Positions 1-64,000 of a stretch of DNA of 64,000 bases are shown one piece after another. The number at the start of each line of letters is the position of its first letter. Within the stretch, counting starts at the first letter, position 1. The stretch comes from Diplonema japonicum. Its lineage: Eukaryota; Protista; Euglenozoa: Diplonemea. The notes under the pieces were generated by a model. The model saw only the letters and a program-made list of their open reading frames with translations, searched no databases and had not been told where the DNA came from. The translations under genes and the position numbers were made by a program. The stretch spans positions 744,001-808,000 of the forward strand of contig OZ025654.1 of the NCBI GenBank assembly GCA_964019335.1, read 5' to 3'.

Positions 1-1753
1 TTGCTCGGAGCCTTTCCACTTCAGTCTTCAGAGAGCTCACTTCGTCACCAAGCTTTGCGTTCACCGCTTCCTCTTCTTCAAGCTTCTCGTTTGCAGATGA
101 CAGCTTCTCCTCCAAAGTACTGCATTTCTCCTCAAAGTCATCCAAGCATTTCGTCTTGTCATTGTGTGACACTTGCAGGGCCTCAAGCTCTTTGCTGATC
201 TTGGAACTCGTTGCTTGTTGTTCTTCGTGTGCTGCTTGCAGGTTGCTGATATCACTTTCAAGCTTGCTGACAATGTCTGTGTGCTCGCGTGTCTCGTTGT
301 CGTGCTTCTCAAGCTGTTCCTCTACCTCACGCTTCAGGGTGCTCACCTCGTCACCCAGCTTCGTGTTCACTGCCTCTTCTTCCTCCATCCTCTTTCGTTC
401 AGCCGATAGCTCGTCTTCCAACATGCCGCACTTCTCAGCGAGCTCAACTTCTCTGGCTCTTGCTGCCTCATCAGCCTTGTTCAGCTCACCTTTCAGCTGT
501 GTCAATGCAACCGCGTGACGCTCCGAAGCATCATCCAGGTCTTGCTGCAAACTCTTTGCTTCCTCTTCTGCTTCACGCAACTTGGTCTTCAGGTCCTGCA
601 ACTGGGTCTCCACCACCTGCTTTTCATGCTCCTCAGTCTGCTGTTGTGCCTTAGCCTGTCGTGTCGCACGTTCCTCCAGCCTCGCCACTTCTTCCCTTTT
701 CGAGGCAACCTCAGTTTGAAGTTCCTGTTCTCGGTTGTTCATTTCAATCTCAAGTGCCTGAACGTTGCCTTGAAGGGAGGCTACCTCTTCCTGTGCCTTG
801 ACCAGCTCCCCAGCCACAGCCTCGTGCTTCGCGATGCTCTCGTTCAACTCCTCCCTCCTTTCAATCAGCTTCTTCTCGAGACCCCCCGCCTCCTCACCCC
901 TTGCCTTCTCCTTCTCTTCCGCCGTAGCTTGCAGCCTGCCCACTTCACTCTTCAAAGCACCCACCTCGTCGTGAAGCTTCGCGTTCGCTGCCTCTACTTC
1001 TTCAAGCTTCTTGCTGGTGGTTGACAGCAGTGTACTGCGCTTTTCTCCTGCATCATTCTGCTCCTCAAGTGTCTCATTTAGGCTTTTGACTTCACTGCTA
1101 AGTTTTGCGTTCAAAGCTGTCTCTTTTTCAAACTTTGCGTTGCTGTTCTCTAATTCACTCCGCAGTATTTGGAGCTCTCCGTTGAGCCTGGTGCCAGATA
1201 CCTGTTCTTTTTCAAGGTCGCCTTTTAGCAGTTCGGCACCTAATGTTTCCTTTTGGATTTTGTCCTCAAGTTCTTGCAGCTGGAGTTGCAGGGCGGCCTC
1301 GCGTTGGGTGCTGCTGTCGAGGTCGGAGGAGAGGGTTTCGACCTTAGTGGATGCGACACTGGCAGCTGTCTGGAGGTCGGTCATGGCCACTTCATGGGAC
1401 GCGAGGAGCTCTGCTTTTAGTACATCAAGTTTCGAGCTGTTGAGGTGGAGCGCAGTCATGATAGGTGACTCTTGTACGTAATCAACGAGGGGGAACGTGT
1501 CTTGGGAGGGTGTCAGCGAACGCTCTTCAAGCATTGATTGGTTATGCCGCACTAGCATCTTTGACATCAGCCCTAACTCAGAACCAATGTGAACAAGCCT
1601 CAGTCGCTGTTCGCCCATACTCCCCTCCGTGGGTGCCACCTCTTCACACAACCGCCTGTTCTCTTGACACATCATCTCAACATAACTCATATATTTCATC
1701 ACATCTTCGCGGAGGGATTTCAACTTCCTTGTCTCCAGGAATCTATCCGCCAT
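1..1753 (-). CDS. Long coiled-coil protein, 3' end runs off the window (absent from the ORF track)
   Basis: ATG at 1753 opens MADRFLETRKLKSLREDVMKYMSYVEMM...; the frame becomes E/K/Q/L-rich with heptad character and continues toward position 1. CAG/TAG acceptors lie just upstream. Confidence 0.85.
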   Translation of the reverse strand, partial: MADRFLETRKLKSLREDVMKYMSYVEMMCQENRRLCEEVAPTEGSMGEQRLRLVHIGSELGLMSKMLVRHNQSMLEERSLTPSQDTFPLVDYVQESPIMTALHLNSSKLDVLKAELLASHEVAMTDLQTAASVASTKVETLSSDLDSSTQREAALQLQLQELEDKIQKETLGAELLKGDLEKEQVSGTRLNGELQILRSELENSNAKFEKETALNAKLSSEVKSLNETLEEQNDAGEKRSTLLSTTSKKLEEVEAANAKLHDEVGALKSEVGRLQATAEEKEKARGEEAGGLEKKLIERREELNESIAKHEAVAGELVKAQEEVASLQGNVQALEIEMNNREQELQTEVASKREEVARLEERATRQAKAQQQTEEHEKQVVETQLQDLKTKLREAEEEAKSLQQDLDDASERHAVALTQLKGELNKADEAARAREVELAEKCGMLEDELSAERKRMEEEEAVNTKLGDEVSTLKREVEEQLEKHDNETREHTDIVSKLESDISNLQAAHEEQQATSSKISKELEALQVSHNDKTKCLDDFEEKCSTLEEKLSSANEKLEEEEAVNAKLGDEVSSLKTEVERLRA

Positions 1754-1984
1754 CCCCCCTACTGTTGCGGCAATTTATGCAAACGAGCATCGCAGGAGCC
1801 AGTTTGCCTTTAGGGGGGGGGGGGGGGGAGCTAGAAAAATATAACATTACTAAAAGGGTGTTAGTCGTGAAGCTAGGAAGGCAAGGAAAAATAAGGAAAA
1901 TAAAACTCAGGAGGAAGAAAACAAAGACTGCCTTTCTTCAGGAAAGATGCACGTCTCGAGGGAGAGAGAAAATAAATGTTGCTG

Positions 1985-3043
1985 CTACTCGAGAACAGTG
2001 ACAAGCTGAGCATTGAACTCATCGATATTATCGATATAAACGTGGTGGCCGGCGTCGGAGACAATAGCGAAGGAGGAGGAGCCCGTGTGGAGGTCGACCA
2101 TGTCTCTGCCTGCTTGAGGTGTCATCCAGCTCTTTTCACCATAAATAACGTGAAGAGAAGTGTTGGTTGCGAAGGTGCGCTTGAGGAGGGGGTTCTTTGC
2201 CCAACCGAAGGGTATCTGCAAAGCCATGAACAATTCCTCCCCAGTTGCCGGCGACTGCGCATTGCAGTGGTAGACGTACTCACTAACCTGCCCGTCTTGG
2301 AAAATATTGTCCCACTTCTTTACCAAGTCAGGGCGGAACTTTGGCAGCAACGACGGCCCCCACGGACCGCTCGCCCTTAACATGAACAAGGGGCCAGACC
2401 ATTTCGCCACGCTACTTGCTGCCTTTACGTACCACGGCATTTTTTTCGACCTCTCCTTAGCGGCTTCATCCCTCACCCCTACACCCCAAGGGTCAACCAG
2501 GACCACGCTCGCCACCTTTTGGGGGTACTTCATCGCGTAGCATGCAGTGAGGTACGCACCGAAGCTGTGTCCGATTACGGTCAGAGTGTCAAGTCCGACG
2601 GTTTTCCTCCACTCCTCTAGCCTGTCGAGGAAGAAGTCTTCGGCCTCACCTGTCGCCGTAGTACTGGGTGGCTTGCCTCGACTGCTCCGCCCGAACCCCG
2701 GCAGGTCCACGTAGTAAGCATGCCCACCACACTTACTCGCGATCGCCTTCATGTTCATCGCCCACAGTGCCGACCCACCACCGAACCCATGCAGCACTAA
2801 GTAATTGCTATCCCCCGCCCCGTTGCCCTTCACTCTGATGCAGTGCACCGTCTCTCCTTCAACCGTTGGTACATTGCTCTGCTCGAGCTCAAGGCCTTCT
2901 TTCGCAGCTTGTCCTAAAATGCTCTGTTGCGACTCGTGGAACTTCTTTAAGTCAGTCGGCTTCCACGATGGAAGAAAGCAAGATGGTTCCTTTCCGCAAC
3001 CTGATGTGTAAGACTCCCACTCCACTCCAACAGGGGGCGCCAT
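1985..3043 (-). CDS. Alpha/beta hydrolase, ABHD4/ABHD5-like
   Basis: Motifs LHGFGGG, DLPGFGRSSR, GHSFG (nucleophile elbow) and C-terminal AGHHVYID (HX4D). Confidence 0.9.
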   Translation of the reverse strand: MAPPVGVEWESYTSGCGKEPSCFLPSWKPTDLKKFHESQQSILGQAAKEGLELEQSNVPTVEGETVHCIRVKGNGAGDSNYLVLHGFGGGSALWAMNMKAIASKCGGHAYYVDLPGFGRSSRGKPPSTTATGEAEDFFLDRLEEWRKTVGLDTLTVIGHSFGAYLTACYAMKYPQKVASVVLVDPWGVGVRDEAAKERSKKMPWYVKAASSVAKWSGPLFMLRASGPWGPSLLPKFRPDLVKKWDNIFQDGQVSEYVYHCNAQSPATGEELFMALQIPFGWAKNPLLKRTFATNTSLHVIYGEKSWMTPQAGRDMVDLHTGSSSFAIVSDAGHHVYIDNIDEFNAQLVTVLE

Positions 3044-3199
3044 GATAAAAGTGTTTCGGGAGACTGTGGAGGGGAGGGGTCTTTTTCTTATTCCTCCCCA
3101 CTTTAATTTCTATCTGAACAATATCAACACTGGAAATTCACCAGGGAGAAACTCACACATGCTGAATTGAAAAAAATGGCACTTTCTTAGTACGTTGTG

Positions 3200-6130
3200 T
3201 CACAGAAGTGACAGCGTATTAGTCGAGGGGAAAAGGTTGAAGGTGCTCTCTGTGTCCATTGTCACGCTGAATGAAGTCTCAGTAGCCGAGGGAACTTGGA
3301 GTTCTGCCACGGCGTACTCCGACTGTTGTTGCAACGAATAGTTCTGCTGGATACGGCGACGGCGTCGTGTGTAAAAAGTGTAAAGTTCAGTGAGAACGTC
3401 TAAGAGCAGCTTGATGAAGAGAAGCCCCGTTGCGACATTGACGACGGCCGATGACACGGTGAACATGACTCCTTCGTTCTCTTCTGTATAGAAGCCCACA
3501 GCCATGCACACCAGCGACAGAAACATGGTGAAGTGGATCAAAGGTTCCCGACAGAGTCCCTCATCCTGCAGAACGGCTTCAAAAAGGTCAGTAATATTGT
3601 CCAACAAAAATACAATATCCCTGAGAACAGCTTCGCGTCACCGCAGCTCCTGAAGCTCTTCTCGTCGCGCACGTTGCAGAACGCCAACAAGAACATCAAC
3701 CCGCAGTACAGTAGCAGCCCAAACCTCACGCACCTCTCGTCGTACTGCTTCAGCACTGACAGGTACATCGCATTCTCCTTCCCCCCACTCTTCACTGCCA
3801 CCCACTCTCCAGGTCCAATGACAAACCGAAGTGTCTTGTCTCCGGCGTACTTACACCTCTCCGGCACCAACGTGAATATGAGCCTTGAGTACCACAGCGG
3901 GATCACTAAGCACAGGCAGCTTCCTACCACCCCTAGAATGGTTTCCCACACGTGATTTTGTTTGTGAATCATCAGTTTTGTCGAGCAGAACGCGATGCCT
4001 TGATACAGGAATACAAACACAAGCATGCCTGCCGCTGGGTGCAGAAGCACACCCCTGCTCGTTGTGATGCTGCAACTCTTCGCTTTTGCGTAGACAAGCA
4101 CAGCCACGTAGTGCAGGACGTTGAAGGTGACCACGATGGCCAGGTTGCCCACCACAGCGCCAGACAGCTCGTTACCTGCGAGCTTGAGTCTAGTTGGATG
4201 CAGTACGGTGCTGAGTTTGAAGTGTGCGTCGGGGAGGCATGCACTGTACAGTACCATACCCATCTGCGTGCCGTAAATAGCAGACGATGGCGAGGTGAAC
4301 ATGCTGGCAGCACCCATAGCTGTCACAATGAAGACTGCCTTTTCGGTTTTGTCAGATGCAGGGAGGTCGAAGGTGGCGTTGGGCATGGCCTCAGGCTCTG
4401 CTTCAACAGGGGAATCAGAGGCCTCGGTTCCTGTGACAGACACCTCTTTTTCCACTGGAACTGAGTACGACAGAGTGCCTGTAGCAGTTGGTTCAAGATT
4501 AGGAGGCAATGTGATAGTAGAAGTGATAGCAGGCAATGTGATAGTGGTAGGCCACGTGGCGGGAGCCAGGGTGATTGCAACAGGAGACGGAGACGGCAAC
4601 ATTGAAAACGGGGATATCGAATATGGCAGCAGTGTTGGTAAAGCTGCAAGTGTAGGAGGCGGGGGGGTGGCTGGGGAAACAGTGGAATGATTGAGGAAGC
4701 AAATGTGGGAAGACATCGAGTCGCAGCGTGCAAGGCATATCTTGCCTTGTCTACAGCTTCCAATGGATCCACAGCGGTTCTTAGGGTCATAGGTAGACCA
4801 ATCAAAAAGGTCGAAGGTCTCAGACTTGGCGGCATCCCCATTGGCCAACGTCCAATCGTTCCCCGTGCTACCTTTGATCAGCGAGGTCCAGATTGGCTGC
4901 CCCTGCATCAAGGACTTCACCGCATCACGCATTGCATCGTCGGTTATGGTCAAGTTGCACTGCCCAAATGGCCCTGGGGTGGCGTCGTACGTGTAGCAGG
5001 TGCTGCCTACAGTTGCACCGGTACATCTATGAGAAGCTACTGTGTCAGGGCACACAACAGGCATCATCGAACTGCAGGGCACCTCAACTAGAAGCCCGTT
5101 AGTGTCGAGTGCTGCACACCCGTACATGTTATTTGGGTGGGCCGGGTGCCAATCAGCCCAAGCCGCCCAGGACCCAGGCCATGACCACTCACCCCTATTT
5201 GCATTCAGGAGGTTGACACCTGTCCATGCCTGACTTGGCAGGTGCGCGTTGTCGTACAAGTACGCTAAGTCGGCGTCGGTTTTAGGAGCTGCCAAAATAG
5301 CTCCCTTGGAGAGAGTGTCGCAAAAAGTCACGTCGTAGACTGTTGTAGCTAAAGACACTTCGTAACACGTGCTCCCCAACAGGACAGCGTTTGCGCTGCA
5401 CCCTGTGGCCACGGGGTACTGGCACAGCGCAGGGAGCTTGGTCTGGCAGTACTCTGAACAGTGCTTGCCCTTCACGCACGAGGTGCCTACTGTGGCACAG
5501 GCTGCATGTCTTCAGGCTGCAATGCAGCCCAGAACGGAGTGGCCGCCCAAGAGTCATGGGATTGCTGAAACCGATAACACCCTGGGCGTGGCCAGCGCTG
5601 GAAAGAAGTGCCGACACAGCGACGAGGTCTGAAAGGGTGGTGATGTGGATGAACGGCACAGCTGAGCTGGGCTGTTTTCTCAGTTCACTGCAGAGACCTG
5701 TACTAAGGCGCATCCCCGGACAGGGACTCAGGGTACTTCCATAGATGTACGCACTAGATGTAGTGCAAGAACAGCTAGTAATTAGATGTATCAATGCCGT
5801 CAGACACACGCAAGCACTCGACGACGAGGGTTCGTCCGTGAGCCACACCTCGCTATGCAACAGCGAGCTGCTGGTATCTAGGATGTCAAATGCGTTTCGT
5901 GCAGCCTGTAGCCTGTTGATCCCTAGCCATCCTTTCACATTCACTAACTTCAAGTCATCTTCTTGGTAAGTATCGAGAGGCTTTGCATCTGGATCGACGG
6001 TACTACAAATTTCATCCTCCCATGGAGACAGGGTTGCTGATGCGATGATGCACAACCGAGAGTTGGGCAGCCACTGCCAGCCAGTGGCACATTGCGCTGG
6101 GAGCACTGTTGTGAGGAGCAGCAGTATCAT
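3200..6130 (-). pseudogene. C-type-lectin-like repeats, S/T/P stalk and multi-pass TM protein, interrupted by 3 indels (pseudogene or assembly errors)
   Basis: Signal peptide MILLLLTTVLPAQC; CTL-like motifs (WLGINR, WTGVN..GEWSW, HPNN..GCAAL..C); many TM helices. Frame breaks: 7-bp and 4-bp deletions near 5554 and 5507 (both intact in the copy at 33.3-33.6 kb) and a probable missing T near 3540. Restored length about 980 aa. Confidence 0.75.
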
Positions 6131-6400
6131 TGGTATTACTCTCCTAGGGGTTTTTTTCCCACCCCTCTTGGGCAATTTGACAACATATAAAAAAGGGGGA
6201 GGGAACCTGCCCACCAACTTCAATCATCACCCAATAAGAAATAGGAGAATTTGAAAGGGCAAAGATGTGGTGGGGTGGTGTTCGCTCTGTACCTGGAGTG
6301 GTGAAGACCTCTCCGAAATAAAAAGAAAAAAAAGAAAGAAGAGGACGCCGCCGAAGACGCTAAGACTACGTTACAAGTACGGTTTCTTTACGTCAGTAGT

Positions 6401-6748
6401 TCATGGCAAGGTGGTGAAGACTTCTTTGGTGATGAGCGCGTTGTTCCAGGTCTGGACATGCTTCCCAGTGAATGCGATGGTTTTTCCATCTAAGGTGGTC
6501 ATGGAGTAAGTGAAGGTCAGGGTGCTTTGATTGCCATCTATTTCCTGCCCAATGCACTTCACTGTGCTCTGGACAACCTTGTCGACGAAGGCTTTCTGCT
6601 TCTCGTATGCAGCTTTCTTCCCGCTCGCGAATAACTCACCATTGCTCACCATCTCCACGTGCTCATCCATCCATTTTTCGCAGAGCTCTAGACACTGTCC
6701 TGCTTCGTTCATCCGAACTAGCGTTGCCACATCTGCTTCGATACCCAT
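6401..6748 (-). CDS. SnoaL/NTF2-like small protein (115 aa)
   Basis: MGIEADVATLV...GKHVQTWNNALITKEVF fits the SnoaL C-terminal pattern; pyrimidine tract plus CAG 2 nt before the ATG. Confidence 0.75.
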   Translation of the reverse strand: MGIEADVATLVRMNEAGQCLELCEKWMDEHVEMVSNGELFASGKKAAYEKQKAFVDKVVQSTVKCIGQEIDGNQSTLTFTYSMTTLDGKTIAFTGKHVQTWNNALITKEVFTTLP

Positions 6749-7401
6749 GGCTGCAGGTGGTGGTGGATGATCAGGGAGGGAAAGAAAAACAAAATTAAAA
6801 ATCTGGGGGGGGCTGCACATAATGATATACTAAAGAAAAAACAAAAGGAAAATGAGGAGGGGGGAGGATATTTACCGCGGGGGGGGGGGGGGGGCATTAG
6901 TTATGTTTTTTTAACGGATTTCTTTTTCTTTCTTTTTTTTCGATGGTAAAAAAAAGGGGGGGGGATCTATCTACACTTTTTCAAAAGAATCTGACCATAT
7001 GATACGAGCTTGTCTAGGGAAAGATGTCCAGAATACCCTTGGTGCGAGAACAGGGGGAAAAAAAGACCGGAACAATCAGAATTCGAACAAGACATGTTGG
7101 CCTTTAAAAGAAAAATGTAGAAATTTTTCTCACGAACGCTCATACCCCCCTCCCCCTCCCCTACCCGAAAGGTCAGAAAATACAGTAACCGAACCCACAT
7201 CACGTTTTTGAAGAACGCAATGAGAAGCGAAGAGCGGGGGTACATACAAAGGATATCACTGTGATGAAGGAAAGACAAAAAATATTCCCCTCCCCTTCTC
7301 TCCCAAACAAGTAAGGGAGGAAACGGGGGGGTAGGACTGGGCAAAACAAATCTAGATACACGGGGTACATCAGCACAATAGGGGGGGGGGGGGGGGGAAT
7401 A

Positions 7402-7543
7402 CTGTAAAATGAAAAAGTGCCAAACTGACAAATGTCTGAGTTCTATCGGTATCCGGGAATTTGTCAGTCGCAGGCCGGACCATTTTTCCTGCAGGGTATT
7501 CTCCGCCAGGGTAGTTGTCGTCCGACATTTTTTCGCTTTACAA
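7402..7543. mobile_element. Short degenerate MITE, same family as 43398-43979
   Basis: Left end TA|CTGTAAAATGAAAAAGTGCC..GACAAA and right end ATTTTTTCGCTTTACA match the ends of the 43.4-kb copy; internal inverted repeat CTGACAAAT/ATTTGTCAG. Confidence 0.55.
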
Positions 7544-7763
7544 CAATACGCCATTTGATAACAACCCCAGGGAATGTATTCGGGCATATCTTCCTTTACT
7601 AGAGAAACTACTTTTTTAAAAAAGAAATCTTGTTTACCTGGGTATCACAGGTGTTGCTTGAATTTTCCCCCCTCAGAGACGGAAGGGCTTCTGTGGCAGG
7701 CCCTTCACACTGTCGAAGTTTAGGTGCTTCTTTGCGGAGGGGTGCCGTCCCTTCGGTGTCGGG

Positions 7764-9011
7764 CTATAGGCTTGGTACAAGCCGCGGAACTGGTGTGTTT
7801 TGAACAAGGGGAAACAAGGATACCTCTTTGTATTTCATGGGCGTCTTTACTTCGTCTATGGAATAGGTGGAGTGGTTGCTGTGTGACCGGTGGCTGGACG
7901 GTGATTGGGTAGAAGAAGTGCGAAAGGTAGATGAAGCCGTGGGTGCGAAGAACCCACCCCGTGGGCCCACAGGTGGCGATGCGGACGTGACATGTCTGCT
8001 TCTGAGGGACCTACCTCGCGTGGTTTGTGGAACGGTCTCATGGGCGTGCTGCTGTGTGGTGGAGTTAAGGTACTTGATGTCCCTAAAAGCCTCCCTACAC
8101 AGTGCATAGATCATATCGATGTTCGACACGAAGACTCTCCTGCTGCTCTTCGTGACACCCCCCAGCATGGCAAGGAAGTCCTTATCCTCCTTCACTTCCA
8201 GTATCTTGTTCTCCAATTCTTGCAGCGTGGTCACGCTTCTCTGCAGTTTTGATGCAAAGTCCGACGACACGCCCATCGTGCTTGCGGCGGCCCGCCGCCG
8301 CAGCTTCGACTCTGCATCCTTCACTCGAACCTTCGCCTGCATCAGCTCCACCTGGTGCTGCGATGCAACGCTCGTGTTCCCATCTGATGGCGGTATAGGT
8401 ACGTGCCGCCTCGTTGCGATGTCGGGGTGCAGGTGTGCAATCTCGTTTTCAGCCGCTTTGAGCTTCTGAGTCAGTTCTCTGTTCTCTTCCAACACTTTGT
8501 TATGCGTTTTGAGCGCTTGTCGCTGCGACTCAAGCTTCTGCTTCATTCTATGCACCAGACGTAGCAGCTCTTTGTTCTGCTCTTTGATTTCCGACTCGTC
8601 GTCTGTCCCTTTCAAGCTTGCCTCCAGTCTTTGTGGCGACGGGGGTTCCTCTTCCTCGTCTTCCTGACCCGGGCCTTTCATGCAAGTGAAGCACACATCG
8701 TACTGACACGTCTCGCAGCACCACCTGTCTGGGCCACCTTTGTTACCGCACACGTTGCATGCCCACCCGGTCGCGTAGTCCCCTTCGGAGGTGCTGCTTG
8801 CCCGCATTGTGTGATTTTCCATGCACCGTTGTTCTTCGCATACTTTGAGATTCTTCAGCATGAATCTGTTCTCACCCACCGGCAGTTCCACAACCAGTCG
8901 GTCTCTGTACCTTGTGTCTGCCCTTTTTACCACGCCTTGCATCCCGTTCAGCAGCGACACATCACTCAAGCTGTGCACTTCCACCAGCAGGCCTTTGGGG
9001 AAGCCTTCCAT
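7764..9011 (-). CDS. SH3-like N-terminus, ZZ-type-like zinc finger and coiled coil
   Basis: CMENH...WACNVCG...RWCCETCQYDVCFTC followed by heptad repeats. Confidence 0.8.
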   Translation of the reverse strand: MEGFPKGLLVEVHSLSDVSLLNGMQGVVKRADTRYRDRLVVELPVGENRFMLKNLKVCEEQRCMENHTMRASSTSEGDYATGWACNVCGNKGGPDRWCCETCQYDVCFTCMKGPGQEDEEEEPPSPQRLEASLKGTDDESEIKEQNKELLRLVHRMKQKLESQRQALKTHNKVLEENRELTQKLKAAENEIAHLHPDIATRRHVPIPPSDGNTSVASQHQVELMQAKVRVKDAESKLRRRAAASTMGVSSDFASKLQRSVTTLQELENKILEVKEDKDFLAMLGGVTKSSRRVFVSNIDMIYALCREAFRDIKYLNSTTQQHAHETVPQTTRGRSLRSRHVTSASPPVGPRGGFFAPTASSTFRTSSTQSPSSHRSHSNHSTYSIDEVKTPMKYKEVSLFPLVQNTPVPRLVPSL

Positions 9012-9466
9012 TGCCCCTCCTGTATAAGTTATTCATTAGTACTGCGAGAGAGATATGAGCCACCAGAGCTGCACTTTTACAAAAAAGAAGAAAAGGGAAT
9101 GGAAGGGAAAGGAAAGGGGTGTTATACTCTTAGTTTTTTTTTTCTTTTTTTTTTTTTTTTTTTTTCTTCGTTCTTCCATCGTTCTAAATAAAATTGACAA
9201 GTCGATATGAATTATGAGAATGAAGAAAAAAAGAGAGACAAAAGGAAATAAAAGAAAACAAAAGAAACGACGGTTAGAACATTGGAACATAAAAAAAGAG
9301 AAATAAAGGAAAACAAAAAAGGTAAGACTGCGCTGCACCACATCTCATCACACGACGGGGTTCAGCACACAGACGGGTCCGTTACAAAACCGATCTAAAG
9401 ACCAAAGAAAACCCCCATTTTCCAACCCTGGGTTCATTGTTAATGTGTAATGTTCCATCGTCCGAG

Positions 9467-10954
9467 CTAGGGTGGCGTGTGGCCAGCCGTGCTTCTGCAA
9501 GGGGAGGGTTCATCCGGCAGCGTTGGAATCAAAACAGCTTCTGTGTCTAATGGGTCGTGTTCGGTGTCAGCAGACACATGCTGCGGCAGTCCACAAGCGG
9601 CCCCTGCAGACACGAGAATGACGCAGCCATAGATACACATAGCCAAAGGGAGATCGCTACCAGCAAGGTGCACTGTGTACGGAGCTATAATGGACCCTAG
9701 CTTGCCGGAAGCCGTGCACACGCCCATCACGGTGGCGCGCACGTGGGCCGCAAGGACCTCAGATGTCCAAATGTAAATGATAGTGAACGAAGCCGTGACT
9801 AGCATCTGGCCAACGAAGGAACACCACTTTGCAACTTTCAGTGACAGGGGTATGAAGGAAAAGCAGCACAGTGCAGCACCGATGCAGGAGCCTACCATAG
9901 TGGTCTTCTTCCCCAAGGCGTTGAGGGCAAACTGCAGTATGATGTAAACAGGCATCTCTACCACAGACAGGATCGTCCCGTTCACATAGTCATCGCCGGG
10001 CAGGGTGGCGCCGCCAAGCCCGAGGCCAAAGTAGCACAGTGCGCAGCAGAACCAGCACAGCATGAGCTGCATAAGCGTGACTCTGTTCTTGCTGTCGAAG
10101 AGGATTCTAAAAAAGGGGTTTCTTATGTTGGTCTGCGTGGAGGGCTTGTCTTCTGCCTCCAGCACCTGAGGCGCCTTCCACGTCTTGTCGGCCATCCTGC
10201 GCAGCGACGCCAGAGCCGCCGTTTCGTCGATACCTGTAAGCCATCTAGGGCTCTCAGGTGCCTTTAACGGCCATAGCATCAAGGGGAACGTGACCACCGC
10301 CACAGCGTAGCACACGCTGCGCCACTCGTCGCGCAGGGTGTACGCCAGCAAGGCAGTGCTGCCGCTACCCAGAGCCGACAGGGTAAAATAAGAAGTGCCA
10401 AAAAATGATGCCTTCGAAGAGGGCAGCAGTTCGAACCCGAACACGTAGATGTACAACAGCGCAGAGCCGACGGCAGCGCCGTGCAAGAACTTACAAACAA
10501 TGTACGCATCAGCAGTGCTGGCTGTGCCGCATGCCATGCATGAGGAACCGAGTAGGAAGAGGGACACGCAAAGAGGTACTTTCCTGCCATGCCTGTCAGA
10601 GAACTGTCCCGCGAAGAGGGATGCTATGAGCCACCCAAAAAAGAAAACTGACTGCGAAAAGGGCACCTTCCACTCGTCTTCACACTGCAGACCCCACTCA
10701 AGTTGCACGCTGCTACCAGACCATTTCCAGCCTGCTTTCGAGAGCGTGCCGTCATCGTTGCACATTGCTATATCGCTGGGTGCTTTTTCGCCTGAACACC
10801 ACCCGCCTTGGCACACCACAGAAGGGGGGATGTTCACGTAGTACATCAGCATCACATTTGAGCTCAACACCGCACCTGCGAGCCACGCAGAGCATAGGTG
10901 CGCAACTTGGAACCTTCCTATTCCGATGCTATCAATGGCATCCGTCACTTTCAT
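9467..10954 (-). CDS. MFS transporter, SLC22/organic cation transporter-like
   Basis: IGIGRFQ, EWGLQCED, SDRHGRK, PESPRWL and about 12 TM helices. Likely start MKVTDAID follows a pyrimidine tract and CAG. Confidence 0.9.
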   Translation of the reverse strand: MKVTDAIDSIGIGRFQVAHLCSAWLAGAVLSSNVMLMYYVNIPPSVVCQGGWCSGEKAPSDIAMCNDDGTLSKAGWKWSGSSVQLEWGLQCEDEWKVPFSQSVFFFGWLIASLFAGQFSDRHGRKVPLCVSLFLLGSSCMACGTASTADAYIVCKFLHGAAVGSALLYIYVFGFELLPSSKASFFGTSYFTLSALGSGSTALLAYTLRDEWRSVCYAVAVVTFPLMLWPLKAPESPRWLTGIDETAALASLRRMADKTWKAPQVLEAEDKPSTQTNIRNPFFRILFDSKNRVTLMQLMLCWFCCALCYFGLGLGGATLPGDDYVNGTILSVVEMPVYIILQFALNALGKKTTMVGSCIGAALCCFSFIPLSLKVAKWCSFVGQMLVTASFTIIYIWTSEVLAAHVRATVMGVCTASGKLGSIIAPYTVHLAGSDLPLAMCIYGCVILVSAGAACGLPQHVSADTEHDPLDTEAVLIPTLPDEPSPCRSTAGHTPP

Positions 10955-11084
10955 AACACCTGCATGGTGGAGAACAGACAGCAGGAAGGAATAATAAGAT
11001 GGAGGTGCAGCACTTATGCATAATTCAACTCGCAAAAAATGGGGGGGGGAATAAGTTGAAAGAAAGGGCCCACTGGAAAGAGGG

Positions 11085-12467
11085 CTACGACGCAGAGGCG
11101 AGCCTCTGGATGGACTGGTTTATCTGCTGCTTTGAAAGCGTTGCGAAAACAGGGGCAGTGCCGCCGATATACTTCTCGCACAGCGCACGATGCGTCTCTT
11201 TTTTCTTGTCCTTCCGTTCGTAGAACAGTCTGTTGTTACTCCGCTTCACTTCTTCCACAGTCAGCTTGCGTGACTCTGTTTTTTCCGACCACTTTTCTAC
11301 TGCCTTCTTAGTAGTCTCCTGTTCTTTGGTTAGCCCTTCATAAAAGACTCGGTGAACCAAAGCCTCGATATCATCTGAGCCCATCACCTTTCTTGGAGAC
11401 TTGGCTTGCAGGATTTCTAGTACCTTTTGGTCTGATTGCTCGGCTTTTTCCCTTCTCATCGTGAGCTCTCTGTCGTGGAGTCTAGCAGCTAGCTCGGTTT
11501 GCACTGACCGCTTGAGTCTTGGGCCTCTGTCAAGAGCAGGGAGTTCCTTGCGGACGGGCGGTTTGAACAACCTATCTGAGATCGGTGTTGGAGTGAACGG
11601 CATGGGAGGCAGGTCTCTCTCAACTGGCGTCGGATAGTTGTCTAAGGTAGTCTTTGCCCCCTTCTGGCGTGCCACGTGGCCCCTCAACACACGATCTTCT
11701 TTGCTGTTCAGCATCGCGTTGCGAAGCAGAGGGACATACTTCTCTTTCACAGCGTCCCTATCGTCCTCCGCCCTCTCTAATTCCGTCAGCATAATCAGCA
11801 GGTTTTTGCCCGCCTCTTTAAATGCGTCTCCTGTCAGCTTCCTTCTCTGCACTTTAAAGTTCTTGACCCTTGCCTGTATCTGATCTACCCGTGCTTCCTT
11901 GGGTGCCAGGGCTTCCTTATACTCCTGTTGCATTGCTCTGAAACGCTCTTGCTTCTTCTTGGCAGCGTCGAGTGTGTTTTTATCCTCTTGCTCCCCTGTG
12001 GCTCGGCCGGCTGTCGAGTGACGTCGATGGGACAGCTTGATGGCTTCTTCTTCACGCCGCGCTGTTTGGAGCTCCTTTTGCGACTTGACCTCCTTGGCTG
12101 CCATCATGCCCCTAAGGACCCGCTCCTCGTCTGCTGTGTACTTGATGGCCACGTCATCGTAGTGCTGCACCACACTGAGGTGGTTGGCCTCTTTCTCGTC
12201 GATAGTCTTCAGCAGGGCTTCTTTTTTTTCAAGCAGTGCCAGTTTCTCTGCAGATGATAAGTTGTTATCCAGCTCAGTGTTCAGGTCGCTCATCTGCTGA
12301 GTGACTTCTTTTAGTTCCGCTAAGGCCTCTTCGATCACTCTCTCCCGCTCTTCGCTCTGCTGCTCGATGTCCCTCATTTTCTTCCTCACCTGCATCCTCA
12401 GCTCTGCGTCCTTCTCGATGTCGCCTATGTCGCCGTGTGACCTCCTCTTGTTGGCCTCATCTTCCAT
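11085..12467 (-). CDS. Coiled-coil protein of unknown function
   Basis: Open E/K/R-rich ORF; first ATG at 12467 with CAG acceptors upstream. Confidence 0.8.
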   Translation of the reverse strand: MEDEANKRRSHGDIGDIEKDAELRMQVRKKMRDIEQQSEERERVIEEALAELKEVTQQMSDLNTELDNNLSSAEKLALLEKKEALLKTIDEKEANHLSVVQHYDDVAIKYTADEERVLRGMMAAKEVKSQKELQTARREEEAIKLSHRRHSTAGRATGEQEDKNTLDAAKKKQERFRAMQQEYKEALAPKEARVDQIQARVKNFKVQRRKLTGDAFKEAGKNLLIMLTELERAEDDRDAVKEKYVPLLRNAMLNSKEDRVLRGHVARQKGAKTTLDNYPTPVERDLPPMPFTPTPISDRLFKPPVRKELPALDRGPRLKRSVQTELAARLHDRELTMRREKAEQSDQKVLEILQAKSPRKVMGSDDIEALVHRVFYEGLTKEQETTKKAVEKWSEKTESRKLTVEEVKRSNNRLFYERKDKKKETHRALCEKYIGGTAPVFATLSKQQINQSIQRLASAS

Positions 12468-12576
12468 GTGTTGCTCTGTTGCTCCTGTGGTGTAATGAAA
12501 TGGGGACAAAAAGAATATCGTTTTTCAATTCAAGTCAGCTAACTGATATAGTGCTTACTGCAGGATGAGTGGGTGG

Positions 12577-13148
12577 TTAGTGCTGTGGGAGCCTTCCAGC
12601 GTTCTGCCAGTTCTTCCTCTTCAGTTTGTAGTCCATAGTGGTTGCCGCGTCTACTTCTTTCACATCAGACTTTCGCACTTGCCCCACGTTCTGCTGCAGG
12701 ACAGGCATCGTGGCCCGTCGTTTTGCGCTGTTCTGGAAGGACGACCATTGCCCCATGGTGTCCTGCAACTCTGCTTCTTGGTGAAGATCGTATTCACGCT
12801 TGCGTTCCTTTTTATTCAACCTCTCTGCCTTTTCGGAAATACTTCTCTCGACTTTCAAGTAGTATTCCCTTTCCGCCTTTGCCTTAGCAGCCACTGCCCG
12901 TGCTTCCGGTGAGAGCTCCTCTTCCATTGTGGTCTCTTCCCTCGTTCCGCTGGTGCCTTTCGCCTGTCGCAACCATTTTTCAAGACCGGTGGCATCTCTA
13001 TACATGTCTCTTTGTTTTTTATCTGCAGCTTTTTTCTCTGCGGCATCCTTGAATTTCTTCAACACGGCAGGGTCGTTCAAATTCTTGTACGCCTTGTCAG
13101 CAATGGTGAATGCGTCAGATGCACCGGGGAGCTGTAAAGTATAGATTT

Positions 13149-13186
<38 letters not shown>

Positions 13187-13362
13187 CTTTTTCCCCACTA
13201 TACCTTGCACTTGTCAGGATGCAGTTTTACCACAATCTTCTTAAAAGAAGACTTCACGTCATCGATGGTACACGTCTCAAGGTCCAGCCCCAAGATCTTG
13301 AACCAGTCATCTCCAGCATCGTTGATATGCTTCATAAGCGCCTCGGACTCCTCTCTACCCAT
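12577..13362 (-). CDS. J-domain protein (DNAJC8-like), 2 exons: 13362-13204 and 13131-12577
   Basis: Splicing the 72-bp GTATAG...TTTACAG intron gives WFKILGL...KLHPDKCK|LPGASDAFTIADKAY (HPD motif), 237 aa, with C-terminal WSSFQ. Confidence 0.88.
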
Positions 13363-13618
13363 TTTGTTTGTGGTAACCCTGGTGGTTTAGTTGAACGAAA
13401 AAAACACTAGTTCAGAAGAAGATATGTAACAAAAACAGGAAGTTCGGTTAAAAAGGAGAAAGAAAAAAAGACTAAACGATTTTTTTTTCTTTTTTTTTTT
13501 TTTTTTTTTTTTGCTGGAACAAGTAAACAAATTTTTGAAAAGAATTGTTATTGCAAAAAAGAGTAGAGGCAGCTTGTCCGTTTATCCCTACTGTAGGTGA
13601 AAACGCACAAACAAAAAT

Positions 13619-14039
13619 ATGGCTTGCGCAGACATCGACCCGTCGGAGTTGTCGGTTATGCTATACCCGGAGGGGGCCCCCACGGCGCCGGCGGACCCGG
13701 ACTGTGCTGCCGGCTGCGACCGGGAGCACAAAACGGGGTTCCATTGCCCCAGATGTGGTTGCCTGGGCAACGAAGCCTGCCTCAGGCAGGTCCACAAAAG
13801 GGATGGAACCCACCTTCTAAAGGACCTGGGCTCCCGGCTTGCACAAACAATCAGCCGACTCTTTTTTTTTTTTTTTTTTTTTCTTGTGAACAGAGAATAA
13901 AGAACAAGACCACATTTGAGTAGCGCGACGAAACAAACAACAATCCTTCTCGTTCGGTGTTTCCCCATTTGGGCCGTTGTGCAGATGCTGTTCGATAAGT
14001 TCGACCAGCAGGGGCGGCAGGGGAGCTGACAAGAGTTGA
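13619..14039 (+). CDS. Putative small Cys-rich zinc-finger protein, up to 3 exons (13619-13789, 13894-13919, 13985-14039)
   Basis: TAG acceptor 22 nt before the ATG; CAAGC-x9-CPRC-x4-NEAC. Two GT-AG introns, the first with a T-tract acceptor, give ...CLRQ|RIKNKTTFE|CCSISS...KS* (83 aa). Donors GTCCAC and GTAGCG are atypical for this window. Confidence 0.45.
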
Positions 14040-14104
14040 ACTTTGCGTTTGAGAGTAAGACGGTTCCCAGACACCAAAACAAATAAATGTAACAGAAGAG
14101 AAAG

Positions 14105-14851
14105 CTAGAATACAAGCAGCCAATCACCGTCTTCATTTGTAGGCACGTCCCGAGCAGGGGCGGGTGCAGGCTGAGCACGGATAGGAGGCGTCGAAAGCAT
14201 TGCAGATGTATCAGCTCCAGGAAGGGAGAAAGTCAAAGCTCTACTACTCGAATATTTGGTATGCTTAATACAGGAATGGTCAGGGCGGATGGCAGGGTCG
14301 TGGTAGTCTTCAGGAGGCGGGTGGTGCTCGGGGGAAGGTGGCGCCAGTTCCGTGTCGGAGCCCTGTGAAGAATCGTCGCAGTGAGGCGGGAGGCACGACT
14401 TGCACAGCTTTTTCCTGCACACCGAGCAACCCTTGTTGAAGATAGGCCACTTTCCACATCGCGTACATTCCACGAGCCCACGCCCAAGGCCAACGACACT
14501 GTGCGACTTGCATGGGTTGCACTCGACGGTCGTCCTCGGGGGAGACGCCTTGACAACGGTACAGCTTGCAGCTGGGACCCACTTCTTGATGCCCAGCATT
14601 GAGAAGCTGACGTACACATCTTCTTCCCAACGCTTGTTCCGTGTTACCCGACCAACGCCCAGCCCCGGCACCAGGACATGTGCTCCTACACACAATGCAG
14701 GTTGTATCTCTTTCGGATGTGCTTTTTTCTCCACTCCACTACCCACGTCTACCACCACTAGCCCGTCCACTACATCTCTCACTAGACCCCGCTCCTTTCC
14801 TTTTAACACCACAGGTGACCCTCCTGTCAACACTACATTCACCCGGTTCAT
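14105..14851 (-). CDS. KOW/Tudor-like repeats plus Cys-rich zinc finger protein
   Basis: GxVxxV beta-motifs; CNPC..CTRC..CSVC..CKSC; CAG acceptor 4 nt before the ATG. Confidence 0.7.
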   Translation of the reverse strand: MNRVNVVLTGGSPVVLKGKERGLVRDVVDGLVVVDVGSGVEKKAHPKEIQPALCVGAHVLVPGLGVGRVTRNKRWEEDVYVSFSMLGIKKWVPAASCTVVKASPPRTTVECNPCKSHSVVGLGRGLVECTRCGKWPIFNKGCSVCRKKLCKSCLPPHCDDSSQGSDTELAPPSPEHHPPPEDYHDPAIRPDHSCIKHTKYSSSRALTFSLPGADTSAMLSTPPIRAQPAPAPARDVPTNEDGDWLLVF

Positions 14852-15088
14852 CCGCCTGCGTGTTGAATATAAGCAGAAGGATGCAACAAGAGGCGGAAGA
14901 GAAGACGGAGAAGATAAAGGAGGGGGGAGAAAGATTCCAAGAGGCGGTGATAGAAAGGATAAAAAGGGTGGAATTTCATGTATACAGCTATAGACCAGAA
15001 AAACAAGGAAGAAGAAGAAAAAAAAACCGAGAATAGAAGGGAGGAACGAGTTTAGAGAAAATAATTGGCCCCTTGGAAAAGGGTGCTT

Positions 15089-18000
15089 CTAAAGTACGGT
15101 ACTGTCAACATCGTTGGACATGTCGATGAGGTGGCTGGACTGGGAGGAGGAGGTGGGGGTGTGGGGGTCATGCATATGCTCTATACGGTTATTGACCAGC
15201 ATGGTGGCGAGGTTGGCTTTTGACGCACGGCGCTTGACCTCTGGTTGCGGCAGGACAGAGCGCCATGCCACAGAGCCTTCGGGTTTGGCAGTGCTGGCAG
15301 TGTCCACAGGCTTCAACATCTCTTCCGAGTACCATGCCACACTGCCATCAGGCCCTTTGACTCCGAACGGTGTGCTTGTCTCACCGTCGGACAGAATCTG
15401 CAACACCATGCCTATTTCGCCATGTATCATACAAGTGTCCTCTGATGGGATCACGTCCTCTACAAGTTCTACCGTGTCCCCTATAGCAATATCCAGTTTT
15501 TCCAGTTGCAAGTCTTCGCTGTTTTTGTTATACCATTTCGCTGCCTCGTACGGTTCCAGGCACACGTGCACCTTCACTCGTGTGTCGTCTTCCGATATGT
15601 TGACAATCTGCCCCGTCGACCACTCGGCGTCTTCGTTCCGCACATTCACAAACGGTCCGTTGGTGATGTCCACATTGTCCTTGTGTGTGGTGATGTTGCT
15701 CCCATCGCACATCTTGACCTTGACGGTCGCTTCCTTCTTGCCTTGCCCGCGTACAATGCCCTTCCACGGTGTGTTTGTTGTGACCCTCACTGTGTCTCCC
15801 AGGCAGTACCCTCTGATGACAACCGGATTCGCTGTAACAGAGTAGTCTGTGGACCCGCCTCCATCGTAGTCTTCCCATTCGTTCCTTCCAAGATGCGGGC
15901 CCTGCAGCGTCTTCCCCGACACCAGGTACCCTATGTTCTGGCTCATTTCTTCATGAGTGCTGCACACCGCCCACAGCCCGGTCTTCGTCCTGTAGCACAG
16001 CCTGTCATAATTATCCTCTTCTCGCCTGTCTCTCTCCCACACGGGGTACCCGTTGTGCAGCACGTCATGTCGTGTATATACACCGTGGCAGCTTGCAACC
16101 TGCTCTTTCTTCGCCCATGAACATGCCACCCAAAGGTTGAGGGGCTCCAGGCAGTCGTCTTCGTCCCCATATTTGTTCCTTGCGATCCTGATGTCGTCAA
16201 GTCTAGCATACGAGATGCCTGAGATGTGCATCGTGTTGTGGATAGGGTCCTCAAGGTCGCGGCAGCGCTGGATGAAGCCGTCAGCTTGGAACTGTAACCA
16301 ACCGTTCACCCTGAAGAGCACTAAGTAAACTGCCTTAGACGTAGAAGCTAAGAGATCCGGTTCAAGGATCCCCACCACGGTGATGTCAGCCTCGTCAAGA
16401 TCTGCCTCGCAGACGAGGGTCTTAATAAACCACTTCTCATCCACACCCATGGCGTTCCCAACCAGCTTGATGGCCAGGCACGGTCCCTGCCTCTCAAATT
16501 CTATGTGCACAAGGACCGAATTGCCTGCAGCTTCTTTGATACCACGCAGTGTTTCCACGTTGATGCCGTTCACCCTCACGGCCCTCCTTCCGATAAACCT
16601 CTGTGCATCCGCATGTTCTGCAGGGCTGTTTACAGTGACGGATTTCAGCAGGGTGTGGTCTTCCCACACGAGACCCATTGGCTCCGCAGTCTTCTTTTCG
16701 ATGAATACCTCGTGTTTCATCATGATGAGCTGTGATCGTGCCCCGTCGTCACGCTTCCTGATCACACGCAGTATGACAAACAGTGCAACAACGATAGCAA
16801 GGATGGCAAAAGCAGTGGCGGGGAACACGAACCACCAATCGAACAGTTTGCTGCCGTTGTTGGTGTCAATGATTGCTTCGTGTGTTGCATATGGTGCTTG
16901 CTGTTCTCTCTCGTTGTGCGGTGACATGCGCTTTCCAGGTTGTGTGATGCTCACAACGGACACCACTGCAGGTACTTGCAACAAGGCGGCAACAATATCC
17001 TGCACTGCGGGGGGTGCCGTGTCGTATTCCACGTCGAGTTCCACCAGTGTCTTCTGCACCGACAAGGCATGTGCCCTCGAGCGGTCCGATGACTCACTCA
17101 CAGTCTCGTTCCCGTACTCGACAGGGTACAACACAGCGCAGTGTGCAAACAGATCATCATTCCAGCTATCTACTCGTACTTCAGGACATGTTCCGTTGCA
17201 CAACTCAGTTTTGCACAAATGTAGCATCCACACCATCCTAGCCATGTCCCCTAACGCTCTACGCAGCTCTGTCGTAAATGAGTACAACCGCCTCATCAAC
17301 ATATCAGGTGCGTCGCTTACGACAAGATGGAACGTCTGATACATATTGGAATCGTCCCATTTCTCGACATGGTGCATCCACTTTGGAATATCTACAGGGC
17401 TTCGTATCCCTTCTGGGGTGCAGTAAGGGAACCCCGTAAAGCCTTCTGCACATGCGTCACACTTTGCACCAGCATACGCAGGTAAGCATGTGCACGTGCA
17501 TGCCCCTTTGAAACCTTGCGGGAAACCATTCGAAGAGCAGTCCCCCACAATGGTGCATTCCGGAGACCCATTGCATGCCACAGTAGACCCATTGACCCCC
17601 TTGTGGCACACGGTGCCTAGGTGGTTGCCGTTCACCCACTGTGTGGCATGTGACTCTACGAAGGAGATCAGGCCTTGGCTTGTATACTTCTTCTTTTCGG
17701 ACAGCATTGACGTGGCTAACGCGGGGCTCAAGGGCAGATCGACACTGCTCGTGTACTTGGAAAATACTTCTTGCGCTTGCGGAGTACGTGTCACACGTCC
17801 CATAGAGTCCGCTGTTCCCTGCACGTTGCCGCTATCATCTAAGATCCTTGAGCCTGGGGGAAACAGCTCCTCGGGCCCTATCGAAAGGGTCTTGCCTGAT
17901 GGAAGTGTTGCTGTTTGCAGCACTTCCTCTTTTTTGATATTTATATCGAGATCGATGAAAACAGAGGCAGCCTGTGCTTGAAGGAATTGCGCAGTACGTG

Positions 18001-21000
18001 CGCTGCTGATCGCCGTCCCATTGGCGTAGTAGCAGTCGAGTGGTTTGCCAGCAACATCTGCACGACAGAGCTCTTTGAGCTCGATATCAGTTGGCAAGAC
18101 GCCGAGTTCGGTCGCCATCTGGGAGAGTAGCTCTGCCAGGTATGAAGCACCAAATCTGTCATCCTTGTTGAAGAAGCTGCTCACATCGGTGTTCTCGTAT
18201 GTGAGGTGCAATGCATGCTGCTCAGTCACATTCTCAGTGGTGTACCGCACTACCATGTCTTGTACTGGCAAGGTGAGCGTGGGGGTCACTGCACCGTCGC
18301 TGACATCCGTCACGTTAGCATCGAACTCATTGTAGATGACAGCCTGCCACCTCTCTAGCAGGGATGTTTTCAGCAGCGTGGGTGCCGGTGTAGGTTGCGG
18401 TGTGGTGGCGACTCTCTGCGAACATATAAATGACGTCGCGCCTTGTGCAGTGGTGACATGGTCCGCTGGCTCCTGAATGAAGTGGCACTGCCTCGTGGCT
18501 TCGAAGTACGTCGTCCCCTTGCAATCCCACATCATAACGCACGCAGCTTTGCATACACTTGACGATGTGATCTTCATCTGCAGCACGGATATTTCCTCGC
18601 TCCTGAACTGGTCCGCCGCCTCGAGCTCTGCATCCTCGTGCTCTGCGAAGTCACATGTCAACCCCTGCTCCGGGCACTTGTAGATGTAAGTGCGGTAGCC
18701 ACTGAAGGTGACTTGGCTCCCGATAATCGGAAGAAGCCTCCTTTTGAAGTAGCAGGCACTGTTCGCCATGTCTTCACCATATACACGTGAAAAGGCAACA
18801 CATTCATCTCTAACTTTGCAAGCTTCAATGCATTCGGCAAGTGTGCCTTTCAGGTACCATTGTGTCTCCAGGTTATACCTGTTCGACATCACTCCATAGT
18901 CAGCATCGGCCCAGCCTGCCGTGCAGGGGTTTGTGTCTCCTGCTGCGAGCAGGTTTAGAATGCCTTTTATGCGTTCGTTCCTTCTCTCCACATCCAACTG
19001 CGGCTGCCCACCTTCATCAAGCTGCAACAGGGCTCTGCGCGGCCCGCTTGACGTGACGTCGTCGAAAGGTGCGCTGTCCTCCTCGTTACTTGAATAGTAG
19101 ACGGCCCTCTCCTTCTCCCTCAGGGACCACCGCGTCTCTGCCCAAGGTTTGAGCCCCAGTGCATGAAGTGATGCATCTAGTGCCCCAGGGAGGATTGTGC
19201 TTGATTCGTGGATTTCTTTCAGTCGCTTCAGTACGTCTCGAGAGAAAGTTGCATGGCTAACACCATCAGGTACACGGACATCGAGACTTATAAGGAAGCC
19301 ACTTGAGCCGCTATCATCGGAAGGGAACTGCACACCCTCAAAAACTGCCGCTGACAACCCTGGTTGCTTCATAGTCACGATGACAGTCACCACTGATGTC
19401 TTCGCAGAAAGGAAGGTAGCCATTCTGCTCTTGCGCACGATGTCGCACTCCATCCACAGTGTCTCCAGAGTGCAGTCACGCGAAGGTGTAATGTCGCAAA
19501 CCCCGCTGCATGAATTACTGCATTCACAGCCTCTCACAGATCCTACTTCCTCCCAACAAGTTTCCTTGCTTTCCTCTAGTTTCGTAGTAGCTGCAGGTAC
19601 AGGTACCGAATCAAGCAAGAGACAAGTCGTATCCTTTTGTTCATACACCAGTGCGATGCACCCTTTTGTATTGTAGCACTGCAGTTGGCAGGTTTTCACG
19701 TCGTTGATGTTCTCGATGACAAACAACTCTGAACCATAAACCGGTGCTTCTGTCTTGCCCTTGTCGCACTTGTATGTCACTGTCGTGCTCCTAATAATCT
19801 CTTCCATAGTTGGCTTTGCTTGGCCGTCCGTGTCGCCATCTCGTTTGCAGGACATAATCTTCTGCTTGGTGTGTGGCATATACCTACCAGTCACTTTCCC
19901 CTTAAACAAGACGCAAGTGTCGTTTGCTTTATAGTGCGACGACGCTGTGCAGAGCATGGGTATGATGGCGTAGCTGTACGAAGAGCACAGGAGCGAACAA
20001 TCCGCTGGAGATGTGATGCCAGCGACAGTGATGAGAGTTTTGCCACTGAAGGAAAGGGACGACGTGCAAGTGAAGGCACTTCGCAACTGCCCGCTGTACA
20101 GCGAGTGGTCTCTGTTGCATGCCACGGTGGTAAGGCGAGCTGACATCACAGCTCCCGTGGTGCGGAGACTGCACTGCTTGTTACCTTCATAAGTTAACCC
20201 TATACACTGAGGTATGACGGTGCACAGAGACTTGCACTTAGCAAACGGCACTTTCAGCATGCTCAGCATGTCACCCCCGATGTGCCCTTTACCCTTTGCA
20301 CAGACGAACTCCTCTTGGAGCTCTTTACCTGGCGTGACCACTACACATGCAACACCCGCCGGTACTTCTCTGTACACTTTAATCTTTCTAGACAAAGCCT
20401 TGCTCATCATAAGAACGGAAGTCCCGAACAACGTGCATGTCTTATCGTCTTGCGAGTAGTGGATTGCGCTGCAAGTAAAGCTCTCTTCACATCTAGCTTT
20501 GCAGCTTTCTTTTGTGCTATGTGATGCCACTATGAACCGGTTGCCCAGCAAGGACAGGTCAGTACTGCACTTGAAGGTCTTCGTCCGCCGAATGGCGCGA
20601 GTCACATCAGGGAGGACCTCGCACCCCAGCGAAGTGCTCTTCACAATGTAGCCCTTACCGGTGCCAAGCAAGATGCACTCTTTGTCGTGGTCTTTCCATT
20701 CGATGTACTTGCAGTTTGTTACCTGTGCACACTTGGTCGTGCATGCTTGCACAGTATCAACGTCGATGACGGAGTACAGCAGCTTCCACTTCGTAGGTGA
20801 TGGGTTTGCCGTGCAGTTCAACGTCTTCCTCAAGTCGTCGCGAGGAGTGAACGACTTCTGCGTTCGCTTGGCTTTCGCACATGTTTGCTTGTCACTCCCC
20901 TTTGTGCACGACGGGTAGAACATACACCGCACGTGGTCGCCACTCCACAGATAGTTGTAGCAGGTGCATGAGGGCAGGATGTCGCAAAATGACTTACAAG

Positions 21001-24000
21001 CCTCACTTGTCGCAGCGTGATACAGCACCCCCAGCAGGTCTTCAGCAGCACCGCGGCCAAGTCCGTTGTCCCCGCACGTGTACGGTGCCGGGTCATTCTC
21101 TAATGCCAGCGTCCTCTCGCATGCAAAACTATCATGCTCAGAACTCTCCAGAAAAGCTCTTGTAGAGCGATGTAGTGTGCAAATCTCTTTAAAAAAGGAC
21201 ACGCCAGTGCAGTTAGCTGCCTTTCCACACATGCCTTGGCACTGCTCCATCGACGCCGTGTGGTGCACAGCAAGTATGTTGCCTTCGTACTTTGCACTGG
21301 TCCTGCATGCGTACATTGAAACTTGCTTGTAGCTTCGGACGCACGATTGGAGGCTCTTGTGCTCTTGAGCACGGCTCGCAGGTGTGCCTCTCTCCAGGAG
21401 CTTGCACGTTTGCGCCAAGCCGTCATACACAACCAGCATGCAATCCGGTGTGGTGTCACAGTTCTCCTGACATTCCACAATGGTATCCACATCTGATAAG
21501 GTCACGATTGGTGCGCCCTCCCAATCTCTTTCCTCTTCGCAGCTGTAGGACATCCCTTTACTACAAGTTACATGTGGCTCTGCTAAATCAGACGCAGCCC
21601 ATTTACCGCTTATGCCAAGGAGCGTGCAATCATTCGTAGTAGGCACGTAAACCGCCCTGACACAGGTAGGTGTTGCGTCGCATTTTATCTGACACTCGCG
21701 AAGCGAAAGCAAAGGGCCTTCCCACACAAACGCGCCTTTAACATAATGTTTGGTGGAAGTCATGCAACTATAGGGCGTGGCGGGGTAGCACACAAGCGAA
21801 CCGGGTGCCGTGCCCTGCATCTCACCTTCGCGCGCAAGATGACAGCTATTATCGTATGTGAGTGACTTACAGGAAGGCGTGGAGTCGCACTTCTCCTTAC
21901 ACTCTGCCAGGGAAATCTGGAAGGCTCCTTGCTCATACTCTAAATGCCGTTTGTCTTCCTCGCAATAATAGCTGTCGGTGAGCATGCAAGATATAACGTC
22001 CTCAGCCTGAGCGAGCACTGCCGACGAGTCCTTTAACAGACACCAACTACTTGCTGCTGTATAGGAAATTTTGTTGCAAGCAGTATCTGCATTGCAGCTG
22101 TACTGACACGCCGCCAGAGAGGGCGCACTTGTCATGCGGATGTCGCCACCGTTGAGACTGCCCTCCTCGCAGCTGTAGACTTTCCTATTGTAAGCAAGGG
22201 GGAGGTCGCCTAGCACTGCATTGACACTGGTAGCGTCATCGGAATTGGTGGGATCGATACACAGGACGTGGCCAGGGGTGGTGCTGATAGAGTCGAGCAC
22301 GCCGATCAGGTTGCAAGACGTATGATGGCAAGACACCGCCTTGCAGAATGGGGTTGCAGAGCATGCAGACAGTGCATCGTCCCAATTGTCAACTGTCAAA
22401 CTTGCCAGCTCGCTACCATGTCCTTTCTGCCCCTCGGTGCACGTGAACTTCTCGCCTGTTAGCTTGGCGACCTCCCGCTTTAACTTCGAACAACTCTCCA
22501 CACCGCTCTTCTGCTCACCCCCCTGTATCACGTCCCTGAACACCACACACAGCTTTTCAACGGCATTCCACTTCACAGCTGTGCATTCAACCACCTTGCT
22601 GCAGTACGTGGCACAGGACTTGGTGCTCGAGACATCGTTCACAACGAACAGCTGGCTACCATCGAAGTCAGCTCCTTTCTGGCAGCTGTACCCTGCGTGT
22701 TGCGTGTTGTTAGATAATAACCTGCATGACATATCCTTGCCATCCGTTCCTGCGAGGAGGGCCTCTGAGTACTTTTTGAGACGGCAGATGTTTGTATTGT
22801 TGTTGTAAGTCACGAGATTACACTTAGGAAGGGAGTCGCATGCTGATTTGCAAGCTTCTATCGAACCTGCTTCGAAGCCAAGTAGGTCGCCTCCCATAAA
22901 GGTGGCCCCCTGCGTGCATGCATAGTGTGTCGCCTCGGCGTCAGTTTCATCGAATGTCACCTCGCAGCCTACCGCAGCATCACTATCTCGCACGGAGGTG
23001 CCCTGCTTTCCTAACACACATGACTTGTCGGACTGGAAGTAGGTGGCCGTCTGGCAGGCAGATGTCATGTCACACGTTCTGATGCACTCCGTCGATGTCA
23101 GGACGTTCTTCATGGTGAGAAGTTTTTCTGCAGAAAACGACCTTCGTGGAAGACACGTGTAATCCTTCGCAGCTGCATGTACAAGTTCGACAGCCCGTGC
23201 CAGCACTACTTCATGAACCTGCTGTGGTTCTAATTTTTCTGCTTGCGCCATGACACGCACAGCCGTACCCTGTGTCTCGAGGGTGTTGTATGTGCGAGAC
23301 AGGAGCCCGGTGCTGGAGATGATGCTGATATCCATATAATCTTGCGATATTCCCAAAGAAGTAGCCATGCCACTCATCAGCGGCTCTTTGAGGTCTGACA
23401 GAGTTTGCACGTCTACAGGAAGCTCTATGTTGATGGAGAGCCTCATATTGCTGTCAGGCACAATTTTTCCAATACACAGAACAGTATTCGTATTTGGGTC
23501 TACACCGTGCACCTCCTCCACAGCCCTGTACAGTCTGCAGTACTGCATGTCGTTGTAAGACACAGCAACGCAGCCTGCAACCAGCGGGCAGTAATTCCTG
23601 CAAAGCTCGACACTTTCCACTTTCTGGACTTCAAGGATTTTATCGTCGGCAGTGATATCCTTGTTGTACTCGCAGTCTGGTGAGCTGTACCGCGATTTCC
23701 TTTGCCAGTCGAACAACGGGTCCTCAATTGCTTTCGCTCGCACTTTGACTTCTACTTCCAGGGCTTCGTACTTTCGTGAGATATCCGAGTCTGGTTTAGC
23801 TATGCTCGCTGCAATCCTCGTCTCGACCATACTGCGGAACTCCGTAAAAGTCTGCCCATCACTGATAGAGTCGGCTGGCTGTACTATTTCAAACGTGATC
23901 AGTGAGTAGACAGACACACCCACAGCACCCACTCCCCCACCGCAAGAGTCATCAGTGATGTCAAGTGGCGTACCTGGGTCTCTACACGCAAGGATGCTCA

Positions 24001-27000
24001 GAGTATCAGGAGCTACACTAAGGAACACAGCACGCTCTAGGTCCACCAGCAGGGCCTCTTCGTGTCCTTTCAGCTCTGCAGGGCTGACCATCATACGTAC
24101 TTCAACAAGAACGCTTTTCTTGATACCTGGTGCACCTCTTGTTTCTCTTGTCAGCCTCTTGCAGGCCGTTGAGGCACGCCACACTTCGTCAGAGACAAAG
24201 CTTGATGCAAACACCTTGATATCGCATGTGTGACAACGTGCCCTGGCAGGCCTCGGCCGTGGCTTAGACCCAGGGGGCGCAGGGCAAGCACCGCGATGCA
24301 CAAACCCAACACAAGAGGCAGTCCTCTCACAGTGCAGCTTGCATGTGTCGATGTCGTCGACGTCGATAACGCGGTACAGGTCGCCACCCTCAAGGTTGCT
24401 GTCCTCTTGACAATCGTAGTCATCGGTGGGCTGTATCGACAGGGCCTGTACCTCTCTGGAGTACTCCGCACCCTTGAGCAGGCAGTGAATGACTTGAGTG
24501 GTACTTGTTGCTGAGGGTTTATAAGTGCGCAAAAAGTCGCAAGTAGCTGTCCTTGCCTTGTACCTCACTGCACCGCAGTATGCGACACCGAAGCACTCTT
24601 CAGCGCACTTTGAGGCAGACGCAGTTCCCTTTGTGCTGCTGATCACCTCGCCTTGCACGTCGCCATGCTTGCAAGTGAACCTGTCCGTCGCGACGTCGCC
24701 TGTCTCCGCCTTCCTCGTGCAGCTAGTGGCGTCTTCTGACTTTGGGACAGAAACTTCCTTTATAATGTAGTCCAGTAAGCGACATGTTACCGTTCTTGTT
24801 TTCCTTTTGTAGACAATACCCAAGCAGGAAGACACTTGTGTGCATTTTTTCTCGCACTCAGCTATCGTCAGCCCCGTGAAGGAAGCTCCTTTTGTATCAC
24901 CTTTCAGTGCAACATGCTTTGTACAAGAATATGTTGGTGTTATTTCAACCTGCTGTGGTGTGTCCCAGGCTTCTTGTTTTGTGCAGTGTAACGACCCCTT
25001 GCACTCCTGAGGCACGGAAAGGGCTTTCAGCAACGCGCAATGTTTATCTTTATACGAAAAAGCGATGCAGGCAGAGATCTCTTTGCAGTGGGACTGGCAT
25101 TTCGTCAGACTGATGGGATTGAACTGCAGCAGCACGGCAGCTTCTTCTTCTGCAGCTGACGAATCGTTAAAGCAGACAAAGGGTGCGCTCTCTTTAGGGG
25201 CATCCGGTTGGCACTCGTACTGCAGGGTGGGTGTGTTCTTGTGCTTGCCGCAGCCTATCATGTGGTGATCTACGAGGCCATTGTCCCATTGTATCTTGTA
25301 CCACCCTCCTCCCCTGCATGGTTTGGCTTTCTTCAAGATTGTACCCTTGATCACACCCGCCGTGGCCGGGTCTTCTCTTATCACTTCCAAGCCCTGTTTG
25401 ACAACTTCGCTTGTCACATGACAACGTGGGTGAGGTACTCGCAAGCAGGATTCTCTGTCTGTGTCCTGCGTGCTGCCGCTGTCTTCGTAGATAGCATCGT
25501 ACAGCATGCACGTGTTGTTGCTTTCTTTGTATGTGACGCCAACGCACTGATCGTACTCGCTGCAACTTTCTTTGCATCCGTCAAGTGATGTCGTAGACAC
25601 GTGGTTGTTGTGCCCTGCCACTTGCACGTTGCAGTCGTAATACGACTTCCTACTTCTACCTCCTCCCCTACCCCTTCCTTGGCCACGCGTTACAGCTGTC
25701 AATGCAGTGTGGTGACACCCTGCAAGTGCAAGATCATACTGGCCATCGCAGCCTGCTTTGTAACTTCCCTTCGTGTCCGTTTCCTTCCAGTACACCATCA
25801 CCCAGTATCCACCCGGGCACTCAGCCGACCTCTCAATCACAGTGCCTGACCCCCTCCCGTCCTCGTTTTGATATGCCCAGTCTGCACCCCTCACCACCTC
25901 CAAGCCTTTGTCAAGCTTGTCGGGGAACACTCGACAGTCGTGCTCTGTTTCTTCTTCCTGCTCGTCCTCGTCCTCATCCGAGTGTGTCTTTGAGTCTTCA
26001 GGCATCTTGCACCCCGCCTGTCCTGACACGACACGGAAAGACCGCGGACGGATCGTGGGCTCTTCGCATGAAGTCATCAGCCAGCATCTTTCGTTGTTTC
26101 CATTCCACGTGAAGCAAGTGCACCCTACCTCATCCTTGCACAACGCAGAGCATGCATCAGCTCCAGTTGCTTCTCTGTATGTCTCTTCCAGGTTCTCGTT
26201 TCCCTCTCTAATACTGTTATATTGTGTATCGATCTCACATAGTGGCACCTCTTGGGCCACCAGCTGGTGACACACAGGCAACCCGCTCCACCCCGTCACC
26301 TGGCACACGACCACGTCACAGGTGTGGCCTGGCTTTATAGCTTCGCACGTCTCGCCGATTGCAAGGGTGGTGTTGCACGGGATGACAAGGTCGGTGCCCT
26401 GCAGCAGCGAGGTGTGGCACAAGGAGGGCGTGCAGACGGGCTGCACGGGGAACCAGGTGGAGTTCTGCAAGCAAGACACCGCCTCGCATGTGTGACCCTC
26501 CAAACTATAAGCGCAGTAGGAAAGTGGTGGCGTGCGCTGCTCGTCAGCATCAGGGCACGTCAGCTTCCCAGCCGTGAAGGCAGCAGTCAGGTCTGACAAG
26601 CTGCAGCCTCCCTGGGGTGCTGTGCGCCAGCCTGTGACGGTACAAGTGGTGTTCAAACCGCCGATTTTACGGGTTTCATAGATGTTGTGGTGAGTGTCAT
26701 CTGCGGTGCAGTAGCGCACCTCGCCGCCTTCGCAGAATTGGTGTTCGAGCATGTTGATGCGCTCTGTGGTCCGTGTCCTGCCCCATGCTACGCTGGCGTG
26801 CGTGTTGTTGATGAGTGCGATGATGTTCCCCTCCTCGGCTGTGTTCCTGTGGCGCACCTCGGCAGGTTTGGGGCCGGTCACAGAGCACATTGCGTAGCTT
26901 GTTGCCAAACTGCAGTCTTCCTCGCCTGCCACGTGCTCCCCTGACTCACTGTATCCGTCCACGCTGCCGTACAGGGAACACTCCTTCGACAGCACCGACC

Positions 27001-27169
27001 AGTCCCATCCCTTGCACCCACCCTCACCAAGGCACAGGGTGTGACATGTGTCTAACCTTCTGCTATGTCCCTTCGTGGCGTCCCTGCCATTCACCTTGTA
27101 ACCCCTCCTACATGGCTCAGTGTTGCTTGCCGCACACAGCAGAAGTAGCAGAGGTGCAGCGGTGACCAT
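15089..27169 (-). CDS. Giant single-pass receptor-like protein (~4026 aa): many PAN/apple repeats, two MIB/HERC2-like modules, laminin-type EGF, TM, cytoplasmic PDZ-like and SH3/Tudor-like domains
   Basis: Signal peptide MVTAAPLLLLLCAAS; more than 20 CxxxCxxxxxC...C-x-L repeats; CSSNG..CTCTC..YAGAKCDACAEGF; TM WWFVFPATAFAILAIVVALFVIL; KKTAEPMGLVW..VTVNSPAE..VNG. No introns. Confidence 0.92.
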   Translation of the reverse strand: MVTAAPLLLLLCAASNTEPCRRGYKVNGRDATKGHSRRLDTCHTLCLGEGGCKGWDWSVLSKECSLYGSVDGYSESGEHVAGEEDCSLATSYAMCSVTGPKPAEVRHRNTAEEGNIIALINNTHASVAWGRTRTTERINMLEHQFCEGGEVRYCTADDTHHNIYETRKIGGLNTTCTVTGWRTAPQGGCSLSDLTAAFTAGKLTCPDADEQRTPPLSYCAYSLEGHTCEAVSCLQNSTWFPVQPVCTPSLCHTSLLQGTDLVIPCNTTLAIGETCEAIKPGHTCDVVVCQVTGWSGLPVCHQLVAQEVPLCEIDTQYNSIREGNENLEETYREATGADACSALCKDEVGCTCFTWNGNNERCWLMTSCEEPTIRPRSFRVVSGQAGCKMPEDSKTHSDEDEDEQEEETEHDCRVFPDKLDKGLEVVRGADWAYQNEDGRGSGTVIERSAECPGGYWVMVYWKETDTKGSYKAGCDGQYDLALAGCHHTALTAVTRGQGRGRGGGRSRKSYYDCNVQVAGHNNHVSTTSLDGCKESCSEYDQCVGVTYKESNNTCMLYDAIYEDSGSTQDTDRESCLRVPHPRCHVTSEVVKQGLEVIREDPATAGVIKGTILKKAKPCRGGGWYKIQWDNGLVDHHMIGCGKHKNTPTLQYECQPDAPKESAPFVCFNDSSAAEEEAAVLLQFNPISLTKCQSHCKEISACIAFSYKDKHCALLKALSVPQECKGSLHCTKQEAWDTPQQVEITPTYSCTKHVALKGDTKGASFTGLTIAECEKKCTQVSSCLGIVYKRKTRTVTCRLLDYIIKEVSVPKSEDATSCTRKAETGDVATDRFTCKHGDVQGEVISSTKGTASASKCAEECFGVAYCGAVRYKARTATCDFLRTYKPSATSTTQVIHCLLKGAEYSREVQALSIQPTDDYDCQEDSNLEGGDLYRVIDVDDIDTCKLHCERTASCVGFVHRGACPAPPGSKPRPRPARARCHTCDIKVFASSFVSDEVWRASTACKRLTRETRGAPGIKKSVLVEVRMMVSPAELKGHEEALLVDLERAVFLSVAPDTLSILACRDPGTPLDITDDSCGGGVGAVGVSVYSLITFEIVQPADSISDGQTFTEFRSMVETRIAASIAKPDSDISRKYEALEVEVKVRAKAIEDPLFDWQRKSRYSSPDCEYNKDITADDKILEVQKVESVELCRNYCPLVAGCVAVSYNDMQYCRLYRAVEEVHGVDPNTNTVLCIGKIVPDSNMRLSINIELPVDVQTLSDLKEPLMSGMATSLGISQDYMDISIISSTGLLSRTYNTLETQGTAVRVMAQAEKLEPQQVHEVVLARAVELVHAAAKDYTCLPRRSFSAEKLLTMKNVLTSTECIRTCDMTSACQTATYFQSDKSCVLGKQGTSVRDSDAAVGCEVTFDETDAEATHYACTQGATFMGGDLLGFEAGSIEACKSACDSLPKCNLVTYNNNTNICRLKKYSEALLAGTDGKDMSCRLLSNNTQHAGYSCQKGADFDGSQLFVVNDVSSTKSCATYCSKVVECTAVKWNAVEKLCVVFRDVIQGGEQKSGVESCSKLKREVAKLTGEKFTCTEGQKGHGSELASLTVDNWDDALSACSATPFCKAVSCHHTSCNLIGVLDSISTTPGHVLCIDPTNSDDATSVNAVLGDLPLAYNRKVYSCEEGSLNGGDIRMTSAPSLAACQYSCNADTACNKISYTAASSWCLLKDSSAVLAQAEDVISCMLTDSYYCEEDKRHLEYEQGAFQISLAECKEKCDSTPSCKSLTYDNSCHLAREGEMQGTAPGSLVCYPATPYSCMTSTKHYVKGAFVWEGPLLSLRECQIKCDATPTCVRAVYVPTTNDCTLLGISGKWAASDLAEPHVTCSKGMSYSCEEERDWEGAPIVTLSDVDTIVECQENCDTTPDCMLVVYDGLAQTCKLLERGTPASRAQEHKSLQSCVRSYKQVSMYACRTSAKYEGNILAVHHTASMEQCQGMCGKAANCTGVSFFKEICTLHRSTRAFLESSEHDSFACERTLALENDPAPYTCGDNGLGRGAAEDLLGVLYHAATSEACKSFCDILPSCTCYNYLWSGDHVRCMFYPSCTKGSDKQTCAKAKRTQKSFTPRDDLRKTLNCTANPSPTKWKLLYSVIDVDTVQACTTKCAQVTNCKYIEWKDHDKECILLGTGKGYIVKSTSLGCEVLPDVTRAIRRTKTFKCSTDLSLLGNRFIVASHSTKESCKARCEESFTCSAIHYSQDDKTCTLFGTSVLMMSKALSRKIKVYREVPAGVACVVVTPGKELQEEFVCAKGKGHIGGDMLSMLKVPFAKCKSLCTVIPQCIGLTYEGNKQCSLRTTGAVMSARLTTVACNRDHSLYSGQLRSAFTCTSSLSFSGKTLITVAGITSPADCSLLCSSYSYAIIPMLCTASSHYKANDTCVLFKGKVTGRYMPHTKQKIMSCKRDGDTDGQAKPTMEEIIRSTTVTYKCDKGKTEAPVYGSELFVIENINDVKTCQLQCYNTKGCIALVYEQKDTTCLLLDSVPVPAATTKLEESKETCWEEVGSVRGCECSNSCSGVCDITPSRDCTLETLWMECDIVRKSRMATFLSAKTSVVTVIVTMKQPGLSAAVFEGVQFPSDDSGSSGFLISLDVRVPDGVSHATFSRDVLKRLKEIHESSTILPGALDASLHALGLKPWAETRWSLREKERAVYYSSNEEDSAPFDDVTSSGPRRALLQLDEGGQPQLDVERRNERIKGILNLLAAGDTNPCTAGWADADYGVMSNRYNLETQWYLKGTLAECIEACKVRDECVAFSRVYGEDMANSACYFKRRLLPIIGSQVTFSGYRTYIYKCPEQGLTCDFAEHEDAELEAADQFRSEEISVLQMKITSSSVCKAACVMMWDCKGTTYFEATRQCHFIQEPADHVTTAQGATSFICSQRVATTPQPTPAPTLLKTSLLERWQAVIYNEFDANVTDVSDGAVTPTLTLPVQDMVVRYTTENVTEQHALHLTYENTDVSSFFNKDDRFGASYLAELLSQMATELGVLPTDIELKELCRADVAGKPLDCYYANGTAISSARTAQFLQAQAASVFIDLDINIKKEEVLQTATLPSGKTLSIGPEELFPPGSRILDDSGNVQGTADSMGRVTRTPQAQEVFSKYTSSVDLPLSPALATSMLSEKKKYTSQGLISFVESHATQWVNGNHLGTVCHKGVNGSTVACNGSPECTIVGDCSSNGFPQGFKGACTCTCLPAYAGAKCDACAEGFTGFPYCTPEGIRSPVDIPKWMHHVEKWDDSNMYQTFHLVVSDAPDMLMRRLYSFTTELRRALGDMARMVWMLHLCKTELCNGTCPEVRVDSWNDDLFAHCAVLYPVEYGNETVSESSDRSRAHALSVQKTLVELDVEYDTAPPAVQDIVAALLQVPAVVSVVSITQPGKRMSPHNEREQQAPYATHEAIIDTNNGSKLFDWWFVFPATAFAILAIVVALFVILRVIRKRDDGARSQLIMMKHEVFIEKKTAEPMGLVWEDHTLLKSVTVNSPAEHADAQRFIGRRAVRVNGINVETLRGIKEAAGNSVLVHIEFERQGPCLAIKLVGNAMGVDEKWFIKTLVCEADLDEADITVVGILEPDLLASTSKAVYLVLFRVNGWLQFQADGFIQRCRDLEDPIHNTMHISGISYARLDDIRIARNKYGDEDDCLEPLNLWVACSWAKKEQVASCHGVYTRHDVLHNGYPVWERDRREEDNYDRLCYRTKTGLWAVCSTHEEMSQNIGYLVSGKTLQGPHLGRNEWEDYDGGGSTDYSVTANPVVIRGYCLGDTVRVTTNTPWKGIVRGQGKKEATVKVKMCDGSNITTHKDNVDITNGPFVNVRNEDAEWSTGQIVNISEDDTRVKVHVCLEPYEAAKWYNKNSEDLQLEKLDIAIGDTVELVEDVIPSEDTCMIHGEIGMVLQILSDGETSTPFGVKGPDGSVAWYSEEMLKPVDTASTAKPEGSVAWRSVLPQPEVKRRASKANLATMLVNNRIEHMHDPHTPTSSSQSSHLIDMSNDVDSTVL

Positions 27170-28364
27170 AGTGCTTGAGGTGATCGTTGTGTTAGGAAGG
27201 TGGTGAGGGAAGAAAAAAAAGAGTAGGGAGAACATAAGAAAAAGAAGAAGTGAAGAGAAAAAAATAAAAAAGAAGGTGTGAGGGAAAAAAAAAAAGAAGG
27301 GGAGAGAATTTTTTTTGGGCGGAGGGGGTACTACTTGTTCTTCATTTGGTGGGCTTTTTTTAAGTATTTTTTTTTTTGTTGCAAATTTCCTTAAGAAGAA
27401 CAAGGATGGGGAAACAGGGTGAGGCAAGGGGGTGGGGGGGATGAAGAGTAGGCTCAATAAAGAAAAGTGTTTATATTTCCTTAAATATCATTGTTCGCAA
27501 AAAAAAGGGGGGGTATGAGAGAGAACAAAAATAAAAGTCCACCCCCTTCATAAAACCGAGAGAAGAGAAAGAAAACCACATTTTAACCAATAAAAAAATC
27601 AACCGAAGAAAAATAAAAGAAAAAGAACAGTGTCTCGCAACAACGTGTGGGGTTTCTTTTTTATATGTTTTTTTTTTATTTTTTTTTTTTGCGAGGAGGT
27701 GAGTGGGAGTTCAAAGCCTTTTTTTTTTTTTTTTTTTTTTTTTCCTTTTTTTTTTTTCTAAGACTTCCTGACATTAGTTCATTATTTCTCTCTTTCTCAA
27801 GTTTTCTTTTCCCCTTTTTGGGCTATGTGAAAGTTGCATTCTATATTTTTTTTTTCTTTCTGAATACGTGCATGGGGGTAGAAAAAAAAAATAAATTTTT
27901 TCCAAAAGCAAAAAAAAGGGGGGGAGAGAAGGGGGGGGGACAGAATAAATAAATAAAAAAGCACTTCCCAGACTGCTACCATATTTTGATTTTCTCGTAG
28001 TTAGTTTTATTTGTCATCCCATCCAACTCCTTCCACACCCTCTGCATGCGAATTGCAAAAGAGGGCAAGGAGTCGTGGGACCAAAATCCTTTTTTTTACA
28101 CTAAGCCAAACGGAAGGGAAAAGAAAAAAAAAAAAAAAACCGAATAAAAAGGGAGAAAAAAAATAAGACCTGGGATCGCGCTGCTTTTCTTCTGTCAAAA
28201 AAAAAAAAAAGATAAACATTTGTAACAAGAAAAAACAAAAAAAAAAAGAGAAGAAAAAAAACCAACAAAGAGAAGAACCTCACCACTTTCCTCTCAATAC
28301 TTCTTTTTTTTTTGTGTGCGTGTTGTGTGCATGTGCTTGTGCCGAAAATAACAAACTATCTTCG

Positions 28365-28397
<33 letters not shown>

Positions 28398-28585
28398 GGA
28401 ACAAAAGAAATCTTTTTTTAAAAATAACATTTTTTGGGGGGAGAAAAAAAAACTCTTCAGGGCGTGTGTGAGAATGGGAGACAAAAGAAAAGAAATAAAG
28501 GAGCATTTTTTTTTTTTCTTTTTTTTTTTCTACACTTTTTTTTTTTTTTTTTTTTTTTTTCGTTAAATTAAATGTTGCCGTCTGT

Positions 28586-30137
28586 CTACGCCTGCTGCTT
28601 TGCCCTGTGGGCTTTTCTGTCAAAGTGGAAGCTCTCGAAGGCGTCGTCGCCAGCACCTGAAGCAACGCAGACGGCGATGCTGTGCCTGGCGGGAAGGTCA
28701 GTGAACTCGTTTTCGAAGTTCATCTGCTTGGCATCCGGCTTGAAAGGCACCTGCAAAGAAACAGTATTTTCCACCCACACCCTTCGCATACCGGGAGCTT
28801 GCCAGCAAGAAGCGCTTCAAAGTCAAGGTCGTTGAAGAAGGTGTGTGCCTTGAAGGCCTCCACCGTCTGCATACGGTTTTCGGGGTTCCTCTCCAGCAGT
28901 TTGCTGCACAGGTCGCGGGCACCAGCGCTCATGCCTGGGGAAAAAAAAGTGTTGCTTCGTTGTTTACAACTATACCGTCGGGGAAGGTGAGCTTCTTGTT
29001 GAGGATCAGCTCATACATGTCGTTCACGTTCTCGCTGTAGAAAGGAGGCAAGCCTGTCGATTTTTTTTTTTTTTTTTTTTTTTTTTGTTTAGCTGGGTCC
29101 ACACCGGTGATCATCTCATACAGCAGGATGCCCAACGACCACCAGTCGACGGCCCTTCCATGCCCACCGCCTGTCAGGAACTCAGGGGCCAGGTACTCAG
29201 GCGTGCCGCAGAAGGTCTTCGCTTCCTCCTTACCGCTGACCCCAGGCTTGGCAAGACCGAAGTCAGTGATGCAGCAGTTACCAATACTGTCAAGGACGCA
29301 GTTCTCGGGCTTCAGGTCACGGTAGATGATCTTGAGGCCGTGGAGGTGCCCAAGCGCAAGGCCGATCTGCGCAATGTAGAACTTAGCACGCGACTCAGGG
29401 AACGTGCCAATCTGTAAAGTGGTTCAAAACAAAACAAAACAAAAAAAAAAAAAAATGGTTTGTGCTGATACCTGCGACAGGTGGTAGAACACCTCACCAC
29501 CGGACAGGAAGTCGAGGATGAGGAACAGGGAGTCCTTGGTCTGGAAGGCGTAGTGCAGCTTCACGATGAATGGGTGGTTGATCATCCCGAGGATGTTCTT
29601 CTCGGCCTTCATGTGCTCGACAAGTCCTTCCCTGAGGATGAGGTCCTTGGACATGCACTTCATGGCGAAGATCTCTTTGGTGTCCTTCTTCCTGACCTGC
29701 ATGACCTTCCCAAAGGAGCCCTTTCCAACGACGCAGAGGAGGTCGAAGTCATCGAGGCCCGCCTGCTTCCCTTCGAAGACGTCGTCGTCGTCACTGTCAC
29801 CACCGCCTGCAACGGCGATCGAGGCACCACCGTCCTTGCTGTCCTTGATCTTCTGGATCCAGTTGGACTTCTCGGCGTCGCTGGAAGCGAACAGAGTGTA
29901 GGGCTTCGACATGTTGGGTCCGCTGATCGTCCAGGAGAACTTCTTCTTAGGATCCTCCATGACCGTCGTGTCCTTCAGGTTGATCACACCCAGCGGTGCG
30001 TCCCCAGAGCCCGTGGGCTTCGCTTTGTAGTAGTACAGCCTCTTGCTCCTAAGCTCGAACCACCTGTCCTGGTCCCTCTTCATCATGGAGCCTCCTGCCT
30101 TCTTCAAGAACCCACTGCACTCTGCCGCCTCGGCCAT
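28586..30137 (-). CDS. PH-domain AGC kinase (Akt/PKB/SGK-like), 5 exons: 30137-29472, 29411-29105, 29053-28976, 28934-28792, 28750-28586
   Basis: PH domain, GKGSFGKV, YRDLKPEN, DFGLAK, TFCGTPEYLAPE and hydrophobic motif FESFHF. Four GT-AG introns (60, 51, 41, 41 bp) give a 452-aa frame. Confidence 0.95.
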
Positions 30138-30512
30138 TTTATTTTATTTTATTTTTTTTTTTTTTTTTTTTTTTTTTTGTGTTTACTAGTATGCTGTGGG
30201 TTCAAAGCTAAGGTAGGGGAGGGCAAAATAATATGAATAAGTGCAAAGAACATAAGAAGATGAAGAAGAAGAAGAAGAAAGAAGAATGATAGAAAGGGAG
30301 GGGAAAGTGAACGGTCACATGACCCTTGCCCTTAGGATGATTAGAGGTCTTCCTTCTTTTTTTCTTTTTTTTTTTTTTTTTTTTTCTTCTTTTCGGTTCT
30401 TTTTTTTTGACCTGATAGAAAAACAAAAAAATATTAACGGGAGAGAAAAAAAGACAGTTTTCCATGATGAGGTGTCTAGTGGCCACCAAGAAAATGAAAA
30501 AGGAGAGGAAAT

Positions 30513-31196
30513 CTAGGAATATCTGTAAAGTAGATGGGTGGCAGTTGGGTCATCATACAGCGTCACTGGCTTGTGGGCGCGGAACGTGGAAGAGAGGGAC
30601 TCGATGGAACCCTGAAGCGAGATACGACCAACACGTGAGGCAACATAGATAACGGTGGAAGCAGGGGTGTAATAGTGCCTGATGGTGTTCGTGAGGGGGA
30701 GGGTGCAGGCTGTTTCGTAGTTGACATCGGCAGCAAGGAGCACATCGATTGTGGAAGCGACTGGAGGGCTGGCAGCAGCAGGGTGGTTCCAATCCAACAC
30801 AGAGGGAACAATATTTTTAAGCAGGGGCAGGTCACTGTTTACCTGTATGACAGCATGCAGCTCCTTGATCGCAGCAGGTGAAAGATCAGTGGCGTAGACA
30901 GCTTTAGCCCCACACAGTGCCGCTGCAATGCTGGGCAGACCAATTCCACATCCTAATTCCAAACATACTTTCCCCCCAACTAGGTCATCCTCCACCCACT
31001 CTGCCATCATTTTGGACGACTCCCAAATATGCACTCGCTGGGTAGGGACCTTAACAGTCAATCCCTTGATCACTACCTTCGACCACCCTTCTCCGTTGTC
31101 TTCACCTTCTTCCTCTTCAAACAGGTCGAACTCCTCATCGCTGCTCACTGACGGGGTTCGTGATCGCGATGTGTTCGGGGCTTGCTCCACAGCCAT
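30513..31196 (-). CDS. Seven-beta-strand protein methyltransferase (METTL21/EFM family)
   Basis: IWESS, VCLELGCGIGLPSI, ATDL, LDW and LAADVNY motifs. The start codon is uncertain. Confidence 0.88.
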   Translation of the reverse strand: MAVEQAPNTSRSRTPSVSSDEEFDLFEEEEGEDNGEGWSKVVIKGLTVKVPTQRVHIWESSKMMAEWVEDDLVGGKVCLELGCGIGLPSIAAALCGAKAVYATDLSPAAIKELHAVIQVNSDLPLLKNIVPSVLDWNHPAAASPPVASTIDVLLAADVNYETACTLPLTNTIRHYYTPASTVIYVASRVGRISLQGSIESLSSTFRAHKPVTLYDDPTATHLLYRYS

Positions 31197-32064
31197 GTGA
31201 GTGAGGGTATCTGAAGTGTCGGATGAACAGCTGAAAAAGAAACTCAATAACATTTCAGTGTGCATGGTGCTCACTGTGAAGAAAGAGAAAAAACCAATAA
31301 AGAGGAGCAAGCAAAGTAGAGGGGTGAGTTTCAAAACAAGGAAAGGGGCACAATTTTATTCATTGAATTGAACTGTGGCGAGTGAACCACACAAGGGCTG
31401 CACCACCTGGCTGGCCATCTGAAACGTCTCCATACTATCTGTGGCAGCACAGAAGTGTGGCTTAAAAAAAAAAAAAGAAAAGAGGTGGGAAAGAATAATG
31501 ACGTTAGTTGCTTTATAAATCGCCTGGCACACAAGCAACTTTCAGGGCTGACGGCGACCAAGCTGAAAGGACTGAGAGAAGATTACCGGAAAGAAAGGAT
31601 TGGAAGATATAAGTGTCAGCTAGGCACTACGGTGGGTAGCAGGGAACGACCCCAAAAGGGAGCATGACCGAAGCCGAAGGGGAACATGGCTATAGCATTC
31701 TCGCATTCTCTCACAAAAGAAAAAAAAAAGAGACATTTTTCTTTTTTTTTTTTTAAATTCCACCTCCTCTTGGTCTAGCCAGACCGACCCCACCCAGCTG
31801 GGCTGTGTGGAGCCAACGGAAGTGTGTTGAGACGTTCGTGCTTTCGTGTCGGCCTGTGTTATTGTTCTAGCACCTTTGTGACATGGGTATTCTCTTTCCA
31901 CAGTTGGCTAATGGCTTTTTTTTTTTTTTTTTTTTTTTTTTTTTCTCCTTTGGTTGCCAGTCCTCGGGATTCTTTTTTTTTCTTTTTTCTTTTTTTTTTC
32001 TTTCTGGTCCATGCACATGGGGGAAGAGGGTTGTTGGGGTTTATGTTATTTTTTCTTTCTTTCC

Positions 32065-32455
32065 TTTTTTTTTTTTTTTTTTTTTTTTTTCTTTCTATTT
32101 GTTTACACTTGATTTGTTTTCTTCCTGCTGCCTTTTGATTAGCTTGCTAGGTATACGGCTAGTCGGTGGGGGTTAGTCGGTGGGCTCGTCAGGGGGCTTG
32201 TGGGCTTGCCTTGGGGCTTGTAGGTTGTCTATTTGGTGTCCTCGAGGAACCTGATTGCCCTCTTCGGGTCTTTGATGAGGATGTGCTCCAGCGTGTGGAT
32301 GTCATAGTGCTTGTCTCTGGCCGCCTTGGTCGCTGGGCACTCTAGGAGGAGGTGTTGTAGTGTTCTCTGTGTTGTGCCGTCGCATTTTTCGCAGGTGCGT
32401 TGGGTTGTGTACTCCTCTTTGAGCAGGTGGTGATGACCAGTCTTCACCATACTAG
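32065..32455 (-). mobile_element. 3' end of a non-LTR retrotransposon (I/Ingi-like): C-terminal CCHC knuckle, 3' UTR and A tail
   Basis: KTGHH...CEKCDG..RTLQHLLLECPA..AR..., stop at 32229, a C-rich UTR, then an A26 run (T 32065-32090 on +). Confidence 0.7.
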
Positions 32456-33645
32456 TGTCTCTGGCGTACTTACACCTCTCTGGCACCAACGTGAATATGA
32501 GCCTTGAGTACCACAGCGGGATCACTAAGCACAGGCAGCTTCCTACCACCCCTAGAATGGTTTCCCACACGTGATTTTGTTTGTGAATCATCAGTTTTGT
32601 CGAGCAGAACGCGATGCCTTGATACAGGAATACAAACACAAGCATGCCTGCCGCTGGGTGCAGAAGCACACCCCTGCTCGTTGTGATGCTGCAACTCTTC
32701 GCTTTTGCGTAGACAAGCACAGCCACGTAGTGCAGGACGTTGAAGGTGACCACGATGGCCAGGTTGCCCACCACAGCGCCAGACAGCTCGTTACCTGCGA
32801 GCTTGAGTCTAGTTGGATGCAGTACGGTGCTGAGTTTGAAGTGTGCGTCGGGGAGGCATGCACTGTACAGTACCATACCCATCTGCGTGCCGTAAATAGC
32901 AGACGATGGCGAGGTGAACATGCTGGCAGCACCCATAGCTGTCACAATGAAGACTGCCTTTTCGGTTTTGTCAGATGCAGGGAGGTCGAAGGTGGCGTTG
33001 GGCATGGCCTCAGGCTCTGCTTCAACAGGGGAATCAGAGGCCTCGGTTCCTGTGACAGACACCTCTTTTTCCACTGGAACTGAGTACGACAGAGTGCCTG
33101 TAGCAGTTGGTTCAAGATTAGGAGGCAATGTGATAGTAGAAGTGATAGCAGGCAATGTGATAGTGGTAGGCCACGTGGCGGGAGCCAGGGTGATTGCAAC
33201 AGGAGACGGAGACGGCAACATTGAAAACGGGGATATCGAATATGGCAGCAGTGTTGGTAAAGCTGCAAGTGTAGGAGGCGGGGGGGTGGCTGGGGAAACA
33301 GTGGAATGATTGAGGAAGCAAATGTGGGAAGACAACAGCGTTTGCACTGCACCCTGTGGCCACAGGGTACTGGCACAGCACAGGGAGCTTGGTCTGGCAG
33401 TACTCTGAACAGTGCTTGCCCTTCACGCACAAGGTGCCTACTGTGGCACAGGCTGCATAGATGTCTTCAGGCTGCAATGCAGCCCAGAATGGAGTGGCCA
33501 CCCAAGAGTAGCGGGTCATGGGATTGCTAAAACCGATAACACCCTGGGCATGGCCAGTGCTGGAAAGAAGTGCCAACACAGTGACAAGGTCTGAAAGGGT
33601 GGTGATGTGGATGAATGGCACAGCTGAGCTGGGCTGTTTTCTCAG
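32456..33645 (-). pseudogene. Partial duplicate of the 3200-6130 lectin/TM gene with an internal ~670-bp deletion, fused in frame to the LINE tail
   Basis: 32456-33334 matches 3837-4715 (2 substitutions); 33335-33645 matches ~5384-5683 (13 substitutions, 2 indels). Confidence 0.92.
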
Positions 33646-33681
33646 AAAAAAAAATTTGGGGTCAAAAAACTAGTTTGGTGC

Positions 33682-33940
33682 TGAAGAACAGGCATGAAAA
33701 AGGGTTGAGGGAGGACCAGAATGCTTTTTCTTTCATCCCTCTCTGCTTTTTTTACTTTTCGCTTTTTTCAATGTTTTATTCATACTTTTTTTTTTTTTTA
33801 AAAATAAACCTCTTTTTTTTTAGGCTGGCCAGACCATTCTCTCTTCTTTCTTTTTCCCTCCTCCCAACCAGGGGTGTGTGGGGGTGGGTGGGGGAAAGGG
33901 AAAACAGAAATCAACTAAAGTAATTCTCAATTACTCAGGG
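33682..33940 (+). repeat. Composite repeat: inverted copy of 35781-35894, partial copy of the 37200 arm, inverted copy of 35913-35938
   Basis: Direct alignment, e.g. CTAAAGTAATTCTCAATTACTCAGGG versus CCCTGAGTAATTGAGAATTACTTTAG. Confidence 0.85.
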
Positions 33941-34291
33941 TGTGAAAAAATGTGAGAAGACAAGAAAAAAAAGAAGGAAAAAAAAAAAAAGGTAAACACA
34001 TCATGCATATCAAAAAAAAATCAAGGATTTTTTTCTCTTTTTTTTTTCCCCACTTAAAAAAAAAAAAAAAAAAAAAAAAAGGGAGGTTGAAACCCAACTC
34101 ACAGCCTTCACATGGCACCTCCTGTAAGTAAGCTTTGGCTGAAACTAATGTGAGCATGGTAAACAAAAACAAAAAATACACAAGGGTGAGAGGGTAGGTT
34201 TTAAATGATGAGAAGAGTTAACAGAGGAAGCCAAAGAGAGCAGTAGTGAAAAAGTGAATTGACAAGGGGGGGAAAGAGGGAGGAGAAGCAG

Positions 34292-34609
34292 ATGAGGAAA
34301 AGGGGAAAGAAAAAAAAAAGGAAAGGAGAAGAGGTAAAAAACCCACTTCTATTTTTTGGCAAATACTTGTAGATAAAGGACCCACAATTTTGTGGTATGA
34401 GTACTCACCCCCCCTCCCCAAAAGGTGAGAAAGCACCCATTAAAAACTAGCAAGCTATGATTTGCTTGTGTTCTTCTTTTTTTTGACTCTTTGATTTCTG
34501 TTTTCCCTTTCCCCCACCCACCCCCCTGGCTGGGAGGAGGGAAAAAGAAAAAAGAGAGAATGGTCTGGCCAGCCTAAAAAAAAAGAGGTTTATTTAAAAA
34601 AAAAAAAAC
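34292..34609 (-). repeat. Left arm of a ~318-bp inverted repeat (partner 37200-37516)
   Basis: Reverse complement of 37200-37516, identical apart from homopolymer length. Confidence 0.95.
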
Positions 34610-34680
34610 ACAAGGAGGCTCATGGTTCCTGGGGTTGATCAACATGTGGTGCTGAACATCATCCATGGACAGCTGAGGAC

Positions 34681-34830
34681 ATCCCAAGTCACTGTGGTAT
34701 TGCAGGGAATGAAGTGGCTGACAGGCTGGCAGCAGCGGGTGTGAAGGAACAACAGAGGCAGCCAGTGAGCCTTGGAGCAGCGAAAAACAAGCAAATACAA
34801 CATTTGATGTGGAAAGCAGAAACAACAGCT
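34681..34830 (+). mobile_element. RNase H C-terminal fragment of a non-LTR retrotransposon
   Basis: IPSHCGIAGNEVADRLAAAG matches the W(V/I)P(S/G)HxGIxGNExADxLA motif; absent from the ORF track. Confidence 0.8.
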
Positions 34831-35938
34831 TGGGGTGGTCCACAAGAGGACTGGAGAGGTATTGGCACTGGTACATGCTGTTGAGGGATCGAAGGTGCCA
34901 TGTTCCACAGGACTTCTGCAAGGTGCTGGTGGTCCTCCTGCCTTGTCTGCTCCAGCCACTGCTCCAACTGCTGTGTCCTCTGCTCCATTACGGTGATGGC
35001 TGCCTGCACCTGGCCTTCCAGCCCACCTCCTGCCTGAGCTATGCAGTACACCTCCTCCTGTGTCTGCTGTGTCCCCTCCTTTGCAAGCCGGTGTGCCTGC
35101 TGGGCCTCTGCTCCTGCCTGCTCAACCCTCCTGAGGGTGAGGGAGTGCTCTCCCTCTAGCACCTGCAGCCTTGAGATAGCCTCAGAGAGGCATCCTTCCA
35201 GGCCTGCCTTTGTTGCAGCAGACCCACCCTTCTCATCCACAATCATCTTGGCAATCTCCCTTGCCTCTGCCTGTGCAGCCTCAAACAGGTGCTGCTGCTG
35301 CCTTGCCTTTGCTGCCAGCTCCAAGCTGTGGCCACACACCTCGTCCACCTCTCCTCTGACACCGTTGAGGACAGAGGCCATCCTCTGCTGGTGCTGCCTC
35401 TGCTCCTCCAGGCCAGATGTGAGGTCTTCCACATCTTCCTGGACATTGGTTGTGCGTCCCTGGTCCTTCCTTCCCCTCTTGGGTGTGCCTGTGCGTGTCC
35501 TTATTGCAGGTAGGAGGGGTGTCACCTCCACCACCTGCTCTGCAAAATGGGCAAAGGCATTTACTTCACCTGTTCCTTCCTCAGCCAGATAGGCACCTGC
35601 ATCATTGACACCCACTGTGCCAACTACGTGCTCTTCAGCACCGTCTGGTCCCCTCAAGTGCACCTGCACCCTCTGCCCATTCAACGCTTCGTACTGCAAC
35701 ATTTTCCTGAGCAAACAGGGGATTTCGGACAGATCACTGCCAGAAAAACCACAAAAAAGGATCAATGAATATAAGAGTATAAAAGTATGAATAAAGCATT
35801 GAAAAAAAAAAAGCGAAAAGTAAAAAAAAGCAGAGAGGGATGAAAGAAAAAGCTTTCTGGTCCTCCCTTGACCCTTTCTCACACCTGTTCTTCACACGTC
35901 CCAGGTGGTACTCCCTGAGTAATTGAGAATTACTTTAG
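34830..35938 (-). mobile_element. Repeat-family leader plus coiled-coil ORF (ATG 35702), possibly a retroelement ORF1/gag-like gene, truncated
   Basis: MLQYEALNGQRVQVHLRGPDG..., a long coiled coil and a P/Q tail. Other copies at 37845-38500, 33682-33790 and 40015-40395. Strongly CpG-depleted. Confidence 0.55.
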
Positions 35939-36131
35939 CAATATCAGCCTTGGTAAGGGCACTACTGGGGGGAATTTTTTTTTTTTTTGCAAAAAAATAA
36001 AAAAAAAGTCCATTTTGAGGGTGCCTGACTTTAACAACACAAGGGTATAAACATCTTGGGGCCTTACTCAACAGACAGTTTAAGCTATCTCTTTCTTGAA
36101 GTATTTTTTTCCAAGATATACAAAAAAGAAG

Positions 36132-36759
36132 TTTCCCTACAAAATACCAACCTAGTTTTTAGTAACAGGTTAAAAATAGGTTACCAACTACCTTCACGAA
36201 CTTGTGGTTGAAAGCATGTGAAAAGAGCTTAGAGAAGATGAAGTATTCTATAACTAGGTTATAGAGTCAGTTTACTATGGTTTACCAGAAAGCTTTATGA
36301 ATTTGTGGATAAAACCATGTGGAAAGAGTTGGGGGAATACCAACCTAGTTTTTAGTAACAGGTTAAAAAATAGGAAGTAGTTGTCTTGTCAAAATCATGG
36401 TTGAAAGCATGTGAAAAGAGCTAAGAGAAGATGAAGTATTCTATAACTAGGTAAAAGAGTCAGTTTACTATGGGTTACCAGCTAGCTTCACAAACTTGTG
36501 GTTGAAAGCATGTGGAAAGAGTTGGGGGATGATTTTCCTATGGAATACCAACCTAGTTTTTAGTAACAGGTTAAAAATAGGTTACCAACTACCTTCTTGA
36601 ACTTGTGGTTGAAAGCATGTGAAAAGAGCTTAGAGAAGATGAAGTATTCTATAACTAGGTTATAGAGTCAGTTTACTATGGGTTACCAGATAGCTTCATG
36701 AACTTGTGGATAAAACCATGTAGAAAGAGTCTGAGGATGATTTTCCCTATGGAATACCA
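36132..36759. repeat. AT-rich tandem satellite, about 3 copies of a ~208-bp unit built from two ~100-bp related halves
   Basis: AATACCA recurs at about 36143, 36336, 36544 and 36753; a GGTTACCA...TTGTGG.TGAAAGCATGTG core recurs about every 100 bp. Confidence 0.92.
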
Positions 36760-36776
36760 TCTTTTAATATCTCTCC

Positions 36777-37199
36777 ATGATGGCAGCTGAGCTAGCAGAT
36801 GGGAGGGACTCCTACGATGCCATGCCAGAAGGAGCCAACCTGGACACGAACATGTGGTGGAGGTCACTCTTGGGCAACCCAGTGGTGGCATACCAACTGA
36901 GGAGGCTGATTGCAGGAGTGGTGTTTACAGTCTACCCAGGAGTGTGGGGCATGGCACAGGAACCAAACAACCCACTGCAGCACCTCTGCAACGTGTGTGA
37001 GGAATGGTTTGGCAGCTACACGGAGGTGCTGGAACACGCCCTCTGGTGATGCAAGCCAGGTGTCACAGTGTGGAGCAAGATGGAGTATGCAAACCTGGAC
37101 CTGGCAGCTATGCCAAAGGTGACGAGGCTCCATGGGGTGGTGCCCAGAGGCTGCCAAGACAAGCCAAGGGCCTTACTGGTGCAGAAGTACCTGCTGGAG
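36777..37199 (+). pseudogene. Degenerate coding fragment, probably transposon-derived
   Basis: GC-rich, CpG-poor, protein-like frame (..NLDTNMWWRSLLGNP..LCNVCEEWF..) with a stop, wedged between the satellite and the inverted arm. Confidence 0.35.
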
Positions 37200-37516
37200 G
37201 TTTTTTTTTTTTAAATAAACCTCTTTTTTTTTAGGCTGGCCAGACCATTCTCTCTTTTTTCTTTTTCCCTCCTCCCAGCCAGGGGGGTGGGTGGGGGAAA
37301 GGGAAAACAGAAATCAAAGAGTCAAAAAAAAGAAGAACACAAGCAAATCATAGCTTGCTAGTTTTTAATGGGTGCTTTCTCACCTTTTGGGGAGGGGGGG
37401 TGAGTACTCATACCACAAAATTGTGGGTCCTTTATCTACAAGTATTTGCCAAAAAATAGAAGTGGGTTTTTTACCTCTTCTCCTTTCCTTTTTTTTTTCT
37501 TTCCCCTTTTCCTCAT
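37200..37516 (+). repeat. Right arm of the ~318-bp inverted repeat
   Basis: Reverse complement of 34292-34609. Confidence 0.95.
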
Positions 37517-37895
37517 AAAACACTGATAAACGCAAATGATAGAGGGAGGTAGGTGGGAGGGACACTTGTGAGGGGTTCCAATTAAAGGAGTGAGCAACAC
37601 CTGGTCTGCCTTGGCAGTGCCTAAGTGTTGATGTTGGGTGGTACTCAAGCTTGGATCTGCAGTGTAGGGTTATTCCATGCTTTGGGATTGGCTTGGAGGG
37701 CTTGTTCCCTACCCCCATGTCACTCTTGCATGTTTCTTTTCCCTTTCGTTTTTTTTTTTTTTTTTTTTTAAAGAAATGTCGATGATTAATTATGATGGGG
37801 GGTAGGTAGATTAGATGAGAAAAAAAATAAGAAACCCCCCCCCCTCATGGAGAAAGTGCACCTTGCTGGTGCTGCTGAGGAAACTTGTAGGTGTG

Positions 37896-38500
37896 TTGGG
37901 GTGGTCCACAAGAGGACTGGAGAGGTATTGGCACTGGTACATGCTGTTGAGGGATCGAAGGTGCCATGTTCCACAGGACTTCTGCAAGGTGCTGGTGGTC
38001 CTCCTGCCTTGTCTGCTCCAGCCACTGCTCCAACTGCTGTGTCCTCTGCTCCATTACGGTGATGGCTGCCTGCACCTGGCCTTCCAGCCCACCTCCTGCC
38101 TGAGCTATGCAGTACACCTCCTCCTGTGTCTGCTGTGTCCCCTCCTTTGCAAGCCGGTGTGCCTGCTGGGCCTCTGCTCCTGCCTGCTCAACCCTCCTGA
38201 GGGTGAGGGAGTGCTCTCCCTCTAGCACCTGCAGCCTTGAGATAGCCTCAGAGAGGCATCCTTCCAGGCCTGCCTTTGTTGCAGCAGACCCACCCTTCTC
38301 ATCCACAATCATCTTGGCAATCTCCCTTGCCTCTGCCTGTGCAGCCTCAAACAGGTGCTGCTGCTGCCTTGCCTTTGCTGCCAGCTCCAAGCTGTGGCCA
38401 CACACCTCGTCCACCTCTCCTCTGACACCGTTGAGGACAGAGGCCATCCTCTGCTGGTGCTGCCTCTGCTCCTCCAGGCCAGATGTGAGGTCTTCCACAT
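37896..38500 (-). repeat. 605-bp direct repeat of 34830-35434 (second copy of the coiled-coil ORF)
   Basis: Constant offset of 3066 bp; apparently identical. Confidence 0.95.
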
Positions 38501-38907
38501 TCCTTTGCTTTGAACTACTTTGCTTGGGATAATCCTGTGGTGAGCTGTGGCAGACAGGAGGCCTTCTCACTTCACTCTGTGTACTGCTTGCTTTTCAATA
38601 CGTTCTTTACCGGTTCACACTGCCCACAGTGCATGCTCCGTTATGCTGGTCATCGTCTGGGATCGGTGGTTGCAAACGTCACACTAGTGCTGGTTTCCAC
38701 ACCAGGCCATCCGTTTCCCGTGTGACCACGAAGCACACCAGGCGGTGGACGCCCGTGTGCAAGCCGGTCACAACGTGCATGGTGATGATGGACACAGCAG
38801 CGTGCAAGAGCGATGTGAACTGTGCCTGGGACTGCAGGTACCCTTAAATGACACACCACAGGTACCCTTAAATGTCTCTTTTCTTTTTCTTTTTTTCTTT
38901 TTTTTTA

Positions 38908-39770
38908 TTTAACTCCACCAGAATTTTCATGGGTGGGAGTGAAAATAAGAATTCACTTTATTTCACTCCTGACTTTATTTTCACACTCCGGCTTCTAAAA
39001 GAAATTAGGCCCAGGAGTGAAAAAATTCTGATAGCGTTAAAATAGAAATATTATTTCACTCCTGGGCCTAATTTAAGCAAAACCCTCCAAAAATTCCTAC
39101 CAAGGTTCCTTTGGGATGGGCAAGAACCCGACTGCACAAGAGGACGCAGCAGGGTTCACCCCCTTCCAAGAGTCATACGAAAAGGAGTGGGCACACTTTT
39201 GTGTGTTTCATAATTATAGGAAGGAAAAGAAGGGCCCGTCCGAAAGAGGAGGATTCTATTCTCTATTTCAGCGACATGAACAAGCAAGGCCTGCTGCCAG
39301 TTCAGTCTGGGCGGCTTATTCAAGGCTAAACTCGGTTGTGAAGAGGAATTACAACAAGCAGTTGCAAGACCACCTCCGACTAAAGGTCCCCCTCAAGAGG
39401 TTCCAAGAAGGCGAGTCAACAAAAAAGGCGAACATCTTACCCAAGAGCAAATGACAGAATTCTTTAGCGAGGTATGGCATCGTCTGCCACGCTTATGCAG
39501 CGTTGATGTTTGCAGGAAACATGTGCACTACCGAGGCACATATCCGACACCTGTTGTAATTGGTACCACCTGTACCTCCCACCCACTCAAATTTTGCTGT
39601 CATTAAATAAAATATTGTATTTGTGAATAACAGATTGATGATTTCACTTGTGGTGGCAGTTTTGACTCGTTAAACGTTATAACACTCGCTTCGCTCGTGA
39701 TATAACCGTCAAAACCACTGCCACCACACATGAAATCATAGGATCTTATATTCACTAAATAAATAGTTAT
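38908..39770 (+). mobile_element. Degenerate Crypton-like tyrosine-recombinase element with hairpin ends
   Basis: Frameshifted pieces SYEKEWAHF / PKEEDSILYFSDM / ASSVWAAYSRLNSV..LKRFQEGESTKKANI / TQEQMTEFFS / AYAALMFAGNM. A 21-bp perfect inverted repeat at 39002-39022/39054-39074 and a long hairpin at 39619-39760 centred on ACTCGCTTCGCTCGT. Confidence 0.55.
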
Positions 39771-39798
39771 TCTTTTCTTTTTCCTTTTGGTTGGGAAT

Positions 39799-39915
39799 GG
39801 TACTCTCCGACCTACTAGGATGCTAGTAGGAGCCCTTGAAGGGTGCCTCTTGCCTGATGAGGACAGCACCTAGAGGAGTTGCAAGAGTGAGTCCGAAACT
39901 GAGAGATACCTAGTA
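39799..39915 (+). ncRNA. Hammerhead-ribozyme-like motif, probably degenerate
   Basis: CTGATGA-GGAC-(26 nt)-GTCC-GAAAC core; candidate stem III GGTACTCTC/GAGAG(A)TACC. Stem I and the cleavage triplet are not cleanly formed. Confidence 0.35.
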
Positions 39916-40014
39916 CTGCCACGAAAGTTCGGTCCAGGAGGGCCTTATTCCCTGTGCAGCTCTCACGCAGAGCAAAAATGATGTCCCTTCACTGCATGCC
40001 AATTTGAGTTTTTT

Positions 40015-40395
40015 TCATTCCTCTCTGCTTTTACTTTTGATTTCTTCAATGTTTTTATTCATACTTTTATAGTCTTTTATTCATTGATCCTTTTTTGTGG
40101 TTTTTCTGGCAGTGTTACTTACCATACAGTGATCTGTCCGAAATCCCCTGTTCGTGAGCCCACCCCTGCCTGGGCCATGTGGTACTCCTCCTGCGTCCAC
40201 TGTGTCCCCTCCTTTACAAGCTTGCTGTGCCTCTGCCCCTGCTTTCTCAACCCTCCTGAGGGTGAGCGAGTGTTCCCCTCCAGCACCTGCAACCGTGATA
40301 TAGCCTCTGAAAGGCACCCTCCAGGCCTGCATTTGTCGCAGCTGATCCGCCCTTCTTCTTCCTCAGCCAGAAAAGTTCCTGCATCATTGACACAA
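40015..40395. repeat. Diverged, rearranged third copy of the leader/coiled-coil element
   Basis: 40015-40152 matches the leader in + orientation, with a 17-bp insert bounded by CAGTG; 40155-40395 matches ORF pieces in - orientation. Confidence 0.8.
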
Positions 40396-40442
40396 CACCA
40401 ATGCCAATTTTAAAAACACACACGTTTACAAACAGGAGAAAC

Positions 40443-42734
40443 ATGAGGCAATTTACAGTGCTACTGCTGGCGCTGTCAGCAGGTGCATGGAATCTCAAGG
40501 AGAGGCCATGGATGGACAATCGTCTTCCGGTTGACCAGCGTGTTGCTGCACTCCTACCAAAGTTGAATGTCGAGGAACTGTCTGCACAAGTACGAGCACC
40601 CAATTCTGATAACGCAGACACGCTGATCGCACTGTATGCCAACCTTAGTGTTGGGACGAGCACGCTACTGTCGATTGCTGATATAAACAAGGTGCAGGCC
40701 GCAGTGCTGAACAACAGCAGGTGGGGTATCCCAGTCGCTTGGCAGCATGAGTCACTTCACGGGGGATGCTTCGGTGGAACTGTGTTCCCCATGCCTCTGT
40801 CCTTGGGTTCTACATGGAACACATCACTGCTGCTAAGCATCTACGATGCCATCGCCAACGAGACTCGTGCCTGTGGGGCAAACATTGCCTTCGCGCCTGT
40901 TATCAACCTTTTCAACGACCCGCGCTATGGCAGGTTCGAAGAGGGTCTCTCGCCCGACCCCGCACTCACAGCATTGTACACAAGGTACACAGTGCTCGGG
41001 TTGCAGGGATCCATTGCAGGGAATGCTTCGACCTACCTACCACCGGGTAAGGTGGTCTCACTTGGGAAGCACTTCATGGGATATGGAGGCGGATCGGGTG
41101 GGCTGAACTCCGGAATGCTCCATGCAAGTGAAAGGGAGGTAAGGGACGTCTACCTGAAGCCATGGAGGGAATTCGCTAAGTGCGGCGGCAGAGGGGCTAT
41201 GCCCTCGCACCAGACTGTCCTTGATGTCCCCATGCATGCTAATGACTATATGACTAACCAAGTGTTCAGAAAAGAGCTTGGTTTTGGAAATGGGCTCACC
41301 ATCTCCGACTGCAACGACGTTGGTGTACTGGTAAACTTCAGAGTGGCACACAACGCCTCAGATGCTGCTGCAAAGGCCCTCAAGGGTGGCGTCGACCAGG
41401 ATCTGCAATGTGGACAAGAAACATACACATACACTAACATTAAAGCAGCTCTCGACAGCGGGCTCCTTGACTTGTCAACACTGCAGACTGCAGTGAAACA
41501 CGTGCTCACTATGAAGTTCGCATCTGGCCTGTTTGAGAACCCGTATGTTAACCCTGCTGGAATGGATCACCTCGATCCCCCAGCATACAGGGCGCTTGCA
41601 AGAGAGGCTGCAGAACAATCGACGGTGCTGCTGAAGAATGCTGGCAACGCACTCCCACTTCCGGCAAACGCAAACTGGGCTAACACTGCGATGGTCGGGT
41701 ACCTTGCATCTGATGCTGCATACTACTCCCTGACGGGGCCATATTCTTCCCTCGGGGCGCCCATTGAAACGTACAACAGCACATTCTTCCCAATGCACGT
41801 CAAGTACTCGGAAGGCGCTCACCCCGACACCCCTGCTGACCCTGCCATGATTAACAGTGCTGTGCAGCTAGCGAAGTCGGCTGAGCGTACACTCCTTTTC
41901 TTAGGCGACTCGATCAACACATGTGGCGAGTGGATGGACAGGTCTGACCTCGACCTGCCTGGCGGGCAGACAGAGCTACTCACCCAGATGGTTGCCAGCA
42001 AGGTGCCAAACCTCATTCTGGTCCTTGTCGGGGGGCGACCTGTCACTTTCGGTGTAAACAACACACTGCTGAACGGTGTGAGTTCTGTATTGTGGGTGGG
42101 CCGTCCTGGTGAGGCAGCAGGGTCTGCCTTGTGGAACATTTTGACAGGTGTTACGAACCCATCAGGCAAGCTGCAAGCTTCATGGGTCAAAAATGTAGGG
42201 CATGTTGGGAGCGGTGCTACACCGTTCCAGCAGCCTATTGTCGGGAAGTGGGCAGCAAACCAACGGACGCCCGCAGACCCCGACGGGAGGGTCTATGATA
42301 ACTACGTGTTCGATCCTAACGGTGAGGCGTCGCCCCTGTTCCACTTCGGTTATGGGCTGTCCTACACGACATTTAAAGTGGACAAGATGACAGTGATGCC
42401 CTACAATACCCAGTCAGGGACTGTTACTGTGATGTACGATGTCACCAACACAGGGAGTAGAGCAGGCGCGGAAGTCACACAAGTGTACATTATAGACCCT
42501 ATTGGTGCACCTGTTGTCCGGCCCTGGAAGAGGTTGGTGCAGATTTCTAAGGAGTACCTGGAAGCAGGTGCAAGCACTACAGTGTCAGTCATCATCTCCT
42601 ACGAGGACCTTGCCCTCACCTCACTCGACATGAAGAGCATGACAGTACGGAGCGGCATCTACGCTGTACGTGTAGGCACCTCCTCTTACGATGACCAGGT
42701 TGCAGGCTACTTCACCTATGGGGCCGTTCCATGA
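40443..42734 (+). CDS. Secreted glycoside hydrolase family 3 (beta-glucosidase/xylosidase)
   Basis: Signal peptide, ESLHG, FPMPLSLGSTWN, DPRYGRFEE, LGKHF, ISDC nucleophile, FHFGYGLSYTTF and an Fn3-like C-terminus. Confidence 0.95.
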   Translation: MRQFTVLLLALSAGAWNLKERPWMDNRLPVDQRVAALLPKLNVEELSAQVRAPNSDNADTLIALYANLSVGTSTLLSIADINKVQAAVLNNSRWGIPVAWQHESLHGGCFGGTVFPMPLSLGSTWNTSLLLSIYDAIANETRACGANIAFAPVINLFNDPRYGRFEEGLSPDPALTALYTRYTVLGLQGSIAGNASTYLPPGKVVSLGKHFMGYGGGSGGLNSGMLHASEREVRDVYLKPWREFAKCGGRGAMPSHQTVLDVPMHANDYMTNQVFRKELGFGNGLTISDCNDVGVLVNFRVAHNASDAAAKALKGGVDQDLQCGQETYTYTNIKAALDSGLLDLSTLQTAVKHVLTMKFASGLFENPYVNPAGMDHLDPPAYRALAREAAEQSTVLLKNAGNALPLPANANWANTAMVGYLASDAAYYSLTGPYSSLGAPIETYNSTFFPMHVKYSEGAHPDTPADPAMINSAVQLAKSAERTLLFLGDSINTCGEWMDRSDLDLPGGQTELLTQMVASKVPNLILVLVGGRPVTFGVNNTLLNGVSSVLWVGRPGEAAGSALWNILTGVTNPSGKLQASWVKNVGHVGSGATPFQQPIVGKWAANQRTPADPDGRVYDNYVFDPNGEASPLFHFGYGLSYTTFKVDKMTVMPYNTQSGTVTVMYDVTNTGSRAGAEVTQVYIIDPIGAPVVRPWKRLVQISKEYLEAGASTTVSVIISYEDLALTSLDMKSMTVRSGIYAVRVGTSSYDDQVAGYFTYGAVP

Positions 42735-43397
42735 CCTTGATCTTTCCCCTTTTTCCTACGTCAGCTCTATTATTATTATTATGAAGGATCGTAATGCAAT
42801 AGAGGGACTGAGGGAAAAAAAGAAAACGAAAACGAAAACCTTTTTTTAAAACCCGCCGTTTTAGGGTTTGCTCCGCGGAAAACGATGAATGGAAAGATGT
42901 AATAGATAGATAAGAAAAAAAAAAAAAAAAAAAAAAAGAAATCAAAAAAAAGAAGGTAACTCTTTTGTTTATCATAAGCAGCAGCTTCGATATCACTTTT
43001 CTTTTACTATTGTATTTAAGACTCCCTTTCTTTCCAGCCCCCGTTCCCGTGTTGCCCCCCCTTTTTTTTTCATTGTGCCTTTTATTAACCCAACTCCGTT
43101 GACCCAGATTTTCCTTAAAGACACCTGAGTCCTTTTTTCTTCTTTTCTCCTTTCTTTCTTCTTCAGAGAAATGTCGAAAAGATTTCCAGAGGTCAACTGA
43201 GCAAACTTGACGAAAAACGAAGAAACGTGCCCTCCAGGGAAGTTCAATAAAATGGAAAATAGAGGTTAGCCGCTATCTAGCAGGCTGTCAAATTAGGCTC
43301 AGGAAAAGAAAGTGTGTGCAGGAGGTGGGGAAACGGTGCTGCCACCCAGCCACCTATTACCACCCAGTTTTTTTTTTTTTAAATTGAATATTGAATA

Positions 43398-43979
43398 CTG
43401 TAAAACAGAAAATGCCGGACGGACAAAACGTCCTTTGCCTCGTGTGTGGAGTTGATGTCCCGCACCCCTTGGGAGTGAGCGGGCAACCGCTTTGTTAATG
43501 CCAATGGGCGGACAAACGTCTGGGTTTCTGTCGCGTCCAACGAGAAGCGATTAACAATAGGAGGGGGTTTTATTTGGTTTTTTCTCCCCCCCCACTTTTT
43601 TTAACCCAAAGCATCCCATTACCCCCTTTATTCACGTTTTCGCAGTTCGTCGTTTTCATATCAGTCTACCCTCAACAGTTAACAATCACACAGGTTATGG
43701 TTCTAAGTGTGGGACAAAGCTGCCTCCGCAGCTGATACACAAAGGTAGGGCTGAGCCCCCATCTGGACAACAGTACCCACATGCTCCGTCCTGAGAGTGG
43801 TACCCCTGCAGACTGGAGCCTTATGGCTTCCCAAACACTGGTCGCATCAGACGAAGATAGTGTTCTCCCTATAAGCCCCTCATCTGAAAAAAATGCTGAG
43901 GAGAAAAATCCGGAGTGACCCGGGGGGAAAAAAGAAAAGCCCCAGATATTTTTCTTTACCAGATTTTTTCGCTTTACAG
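43398..43979. mobile_element. MITE-like element with TA target duplication (Tc1/mariner-type ends)
   Basis: TA|CTGTAAAACAGAAAAT ... ATTTTTTCGCTTTACAG|TA; related copy at 7402-7543; no ORF. Confidence 0.65.
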
Positions 43980-44064
43980 TATTTCTTTATTTGAAACACC
44001 CTCTACTTCGCTTGCTTCTCCCCCTTGTTGGTTCTATGTTTTGTGAACAAAAAAAGGGGAAAAC

Positions 44065-44109
<45 letters not shown>

Positions 44110-44353
44110 ATTTATTCATGAAAAATCAAATTACCGTGGAGTCTCGTTTTTTAACGAGTGGTTTTGCTTCACTCGCTTCGCTCATGGAGCTAAAGAAAAA
44201 AAAAAAAAAAAAAAAAAAAAAGAAAAAAGTTAAAAAGATGCTAAAGTGCGAAGAACACGGCACAAGAAAAGCTTTCTTTCTTTCCTCTCTGCTTGGTTTC
44301 CTTATCTCGTTTGTGACCCCAAGAAGGTGTGGAAAAAATAAAAGAAAGAAATA

Positions 44354-45112
44354 ATGATGTATGATGTCGCGGTCTCTGAATTGGGGGTGTCTTTGAACGA
44401 GAAGTACAACTTCAACTTGAAAAGCCTGGAAATGCTGTGGGAAGCTTCAGCAGATGAGAACACAGAAGACGTGAGCATCGTGCCAGAATGGGACTCCGAT
44501 GTGATCCTGCAGCGGAAGTGGCCTGTCAATGCAGGTATCAACATGTGCGACTTGGAATGGTCCCCTTTTGCTGCTGACGAAGTAGAGTGCATCATGACAA
44601 CTATGCAGCAAACACCATTGTTACCCGATCCAGTACTTATGATTGGGATTCAGACTGAGCTGAGGTACTCAGAGTCACCTGTGTACGTGACTCCCATTTT
44701 CTGTGTAGGCAGCCACAAGCTGGTGTATGATCTTGCAGACGATATTAGTATGGTGCTGACTCTAATGGACGACAACCTCGTCTACCCCTTGCCCAAGCAC
44801 GTGAAGAACCATGTGCACATGAAGGTGGCAGACTCCGAAACCGCCATCCTTCCTACTATCCTTGTAGACATCATTCGCTTTGCAACCATCGCCCACAAGG
44901 AGAATACAAAGGCGTACATCCACTGTGTGGCAGGTGTGAATAGGACGATGCTTGTTATGTGTGCGATCTTGATGGTTTGCCACCGGCTCCCGTTGCACAT
45001 GGCCGTTCAGTATGTGCGTGCGAAATGCAACTACACAATCCTGTTGAACAAAACGTTCAGAAGGGAGCTGGCTACCCTGGAAAAAATACTGAATGAACAC
45101 ACTTGCAGCTAG
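44354..45112 (+). CDS. Dual-specificity protein phosphatase
   Basis: HCVAGVNRT (HCx5R), upstream general-acid VADSE, and downstream AVQYVRAK..LLNKTFRREL. Confidence 0.88.
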   Translation: MMYDVAVSELGVSLNEKYNFNLKSLEMLWEASADENTEDVSIVPEWDSDVILQRKWPVNAGINMCDLEWSPFAADEVECIMTTMQQTPLLPDPVLMIGIQTELRYSESPVYVTPIFCVGSHKLVYDLADDISMVLTLMDDNLVYPLPKHVKNHVHMKVADSETAILPTILVDIIRFATIAHKENTKAYIHCVAGVNRTMLVMCAILMVCHRLPLHMAVQYVRAKCNYTILLNKTFRRELATLEKILNEHTCS

Positions 45113-45362
45113 CAGGGTGGGTGTTTTTTTAGTGCAATGGGTCTTCACCCCCCAACCCTTTTTTCCCCCCTCGCGCTACTTACGTATTCGAACTCAATGG
45201 AGAGAGGGGGTTTTTTTTCCCCCCCTCTTACAGTTCTCGTCTGCTTCCTCAAAAAGAATAACTTTTTACTTATTTTACAAACCGCAGGGCATTCCTAACT
45301 AGCCTTATGTATGCAACGTGGCATGAACTATCTACTAACTTCTTTGAACAAAAAAAAGGAAG

Positions 45363-45393
<31 letters not shown>

Positions 45394-45889
45394 AACAAAA
45401 GCGCTTCTCAGATAGCTATAAAACCCTGAGGGGAAAATCACTGGACTGCTGAAGCAGACAGGTTTTCCCGTCGGAACTTTGTTTTACGATACAACCAATT
45501 CTTTCCGTCCCTTTCCCCCCTGTTCCAACTTTCCAGTTTGTAATTGATCAGCGCATGGCAATCTTTTCTAGGACCGTCCCGTGTGATTTCAAAAAAAATA
45601 AGCTCCTCTCGTTTTCTTCCTTCTTTGTGTCCTCCCTTTTGTCGCATTTATGAAGAGGTAGTGAGCCTAGACAGCGGGTAGAAAGAATATAAAGTCGCAG
45701 ATGCCCAGAGGCCAGTCCCGCCCTGTGCAGACCCTTGGGGACTATTTCGCTTTCCCCACATCCTTTCTGTTGCCTGTTCTTTCTCTATTCTTCTATGCCT
45801 CTTTTCCTACTCTTTTTTTTCCCCCCTCTCCTTTTTTTCTTGATGTGCCACAGCACTGTTGCACATTTAGTGATTCCTTCCCATCCTCA

Positions 45890-46326
45890 AATGCCACCTC
45901 AAGACTGCAAAACGGAAAGAATCCTGGCAACCTGTGTTGACATATATCTTTGCAGTTCCCGTGATCGTGGGGAATCTGACCGCTTTGTTCCATCTGCTTT
46001 ATACACGTAGGCTACATAGGAAACTAGCAGAAACAGCAATGTACTCTTATGGGCTGTCACTGCTGCTTGGCACTACGTGATGTCGTTGCAGGAGGGTATC
46101 CGGTTCTGGCCTGGTTTTGTAGTGATCATCGATATATTTGTTTGGTTTTGTAACCAAGGTAAGTATGGTTCGCAATCTTGTAACTATGGTTGCCCTTTGG
46201 TTCGTCCTCTTAGGGGTTGAGAGCTACTTGAGGTTTGGACTGTTTGATGCATCTCATTTTACTACACAAAAGTACCGGCGAGAGCTGTGTGACCGCGTCC
46301 TAAAACTTTATCCTATGTTCTCTTAG
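45890..46326 (+). pseudogene. Decayed multi-TM gene fragment
   Basis: Hydrophobic segments over shifting frames (..RFWPGFVVIID.., ..VALWFVLLGVESYLRFGLFD..RRELCD) with stops. Confidence 0.4.
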
Positions 46327-46622
46327 CCGCCGCAGCAAGTGTAGCTGTTTTCCCGCTTCCTCGGTCCCGCCTTCATGATCACCAAAGCTCTGTGCAAGCA
46401 CGCTGTAGTGCTCTCCACCCACGGCACTACAGCGTGGGTCCCTTATAACGAGAAGCTCTCATTCACGCCCATCACACCCCCTGCTCAGGCAGCGTCGTAT
46501 TATTGCTGATTCAAACCCAGGGGATTTTGTACTGGATGCGCAGGCTGATGCCATTGTGACCTGTTTCTGCAGGATCACCATCTTCTTTTCCCACCCTACA
46601 CCCTTTCCCTTTTTTGCTACCC

Positions 46623-47180
46623 ATGTTCGATGCCCTATCAGCTATGAACGTATTTGTGAAATGCGAGGACGGCACTACACGGTGCTTGGAAGTGGACCCA
46701 AAGGGGAAGGTACGGGATTTGCGGCAGGCAGTGGCAAATGAGCTTCGGCTGTCCGGAGAAAGCGTGGTGTTGAGGCACGAAGGAGAAGTGATGGAAATAG
46801 AGCAAGAGCTGCAGGCAACAAGTCTGGTGGGGGGTGACGAGGTGGCGGCGGTTGTGGATGAGGCATGTGGAAGCAGTGATGTGCTGCGTGCATGGGAGAT
46901 ACCTATATCAAGCAAGTCGCTCATCGAGGCAGCGAAGATGGGTGACATGCATGTGGTACGCCTTCTCTTGGCCACCAACGAGGTCACTGTCAGCAGCACA
47001 CATAATGGCTTCACCCCCCTTCATGCTGCGTCCCGTGCTGGCTACATTGACATCGTCAACTTCCTCTTAACAAAAAGGAGCATGCCCCTTCACAAGGACG
47101 GTTTCGGTTGGACCTCCATTGACCTCGCCGCTGTGAACGGGCACTTTAAGTGTGTAGCTGCTCTAAAGGCACACGCTTGA
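46623..47180 (+). CDS. Ubiquitin-like domain plus ankyrin repeats
   Basis: MNVFVKCEDG..VRDLRQ..LRHEG; GFTPLHAASRAG and GWTSIDLAAVNGH. Confidence 0.85.
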   Translation: MFDALSAMNVFVKCEDGTTRCLEVDPKGKVRDLRQAVANELRLSGESVVLRHEGEVMEIEQELQATSLVGGDEVAAVVDEACGSSDVLRAWEIPISSKSLIEAAKMGDMHVVRLLLATNEVTVSSTHNGFTPLHAASRAGYIDIVNFLLTKRSMPLHKDGFGWTSIDLAAVNGHFKCVAALKAHA

Positions 47181-47571
47181 AGTATATGCATCGATACATT
47201 TTTCTTTACACTTTTCTAGGCGATCCTGTCACATACTGCAAGTTCCCATCAAAACATCTTTTTTTTTTTTTTTGTTTTTTTTGGTTCAAATATTTATCTT
47301 TCAAAAAATGATTTTATAACTATATGCAACTTGTGCCGAGCAAAAAACTTTCGCAGCTTTTTAAAAACCTTTTTTGCTCGTGCGAACAACAAAGACATAT
47401 AGTCATAAAGAATTATTTTTTTTGGCATTTCCAAGCCAGAAAAAAAAAAAAGGAAACAGCAAAGAGAGTGCTTTGAAGCCTGTTCCAAAGCCCATTTTGT
47501 AGTAACCTCACGACTTTCCAGTATTTGAAGTAGCGCAGGAAAAACACTGAAGGTACACTAGCAAACACGAG

Positions 47572-48951
47572 ATGAATACACATTGTTGTCTTGCGGTGAT
47601 GTTGATGCTGATGACATATCTGCTTGCATCAGTGCTTCTGCATGTGACGCACGAGTCAAAACCAATTGTGATAAGTTCGGAAAACAAAAACGGGCAGCCG
47701 GGACCGAGCAGCATCAAGGGGAAATTGCTGAAGAGCGAGAACTGCGTTCAGAACGCGACGTGTGAGTACTTCAAAGACATCTTGGTGGTGATCCATCTGA
47801 ACCCACAGAGACTGGACTGGCTCCCACAGGTCATGGCTTATACGAAGTTGTTCGTACCGCAGATGATATTTACCTCCCTGCCTCATCCTGCCCGCACCAA
47901 GAACCTCACGCAAGAAGAGCGGCGGCAGTACCTTGACTACCTGTACCTTGGTCCTGACAAGGTGCCTGTGCATCTCATCGACAATAAGTATGGCCTCTTC
48001 GGCGACCACAACGATCTGGTCATGGCAATGAAGCTCTTCCCTGGTTACAAGGGGTACTTATACTGGGCTCATGAAGATACACTTGTCGGGTTTTGGAACT
48101 TCTTGAGATTAGACAAGAGGTCGGTTTGGCACCAGAAGATTGAAGTATTTTTCTCGTTCAACCATGCTCTGCAAGCGTGCAAACCGAAATTGCGGAAGCC
48201 GTATCGAAAAGCAGGCTCCAGAGTGAAGATAGGGAGTAAAACTCGATGTATAGTCCCGATGATCGCAGAGGAGGCGCGAGACTGGCTGAACCTTGAGGCC
48301 GCTAGACAAGAGATCAAGAACATCTCCGAGGCAGATTACAATCGCATCCAGCCTGGGGTGACCTTTGGGATTCCTGTGTACTATGCACCTGGAAGTATTT
48401 ATGAAAAGCTTGAGAGGTACTCAAAGATCTTGTACCACGCTGATGGAGTGAACGAGTGGTCGGTCCATATTCTGTTGTCGGCTGCAGGAGACAGACCTGC
48501 AAATATATTGAACTCTCAGAACATATGGCCCGGCCAGCTACCAGGGAGGTTCCACCCAGTCCATGAGTTTAACTGGGGCTTAGACTTCTCGCACCCTACG
48601 AGAGCGACGGGTGAGCTGTTTTCTCGGATTACCGACATGGCTTCGAAGGTGCAGATCACACCTGATGGTCCTCATGTTACTAATTTGACTGCTTTCTGGT
48701 CCACACCCTTCACTTGTGATGAATACCCTGATGTGCAGCCATTCAGCCACGAAAGAAAAGGCCGCTTCCACACGTGCTCGCCTGGGTGCCCTCATGGTGC
48801 CGCCCCGGTCCCAATAACTTCACGCAACGGTGCTGTCTGCGTGCGGCACAACTGCACCCCGCCGACAGAGCATCCTTTTGAGGGCTTCTGGAGCGCTGCA
48901 TCGCACGATTTGATATTCGGAACATATGCTAAGTTGAATGTAAGCTCTTGA
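47572..48951 (+). CDS. Type II membrane protein, STELLO/DUF288-like putative glycosyltransferase
   Basis: N-terminal signal anchor; FKDILVVIHLN, FPGYKGYLYWAHEDTLVGFWN and a late FSHP. Confidence 0.65.
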   Translation: MNTHCCLAVMLMLMTYLLASVLLHVTHESKPIVISSENKNGQPGPSSIKGKLLKSENCVQNATCEYFKDILVVIHLNPQRLDWLPQVMAYTKLFVPQMIFTSLPHPARTKNLTQEERRQYLDYLYLGPDKVPVHLIDNKYGLFGDHNDLVMAMKLFPGYKGYLYWAHEDTLVGFWNFLRLDKRSVWHQKIEVFFSFNHALQACKPKLRKPYRKAGSRVKIGSKTRCIVPMIAEEARDWLNLEAARQEIKNISEADYNRIQPGVTFGIPVYYAPGSIYEKLERYSKILYHADGVNEWSVHILLSAAGDRPANILNSQNIWPGQLPGRFHPVHEFNWGLDFSHPTRATGELFSRITDMASKVQITPDGPHVTNLTAFWSTPFTCDEYPDVQPFSHERKGRFHTCSPGCPHGAAPVPITSRNGAVCVRHNCTPPTEHPFEGFWSAASHDLIFGTYAKLNVSS

Positions 48952-49086
48952 CTTCTGAATTGCTAAACTATAACTCCCTTTCTATGGTCTTAATTACAAA
49001 GTACCGAACCGGTAACGATCTGATTTTCTTTTCCTTCTAGTGTCGCCCTTTCTAATTATCTTAGGCAATCTTTGCTTTCTTCCAAA

Positions 49087-49590
49087 ATGCCTTCTTCGCT
49101 CTGCCGCCTCTCATGACGCTGTTCTGATGTACTTGTCGCGTCTGCTGTCTGCAACCAGACGGAAACCTGTGATACAATCAGCAGAAATAGAGGACACGGG
49201 ACTGAGCAGCAGGAGGAAATTGCTGAAGAGCGAGAACTGCGTTCAGAATGCGACGTGTGAGTACGACGTCTTGGTGGTGATCCATCTGAACCCCCAGAGG
49301 CTGGACTGGCTCCCGCAGGTCATTGTCCAAGAATTCCTCCTCCCGCTCAGTCTACAAACTCAACTGGGGTTTAGAGTTTCACACCCCTCGCACCCCTGAA
49401 CTGTTTTCTTGGATTTCCCGGAATACCGACATGGGTGCGGATCGCTCTGCTGGCCCCCTTCGAAAAGTCAGCTGATCGACACCTTTCACTTGTGATGGAT
49501 GGGTGCTCTTATGCGAAGTCATTCACGAAGAAACAGTTTGCTTCCAGTGCTCGCCTGGGTGCCGCCCCAGCCCCAATAACCACGCACAAC
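49087..49590 (+). pseudogene. Internally deleted tandem copy of the 47572-48951 gene
   Basis: ~49200-49323 matches ~47702-47833; degenerate matches to ~48560-48830 follow directly. Confidence 0.8.
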
Positions 49591-50346
49591 AACAGGGTTG
49601 TTGCTTCTTTTGTTATGCCTGTAGGTGGCTCCAGTACTCTGCACTGGCAAAATTGAAAAAAAACCCATATCACCACTACCATGTGACCCCCTCCCTCCCT
49701 CCCTCTTTGCCAAACGTTCCTTCAGGGGGGAACTATATGAAAAAATACATAAGAAACTGCTGGTTCAGTGGTCAAGCCTGCAAACACGTGGTGAGGTAGT
49801 GGTCAAAAATATCCTCCTCAGCGGACTGACAAATTCCCAGGATACGAAAAAAAACTCAGGCCTTTATCCGCACAGCACCTTTACGTGTAAATAGGAATAA
49901 ACGGCGAAGGATTTTCGGATTTAGAACTTTCCCCAGGGAGCATCGAAACGACATAGAAAGGATTGTTCGCAGATTGTTTTCCCCTTTTTGCCACCAACGC
50001 TGGCTTTTCTGAGCTAGTTATTATTTTCGAGACGACTTCTTTGAAAGCCAAGCGAACAAAGAAAAAAAGAAATGTGCCTAAATATATTTTGTAATTAATA
50101 TAGGCCTTCCTCCCTCTTTTTAGCCTAACGGGCAGCAGGGCGTTATATCTTCTCCTGCACCTGCAGCAACCCCAAGCTTGCCCCCAGTCCCACCAGCAGT
50201 CCTCACAATGCCTCTTCCACAAGTTGGCCACAAACCAACAAGTTTATCAAGCTTATTTTCCCTAGCCTTTCCCCCACCCTATTTTTACATTTATTTCTGC
50301 AAAAACCTTCATTTAACCCTTCAGGTTTCATCTTTATAACAAACCG

Positions 50347-53070
50347 ATGGCTTGCACGGCGTTCAAAGAGCGTCTAGAGAATGCTTCAGCTGCTGTGCAT
50401 AAGGGTACTGAAAAAGCGTTCGAGAAGCTGAGCACAGTCGTGGTCGAGTCCCCGTGGATAACGATTGGTTCGTGTGTCCTGTTCACGATAGTGATGGCGC
50501 AGGGCATATGGCTGTACGATGAGGAGCTGTCAGCTGACAAACAGTTCACTCCACGGGACAGCCGGGCCGTGAGGGAAGAGGACTGGGTGGTGGAGAGGTT
50601 CGGGCAAGACAGCAGACAGGTGACATTGATGATTGAAGCTGACGAGGGGACCAGCATGCTGACAAGGGAGTCGCTGCTGTTTATGCAAGAGGCGCACGAG
50701 TGGATGCTGTCGAGGTCCCTCATCGTTGATGGAGTGAATGTAACCTACGATGTGGTGTGCTCGCGATACTCTTCCACCGATCCCTGCAAAACCCCTATCT
50801 CTGTCCTGTCCTTCTGGCAGCACAACCGAACGCTCCTGGAGGCAGACGCCGACCCTCTCCGCACCATCAACACCGTGTCGTGGCGTGAGATCGAACCGAC
50901 TGGCCCGCCCCTCTCCTACTACCTCGGTGAGGCAGTCCGTTCGTCCAACGACAGCGTCCAGTCTGCGAGGGCGGTGCGTATGACTTACGACCTGAAGAAT
51001 GAGAAAGAAGAGATCTCCGGCATTGGTGAAGATGACCCGCAGAGCAGGTACTTCGAGATCATGATAGCCGAGACTTCAGCAGACAGGCGTGGGCAAGACA
51101 GGACAGCGCACAAGGCCGCCATGTTCATCCTCACAGTGGCGCAGGAAAACGTTGCGGGTGATGACGCGATCCAACAGGATGTGATCAGCCTCATCATCGG
51201 CTACATGCTGCTGCTGTTCTATGCTTCGTTCGTGCTGTCCCGGGGCCGCGTGAAGTACTCGCACTCGCTGCTCGGGATAGTCTCTGTGGTGTCGGTGGGG
51301 CTGTCTACGTTCGCGGCCTATGGGTTCTGCTGGCTGATCGGCGTGAAGTTCAACAACGTTGTCCAAGTGCTTGTGCTCGTGCTGCTGGGGGTCGGGGTGG
51401 ACGACACCTTCGTGATCATGGACTCGTGGTGGGACTGCGCACACCTCCCGGATATGAAGGAGAGAATGATCACCGCGTTGAAGCACGCAGGGCCTGCCAT
51501 CACGATTACTTCGGTGACGGACCTTATTGCTTTCCTTGCAGGGTCGAGCACAGCGCTTCCTGCCCTGAAGGACTTCTGCTACTACGCGTCAGTTGGGATC
51601 GCCTTCGACTTTGTGTTCCAGTGCACGTTCGTGGTGGCGATCGCCTACTTGGACTCCGTGCGCCAAGAGAAGGCACGGGCTGACATGCTGTGCTGCGTGC
51701 CCGTGACAGACGACAGCGGGGTGTGCGTGAACAAGGACGAGCCGTGGTCGGAGGGGGACAGGGGAATCCAGAAGCGTGTGGTGGGGACCTATCTCCCGCG
51801 CCTGCTGCTGCACCCCATCGGGAAGCTGGTAGTGTTGTTGATGACCCTGTTTTTCCTCGCGATTGGGATATTCGGGTGCACCAAGGTCAAGATGAACTAC
51901 GACAACGAGTGGTTCATCCCCGACGGGCACGCCATCGAAGACGCCATCGACGTGAGGGACAGATACTTCGCGAGGTCCGAGCTGCCTGCCAACGCATACT
52001 TCGGAGACATCGACTATCCGAACCAACAGGAGGTGGTGCTGCGCGGGGCGACCATCCTGAGGCGCAACGTGTGGGCGGTGGCAAACAGCACCTCGTCGTG
52101 GATGGAGGACTTCCAAATGTGGGTACAAACGGAACAGGGAGCGCACTGGGACACAACAAATGCGAAGGTGGTGCCTGGGGAGTTTTACAGGCTGCTGCGG
52201 CAGTACGCGTCGACGGCAACAGGCCCCCGCGCTGCATGGCAACACATCGACAACATCAGGTGGAAGGCAGACGGGAGTGGGTTGACAGCCTCGCGCATCG
52301 GTTTCTTCATCGTGGGGGCTGTCAACTCGGACGGTGAAGACGCGGTGGATGCAATGGACAACCTGCGGGCGGAGCTGGACGGGGTGGCCTTCCCGTGGGC
52401 CTTCTCCTTCGTGTTCTGGGAAGCGTACAAGCTCATCATCCAGGAGATCACCAGGAACGTGGCCATTGCAGGGTCGTGTGTCTTCCTGCTGGTCACCATC
52501 ATGATTGCGAACATACAGCTCGGCCTGCTAGTGACAGTCGCCATCGGGTGTGTTGATGTATGCATGATCGGATTCATGCCCTTCATCGGTGTGGAGTTGA
52601 ACGGTGTCTCAGTCGTGTCCATTGTGCTTGCAGTGGGGCTTAGCGTTGACTACAGTGTTCACATAGCTAACGCATTTCTGCACGTGGGGTGCGAGGACAT
52701 TGAAGGCTACTCGGGGAGGGAGCAGAGGGCGGCTTTCGCGTTGTGGAAAATGGGCCCTGCTGTGGTGAATGGTGGGGTGTCGACCTTCCTGGCGATCCTC
52801 CCTGTTGCCTTCGCCGTCTCGTACGTCTTCAAGGTCTTCTTCAGGATGTTCGCGATGATCATCTTCTTTGGACAGTGGTTCGGTGTCTTGGTTGTTCCTC
52901 TCCTCCTCTCTCTAGTGGGACCTGACCAGTACCTTTCCGCGCCCGACCTCAATGCGACACCTTATCAGAACCCCCTACACCCTGATCATGATGAACCTCG
53001 TGTTGCGAAGCCGTCACTTCCTGCTGACGAAGAGCTTGAAGCTACTCGCAATGCCCCTGAATCGGTGTAG
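50347..53070 (+). CDS. Patched/NPC1-like sterol-sensing-domain RND membrane protein
   Basis: LGVGVDD, AGPAITITSVTD, VGLSVDYSVH; 12-TM RND topology. Confidence 0.93.
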   Translation: MACTAFKERLENASAAVHKGTEKAFEKLSTVVVESPWITIGSCVLFTIVMAQGIWLYDEELSADKQFTPRDSRAVREEDWVVERFGQDSRQVTLMIEADEGTSMLTRESLLFMQEAHEWMLSRSLIVDGVNVTYDVVCSRYSSTDPCKTPISVLSFWQHNRTLLEADADPLRTINTVSWREIEPTGPPLSYYLGEAVRSSNDSVQSARAVRMTYDLKNEKEEISGIGEDDPQSRYFEIMIAETSADRRGQDRTAHKAAMFILTVAQENVAGDDAIQQDVISLIIGYMLLLFYASFVLSRGRVKYSHSLLGIVSVVSVGLSTFAAYGFCWLIGVKFNNVVQVLVLVLLGVGVDDTFVIMDSWWDCAHLPDMKERMITALKHAGPAITITSVTDLIAFLAGSSTALPALKDFCYYASVGIAFDFVFQCTFVVAIAYLDSVRQEKARADMLCCVPVTDDSGVCVNKDEPWSEGDRGIQKRVVGTYLPRLLLHPIGKLVVLLMTLFFLAIGIFGCTKVKMNYDNEWFIPDGHAIEDAIDVRDRYFARSELPANAYFGDIDYPNQQEVVLRGATILRRNVWAVANSTSSWMEDFQMWVQTEQGAHWDTTNAKVVPGEFYRLLRQYASTATGPRAAWQHIDNIRWKADGSGLTASRIGFFIVGAVNSDGEDAVDAMDNLRAELDGVAFPWAFSFVFWEAYKLIIQEITRNVAIAGSCVFLLVTIMIANIQLGLLVTVAIGCVDVCMIGFMPFIGVELNGVSVVSIVLAVGLSVDYSVHIANAFLHVGCEDIEGYSGREQRAAFALWKMGPAVVNGGVSTFLAILPVAFAVSYVFKVFFRMFAMIIFFGQWFGVLVVPLLLSLVGPDQYLSAPDLNATPYQNPLHPDHDEPRVAKPSLPADEELEATRNAPESV

Positions 53071-53077
53071 GGGTAAT

Positions 53078-53120
<43 letters not shown>

Positions 53121-53377
53121 TCTCGTTTCTCGCCCCCTCCACTCTTTCTATTGAGCTCTTCGATCGATTGAGCTTTGTTATTAATCGCAGCAAGAATAAA
53201 GCTCAAAGAAGAAAAAGAAAGAAAAAGGAAAAGAACTAGAGGTAAAGAAAGAAAGAAAGAAAGAAAGAAAGAAAAATTAGAGCAAATGAATAAACACTGC
53301 GCTTGTTGTCGAAATCTTCGAGCCACTTTATGCGTTTTTTTTTTCGTGAGCACCCCCCATGCGCACTAAAAATTTAC

Positions 53378-53442
<65 letters not shown>

Positions 53443-54184
53443 ACGATTAACACCACCTAGTGTTGCAATTAAAGCCCCATTTTTTTCCCTTTTTCTTTTT
53501 TCATTTGTTCATTCCTCCCCTCTCCCTCTGACTTTTCTTTTGTTTTTGTCTGCCGTGAGATCATGCCTCACAGTTGGCAGCAATTCAATTACCTCTAACC
53601 ATTTTATTTTTTTTTACTAATTTCTTTTTGATTTCTAACCTTTTTTAACCCACGGCATAAGTAACTCTTTCTTTCTTTTCCCTTTATGCGATTGTTTTTC
53701 TCATCTTCAGTTTTTCTCATCTCCCGTTCTTTTAAAGAAGGCTGCTTGCTTTACCCCAGTGAACGGCTTAAGGGACTGAAGAAAAAAAAAATGCAGAAAA
53801 CGAAGAAAAATAGGGAGGGTAGAGGAAATACCGTGGGCCATATACACAAAAATATTTCTCTCTCCATTTCCTTTTCTCCCCTCCTCTCTTGTTTTTATGC
53901 CGAACAAGGATGCTGTTGTTTGCCAAAGCCGAGGCCACAGAACCATCTAGCGACAGGAACTATACACGACGAGGCGTATCTAGGTAGGGGCGACAGCCAA
54001 CACATAAAAATACCCCCCCCCTCTCCCCCCTTTTCTTTTCCTTCCCTCTTACCTGCCGGTGGATATATGTCTAGCGGAATTCTTTTATTTATTCTTTTTA
54101 TTCTTTCTCCCTCTTCCTCTCTCCCCTATCTTATTTGTGAAAATATCACTTTTCTTATTGCCTAGTCCTCACAACAACAAGAAG

Positions 54185-54227
<43 letters not shown>

Positions 54228-54269
54228 AAACTGACCTTTTTCCGTACACAAGAGAAAAAAAGAAAGAAA

Positions 54270-57200
54270 ATGAGCAGCGATTCAATTTTCAACCACGTCT
54301 ATACATTCTTCAAGGAAAGCAGGGACGAGGTGCTGAATGCCGTGGCTGTGAAGAAGCTGATGAAACAGTTCTTCTCTGTAGACGGTTCCCCCGACGACCT
54401 GTCGAACGTTGAGTGGCCTATCGCCGAACTGACGCTGAACGTGGAGGAGAAGGGGGACAACCTGAACACCTTCCTGGGGAGCAAAACCAGGTTCGCGGTG
54501 AAGAGCGGGGTCCTGAAGGAGGCGGAGTACGACAACAAGCGTTTCAAGGCGGAGGAGGGGGTGTTCAAGCTGCACTACCGGCGGAGGCAGCAGGACGACA
54601 TGAGAAGCTTGGACGGTGAAGGGGTGTACCAGTACTGCAAGTTGATCGGCTTGGAAGACGCGCAGGCGTTCAAGGAAACAAAGGGCGGCGAGCTAGTGAA
54701 GATCGTGAATGGCGAGATCCCCATGCGCGCGGTGGAGGGCACCATCCCTGCGCTGAAAGAAGCGTTCAAACAGCAGTTTTACGACCCACTCAGCTCTGCT
54801 TCGCCCGTCTTCACAGCCTTGCTGAAGCACTGCGACTCCTTCAGCAACGTGGAGTGCCACGTGAAGAACTGCAAAGTGGTTTTGATCTACGATGAAACCA
54901 AAACCACATCTAGCAATATCACCTTCACGCTGACCAACCTGAAGGTCACAAGCCAGTCCGTCACCTTTGACAGCCTCGTTGCCTCATCTCCGACTACCAA
55001 CGATTTACTACGGGCAACAGGTTTCTCATCGACAGCTGCGGGTATCAAGGCCGAGTCCTTGGCCGCCACCGCCTGCGAGGAGCTCCATATCATCCACGAT
55101 GCGTCGAGCTTCGTCAACGGCTGCACCCAGGCCAACATCGCGGTCGAGACAGCGTCTCTCACCATCTCCCACTTCACCCTCGCAACAGAGAAGCTCTGCC
55201 ACACTGACGAGGGCAAGTTCACAACGGCTGCCTGCCGGTTGCAACAGGGCGGGAAGGACCTCGGAATCGTGCTGGACGGGCTCTGCGGGACAGTGAAGCG
55301 GGAAGAGGTAGAAGTGGGATCGTCCGGGGTCGGATTCTTGAAGTACAAAATCGACATGACCAAGCCGGACATCAAAGGGAACTTCTCCGAGGACGACCTT
55401 GCGGCGTTCGCCATGATGAAGCAGAAGTTCTTCGAGCAGCAGGAGAAAATGACCGGTGACCCCGTGACACAGCTCGTCGTGGTACTAAGGTGCGACACAG
55501 CAACCCTCAGCCACCCTGCACCCTGCGGGGGGCAGAAGAAATGGGTGCTCGATAAACCGGCCTTCAATGTGAAGTGGAAGTCCGACTCGGGTTTGTTGTC
55601 GTGCGAATTGGGGTGCACCGGGGCCGGACAGGCGCTGTTGGACGACAAGCGAGTCTTCCACACACAGGGAATGAAGTTTGTGTACGTGAGATCCACCGAC
55701 AAGCAAGAGATCCAAAAAATGGACAAGCCGGTCTTTTGCTTCAGAGACACCCCTTTTTACCGCGGCAGTGACATTGGCAAACAACCTTTGCTGGCTTTAC
55801 AAGGGGCGTTGCAGCCTTTTCTCTACCGCAACGTGAACACTGCTGTGGAGCAGGTGAAATTCATTTTCTCGGACGTTGAAATCACCCTAGACCAGCTCAC
55901 CCTGAACTCAGTACCCTCGGAGCTGTCACTGGTCACCACGCTGTCGGGGTCGTGCACGATAGTTGACAGCGACAGCCATAAGCCCATTCTAACTCTGTCC
56001 TCGTTCACAACGGAGCTCGACGTGGGGCCCACCCACACGACCATCAAGTGGATCGACAGCGATGCGCTGGACTGTGCACAGGGCTGCTTCAGTGACGTCC
56101 CGTCCTACCTTCTCCTGCTCGCGAATATGTGCGGCAGCTCTCTCTCCCTCACCAAGTCTGATATCAGGCGGGCGACGTTCCAGTCGCAGAGCAATTCACC
56201 CATCGAGTTCCGAACGCTCTCTCTGTCATCATCGAGCGAAGGTGTCCCTGCCGTCAGTGTGACACCGAGCTTCGAGAAGGTGAAGACCAGCAGACTGCCT
56301 CTGTGCGGTGGGCACCCGCTCAGGTTTACAGTAGAGCGCCTCACAGCCGACTCTGTGACGGTGAATGACATGACGGTGAATGGCCTCGACATGAGGCTTG
56401 GGTACAATTGCGGTGCTGTGGACCTCGAGGTCCGCAGCATCCAGGACATGCAACTGCAAGGGGAGGCAGCCACCCCCGACGGGATCGCGGCTGGTGTGGA
56501 GGCTTTGAAGGGGCTAGTGCGTTCGACGGCCAGCACTCTGAAGGGATACCGGAAGGGTGCCCTGAAGACCCTCGACAGGAAGATCAAAGAGCACCAAGAC
56601 CTGGTGCCAGATGAAGAGAAGAGCCTTGTGCCCCTCCCCCCGAAAGAGCTGTTGGTTGTGAACAGTGGAAAAAGGGCTTCTTATCACCAACAGTGGCTGA
56701 GCGCGTTCCGTATGCCTGGTGAAACATCACAGGTGCTGACCTTCAGCGTGGGCTGCATCGCCAAGTGCACCGTGTTGCTTGAGGAGGAGCTGGTCTTGGA
56801 GCTTGAGGAGGTGAGTGTGGAGGGCAAGGGGGACTTCGACGATGACAACGCAACGCCTTTGGTCCTGAGGTTCTCGAAAATGGTTCTGAGGGACTGCGCT
56901 GAGCCGACGCCGACGACAATGTTGCTGATGAAGAACAAGGCCTGCATCTCCTTCAAACCAGATGGCGTAGTGCAGCTGGACTTCTCGAAGATGGATGTGG
57001 TGGTTAGCGTAAAGGACATGTCGCTTCTGCGGAGCCTCATAAGCGTCGTGAAGCCGTATTTCGACCTCGTAGATGACTGCAAGTGCATCCCCGTGGCAGA
57101 TACCTCAGTGACAGTCCATGTGAGGGCTGAGGTGTGCTTCGAAATCGTGGCAAGAGCGTACGACTCGGACTTGGTAGCCGAGCTGAGAGACTTTATCGCA

Positions 57201-59642
57201 AAGCTCAACGACTACAACAATAAATGGGAAGGCGGCTACGAACACGTCTTTAAACTGAAGCACCGCAAGCAGGCGTTGAGCTTTGGGGACCTTCTCAGCA
57301 ATGTGCAGGCCGAGGATGTCTTCAATGTAGGTTGGGTAAGCAGGATGATCTCGGCGACCACCAACTTCAACGCAAAAAAGCATGAGAACAAGTTGAAGTA
57401 CGAGCAGTGCCGCGAGGAAACCGCCAACGTGAACATCCTAGAAAAGATCACCGAAATGCTGAAGGTAGGGAAGGAGAAGGAGGCACTGGAGTACCTGCTG
57501 CGCAGAAGCTGCGAAAGCGGAGCGGACATGTCGTGGCTGTCACAGTTTGGAATGCACGCGCAGGGACGGGGGAGGGCTGCCAGCGTTGGTCCGGCAGGGC
57601 TTGTACCTGGGTCAGGTGGTTTGCCTTCTGCTCCTGGTGGAGTTATCAAGGCACCTCAGCCTGCCCCTCCGAGTGGACTCGTTGTGCACCCAGTCTCTGT
57701 TGCGCCCCCGGTTCCCGTTGCACCCCCGGTCCCCAGTGTTGTCCCCAGTCGACCTGTTCCTGGTGCACCTCCTCCTCCTGGTGGAAAGATACCGCCTCCT
57801 CCCGGTGGTGGGAAGATACCACCCCCTCCCGGTAGTGGGAAGATACCACCCCCTCCAGGTGGAAAGATACCTCCCCCTCCACCCCTTGGTGGCATACCAT
57901 CTGCGCTCGGGTTGGGTGGTGCAGTTGCGGTTATTAACTTCGAGAGCCTCGTCCCGAAGAAGAGGCCTAGGAAGACGGAGACGACAGCAACGTTGAAGAT
58001 ACACAGTAAGGTGCCCCCATCAGTGACCAGTTCAATCTGGAGCACGGTGCTGGCTCGGGATGTTAATGTGGCCATCAACCTAGCTGAGTTCGAGAAGAAA
58101 GTAGGGGGCGGGATAGCTCCAAAGCCAAAGGCAGCAGACTCTTGGGTGGCCGTGGTCGATCAGAAGCGGCTGAACCAGCTGGACATCATGTCCAAGTCTT
58201 GGGACGAAGAGGTGGTGGGATACATCGGAGAACTGGACCAAGAGTTGTTCTTGGACGAGTCTTACGAGTCTTTGGTACAGGCACTCAAGGTAGATGACTG
58301 GAAGAAGGAAGGGAACAACGTCAGAGAGAAGTTGGCCCTGCCCGACGAAGACGAAAAGCTATACAAGCAGGTCTTGTACAAGCTGCACATGGCGAACAAC
58401 TTCCCCGCAATGTACATGATCCTCAAGGAGTGGTACAGCGAATATGGTGACAACACGACTGCGCGTAAGATGTGTGAGCTCGGGTACAAGGAATACTGTG
58501 AGGCGTGCAAGACTCTTGAAGACAAGGCCTTCACAACAGCGCTGGGTGCTCTATGGCAAGTGACTTATTGTCTGAATGAACCGAAGGACGCCAAGGTATG
58601 TGCAGGAGAACAAAAAAGGAAAAGGGTGAAGTGCTAACTAGACCTCAAGTTTTAGAAATGCTCAAAGTCCGCCCCTTCAAAATGCCCCAAGTCAACCTCC
58701 CAATTTTTCTAATGCCCACATTAGACCCCTAGTCCGACCGGGTTCGGTTTAAAGTGCTCAAAACACCCCCTTAGTTTTTCTCGACTCCGTTGGGCGTCCC
58801 TTTGGCGATGTACTGCAGCTTGCTGAAGCTGTAATAATTGCGCTGCTGTCATGCCAGAACACCCCCGAAGTCACCACCCTGGTGCATGTGCGAAACCGCT
58901 GACGGAAGACCCGAGTGTCGGTCATTTGAGCATTTTCCTTTAAACTTAGGGGTCTAGTTAGCAGTAAAACTGAGTTTTCTCGGGAAAAAAAAAAAAAAAA
59001 AAAAAAAAAAAGACTCCACATTTCGTTGGGTCGAACCTCCCCATCGACCTGCTGCAAATTGATAGGGCGTGCACAACGAAGGCACCACAGAGTGGCAAAT
59101 CTGTTGTTCAGTATGCAGCCTGCAATCTAGAAGGTGCCGAGGTAGTGCCGCAGGAGGTGTTGAATGCCTTGATCGTCCTGGAGAGGAACTTCGAAAAGGA
59201 GTATGTGACACTGGGGAGGGGGGGAGCGGGAGGGTCATGTTTCGAAAGAGACTTTTTAAGGGGTATTTTTTGCCCCCCCCCAAAAAAAAGAAAAAAAGAA
59301 AACACATACAGGAACGAAGACTTTGAGAAGATGACCCTCTTCATGAAGAAGCTGAGGGCGCAGCACGAGGTCCAAAAGGCATTTGTCAGCAGCGCTGGTA
59401 CCCCACCGGAGAGGAAGACGGCTTCACTGCAGTTCATCAAAGTCGTTAACAACGCTTTCTCATGGGAGAAGGGGCTCAGCGAGACCAAGGAGGCATGCAC
59501 CAAGGCTGAAAACGCCCGGAAGGAGTTGCTGACTTTCTTCTGCTTAAAGAAGGAAGATGAGATTGCGAAGGTCTGCAAAAACCTCCAGCAGGTGATTTCT
59601 GAGTGGAACGGGGAGGTAGAAAAGACAAAGCCGAAACAGTAA
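54270..59642 (+). CDS. Formin (FH1 plus divergent FH2) with a ~1,050-aa beta-rich N-terminus; exons 54270-58595, 59013-59200, 59312-59642 (1614 aa)
   Basis: GGKIPPPP repeats; KIHSKV..SSIW..INLAEFEK..VVDQKRLNQLDI; spliced exon 2 reads IDLLQIDRACTTKAPQSGKSVVQYAA. GTATGT donors. Confidence 0.82.
58637..58958. mobile_element. 322-bp MITE with ~30-bp TIRs and TA duplication inside formin intron 1
   Basis: TGC TA|ACTAGACCTCAAGTTTTAGAAATGCTCAAA ... TTTGAGCATTTTCCTTTAAACTTAGGGGTCTAGT|TA GCA; the empty site TGCTAGCA is palindromic. Confidence 0.8.
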
Positions 59643-60360
59643 TCTTTTTCTTACTCCCACCACCTTTATATTTCTTTCTTTTACTTGCTAAAAAAAACCC
59701 CCCTCAGTTACTTTCTTCTTCTTTTTTTTTTTTTAACCTGGAGTTTGTCAACCCGAAACACGTTGCCAACGTCCCCTTTTGTTTAGACAAGTCAAAGACT
59801 CGTTCTTGCAAAAAAAAGAGAAAAAAAAAAAGAAAAAAAAAAAAGGGGGAAAAAAAGTGTATCTCCAAAAGTCTAACCCCAGTCTTTTAGCAGACTGGTT
59901 TTTCTAGGGGCTGCAACCTGATTCCGGTGCGGGGGAAAAAAAAAAGTTTCACCGCGAGCAGCTCTCATTCTTAGCCCTCCTCCTCTCCCGTATCCTCACG
60001 GGCTTTCCTTCTTACGTTTCTTTGTTAGGACAGCAATGTTTTTTTTTATCTCCAGTCCCAAATTAAGGTGGGTAACGACACCTCAAGCGTGTTGCTGTCC
60101 CATGTTGGGGTAGGTGACGGCGCACCAGAGACAAGTTCATGCGAGACGGCCTCGAGCCATCGCACCCCAACAGCAGTCGTGGCGTTGTTGGCTTACCGGA
60201 AACGGTAACTGGGCCCATGGTAACCCAACCAACTACAAACAGCGCATGTGTTACAGGTGCCTGTAGTCAAGTAGACAGTGGTGGCGCCCTGCACAATGGC
60301 TTCCTTTATCTCTTAAAAAGTCTACACTTCAAAAAAAAAAAAAAAAAAAAAAAAAAAAGA

Positions 60361-62207
60361 ATGTGGTGTGTGAGCATCAAAGTCTTGAACATAGCGCTTG
60401 TGTTGCTGTGCATTGTGATGACTGCATTTCTGTGCACGTTCTTTGCGATAAGCAGCAGCAACACAGCGTTAGACGACACGAAGTCCTCGCGGGACTACTC
60501 CGTGGACTCATGCTTCGCGGTGGGCGGAGAGAGTGTTCAAAACAGAACATATGATTACACAGACCTGCTGATGATGAGCACCATAGACCACATGCACCAG
60601 TTCTTCGACCGCCAACGCCAGATGCCGGTAGAGATGGCCGACGAGCTGATGTCACACGAATGGGACGACATAAAAAGATGGGAATGGCACCGCATGTCTC
60701 GATACTACTGGCCTTACCACACACTACGCGGGCTGGGCAGCACTGGGGTGTTAATCATGCTGAGAAACAAGCTAATGATGTACATGTACGAGTCGGGCGA
60801 CACAGTGCTCCACGATCCGAGCGCTTACCACGAATTGAAGATTAGAGTCAACTATGGTGACGATCACCCGCAAGGCGGGTATCAACGATCTTTCGAAACT
60901 CATCTAATGCACGGGACAGGTCTCCCTTACAATGTAGTCAACCCCCTTACAGATGTGAACTGGAACTACAGCAACTGCAGCCAAGGGATCGCACTCGCCA
61001 CCAACGGGAGTCAGTATGACGAGCCGTGTATAGCACGAGGCTACGACGACCCATCAACAAACGGTATTTATGGTGCCGGGCACCTCTTCTCCGAAGGCTC
61101 TTGGGGGTACCCTTACACCAACGCGAACAACCACCTCATTGTTGCCTTGTTCGCGCCCATCCGCCACAACGGGGTTTACTCCGGTGTCGCCGTGTCCGGG
61201 GCCGATTTACGCCAGATCAGCTCCTGGATGGCGAGGATCAAAGTCGGCGGCCCTATCGGAGGATACCCATCAAGAGGCCGCTTGTTCATAACAGTCAGGA
61301 CAAGCTTCATGATACCCTCCAGCGTAGGAAAACTGCTAGGATCATCACACGGAGGGTATGGACAGTACAACAACATTCCCATAAAGGACTGAGCTGTGAC
61401 TTATCAGTCTAAATTCTTTTTTAAACTTCTGCCAAGGAACTTTTAGTGCTCTGCATGCCCACTCTTTAAAGAGGGGCCCTATTGCGCGACTTTTTTTTAT
61501 ACTGAATGCTATATTGCCCATAAATCTTTGCATCAAAACTGCAAGGGGAGAAAAAAAGTATTGGCACATACATTGTTTTTTTTTAAAGGACTTTTACAAA
61601 CCCCATAAGGAGTCGTGCCGAAAGCACTTCTGAAGAGTCAGTGTCACCGGATGACGGGGATGTCTCGGATATGGAATGGGATGACAAAATCGAGAAGGGG
61701 AGGAAAATATTTCGCAAGGTACCAGGTCCAACTGTACCAATGTGGGCCTCAATGGGCTGGAGGTCTTTCCTTTGTTTTTGAGGGCGGCCTTCCAGCAGGG
61801 GGCTTGTCTTGTACTTTGAGTTGTTTTTCACTCCTGCGGTTCTAAAAGGTTATCGTGGGGTGGGCAGCAAGCCATTCGAGTGGTATAGAGGCCTTTGGAT
61901 ACTTACAGGGCACATAATCAAGACAGATATCAAAGTCTACTGGGCACAGGATGAACTCACAGATACCCCATATTCATAATATTTCAGAACGGTAATGGGA
62001 AGAAACAGGCTCCTAAAAATAATGCGCCTCTACCACCAAAGTTTGGGCGTCCGGGGCTGATATGCAGGTCGCTTCACGCTCCAGAACTGGGGTAGTGAAA
62101 ATAATATGGCTAGACACCCTATAACTCCACCCTTGCCATTTTATTTTTGTATCAGAACGAGAAGTTCAGAATCGGCTTTTTAGACCGGCAATAGCGGTCC
62201 TTTGTGG

Positions 62208-62244
<37 letters not shown>

Positions 62245-63849
62245 GTAACTGTGCTTAATCAGCAGGGATCGATAGAAGCAATCTACCCAGCTAACAGCAC
62301 AGACGACATTGTGAAGCGGGCCGGTGAGATCACAGAGAACAAGACAGCGCATGAGAGTGGTTGGATCGAAGGCCTCGCAGCGAACTCCACTGTTGAGGAG
62401 CTGAACATCACAACCGATTACGCCCCCGAGGGAGAACCCTTCTACTACAGGGTGGGCTACATGAACGACGACTACGGCATTGACTGGTTCCTCCACGTGC
62501 TGCTTGACAGGGCGTACATCATGGAGTCCATCGAGGAGAAGCTTGATGAGACCCGTTCCGGCATCGCGTCTGCGGAGAAGAAGGTTGAAGACGATCTAAC
62601 ATCTGCCCGCGCGGTGCTCTACGGACTCGTCGTCAGCACAGCGGTCGTGTTGATCACCGTTTCAGTGGTGTTTGTCCTGAAGATCATCGAACCGCTTGTC
62701 ATGCTCGAACGAGAAATGGCGATGGTCTCGTTAATGAAGCTGGAGTTCGTCGACAGGGAACGCCCCTTCAGCATGCTGCAAGAGGTCCGGCTTATGCAAA
62801 GGAGCTTTCTCAAAATGACGGAAAACCTGATCGAATACAGAAACTACATGCCGGCATCCGTTTTAGAAGACACCGACGACGAGGAGGACGGAAACACCAG
62901 CCAGAGCAGCGCCACCATAACCAGCAAATCTGTTACATCGTCGCAGTCGGGGAATTGCAAGACGACGCCTTCCAACACACTGTCGGCACACGCGTCCGCG
63001 ATGACCCTTTCTCAGCATTCTTCGACAAAGGTGGACATGAAGCAGAACATCTTGCAAGGGACCGAGGCCAAGTCACGCCGTGTGACCCTCATGAGCTGCA
63101 ACGTCGTGTCCTTCCTCGGCGACTCCAACGAAGGTTCGCACATACTGGCGATGGTCAACACATACCTCTCCATGGCGTTGCATCACGTGAAGGTGACAAA
63201 GGGCATCCCTGACATCTTCAGTGGTGACAGATTATACGTTTCATGGAATGGTGCAAAGAACTGCGCCACGCACCGCACTGCCGCATACGTTTGCTCAATG
63301 GGCATCATCTCTGACACATCGCTTGGGAAAAAATACTCGATTGGGCTTGTGTCGGGGGAGGTTAAATGCGGGAACATGGGCTGCGATCGAATGAAAAAAT
63401 ACTCATTCGTTGGGTCTCTTGCCTCTTGGATGCATATTGTTGAAAGGGTGGGCCGCATGGCTGGCGCTGAAGTGGTGATAGATAAAGTGGTGAAGGAAGA
63501 GATAGAGAACCTTTCGTACTCCCGCACGGTTCAGCATGTGATGTACCCGAAGCACAGCCTGAAAACACTGCTGGTCTTCGAAGTGATGGCCAAGAAGCAA
63601 ATGATCGAGGAGGAGTGGATGTACCAGCTGGATGAGAAAGAAAAGAACGACCCCCACAAAGCATATAACAAAAGCTACACCCTGTTCATGGCAGGGGATG
63701 TTGAAGGTGCTGTACGCGAGCTTGAAGTTTATGCTAGTGGTGGGGTTTGGGATTCCGTGGTACAGAGGTATAGGGAGAAGCTTCAGAGGGCGATCGACCA
63801 CCCGATCCTTTGTGATCCTTATGGGAAGCATGAGGGCCTTGTGAGTTGA
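60361..63849 (+). CDS. Receptor-type class III nucleotidyl-cyclase-like protein (TM, Cache-like, TM, HAMP-like, cyclase); exons 60361-61355 and 62244-63849 (866 aa)
   Basis: Two TMs; IIEPLVMLEREMAMV..EVRLMQRSF..YRNYMPASV; DIFSGDR; GLVSGEVKCGNMG. GTATGG...AAAAG intron restores GSSHG|GVTVLNQ. Confidence 0.82.
61378..62208 (+). mobile_element. Internally deleted piggyBac-like element inside the cyclase intron
   Basis: TIRs CCCATAAAGGAC / GTCCTTTGTGGG followed by TTTAA; transposase relics LYFELFFTPAVL and GLWILTGHIIKTDIKVYWAQDELTDTPY..FRTVMGRNRLLKIMRLYH. The left TTAA is not preserved. Confidence 0.78.
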
Positions 63850-64000
63850 AACCCTTTTTTTTTATATTATTTTTATATGGTAAGGTTCACTCTTCTGACA
63901 TATATTGCCATTTTCTTCTTCTTTTCTTCTTTCTCTTTGACATCGATTTGTATCGATGTCGTCCTCCCTCACCCCGAATTGTAAAGATTTCTGCCCCCCC

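Follow-up and report, generated by a model that had tools for sequence, protein, structure and literature searches.

The divergent strand switch on chromosome 7 of Diplonema japonicum raises the question of what occupies the space from which two gene arrays diverge, and of how this DNA came to be so poor in CG dinucleotides. Few marine eukaryotes are more abundant than diplonemids, and for this group we know of no publication that deals with centromeres, replication origins, or DNA methylation. The genome paper on D. papillatum lists DNMT homologues and goes no further on methylation, the genome note on D. japonicum leaves telomeres, centromeres, and methylation unmentioned, and no methylome or description of a CpG domain was found for diplonemids in the literature searched. 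A first-pass annotation of the window (the whole stretch of 64,000 nucleotides analyzed here) had proposed a CpG-eroded, silenced, and possibly centromeric island at the switch, which would be of a new kind if the host were a diplonemid, as it is.

The gap between the gene arrays

The switch itself is borne out, minus-strand genes extending up to position 31334 and plus-strand genes starting at 40401; the last gene on the left is that of a lysine methyltransferase and the first on the right is of the GH3 family (Table 1). An outlying gene on the left of the switch, at 508 kb of the chromosome, is also on the minus strand. Between the arrays there are degenerate retroelements (an RNase H relic and two retroposon pieces) and pseudogene fragments; a Pfam search of the island revealed no host-gene domains except in the copied gene fragment, and no tRNA or Rfam RNA was found in or near it. 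As part of the explanation preferred below, positions 33,335–38,500 are probably the core of the only divergent strand-switch region of chromosome 7.

Table 1. Features of the strand-switch region, in window coordinates
Feature	Position	Strand	Evidence or remark
Lysine-methyltransferase-like ORF, first gene of left-hand array	30513–31334	-	Pfam Methyltransf_16, E = 1e-14
Retroposon C-terminal zinc-knuckle relic, in-frame fusion behind gene fragment	32229–32455	-	CxxC...H...C at ORF end; no Pfam hit
Copy of gene segment 3837–4715 (C-type-lectin gene, transmembrane part)	32456–33334	-	877/879 (99.8%) identical; Pfam DGF-1_C-like
CpG-eroded block	33335–38500 (5.2 kb; chr7:777.3–782.5 kb)		36 CpG, o/e 0.13, GC 47%, TpG/CpA excess
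Continuation of gene copy, homologous to 5384–5600, inside decayed block	33335–33562	-	Alignment to donor
Noncoding repeat modules	33640–34300		Shared with many other chromosomes, at their one locus of island type
Left arm, inverted pair of ~550-bp repeat	34292–34618	-	99% complementary to 37190–37516
RNase H tail of LINE-like retroelement, CpG to TpG changes	34620–34792 (RNase H relic, 34639–34881)	+	Pfam RNase_H weak, E = 0.017
42-nt piece of longer repeat	34792–34833	+	Marks 53 loci on 52 chromosomes; TG here in place of the single CpG
Orphan coiled-coil ORF family, copy 1, decayed	34830–35900	-	Sequence comparison
Three tandem units of ~208 bp, GC 35%	36132–36737		Only 1 further genome copy, chromosome 97
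Dispersed retroposon-like family, fragment	36775–37201	+	~9–10% diverged from young copies
Right arm, complete ~550-bp repeat	37190–37750	+	Pairs with left arm; 327-nt arms, 99% identity
Coiled-coil ORF fragment, copy 2	37896–38500	-	100% identical to 34830–35434 (605 bp); end is right edge of decayed block
Abundant dispersed ~900-bp element, copy	38880–39790		Mildly decayed compared with 11 copies elsewhere
Coiled-coil repeat, third piece, diverged	40157–40393	-	Abuts GH3 start codon
GH3 beta-glucosidase, first gene of right-hand array	40401–42734	+	Pfam; 55% identity to D. papillatum protein

The nested inverted and direct repeats described in the first-pass annotation are present, as are the retroposon pieces, and the RNase H relic, although weak at this locus, is clear in related copies (Pfam E = 4e-12 in L010 and 9e-9 in L012). 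Two other components were not confirmed: the supposed AT-rich satellite is not a satellite array, consisting of just the three 208-bp units, and the supposed tyrosine recombinase relic gives no such match in Pfam, the interval 38.5–40.4 kb being without any Pfam match. The orphan coiled-coil ORF family resides in islands and has an intact frame of 592 aa on chromosome 114; it belongs to no Pfam family, and no homologue was found among 5.8 billion proteins. The retroposon-like family represented at 36775–37201 comprises two subfamilies and at least 40 copies, of which some are 5'-truncated. The 42-nt piece was considered as a specially conserved motif and rejected, since its flanks are about equally conserved in four other loci and it is merely part of a longer repeat. 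A simple relic of telomere-to-telomere fusion was also rejected, since the repeat arms are oriented relative to one another in a way that does not fit it; this orientation differs between chromosome ends (C88 versus C47), and nothing can therefore be concluded from it. No match to TTAGGG x5 was obtained, in a search from which such repeats may have been withheld because they resemble human sequence.

CpG loss and its direction

The block between 33,335 and 38,500 retains its 36 CpG where 217 would be expected at the window background (Poisson P = 2e-52), and its observed/expected ratio (o/e) compares with 0.76 in the remaining window; about 85% of its CG dinucleotides are gone, the left and right edges are both sharp, and nowhere else across the 64 kb does o/e fall below 0.3 in 500-bp windows. 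The hand counts of CpG in the first-pass annotation are exact (11 in 34861–35700, 1 in 36000–36760, and 35 in 29521–30120) and the erosion that it described is real, but the extent that it claimed, 32,065–40,400, is too wide, because 32,456–33,334 is CpG-normal and 38,880–39,790 has decayed only mildly. Depletion affects all 16 NCGN contexts, down to 0.05–0.22 of normal, with no preference for flanking bases. The TpG/CpA value rises from 1.12 to 1.32 in the block, dinucleotides other than CpG and TG/CA are unchanged, and the GC content is not raised (47% versus about 50%).

There are 9 substitutions between the continuation of the gene copy inside the block (33335–33562) and the donor, which lies 29 kb away; 8 of them are CG in the donor and TG or CA in the island, with none in the reverse direction. 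For the whole gene copy, 2 of 38 CpGs have been lost outside the block and 8 of 12 inside it (Fisher P = 3e-5), and the two differences between the CpG-normal part, 32456–33334, and segment 3837–4715 are both CG in the donor and TG in this copy. It should be noted that the left edge of the decay falls exactly at the structural junction of the gene copy (4715|5384 in the donor), so that a difference in age, and not in chromatin, may be what separates the two parts. In the retroposon piece at 36775–37201, all 3 CpGs in the 35 nt tested have been lost, whereas all are kept in 17 of 17 dispersed copies on 16 chromosomes; the ~900-bp element at 38880–39790 has lost 8–10 CpGs, as against 0–2 changes in the opposite direction, relative to 11 copies elsewhere, which have a normal CpG o/e of 0.8–1.0. 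The 17 retroposon copies elsewhere have the appearance of young elements, and may be undecayed even if methylated; the ~900-bp family, 5–12% diverged and CpG-normal elsewhere, argues against such an effect of age without excluding it.

The aligned copies show a decay that, as far as they record it, is CpG-specific, directional, and confined to the locus. The comparisons also indicate that CpG loss depends on position rather than on element family, with age as a confounding factor for one family, and the alternative raised in the first-pass annotation, the same CpG loss at every transposable element, does not apply, the 17 and 11 dispersed copies of two families having kept their CpGs.

The eroded block is thus very probably the scar of local cytosine methylation, its CpG decay being a historical footprint. 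An intact DNMT5 gene is present on chromosome 108, with methylase (PF00145 DNA_methylase, 75.3–76.0 kb) and SNF2 (PF00176, 72.1–73.2 kb) domains in a single frame of 2140 aa that matches the structure of C. neoformans DNMT5 (PDB 7R76, E = 5e-143); a euglenozoan DNMT5 is already on record (PMC12344493). The footprints and the intact gene together give good support to the silenced, 5mCpG-marked domain that had been proposed. What we infer is threefold: the switch region of chromosome 7 is almost certainly CpG-methylated today, the responsible enzyme is most likely DNMT5, and the block is presumably transcriptionally silent. The footprint in the sequence points to past action of CpG methylation in a euglenozoan, restricted to a defined domain.

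Fungal-type RIP, or another mutator triggered by duplication, might take the place of maintained methylation, as the material is repeated and CpG transitions stand ~20- to 200-fold above other changes, which is high for plain decay of 5-methylcytosine. However, RIP hits both copies of a duplicated sequence, and here the donor gene has kept the CpGs that the island copy has lost; many-copy dispersed repeats are untouched, and the decay is seen on both strands and at CpG only, with no TpA excess (rho 0.52 versus 0.56) and no bias for CpA to TpA changes. Such a mutator is already contradicted by the evidence and is highly improbable. Very little probability also attaches to a CpG-poor composition imported with foreign or already CpG-poor elements, or to an assembly artifact, although the ~550-bp repeat is CpG-poor in every copy wherever it is found and the near-identical 879-bp duplicate is unusual, short public contigs stopping at its end. 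Three unrelated sequences that have CpG-normal relatives elsewhere have decayed after arrival, and unique segments of the island were found without differences in the runs of three studies. One contig bridges the right edge at 38,500, short contigs otherwise breaking at repeats and leaving the island unspanned, and the assembly, made from HiFi and Hi-C data, was manually curated and has a QV of 59 (PMC13598402).

The explanation that we prefer, and hold to be likely, is of a gap between two outward-running gene arrays at the chromosome 7 switch, in which fragments of dead retroposons would have accumulated and been rearranged, together with an orphan family of pseudogenes and noncoding repeats specific to islands. 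The gap would have been CpG-methylated over evolutionary time, most likely through maintenance by a DNMT5-type CpG methylase, and deamination of 5-methylcytosine would have converted the lost CG dinucleotides to TG or CA.

Sister loci and the chromosome plan

Four repeat probes identified island-type loci on 70 of 118 chromosomes, the other 48 being without a match; 69 chromosomes have one locus each and chromosome 66 has two, through a 50-kb duplication (Poisson P = 3e-5 for at most one chromosome with two loci). The probe from 33640–34300 gave 71 matches, all of them at loci known from other probes or on new one-locus chromosomes. Many such islands per chromosome, which the first-pass annotation had envisaged as an alternative, are thus not what the 70 mapped chromosomes contain, islands of this repeat type occurring once per chromosome. 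The sister loci have the same repeats, are equally CpG-poor (o/e 0.07–0.4), and have sharp edges; 40 of 70 (57%) are within 20 kb of a chromosome end, and on chromosomes 20 and 64 such repeats are located away from the apparent switch.

Among 109 sampled genes, 104 point away from the locus of their own chromosome (p = 4e-25). On 10 of 10 chromosomes sampled on both strands, all minus-strand genes lie to the left of all plus-strand genes, and no sampled chromosome has a convergent gene order, each having a single divergent switch. This plan already explains the presence of one locus per chromosome, a count that fits a nontranscribed, repeat-collecting gap, a region where transcription starts in both directions, or a replication origin equally well, and therefore cannot separate a centromere or origin from a mere transcription gap. 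The simple chromosome plan that is offered here, with all genes running outward from one island, is tentatively extended to the proposal that every chromosome may consist of one or two giant gene arrays diverging from a single CpG-methylated island of 5–10 kb that is its centromere, its sole replication origin, or both. If true, this would provide the first candidate for a diplonemid centromere and, among euglenozoans, the first chromatin domain to be defined by 5mCpG of the DNMT5 type. The locus and its sisters supply precise coordinates for public Hi-C (ERR12765141, ERR12765143), HiFi, and RNA-seq data, and hence a centromere or origin candidate that is testable without new wet work.

Candidate functions and known systems

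A role of the island as centromere or origin is plausible. The more specific proposal that it additionally serves chromosome 7 as a small regional centromere of the trypanosomatid kind, built on degenerate retroelements and marked by 5mCpG as in Cryptococcus, is rather doubtful. Its apparent occurrence once per chromosome among those mapped, its position at the strand switch, its retroelement content, and a size of 5–10 kb are in line with what has been published on the centromeres of T. cruzi, T. brucei, and Leishmania (PMC1868937, PMC13508446), DNMT5-dependent CG methylation marks transposon-rich centromeres and subtelomeres in C. neoformans (10.1101/149385), and chromosome-long transcribed arrays leave almost no other nontranscribed site for a kinetochore. 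On the other hand, the count per chromosome is accounted for as above, the many loci near chromosome ends resemble subtelomeric heterochromatin (although telocentric chromosomes are possible), and the island has neither a satellite array nor the raised GC content of T. cruzi centromeres. The island might also be the main replication origin, a bidirectional platform for Pol II initiation, or both, gene orientation then representing co-direction of transcription and replication, a reading that we regard as possible but on balance unlikely. The outward orientation of the sampled genes and the lack of convergent order favor it, and at sister locus L006 the edge of CpG decay and the first ORF are no more than about 50 bp apart, but a heavily methylated nest of repeats would be an odd promoter, and initiation would therefore have to be at the edges. 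Such co-direction has been proposed in Leishmania for the single early origin at a strand switch on each chromosome. Diplonemids would not, to our knowledge, be expected to rely on the KKT kinetochore of kinetoplastids.

The methylated gap favored here resembles the centromeric strand-switch domains of trypanosomatids, including those of T. cruzi chromosomes 1 and 3 (PMC13508446, PMC1868937), in its location between directional gene clusters; these domains likewise contain retroelements in a degenerate state (a LINE with RNase H in the present case), are gene-free, and measure ~5–16 kb, and they occur once per chromosome, as the islands seem to do on the chromosomes mapped. Unlike T. cruzi centromeres, the D. 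japonicum island is not GC-rich and, unlike those of T. brucei, it is without an AT-rich array; no VIPER or tyrosine recombinase relic was confirmed in it, and it is a candidate centromere only. The CpG-decay footprint is a feature of the D. japonicum island, the T. cruzi centromere map being silent on CpG (PMC13508446). In C. neoformans (10.1101/149385), as here, the genome encodes a DNMT5 that combines a methylase domain with an SNF2 domain, the mark (here its scar) is restricted to CG, and the domains are transposon-rich, gene-free, and both internal and subterminal. Methylation was measured in the fungus and is inferred in D. japonicum, however, and the fungal domains are tens of kb long, compared with islands of 5–10 kb, in an unrelated lineage with unrelated transposon families. 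The classical single-switch chromosome is chromosome 1 of Leishmania major, for the switch region of which the roles of promoter, origin, and centromere have been proposed. There also, one short region separates two long, divergent gene arrays, but in D. japonicum a single switch seems to be general among the chromosomes sampled, and the region is filled with decayed repeats and CpG-eroded.

Extent and make-up of the CpG-eroded block

The window, positions 744,001-808,000 of chromosome 7 in an assembly totaling 62,535,345 bases (G000:C7:744,001-808,000), places the island ~88 kb from the right end of the chromosome, because chromosome 7 is 0.87 Mb long. At 250-bp resolution, CpG erosion runs from ~33,335 to ~38,500 and is sharp at either edge. 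The block, at chromosome positions 777,335-782,500, contains 36 CpG, as against 217 expected at the window background observed/expected ratio (o/e) of 0.76 (Poisson P=2e-52); o/e lies between 0.66 and 0.92 across 182 other 5.2-kb windows of the 64-kb window, and a scan of the same sequence in 500-bp windows found none below 0.3 outside the block. The first-pass annotation had proposed a candidate centromere or heterochromatin domain at 32,065-40,400. Its three CpG counts are exact on recount and the divergent switch that it described, with genes on the minus strand to the left of the island and on the plus strand to the right, holds, but the 250-bp CpG profile confines the eroded block to ~33,335-38,500, a narrower stretch than the span proposed. 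Independent evidence on the host comes from the GH3 gene at 40401-42734, whose product shares 55-59% identity with proteins of diplonemids. Of the public contigs examined, none spans the island, but one short contig bridges 38,500, and unique pieces of the island are matched in three studies.

The island is a mosaic built from fragments of dispersed families (see table). The nested repeats reported earlier are present, with inverted arms of 327 nt at 99% identity and direct copies of 605 bp at 100%, and the RNase H relic is genuine, deriving from a LINE-like element whose better copies reach Pfam RNase_H with E=4e-12. The supposed AT-rich satellite is ruled out, since its 208-bp unit has just one further copy in the genome, and the tyrosine recombinase of the proposed YR relic was not found in the island. 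The orphan coiled-coil ORF belongs to no Pfam family, and a search of 5.8 billion proteins yielded no homologue; searches for tRNA and Rfam RNA found none at the island.

Features of the island, related loci, C5-methylase genes and chromosome ends (plain coordinates are window positions; C, chromosome; L, genome segment)
Feature	Position	Strand	Detail
Tandem repeat			3 x 208 bp
Orphan coiled-coil ORF copies	34830-35900 and 37896-38500		
Retroposon-like family fragment	36775-37201		family includes 5'-truncated members
Coiled-coil frame	L002:1467-3242 (C114:~87.3-89.1 kb)		unbroken, 592 aa, within CpG-poor island, o/e 0.28
piggyBac-like DDE transposase relic	L028:484-936 (C14:~551.0-551.4 kb)		DDE_Tnp_1_7 E=1.5e-6, in another CpG-poor island
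DNMT5	chromosome 108		one gene; methylase and SNF2 domains in single 2140-aa frame
M.HhaI-like gene and DNMT2-like paralogues	L033 (C74:154.2-155.7 kb), L034, L035, L036		one like bacterial M.HhaI (N-terminal extension ~150 aa; E=3e-38 to HhaI), three DNMT2-like
(GGGTTTGC)n	C1:1-383, C4:1-247	+	
(GGGTTTGC)n	C2:~1,000.0-1,000.8 kb, C3:~999.8-999.97 kb	-	
(GGGTTTGC)n	L056:1-23		

Decay of CpG in place

In 47 kb of depleted sequence pooled from many chromosomes, CpG is the only dinucleotide that is low (rho, its observed/expected value, 0.12 vs 0.79); all 16 NCGN contexts are affected, and TG/CA is raised while TpA is not. Comparison of related copies gives the direction of change. Over a 35-nt stretch of a retroposon piece the island reads GGTGGCATACCAAC; elsewhere the family has 17 copies spread over 16 chromosomes, and every one of these has GGCGGCGTACCGAC. 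The copy of a ~900-bp element at 38880-39790 has lost 8-10 CpGs, as against 0-2 in the reverse direction, and 11 dispersed relatives have o/e of 0.8-1.0. A 42-nt marker (34792-34833) is found in 63 copies that carry CG, TG or CA at its sole CpG, with few differences elsewhere. At the left edge, 33335-33562 differs from gene segment 5384-5600 by nine substitutions, eight of which are CG in the donor and TG or CA in the island, with no reverse changes and no transversions, whereas the adjoining 32456-33334 is identical to 3837-4715 at 877 of 879 positions, both differences being CG to TG in the island copy; CpG loss is thus 8 of 12 in the former and 2 of 38 in the latter (Fisher P=3e-5).

This island pattern is the signature that deamination of CpG 5-methylcytosine would leave; fungal RIP, inherited composition and strand-specific editing were also considered, and the decay fits none of them. 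Equal CpG loss at every transposable element, which the first-pass annotation had set against its own proposal, does not apply, as dispersed copies of the same families keep their CpGs.

The 879-bp duplicate (99.8% identity, donor 29 kb away) is part of a C-type-lectin/TM gene, omits 668 bp of the donor (4716-5383) and, at the island edge, continues in the same reading frame into the zinc-knuckle tail of a retroposon; public short contigs stop precisely at 33,334. It represents either a recent gene conversion or transduction, or an assembly issue.

Sister loci and gene orientation

Sister loci were mapped with exhaustive pattern searches (two) and BLAST-type searches (three), which cover loci sharing the repeats of the island; ~270 kb of the genome was read directly. 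They lie on 70 chromosomes, 69 having one and chromosome 66 two; they are CpG-poor to the same degree, with edges as sharp. Besides the chromosome 7 island (777-783 kb), examples are found on chromosome 5 (738-748 kb), chromosome 18 (719-729 kb) and chromosome 30 (238-243 kb). Random placement of 70 loci on 132 records would give ~13 records with at least two, as compared with the one observed (P=3e-5). The other objection, many islands per chromosome, therefore does not apply to loci of this kind. The chromosome 66 loci (C66:414.8-415.6 kb and 465.1-465.8 kb) have identical hit patterns exactly 50,224 bp apart, which points to a recent segmental duplication of ~50 kb with the island inside it. 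On the published lengths, the distance to a chromosome end is <20 kb for 40 loci out of 70, 20-100 kb for 18, including that of chromosome 7, and greater for ~12.

Orientation was sampled with 162 kinase, SNF2 and DNMT genes. On locus-bearing chromosomes, 104 of 109 genes point away from the mapped locus (p=4e-25), all five exceptions being on chromosome 20, where plus-strand genes lie at 88 and 222 kb but the island-type repeat is at 481 kb, and on chromosome 64, where minus-strand genes lie at 236-277 kb but the repeat is at 138 kb. Minus-strand genes all lie left of plus-strand genes on 10 of 10 chromosomes sampled on both strands, and the mapped locus is within the switch interval on all six of those that have one. 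Sampled chromosomes have at most one strand switch, always divergent, and neighbouring sampled genes share a strand in 70 pairs and oppose in 10. The orientation and locus data together identify the island as the single divergence point of chromosome 7, and as a member of a class that, on the 70 chromosomes where it was mapped, is found once on all but one.

Many chromosomes resemble one array beginning near one end. The left array of the window includes one open frame of 4122 aa (15089-27457, minus strand). Intergenic homopolymer runs of 25-60 nt track gene strand (9134-32094 vs 42915-62242), with T-runs on the plus strand beside minus-strand genes and mostly A-runs beside plus-strand genes; apart from two T-runs at 53.1-53.4 kb, they read as sense-strand poly(A) between genes.

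Candidate methylases, function and chromosome ends

The D. japonicum genome contains five C5-methylase genes. DNMT5, which matches the C. neoformans DNMT5 structure with E=5e-143, is a plausible candidate for the enzyme behind the predicted methylation of the island. A euglenozoan DNMT5 is already on record (PMC12344493), and for D. papillatum DNMT homologues alone were reported (PMC10161547); no diplonemid methylome was found in the literature searched. GCGC is the most depleted context of the islands (0.05 of normal, 6 sites); an added GCGC activity would fit this depletion, the counts being small.

The best-supported reading is that the island, at the only divergent switch of its chromosome, would be a CpG-methylated domain that escapes transcription and collects repeats. 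That neither objection applies does not prove the candidate centromere; because each chromosome has just one switch, a count of loci would look alike for a centromere, an origin, a start platform and a mere safe harbour for insertions. The closest known systems are the centromeric strand-switch domains of trypanosomatids (PMC1868937, PMC13508446) and, in Cryptococcus, the centromeres and subtelomeres, which are rich in transposons and methylated by DNMT5 (10.1101/149385), methylation at the D. japonicum island being predicted from CpG decay.

An 8-nt unit, (GGGTTTGC)n, with 6112 overlapping matches, is present at chromosome ends; TTAGGG x5 has no match in the genome. The 5' end of its G-rich strand is at the terminus, a polarity opposite to that of canonical TTAGGG telomeres, and it is either a subtelomeric satellite, the true telomere being missing or masked, or an unusual telomere.

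What the first reader, a model, noticed from the sequence alone, without database searches (positions are those of the whole stretch)
33335..33645. Directional CpG deamination in a gene copy that landed in the island
Seen: against its source (5384-5683), 12 of 13 substitutions are CG->CA or CG->TG, all in this copy (e.g. TTGCGC->TTGCAC, AGAACG->AGAATG, GGGCGT->GGGCAT). The two changes near 32462 and 32481 are also CG->TG. Other repeat pairs show the reciprocal TG-versus-CA signature (GGCATG/GGTGTG and GTTGAGG/GTCAAGG at 33691-33710 versus 35865-35885; CACGAAC/CACAAAC/CATGAAC in the satellite). Established: this is the footprint of 5-methylcytosine deamination or a RIP-like process. Inference: it depends on position, since the source copy in the gene cluster kept its CpGs.
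Basis: partly seen in the sequence, partly recalled or inferred. Interest (0 to 1): 0.8.

Follow-up and report, generated by a model that had tools for sequence, protein, structure and literature searches.

The report
Methylation scar in a diplonemid genome
In a marine flagellate (a diplonemid), a piece of a lectin-like gene copied into a nest of broken jumping genes has lost 12 of its 15 CG pairs while the parent copy kept all of them, likely the scar of DNA methylation on silenced repeats, a mark that the papers I searched only predict for this group.

Summary
At 33335-33645 versus 5384-5683, 12 of 13 substitutions are CG>TG/CA, all in the copy (12 of 15 CpGs lost; P about 1e-12). Contigs of two public runs from two studies carry these letters, so base-calling error is unlikely. 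A second island element lost 14 of the 19 CpGs of its read-majority form, which confirms the direction. The genome is a diplonemid. All 3 diplonemids in a published table encode DNMT5, and none has DNMT1, DIM2 or RID. Best reading: deamination of 5-methyl-CpG in a transposon-debris island (0.7); classical RIP fits poorly. Three corrections: (1) the adjacent 853 bp of the same copy is identical to the parent and keeps 35 of 35 CpGs, so position alone does not explain it; it is likely a later gene-conversion patch. (2) The 'source' is itself frameshifted by 4- and 7-base deletions that the copy lacks. (3) A pair outside the island is also CpG-biased. The process is textbook; the lineage is what is new. 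5mC itself and this species' DNMT genes were not tested. The scan noted similar islands in fungi, none in this genome.

The parts
33335..33645 (-). Old, CpG-decayed copy of a C-type-lectin-like coding segment (matches 5384-5683); 12 of 15 CpGs lost; frame open across the 4- and 7-nt segments that the parent lacks
   Evidence: Atlas first hit Lectin_C 0.92 for this frame versus 0.79 hypothetical protein for the parent's frame; Pfam found nothing on it; run contigs
32482..33334 (-). 853-bp stretch identical to 3863-4715, 35 of 35 CpGs kept; inferred younger gene-conversion patch
   Evidence: X1 contig of exactly 32482-33334 at depth 1749 versus 911-1001 for parent-type contigs; X4 contig depth 21.1 versus 21.3 expected for two copies
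32456..32481 (-). 26-bp stub of the gene copy with 2 of 3 CpGs lost (32462, 32481); inferred remnant of the old copy
   Evidence: X1 contig 32415-32511 with 0 differences
32107..32455 (-). 3' end of a multicopy LINE-like element, same strand as the gene piece, followed by an A-rich tract (T-run near 32060-32090 on +); 3 CpG losses against other copies, 1 change the other way
   Evidence: zf-RVT E=0.011, below the Pfam cut-off; high summed depth and variant letters; contexts
3538..6130 (-). Parent gene: C-type lectin / DGF-1_C-like protein, frameshifted by deletions of 4 nt (between 5505 and 5506) and 7 nt (between 5552 and 5553); CpGs intact
   Evidence: Lectin_C E=5e-10, DGF-1_C E=5e-6 below cut-off; ORFs; both deletions in contigs of X1, X4 and X6
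33335..38500 (.). CpG-depleted core of the repeat island: CpG observed/expected 0.13, against 0.67-0.92 in 91 overlapping same-size windows outside
34657..34743 (+). RNase H remnant of a retroelement
   Evidence: Pfam RNase_H E=0.017, below cut-off
36775..37050 (+). Fragment of a multicopy element with a weak C2H2 zinc-finger match; 14 of the 19 CpGs of its read-majority form lost, 3 other changes among the listed rows
   Evidence: 0-difference contigs of the decayed form in X1 and X3; zf-C2H2_4 E=0.12
36130..36760 (.). Tandem repeat (about 200-bp period) with CG/CA/TG variants at one site; 1 CpG left
33682..33789 (.). Repeat piece, inverted partner at 35781-35894, with two reciprocal TG/CA sites
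34830..35434 (-). 605-bp exact direct duplicate of 37896-38500; both copies share the decayed state, so the duplication is inferred to postdate the decay

Best explanation
The 311-bp gene copy lost 12 of 15 CpGs by C-to-T change on either strand, likely because it lay in CG-methylated, silenced transposon debris where 5-methylcytosine deaminated to T and was poorly repaired, while the parent, inferred to be unmethylated in its gene cluster, kept them. Shown: the spectrum, its direction, its presence in run contigs, the same loss in neighbouring repeat fragments, and the sharp island. Inferred: (a) the copy arose as a chimeric retrocopy, in which a LINE reverse transcriptase copied its own 3' end, switched to the lectin mRNA, skipped 668 nt and stopped; (b) the methylase is DNMT5; (c) the middle 853 bp was later overwritten by gene conversion from the parent, which reset its CpGs and left decayed ends; (d) the parent acquired its two frameshifting deletions after the copy was made.
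For: Spectrum and statistics. Contigs with the copy's letters in X4 and X1, two studies. Polarity from multicopy families: at 36775-37050, 14 of 17 listed differences are CpG losses in the window; across all 40 listed rows 23 are clean CpG losses, two sites are reciprocal TG/CA (4 rows), 13 are other, and none has a CpG kept in the window and lost in the reads. Over all places, A>G plus T>C versus C>T plus G>A was 68:25 in X4, 55:17 in X1, 58:15 in X6. Selection does not explain the parent's CpGs: all 15 sites have a synonymous CpG change available and the parent is frameshifted. Both strands are hit and no CG>TA double change occurs among the 15 sites, as expected for symmetric CG methylation. 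Enzyme: Sulcionema 2, Rhynchopus 2, Hemistasia 1 DNMT5; 0 DNMT1, DIM2, DNMT4 (PMC12344493 Supplementary Table 1). D. papillatum has predicted 5mC methyltransferases (PMC10161547). Patch: 0 of 35 CpGs lost, 0 other changes and 0 indels in 853 bp, against 12 of 15, 1 and 2 in 300 bp; its ends coincide with the ends of the homology block, and the 26-bp stub is decayed. Retrocopy: LINE 3' end, A-rich tract and gene piece are co-oriented.
Against: No 5mC was measured, and no genome is held, so this species' DNMT genes are unchecked. In DNMT5-type algae CG methylation is reported not to raise C mutation (PMC11884799 passages, on few mutations), so DNMT5 alone does not predict this loss. The CpG to non-CpG rate ratio (point about 200, Jeffreys 95% 39-2093, most conservative bound 18) is above the roughly 15-fold of primates (PMC2265638), which may point to more than passive decay. 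CpG bias also shows outside the island (4 of 6, P=0.004). Repeats at 38501-40000 keep o/e 0.55-0.63. In the LINE piece one listed change (32382) has the CpG in the window and not in some reads. X1 lacks copy-type letters at 33431-33586 and X6 lacks the copy. 113 rows were hidden. No target-site duplication was found, so the retrocopy origin is unproven.
Confidence: 0.7

Rival explanations
1. An active, enzyme-driven CG mutator (a methyltransferase-coupled deamination or a CG-preferring deaminase) targets silenced repeats, comparable to the mitotic RIP-like action of Dim2 in Zymoseptoria but CG-specific.
For: Very high CpG to non-CpG ratio: 12 CpG changes against 1 other (Jeffreys interval 39-2093). 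A post-hoc strand-choice bias: at asymmetric sites the mutated C is on the CGG strand 15 times versus 3 (P=0.0075 uncorrected, 4 bases tested, 40 events). DNMT5 algae show no such loss. Precedent for methylase-dependent mitotic C>T in repeats (PMC8016269 passages).
Against: The ratio rests on one non-CpG event and on a pair chosen for being extreme; the most conservative bounds are 18-fold (all non-CpG sites) and 10-fold (non-CpG C/G sites), close to the primate value. A low replication error rate or missing T:G repair would also give a high ratio (inference). No candidate enzyme was identified.
Confidence: 0.2
2. Classical RIP: homology-triggered C>T mutation of both copies of a duplication during a sexual cycle, by a RID-like enzyme.
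For: Near-pure C>T transitions in duplicated DNA; CpG-type signatures occur in some fungal transposons (PMC4352252 passages).
Against: The parent shows no loss; the 853-bp duplicate and the exact 605-bp linked repeat are untouched; no strand bias and no TpCpG preference; DNMT4/RID absent from 3 of 3 tabulated diplonemids and described as confined to fungi. PMC4352252 itself assigns CpG signatures to methylation plus deamination rather than RIP.
Confidence: 0.04
3. Base-calling or polishing artefact at modified CpGs in a long-read assembly.
For: X1 shows only parent-type letters at 33431-33586 and X6 has no copy; library types are not on record, and one run may be the assembly's own data.
Against: 0-difference contigs carrying the TG/CA letters exist in X4 (33401-33752) and X1 (33305-33410, 32415-32511), different studies, beside separate parent-type contigs; likewise at 36770-37040 in X1 and X3. 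The 4- and 7-nt indels and the 668-nt jump separate the two copies independently of any CpG call.
Confidence: 0.03
4. For the 853-bp stretch only: it is as old as the rest but lies outside the methylated domain.
For: It sits at the left edge of the island, next to normal-CpG DNA.
Against: Decayed CpGs flank it on both sides (32462, 32481, the LINE piece, 33346 onward); the switch falls at the 668-nt junction; it also lacks non-CpG changes and indels (0 in 853 bp versus 3 events in 300 bp).
Confidence: 0.15

Closest known systems
CpG decay of methylated transposons in basidiomycetes (Microbotryum violaceum, Melampsora, Puccinia; PMC4352252, passages read)
   Same: C>T transitions at CpG concentrated in repeat copies, no RID gene, attributed to methylation followed by deamination.
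   Different: There the enzyme is a DNMT1/Masc2-like protein and Microbotryum prefers TpCpG; here no 5' base preference (P=0.93), and the tabulated diplonemids lack DNMT1 and carry DNMT5.
DNMT5-maintained CG methylation of transposons (Phaeodactylum tricornutum, Cryptococcus neoformans; PMC9998398 passages; 10.1101/149385 search listing only)
   Same: CG-specific, repeat-focused mark made without DNMT1; DNMT5 with its SNF2 domain is reported in euglenozoans.
   Different: Methylation is measured there and only inferred here. In DNMT5-type green algae methylated CG is reported not to be hypermutable, whereas this island lost about three quarters of its CpGs.
Dim2-dependent mitotic C>T mutation in Zymoseptoria tritici repeats (PMC8016269, passages read)
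   Same: Methylase-linked C>T loss confined to repeat regions, not requiring the sexual cycle.
   Different: Dim2 acts mainly at CA besides CG and is fungal; here CpG dominates and CpA is not depleted (o/e 1.17).
Chimeric retrocopies by LINE template switching, such as U6/L1 chimeras (recalled, no call)
   Same: Cellular-RNA piece joined upstream of a co-oriented LINE 3' end with an A-rich tail.
   Different: An internal mRNA piece with a second 668-nt jump; no target-site duplication found.

Membership tests
5mC-deamination decay of methylated repeats | Excess of CG>TG/CA over other substitutions, polarised by an outgroup | tested here: met
   12 of 13; 14 of 17 listed differences against the read majority at 36775-37050
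5mC-deamination decay of methylated repeats | Both strands hit (symmetric CG) | tested here: met
   8 CA and 4 TG in the copy; 7 and 7 in the zinc-finger element
5mC-deamination decay of methylated repeats | Loss concentrated in repeat-rich DNA | tested here: met
   o/e 0.13 versus 0.67-0.92 outside; but weaker CpG bias also in one outside pair, and some flanking repeats keep o/e 0.55-0.63
5mC-deamination decay of methylated repeats | 5-methylcytosine present at those CpGs | not testable with these tools
   Only contigs were available; no modification calls
5mC-deamination decay of methylated repeats | A DNA-acting C5-methyltransferase in the genome | not testable with these tools
   No genome held; DNMT5 in 3 of 3 other diplonemids
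RIP (RID-dependent) | Both members of a duplication mutated | tested here: not met
   Parent keeps 15 of 15 CpGs with no reciprocal sites; 853-bp and 605-bp duplicates unchanged
RIP (RID-dependent) | CpA (or TpCpG) target preference | tested here: not met
   CpA o/e 1.17, TpA 0.53 in the island; 5' base unbiased over 40 events
RIP (RID-dependent) | RID/DNMT4 gene and a sexual cycle | not testable with these tools
   DNMT4 is 0 in 3 of 3 tabulated diplonemids; this species unchecked
LINE template-switch chimeric retrocopy | Host-gene piece fused to a co-oriented LINE 3' end with A-rich tail | tested here: met
   the LINE assignment rests on a sub-threshold zf-RVT match and high copy number
LINE template-switch chimeric retrocopy | Target-site duplication around the insertion | tested here: inconclusive
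   Search of 31301-32260 against 38481-40460 gave only one AT-rich 13-mer; the true right end may be buried by later insertions

The most novel reading that the evidence does not exclude
Diplonemids run a CG-specific, repeat-targeted mutator, DNMT5-marked heterochromatin coupled to unrepaired or enzyme-assisted deamination, that erases CpGs some 40- to 200-fold faster than background: a RIP-like genome defence in outcome, independent of RID and DNMT1, in a eukaryotic branch where trypanosomatid relatives have no detectable 5mC.
Probability: 0.2. Interest if true: 0.75.

Novelty: new member of a known kind. Interest (0 to 1): 0.45.

Why it matters
The mutational process is textbook, but its presence here is sequence evidence that the predicted diplonemid 5mC pathway acts on DNA and targets transposon debris. 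Trypanosomatid relatives have no detectable 5mC (PMC7463849 passages), and the only discoban methylome in the papers I read is Naegleria, attributed to DNMT1. If DNMT5 is the enzyme, it contrasts with DNMT5 algae, where methylated CG is reported not to be hypermutable. The locus also offers a built-in experiment: a fresh 853-bp patch with 35 intact CpGs beside an old 311-bp piece, both with a parent copy 28 kb away, so existing long-read signal data could test methylation by position directly.

Tried and rejected
No whole genome is held, so the genome-wide paralog spectrum and the DNMT search could not be run. Two homolog searches with the parent's 657-aa ORF (longer and near lengths) and one metagenome scan found no relative, so there is no cross-species outgroup for the lectin gene; run X11 (another organism) covers only repeat pieces. 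No RNA holder was listed; this says nothing on expression. X6 has no cover of the copy's junctions: it may be another strain or another library type, and I draw nothing from it. Pfam did not recognise the copy's frame, and BLASTP to the parent's second lectin domain gave only a gap-free 24% match at E=1.7; the lectin call rests on the Atlas (143 shared features, below the 170 typical of true family hits) with the parent frame as control. TpCpG preference and strand bias were tested and not found. Selection on the parent as the cause of asymmetry was rejected. No target-site duplication was found. Additional file 1 of PMC10161547, whose section 8 covers 5mC enzymes, was too large to read and may name the D. 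papillatum DNMTs; supplements of PMC12697944 had no hit for five methylase terms. A search on T:G repair enzymes in trypanosomes gave 6 listings that I did not read, so poor repair stays an untested inference. Eight paper searches listed no diplonemid methylome or CpG-decay study; the library lacks most subscription papers.

Full report
Observation. A self-comparison of the window shows two adjacent pieces of one gene copied next to a repeat island: 32456-33334 matches 3837-4715 (879 bp, 2 differences) and 33335-33645 matches 5384-5683, with the 668 bases between them missing. In the second piece a global alignment gives 13 substitutions and two indels. Twelve substitutions are CG in the parent and TG (4) or CA (8) in the copy, none runs the other way, and 12 of 15 parent CpGs are gone. 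The chance of this under random placement is 1.2e-12, or 6e-10 counting only C/G positions. CpG observed/expected is 0.13 over 33335-38500 and 0.67-0.92 in all 91 overlapping same-size windows outside.

Is it an artefact? Eleven of 12 listed public runs hold part of the stretch; all are kept as contigs and their library types are not on record. Four were laid on 32000-34300. X4 has a 352-base contig identical to 33401-33752 at depth 20.4, covering 9 of the 12 CpG changes and both indels, and a separate parent-type contig at 15.3. X1, from another study, has identical contigs over 33305-33410 (the junction and the other 3 changes), 32415-32511 (both left-end changes) and 33617-33751. Against this, X1 shows only parent-type letters at 33431-33586, which could be a collapsed bubble, X6 holds only the parent form, and X11 does not cover the gene. 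One run may be the assembly's own data. I rate a base-calling artefact at about 3%.

Direction. No cross-species relative of the gene was found, so polarity comes from multicopy repeats. Laying four runs on 36770-40420 listed 40 rows, with 113 hidden. At 36775-37050, 14 of 17 listed differences are CpG in the deep read majority and TG or CA in the window (7 and 7), leaving 5 of 19 CpGs; the decayed form has its own identical contigs in X1 and X3. Over all 40 rows 23 are clean CpG losses, 4 rows form two reciprocal TG/CA sites, 13 are other, and none is a CpG kept only in the window. Counting every place, hidden rows included, changes toward C/G in the reads outnumber the reverse 68:25, 55:17 and 58:15 in X4, X1 and X6. 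In the LINE piece three listed changes are CpG losses in the window and one runs the other way. Selection cannot explain the parent's intact CpGs: each of the 15 sites has a synonymous CpG change available, and 6 of the copy's 12 changes are synonymous.

The organism. A neighbouring hydrolase has its best hits in Diplonema ambulator (64%) and Flectonema neradi (45%), so this is a diplonemid; I did not determine the species. Earlier scan notes on this genome also say Diplonema (unchecked AI notes).

First, the 'source' is broken. The copy reads as one open frame across its extra 4 and 7 bases, and that frame looks like a C-type lectin domain (Atlas 0.92, 28 of 30 hits Lectin_C), whereas the parent's frame does not (0.79). 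Pfam did not confirm the copy's frame. Both deletions are in X1, X4 and X6 contigs. So the parent likely lost these bases after the copy was made. Second, 32482-33334 is identical to the parent for 853 bp and keeps 35 of 35 CpGs, between a decayed 26-bp stub (2 of 3 lost) and the decayed 311-bp piece. Depths fit two identical copies: 1749 versus 911-1001 in X1, and 21.1 observed versus 21.3 expected in X4. At the old piece's loss rate, 0 of 35 has probability below 1e-11, and the patch's exposure is at most about 5% of the old piece's. Its ends coincide with the ends of the homology block, which is what gene conversion from the parent would give (inference). Third, on the minus strand the order is gene piece, gene piece, LINE-like 3' end (zf-RVT E=0.011; multicopy), A-rich tract. 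That layout suggests a template-switch retrocopy (inference; the U6/L1 analogy is recalled). No target-site duplication was found.

Mechanism. Loss on both strands, restricted to CpG, concentrated in transposon debris and sparing the parent fits symmetric CG methylation followed by deamination. Supplementary Table 1 of PMC12344493 lists DNMT5 in all three diplonemids sampled (2, 2, 1 copies) and no DNMT1, DIM2 or DNMT4; DNMT6 is in two and DNMT3 in one. PMC10161547 reports methyltransferase homologs in D. papillatum without measuring 5mC in the passages I read, and an expanded methylase orthogroup in its supplement; its Additional file 1 could not be read. Leishmania, with DNMT6 alone, has no detectable 5mC (PMC7463849). 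DNMT5 is therefore the likeliest enzyme, but this species' genes were not checked. Classical RIP fits poorly: the parent, the patch and an exact 605-bp linked repeat are untouched, and there is no strand bias or TpCpG preference.

What remains odd. The rate per CpG cytosine is about 200 times the non-CpG divergence (Jeffreys 95% 39-2093; most conservative bound 18), against about 15 in primates (PMC2265638 abstract), and methylated CG in DNMT5-type green algae is reported not to be hypermutable (PMC11884799). The estimate rests on one non-CpG event in a pair picked for being extreme, so I give an active mutator 20%. A post-hoc bias toward the CGG strand (15 versus 3, P=0.0075 uncorrected) is a lead only. 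Position dependence is not absolute: a pair outside the island has 4 of 6 changes at CpG, two each way (P=0.004), and repeats at 38501-40000 keep o/e 0.55-0.63.

What I read. PMC10161547: passages and supplement rows. PMC12344493: passages and Supplementary Table 1 rows. PMC9998398, PMC7463849, PMC8016269, PMC11884799, PMC4352252: passages. PMC2265638: abstract and summary passages. PMC12697944: supplement search only, no hits. Eight searches listed no diplonemid methylome or CpG-decay paper; most subscription journals are not searched.

Verdict. The feature is real and well supported. It is a known process, 5mC-type CpG decay of repeats, seen in a lineage where the papers searched only predict methylation from gene content. 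New member of a known kind; interest 0.45.

Noticed in passing
window 32229-33422 (-): The gene patch runs in frame into the LINE-like C-terminal piece, giving a 397-codon open frame; may be chance.
   Followed up: partly
window 5505-5553: The parent lectin-like gene carries 4- and 7-nt deletions that break its frame, present in three runs; both have 2-nt repeats at their ends (AT, GT), as microhomology-mediated repair would leave.
   Followed up: partly
window 32456-33751 and 40186-40307: Run X6 has no contig for the copy's junctions and no cover at the island's right edge, though it holds the parent: another strain, or a library in which the island is not represented.
   Followed up: no
window 47699-47834 and 49197-49323: Partial gene duplicate outside the island with 4 of 6 substitutions at CpG, two in each direction, plus small deletions.
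   Followed up: partly
window 34689-35891 (-), 37845-38594 (-), 40009-40356: Three pieces of an element with a long open frame and no Pfam match, possibly a retroelement ORF1; the 40157-40356 copy is about 81% identical and keeps more CpGs.
   Followed up: partly
window 34292-34607 and 37201-37516: Exact inverted duplicate of about 316 bp with no CpG left.
   Followed up: no
window 15089-27487 (-): A 4132-codon open frame with many short cysteine-rich repeats resembling PAN/apple modules (label recalled, not scanned).
   Followed up: no
40 CpG-loss events across the island: At asymmetric sites the mutated C is more often on the strand reading CGG (15 vs 3); post-hoc, untested elsewhere.
   Followed up: partly

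Follow-up and report, generated by a model that had tools for sequence, protein, structure and literature searches.

A single gene of Diplonema japonicum encodes a long beta-rich rod, a proline-rich FH1 segment, and a divergent formin-like domain, and the rod and formin-like C-terminus are well supported as one conserved polypeptide. We found no description of a fusion between a repeating-beta-groove (RBG) rod and a formin in the literature searched, and the rod-FH1-FH2 architecture is real, conserved, and apparently undescribed. It is possible, if just short of probable, that this one conserved gene combines a likely short bridge-like lipid-transfer rod with a likely formin, supplying phospholipid while building actin at the same membrane. 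Positions are those of the window, the whole 64,000-nt stretch of contig OZ025654.1 that was analyzed.

Gene structure and the Diplonema ambulator ortholog

The gene lies on the forward strand and begins with a 1,455-codon open frame, whose first ATG is at 54270. Exon 1 (54270 to 58595; aa 1 to 1442), defined by this frame and by spanning contigs, is uninterrupted and encodes an N-terminal region of ~1,090 aa including the rod, the proline-rich FH1, and the first half of the FH2-like domain. The remainder of that domain is predicted to lie in two further exons on the same strand, with the post region in exon 2 (59013 to 59200) and the C-terminal helices and stop codon (59640 to 59642) in exon 3 (59312 to 59642), both of which match the C-terminus of the D. 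ambulator ortholog. Joining the three pieces over two GTATGT...AG introns gives a protein of 1,614 aa with zero internal stops. The preliminary description had placed FH1-FH2 in the open frame; the polyproline FH1 is there, but the FH2 is incomplete and continues past both putative introns to 59642.

That description had also proposed that the rod and the formin are fused, which is borne out by the single stop-free exon, by contigs that span the join, and by an ortholog with the same order of domains. Single contigs from three of the four runs examined, drawn from two studies, cover 54239 to 58934-58973 with 0 differences (the contigs are 4,799, 4,799, and 4,730 nt long), which rules out mis-assembly as the source of the join. 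A filter-free phmmer search with aa 1 to 1077 against 1,835,955,588 representatives gives a sole match, P0002 (E = 4.6e-90), a EukProt Trinity protein from the D. ambulator transcriptome that also has a longer isoform, P0003. The ortholog aligns to aa 191 to 1093 with 28% identity, its C-terminal FH2-like domain is 36% identical over 418 columns, and the rod, FH1, and FH2 follow one another in one transcript ORF. Identity per 100-aa block is 24 to 39% throughout aa 201 to 1100, slightly below that of the FH2 blocks (28 to 46%), which argues that the rod is under constraint over its full length. Both D. ambulator ORFs start at the equivalent of aa 191, such that aa 1 to 190 are not covered. ORF callers can reassign the start on 5'-truncated transcripts, and this may be what happened here. 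The supplement of the D. papillatum genome paper lists a formin orthogroup, OG0009980, as gained in diplonemids, with members in Sulcionema, Rhynchopus, and Hemistasia and absence from D. papillatum (PMC10161547).

The boundaries of intron 1 (58596 to 59012, 417 nt, GTATGT...AG) are provisional because three donor/acceptor pairs tie at 243 bits; for intron 2 (59201 to 59311, 111 nt, GTATGT...CAG) the boundaries given have the top score against the ortholog among six choices. P0002 diverges from P0003 at the residue equivalent to intron 2, reads Tyr-Val past that point just as the unspliced window frame does, and ends soon after, so that it lacks the final ~110 aa of this domain. P0002 thus reads as a likely case of a retained intron at the same place. 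We note that the putative intron 1 contains a MITE-like insert (58632 to 58963, strand unassigned) with 23-nt terminal inverted repeats that are 83% complementary, the outer 12 nt perfectly so; elsewhere in the same runs, other contigs carry both of its ends around a different interior.

The N-terminal rod

The N-terminal region is probably an RBG rod, a reading favored because three weak lines agree: the ESM Atlas neighbors, a local sequence signal, and the fold model with its matches. The proposal of a lipid-bridge rod in the preliminary description is sustained to this extent, although none of the three reaches its tool's firm-call threshold. The beta-rich part (aa 191 to 994; 54840 to 57251, forward strand), delimited by the ortholog alignment, low-confidence models, and fold matches, likely comprises repeating-beta-groove units, which we estimate from the model at about six, counting the putative cap. 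Nine of the 10 Atlas matches listed for the rod carry BLTP families and none a TULIP family. The fold match to Vps13 (6CBC), below the firm-call threshold, covers aa 431 to 609, and Vps13 is both the longest (144 residues versus 96 to 116) and the most identical (14%) of the best eight fold matches. The one local sequence signal, also below threshold, points to VPS13; Pfam detects no VPS13_N in the window frame or the ortholog.

The structure model of the rod has a mean pLDDT of 38.5, and at that confidence a five-strand meander plus helix is seen at aa 302 to 391 and 523 to 620, strands followed by a helix at aa 401 to 517, and mid-rod units of ~100 to 130 aa. The best-predicted unit (aa 504 to 620; 55779 to 56129, forward strand) is a helix, five long strands, and a helix, with 10-residue pLDDT means of 45 to 74; it is the only unit with block means of 60 to 74, and it overlaps the Vps13 match. 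Alternating beta-like sequence had been described by eye for the whole region. Hydrophobic alternation is modestly above chance overall (z = 1.4 for aa 191 to 1077, with 31/300 shuffles as high; z = 2.6 in the ortholog, 2/300), but is at chance for aa 1 to 190 and aa 731 to 1077. Face asymmetry over 19 predicted strands is above chance (P = 0.0002), though weak in the best unit, and the strand faces of the two species agree at 16 of the 19 (P = 0.14).

Amphipathic helices are present at both ends of the rod region, a feature that is not specific to the RBG family. The helical end (aa 968 to 1093; 57171 to 57548, forward strand) is kept in the ortholog and, from the low-confidence model, is a candidate membrane-facing end; among the protein's own windows, the helical moments of aa 917 to 934, 968 to 985, and 1066 to 1083 stand at the 99th, 97th, and 96th percentiles. 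The putative Chorein_N-like cap (aa 1 to 190; 54270 to 54839, forward strand) begins with a helix at aa 4 to 21, whose moment is at the 99th percentile and whose net charge is -2. The motifs from which a Chorein_N cap had been proposed by eye are all present in the 54270 frame, but the resemblance does not exceed chance. Against a VPS13 N-terminus profile built from 42 VPS13 sequences, 171 of 1,000 shuffles score as high as aa 1 to 200, and 19 of 152 unrelated window chunks match as well; in glocal mode, 114 of 300 shuffles do so, whereas a held-out divergent control reaches z = 7.0. There is no Pfam row for aa 1 to 210 at E = 10, and aa 1 to 114 are predicted with pLDDT under 50. With two profile tests giving no signal and a D. 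ambulator ORF that does not include the segment, the cap is unproven; a highly derived cap is still compatible with these results, as the profile holds VPS13 sequences only, and weak homology has been noted for Hobbit (PMC7613979). In agreement with the preliminary description, aa 1 to 1077 have no GBD/FH3, PTEN, or C2 domain by Pfam.

The formin half

After about 1,095 aa, a short Gly/Ala/Ser linker leads into a proline-rich stretch and then a helical domain. The FH1-like segment (aa 1130 to 1210; 57657 to 57899, forward strand) is proline at 35 of 81 residues, with five tracts of 4 to 5 Pro at aa 1167 to 1205; the ortholog has six polyproline tracts. The FH2-like domain (aa 1221 to 1614; 57930 to 59639, forward strand, over three exons) is, from Atlas neighbors, hhalign, and contact residues, very probably that of a divergent FH2 formin. 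For residues 995 to 1408 of P0003, all 30 ESM Atlas neighbors listed are FH2 clusters (best 0.93). Both diplonemid domains align colinearly over 204 columns with an FH2 profile of six sequences, a canonical FH2 protein plus five relatives with one near-duplicate excluded (hhalign probability 11.5%, E = 0.003); without context pseudocounts, the score is 29.9, which none of 100 shuffles reaches (highest 22.3). Pfam PF02181 has no match in the window frame, the exons, or the complete ortholog P0003, and a phmmer search of the PDB with just the C-terminal domain yields no formin. We note that the canonical FH2 protein is itself an FH1-FH2 formin (Pfam E = 3e-66) at 142 to 1926 (forward strand) of L117, a viral-collection contig of 301,697 nt, and comes from either a giant virus or cellular contamination.

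The actin contacts that the preliminary description had singled out are kept. With Ile118 and Lys272 of the canonical FH2 protein anchored on mDia1, the landmarks are the lasso Trp1257 (58038), the knob Ile1306 (58185), and the post Lys1465 (59079), and P0003 carries Ile and Lys at the latter two positions; the actin-contact residues of Bni1 are I1431 and K1601 (PMC3192862). Trp1257 is the second lasso Trp, and the first is apparently missing. In place of the GN(F/Y)MN core, this protein has TYCLN and the ortholog VYVMN, with G and N replaced and LN or MN kept at the last two positions. Because GN substitutions reduce or abolish assembly by fission-yeast formins (PMC3192862), actin activity of the FH2-like domain is likely but not assured. 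The protein is best called a divergent formin, although it has neither of two formal marks of the family, a Pfam score above the gathering cutoff and the GN motif.

Genomic neighbors

Directly upstream on the same strand is an intron-less gene for a Patched/NPC1-like sterol-sensing protein (50326 to 53070; Pfam E = 8e-37), a lipid-handling neighbor that is probably a chance adjacency in a polycistronic cluster. On the reverse strand (15089 to 27487), a 4,132-aa frame codes for about 20 PAN domains and a MIB_HERC2 domain, with a weak chromo-like match near its end. Downstream on the forward strand, 60361 to 61392 has a weak dCache match (E = 8e-4), and the frame at 62125 to 63849 is without a Pfam match and by eye looks like HAMP plus a degenerate nucleotide cyclase; together these are possibly one spliced receptor gene.

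Proposed function and alternative readings

Bridge-like lipid-transfer proteins feed fast-growing membranes, and formins shape and push membranes. A natural fusion of the two hints, in the "Rosetta stone" sense, that delivery of lipid and assembly of actin cooperate at some contact sites; if this is true, one protein delivers membrane lipid and grows actin at the same spot. The idea can be tested in Diplonema, for whose type species a genome sequence is available (PMC10161547). In the mechanism that we propose, the N-terminal amphipathic helix would dock on a donor membrane, for example the ER, as family knowledge suggests (PMC7613979), and phospholipid would pass down a groove made of some six units (about 10 nm, as given for SHIP164; PMC7613979) across a narrow contact, with the helices of aa 968 to 1093 contacting the acceptor membrane. 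By analogy with other formins (PMC3192862), FH1 would recruit profilin-actin and an FH2 ring dimer would nucleate actin and ride barbed ends, such that the formin at the rod's C-terminal end would build actin on the lipid-receiving membrane. FH2 dimerization would, as a side effect, bring two rods together at the C-terminus, an arrangement that has been suggested, speculatively, for SHIP164 (PMC7613979). The cellular site would be the feeding apparatus, a phagosome, or an endosome, as a guess. Judged from sequence, it is possible, but somewhat short of an even call, that both halves are active. We advance more tentatively still the fuller reading that diplonemids have a complete machine in one polypeptide, a functional BLTP with an actin nucleator attached, such that a single dimer at one contact site would generate both bulk membrane growth and actin force, and that the rod is a separate BLTP lineage; being so divergent, it would count as a lineage beside VPS13, ATG2, SHIP164, Hobbit, and Tweek. 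Similar genes may go unannotated in other protists because both halves are invisible to Pfam.

The rod might instead be of RBG descent but lipid-dead, serving as a rigid spacer that binds membrane and holds an active formin in place, much as PTEN-C2 or transmembrane modules do in plant formins. The extreme divergence, with no Pfam or HMM signal, fits such a spacer, as do mid-rod units smaller than those of RBG proteins, which run to at least 150 residues (PMC7613979), the weak face asymmetry of the best unit, a D. ambulator ORF without the N-terminal 190 aa, and the eroded PTEN sites of plant PTEN-formins (PMC2386819). We consider it unlikely, given that identity is maintained in each block of aa 201 to 1100 and that the missing N-terminus may reflect a truncated transcript. 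That the N-terminal region is some other curved beta fold, either tandem TULIP-like (BPI/CETP/SMP) tubes or a lineage-specific beta repeat, also seems rather unlikely: BLTPs and not TULIPs populate the Atlas matches listed, Vps13 leads the best eight fold matches in length and identity, strand-helix units repeat along the model, and the single local sequence signal is VPS13.

A working lipid bridge could also be joined to an FH2-like domain that has lost nucleation and serves just for dimerization, capping, or actin tethering. Leishmania formin mutants bind and bundle without nucleation (bioRxiv 10.1101/2021.04.12.439584), and the replaced GN core in both species, the apparent loss of the first lasso Trp, and the position below Pfam detection are in keeping with this; however, both species retain the knob Ile, the post Lys, the second lasso Trp, and a multi-tract FH1, and we regard this reading as improbable. 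Diplonemid genes are co-transcribed and trans-spliced (PMC10161547), and two neighboring genes of a polycistronic cluster could in principle have been merged by assembly or annotation. This has a minimal chance of being correct and is already largely refuted, as the junction falls within one stop-free exon, is spanned by identical contigs of two studies, and lies within one D. ambulator Trinity ORF of about 30% identity.

Comparison with known systems

Among the RBG proteins (SHIP164/BLTP3, ATG2, VPS13, Hobbit, and Tweek/Csf1; Levine 2022, PMC7613979), the rod resembles the family in its five-strand-plus-helix units, predicted at low confidence, in the amphipathic helices that flank the beta region, and in its Atlas neighbors and top fold match, the latter two below the threshold for a firm call. 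In size (about 1,000 aa, roughly six units), it is nearest SHIP164/BLTP3. It differs from these proteins in having no detectable Chorein_N sequence signal and no VAB, ATG_C, or PH domain seen, with FH1-FH2 at its C-terminus instead. Levine 2022 describes many accessory domains of RBG proteins, with no formin among those described, and the whole words "formin," "FH2," and "actin" are absent from its main text. The rod probably works like a short BLTP, placed in none of the five BLTP families. It is unlike the TULIP folds (CETP, BPI, JHBP, and P47) and the bacterial TamB beta-taco, in that TULIP matches span about one unit only.

As in INF2, mDia1, and kinetoplastid formins, a polyproline FH1 immediately precedes a helical domain of ~400 aa with a knob Ile and a post Lys. 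Unlike formins, the domain is below Pfam PF02181 detection and its GN core motif is replaced, and Pfam finds no GBD/FH3, DAD, PTEN, C2, or PH domain. Kinetoplastid formins are described as having no conserved accessory domain except FH1 (Grunt 2008, PMC2386819), and the terms "VPS13" and "chorein" are absent from the available text of the formin survey of Pruyne 2017 (PMC5628938).

Moss For1F, a Sec10-formin fusion (van Gisbergen 2018, PMC5839782), comes closest in logic; there, the partner is an exocyst subunit and not a lipid conduit. The two halves of For1F rescue separately (PMC5839782), so fusion need not imply tight mechanistic coupling. Like For1F, the Diplonema protein carries a lineage-restricted membrane-traffic module, here a likely one, N-terminal to FH1-FH2 and kept across species.
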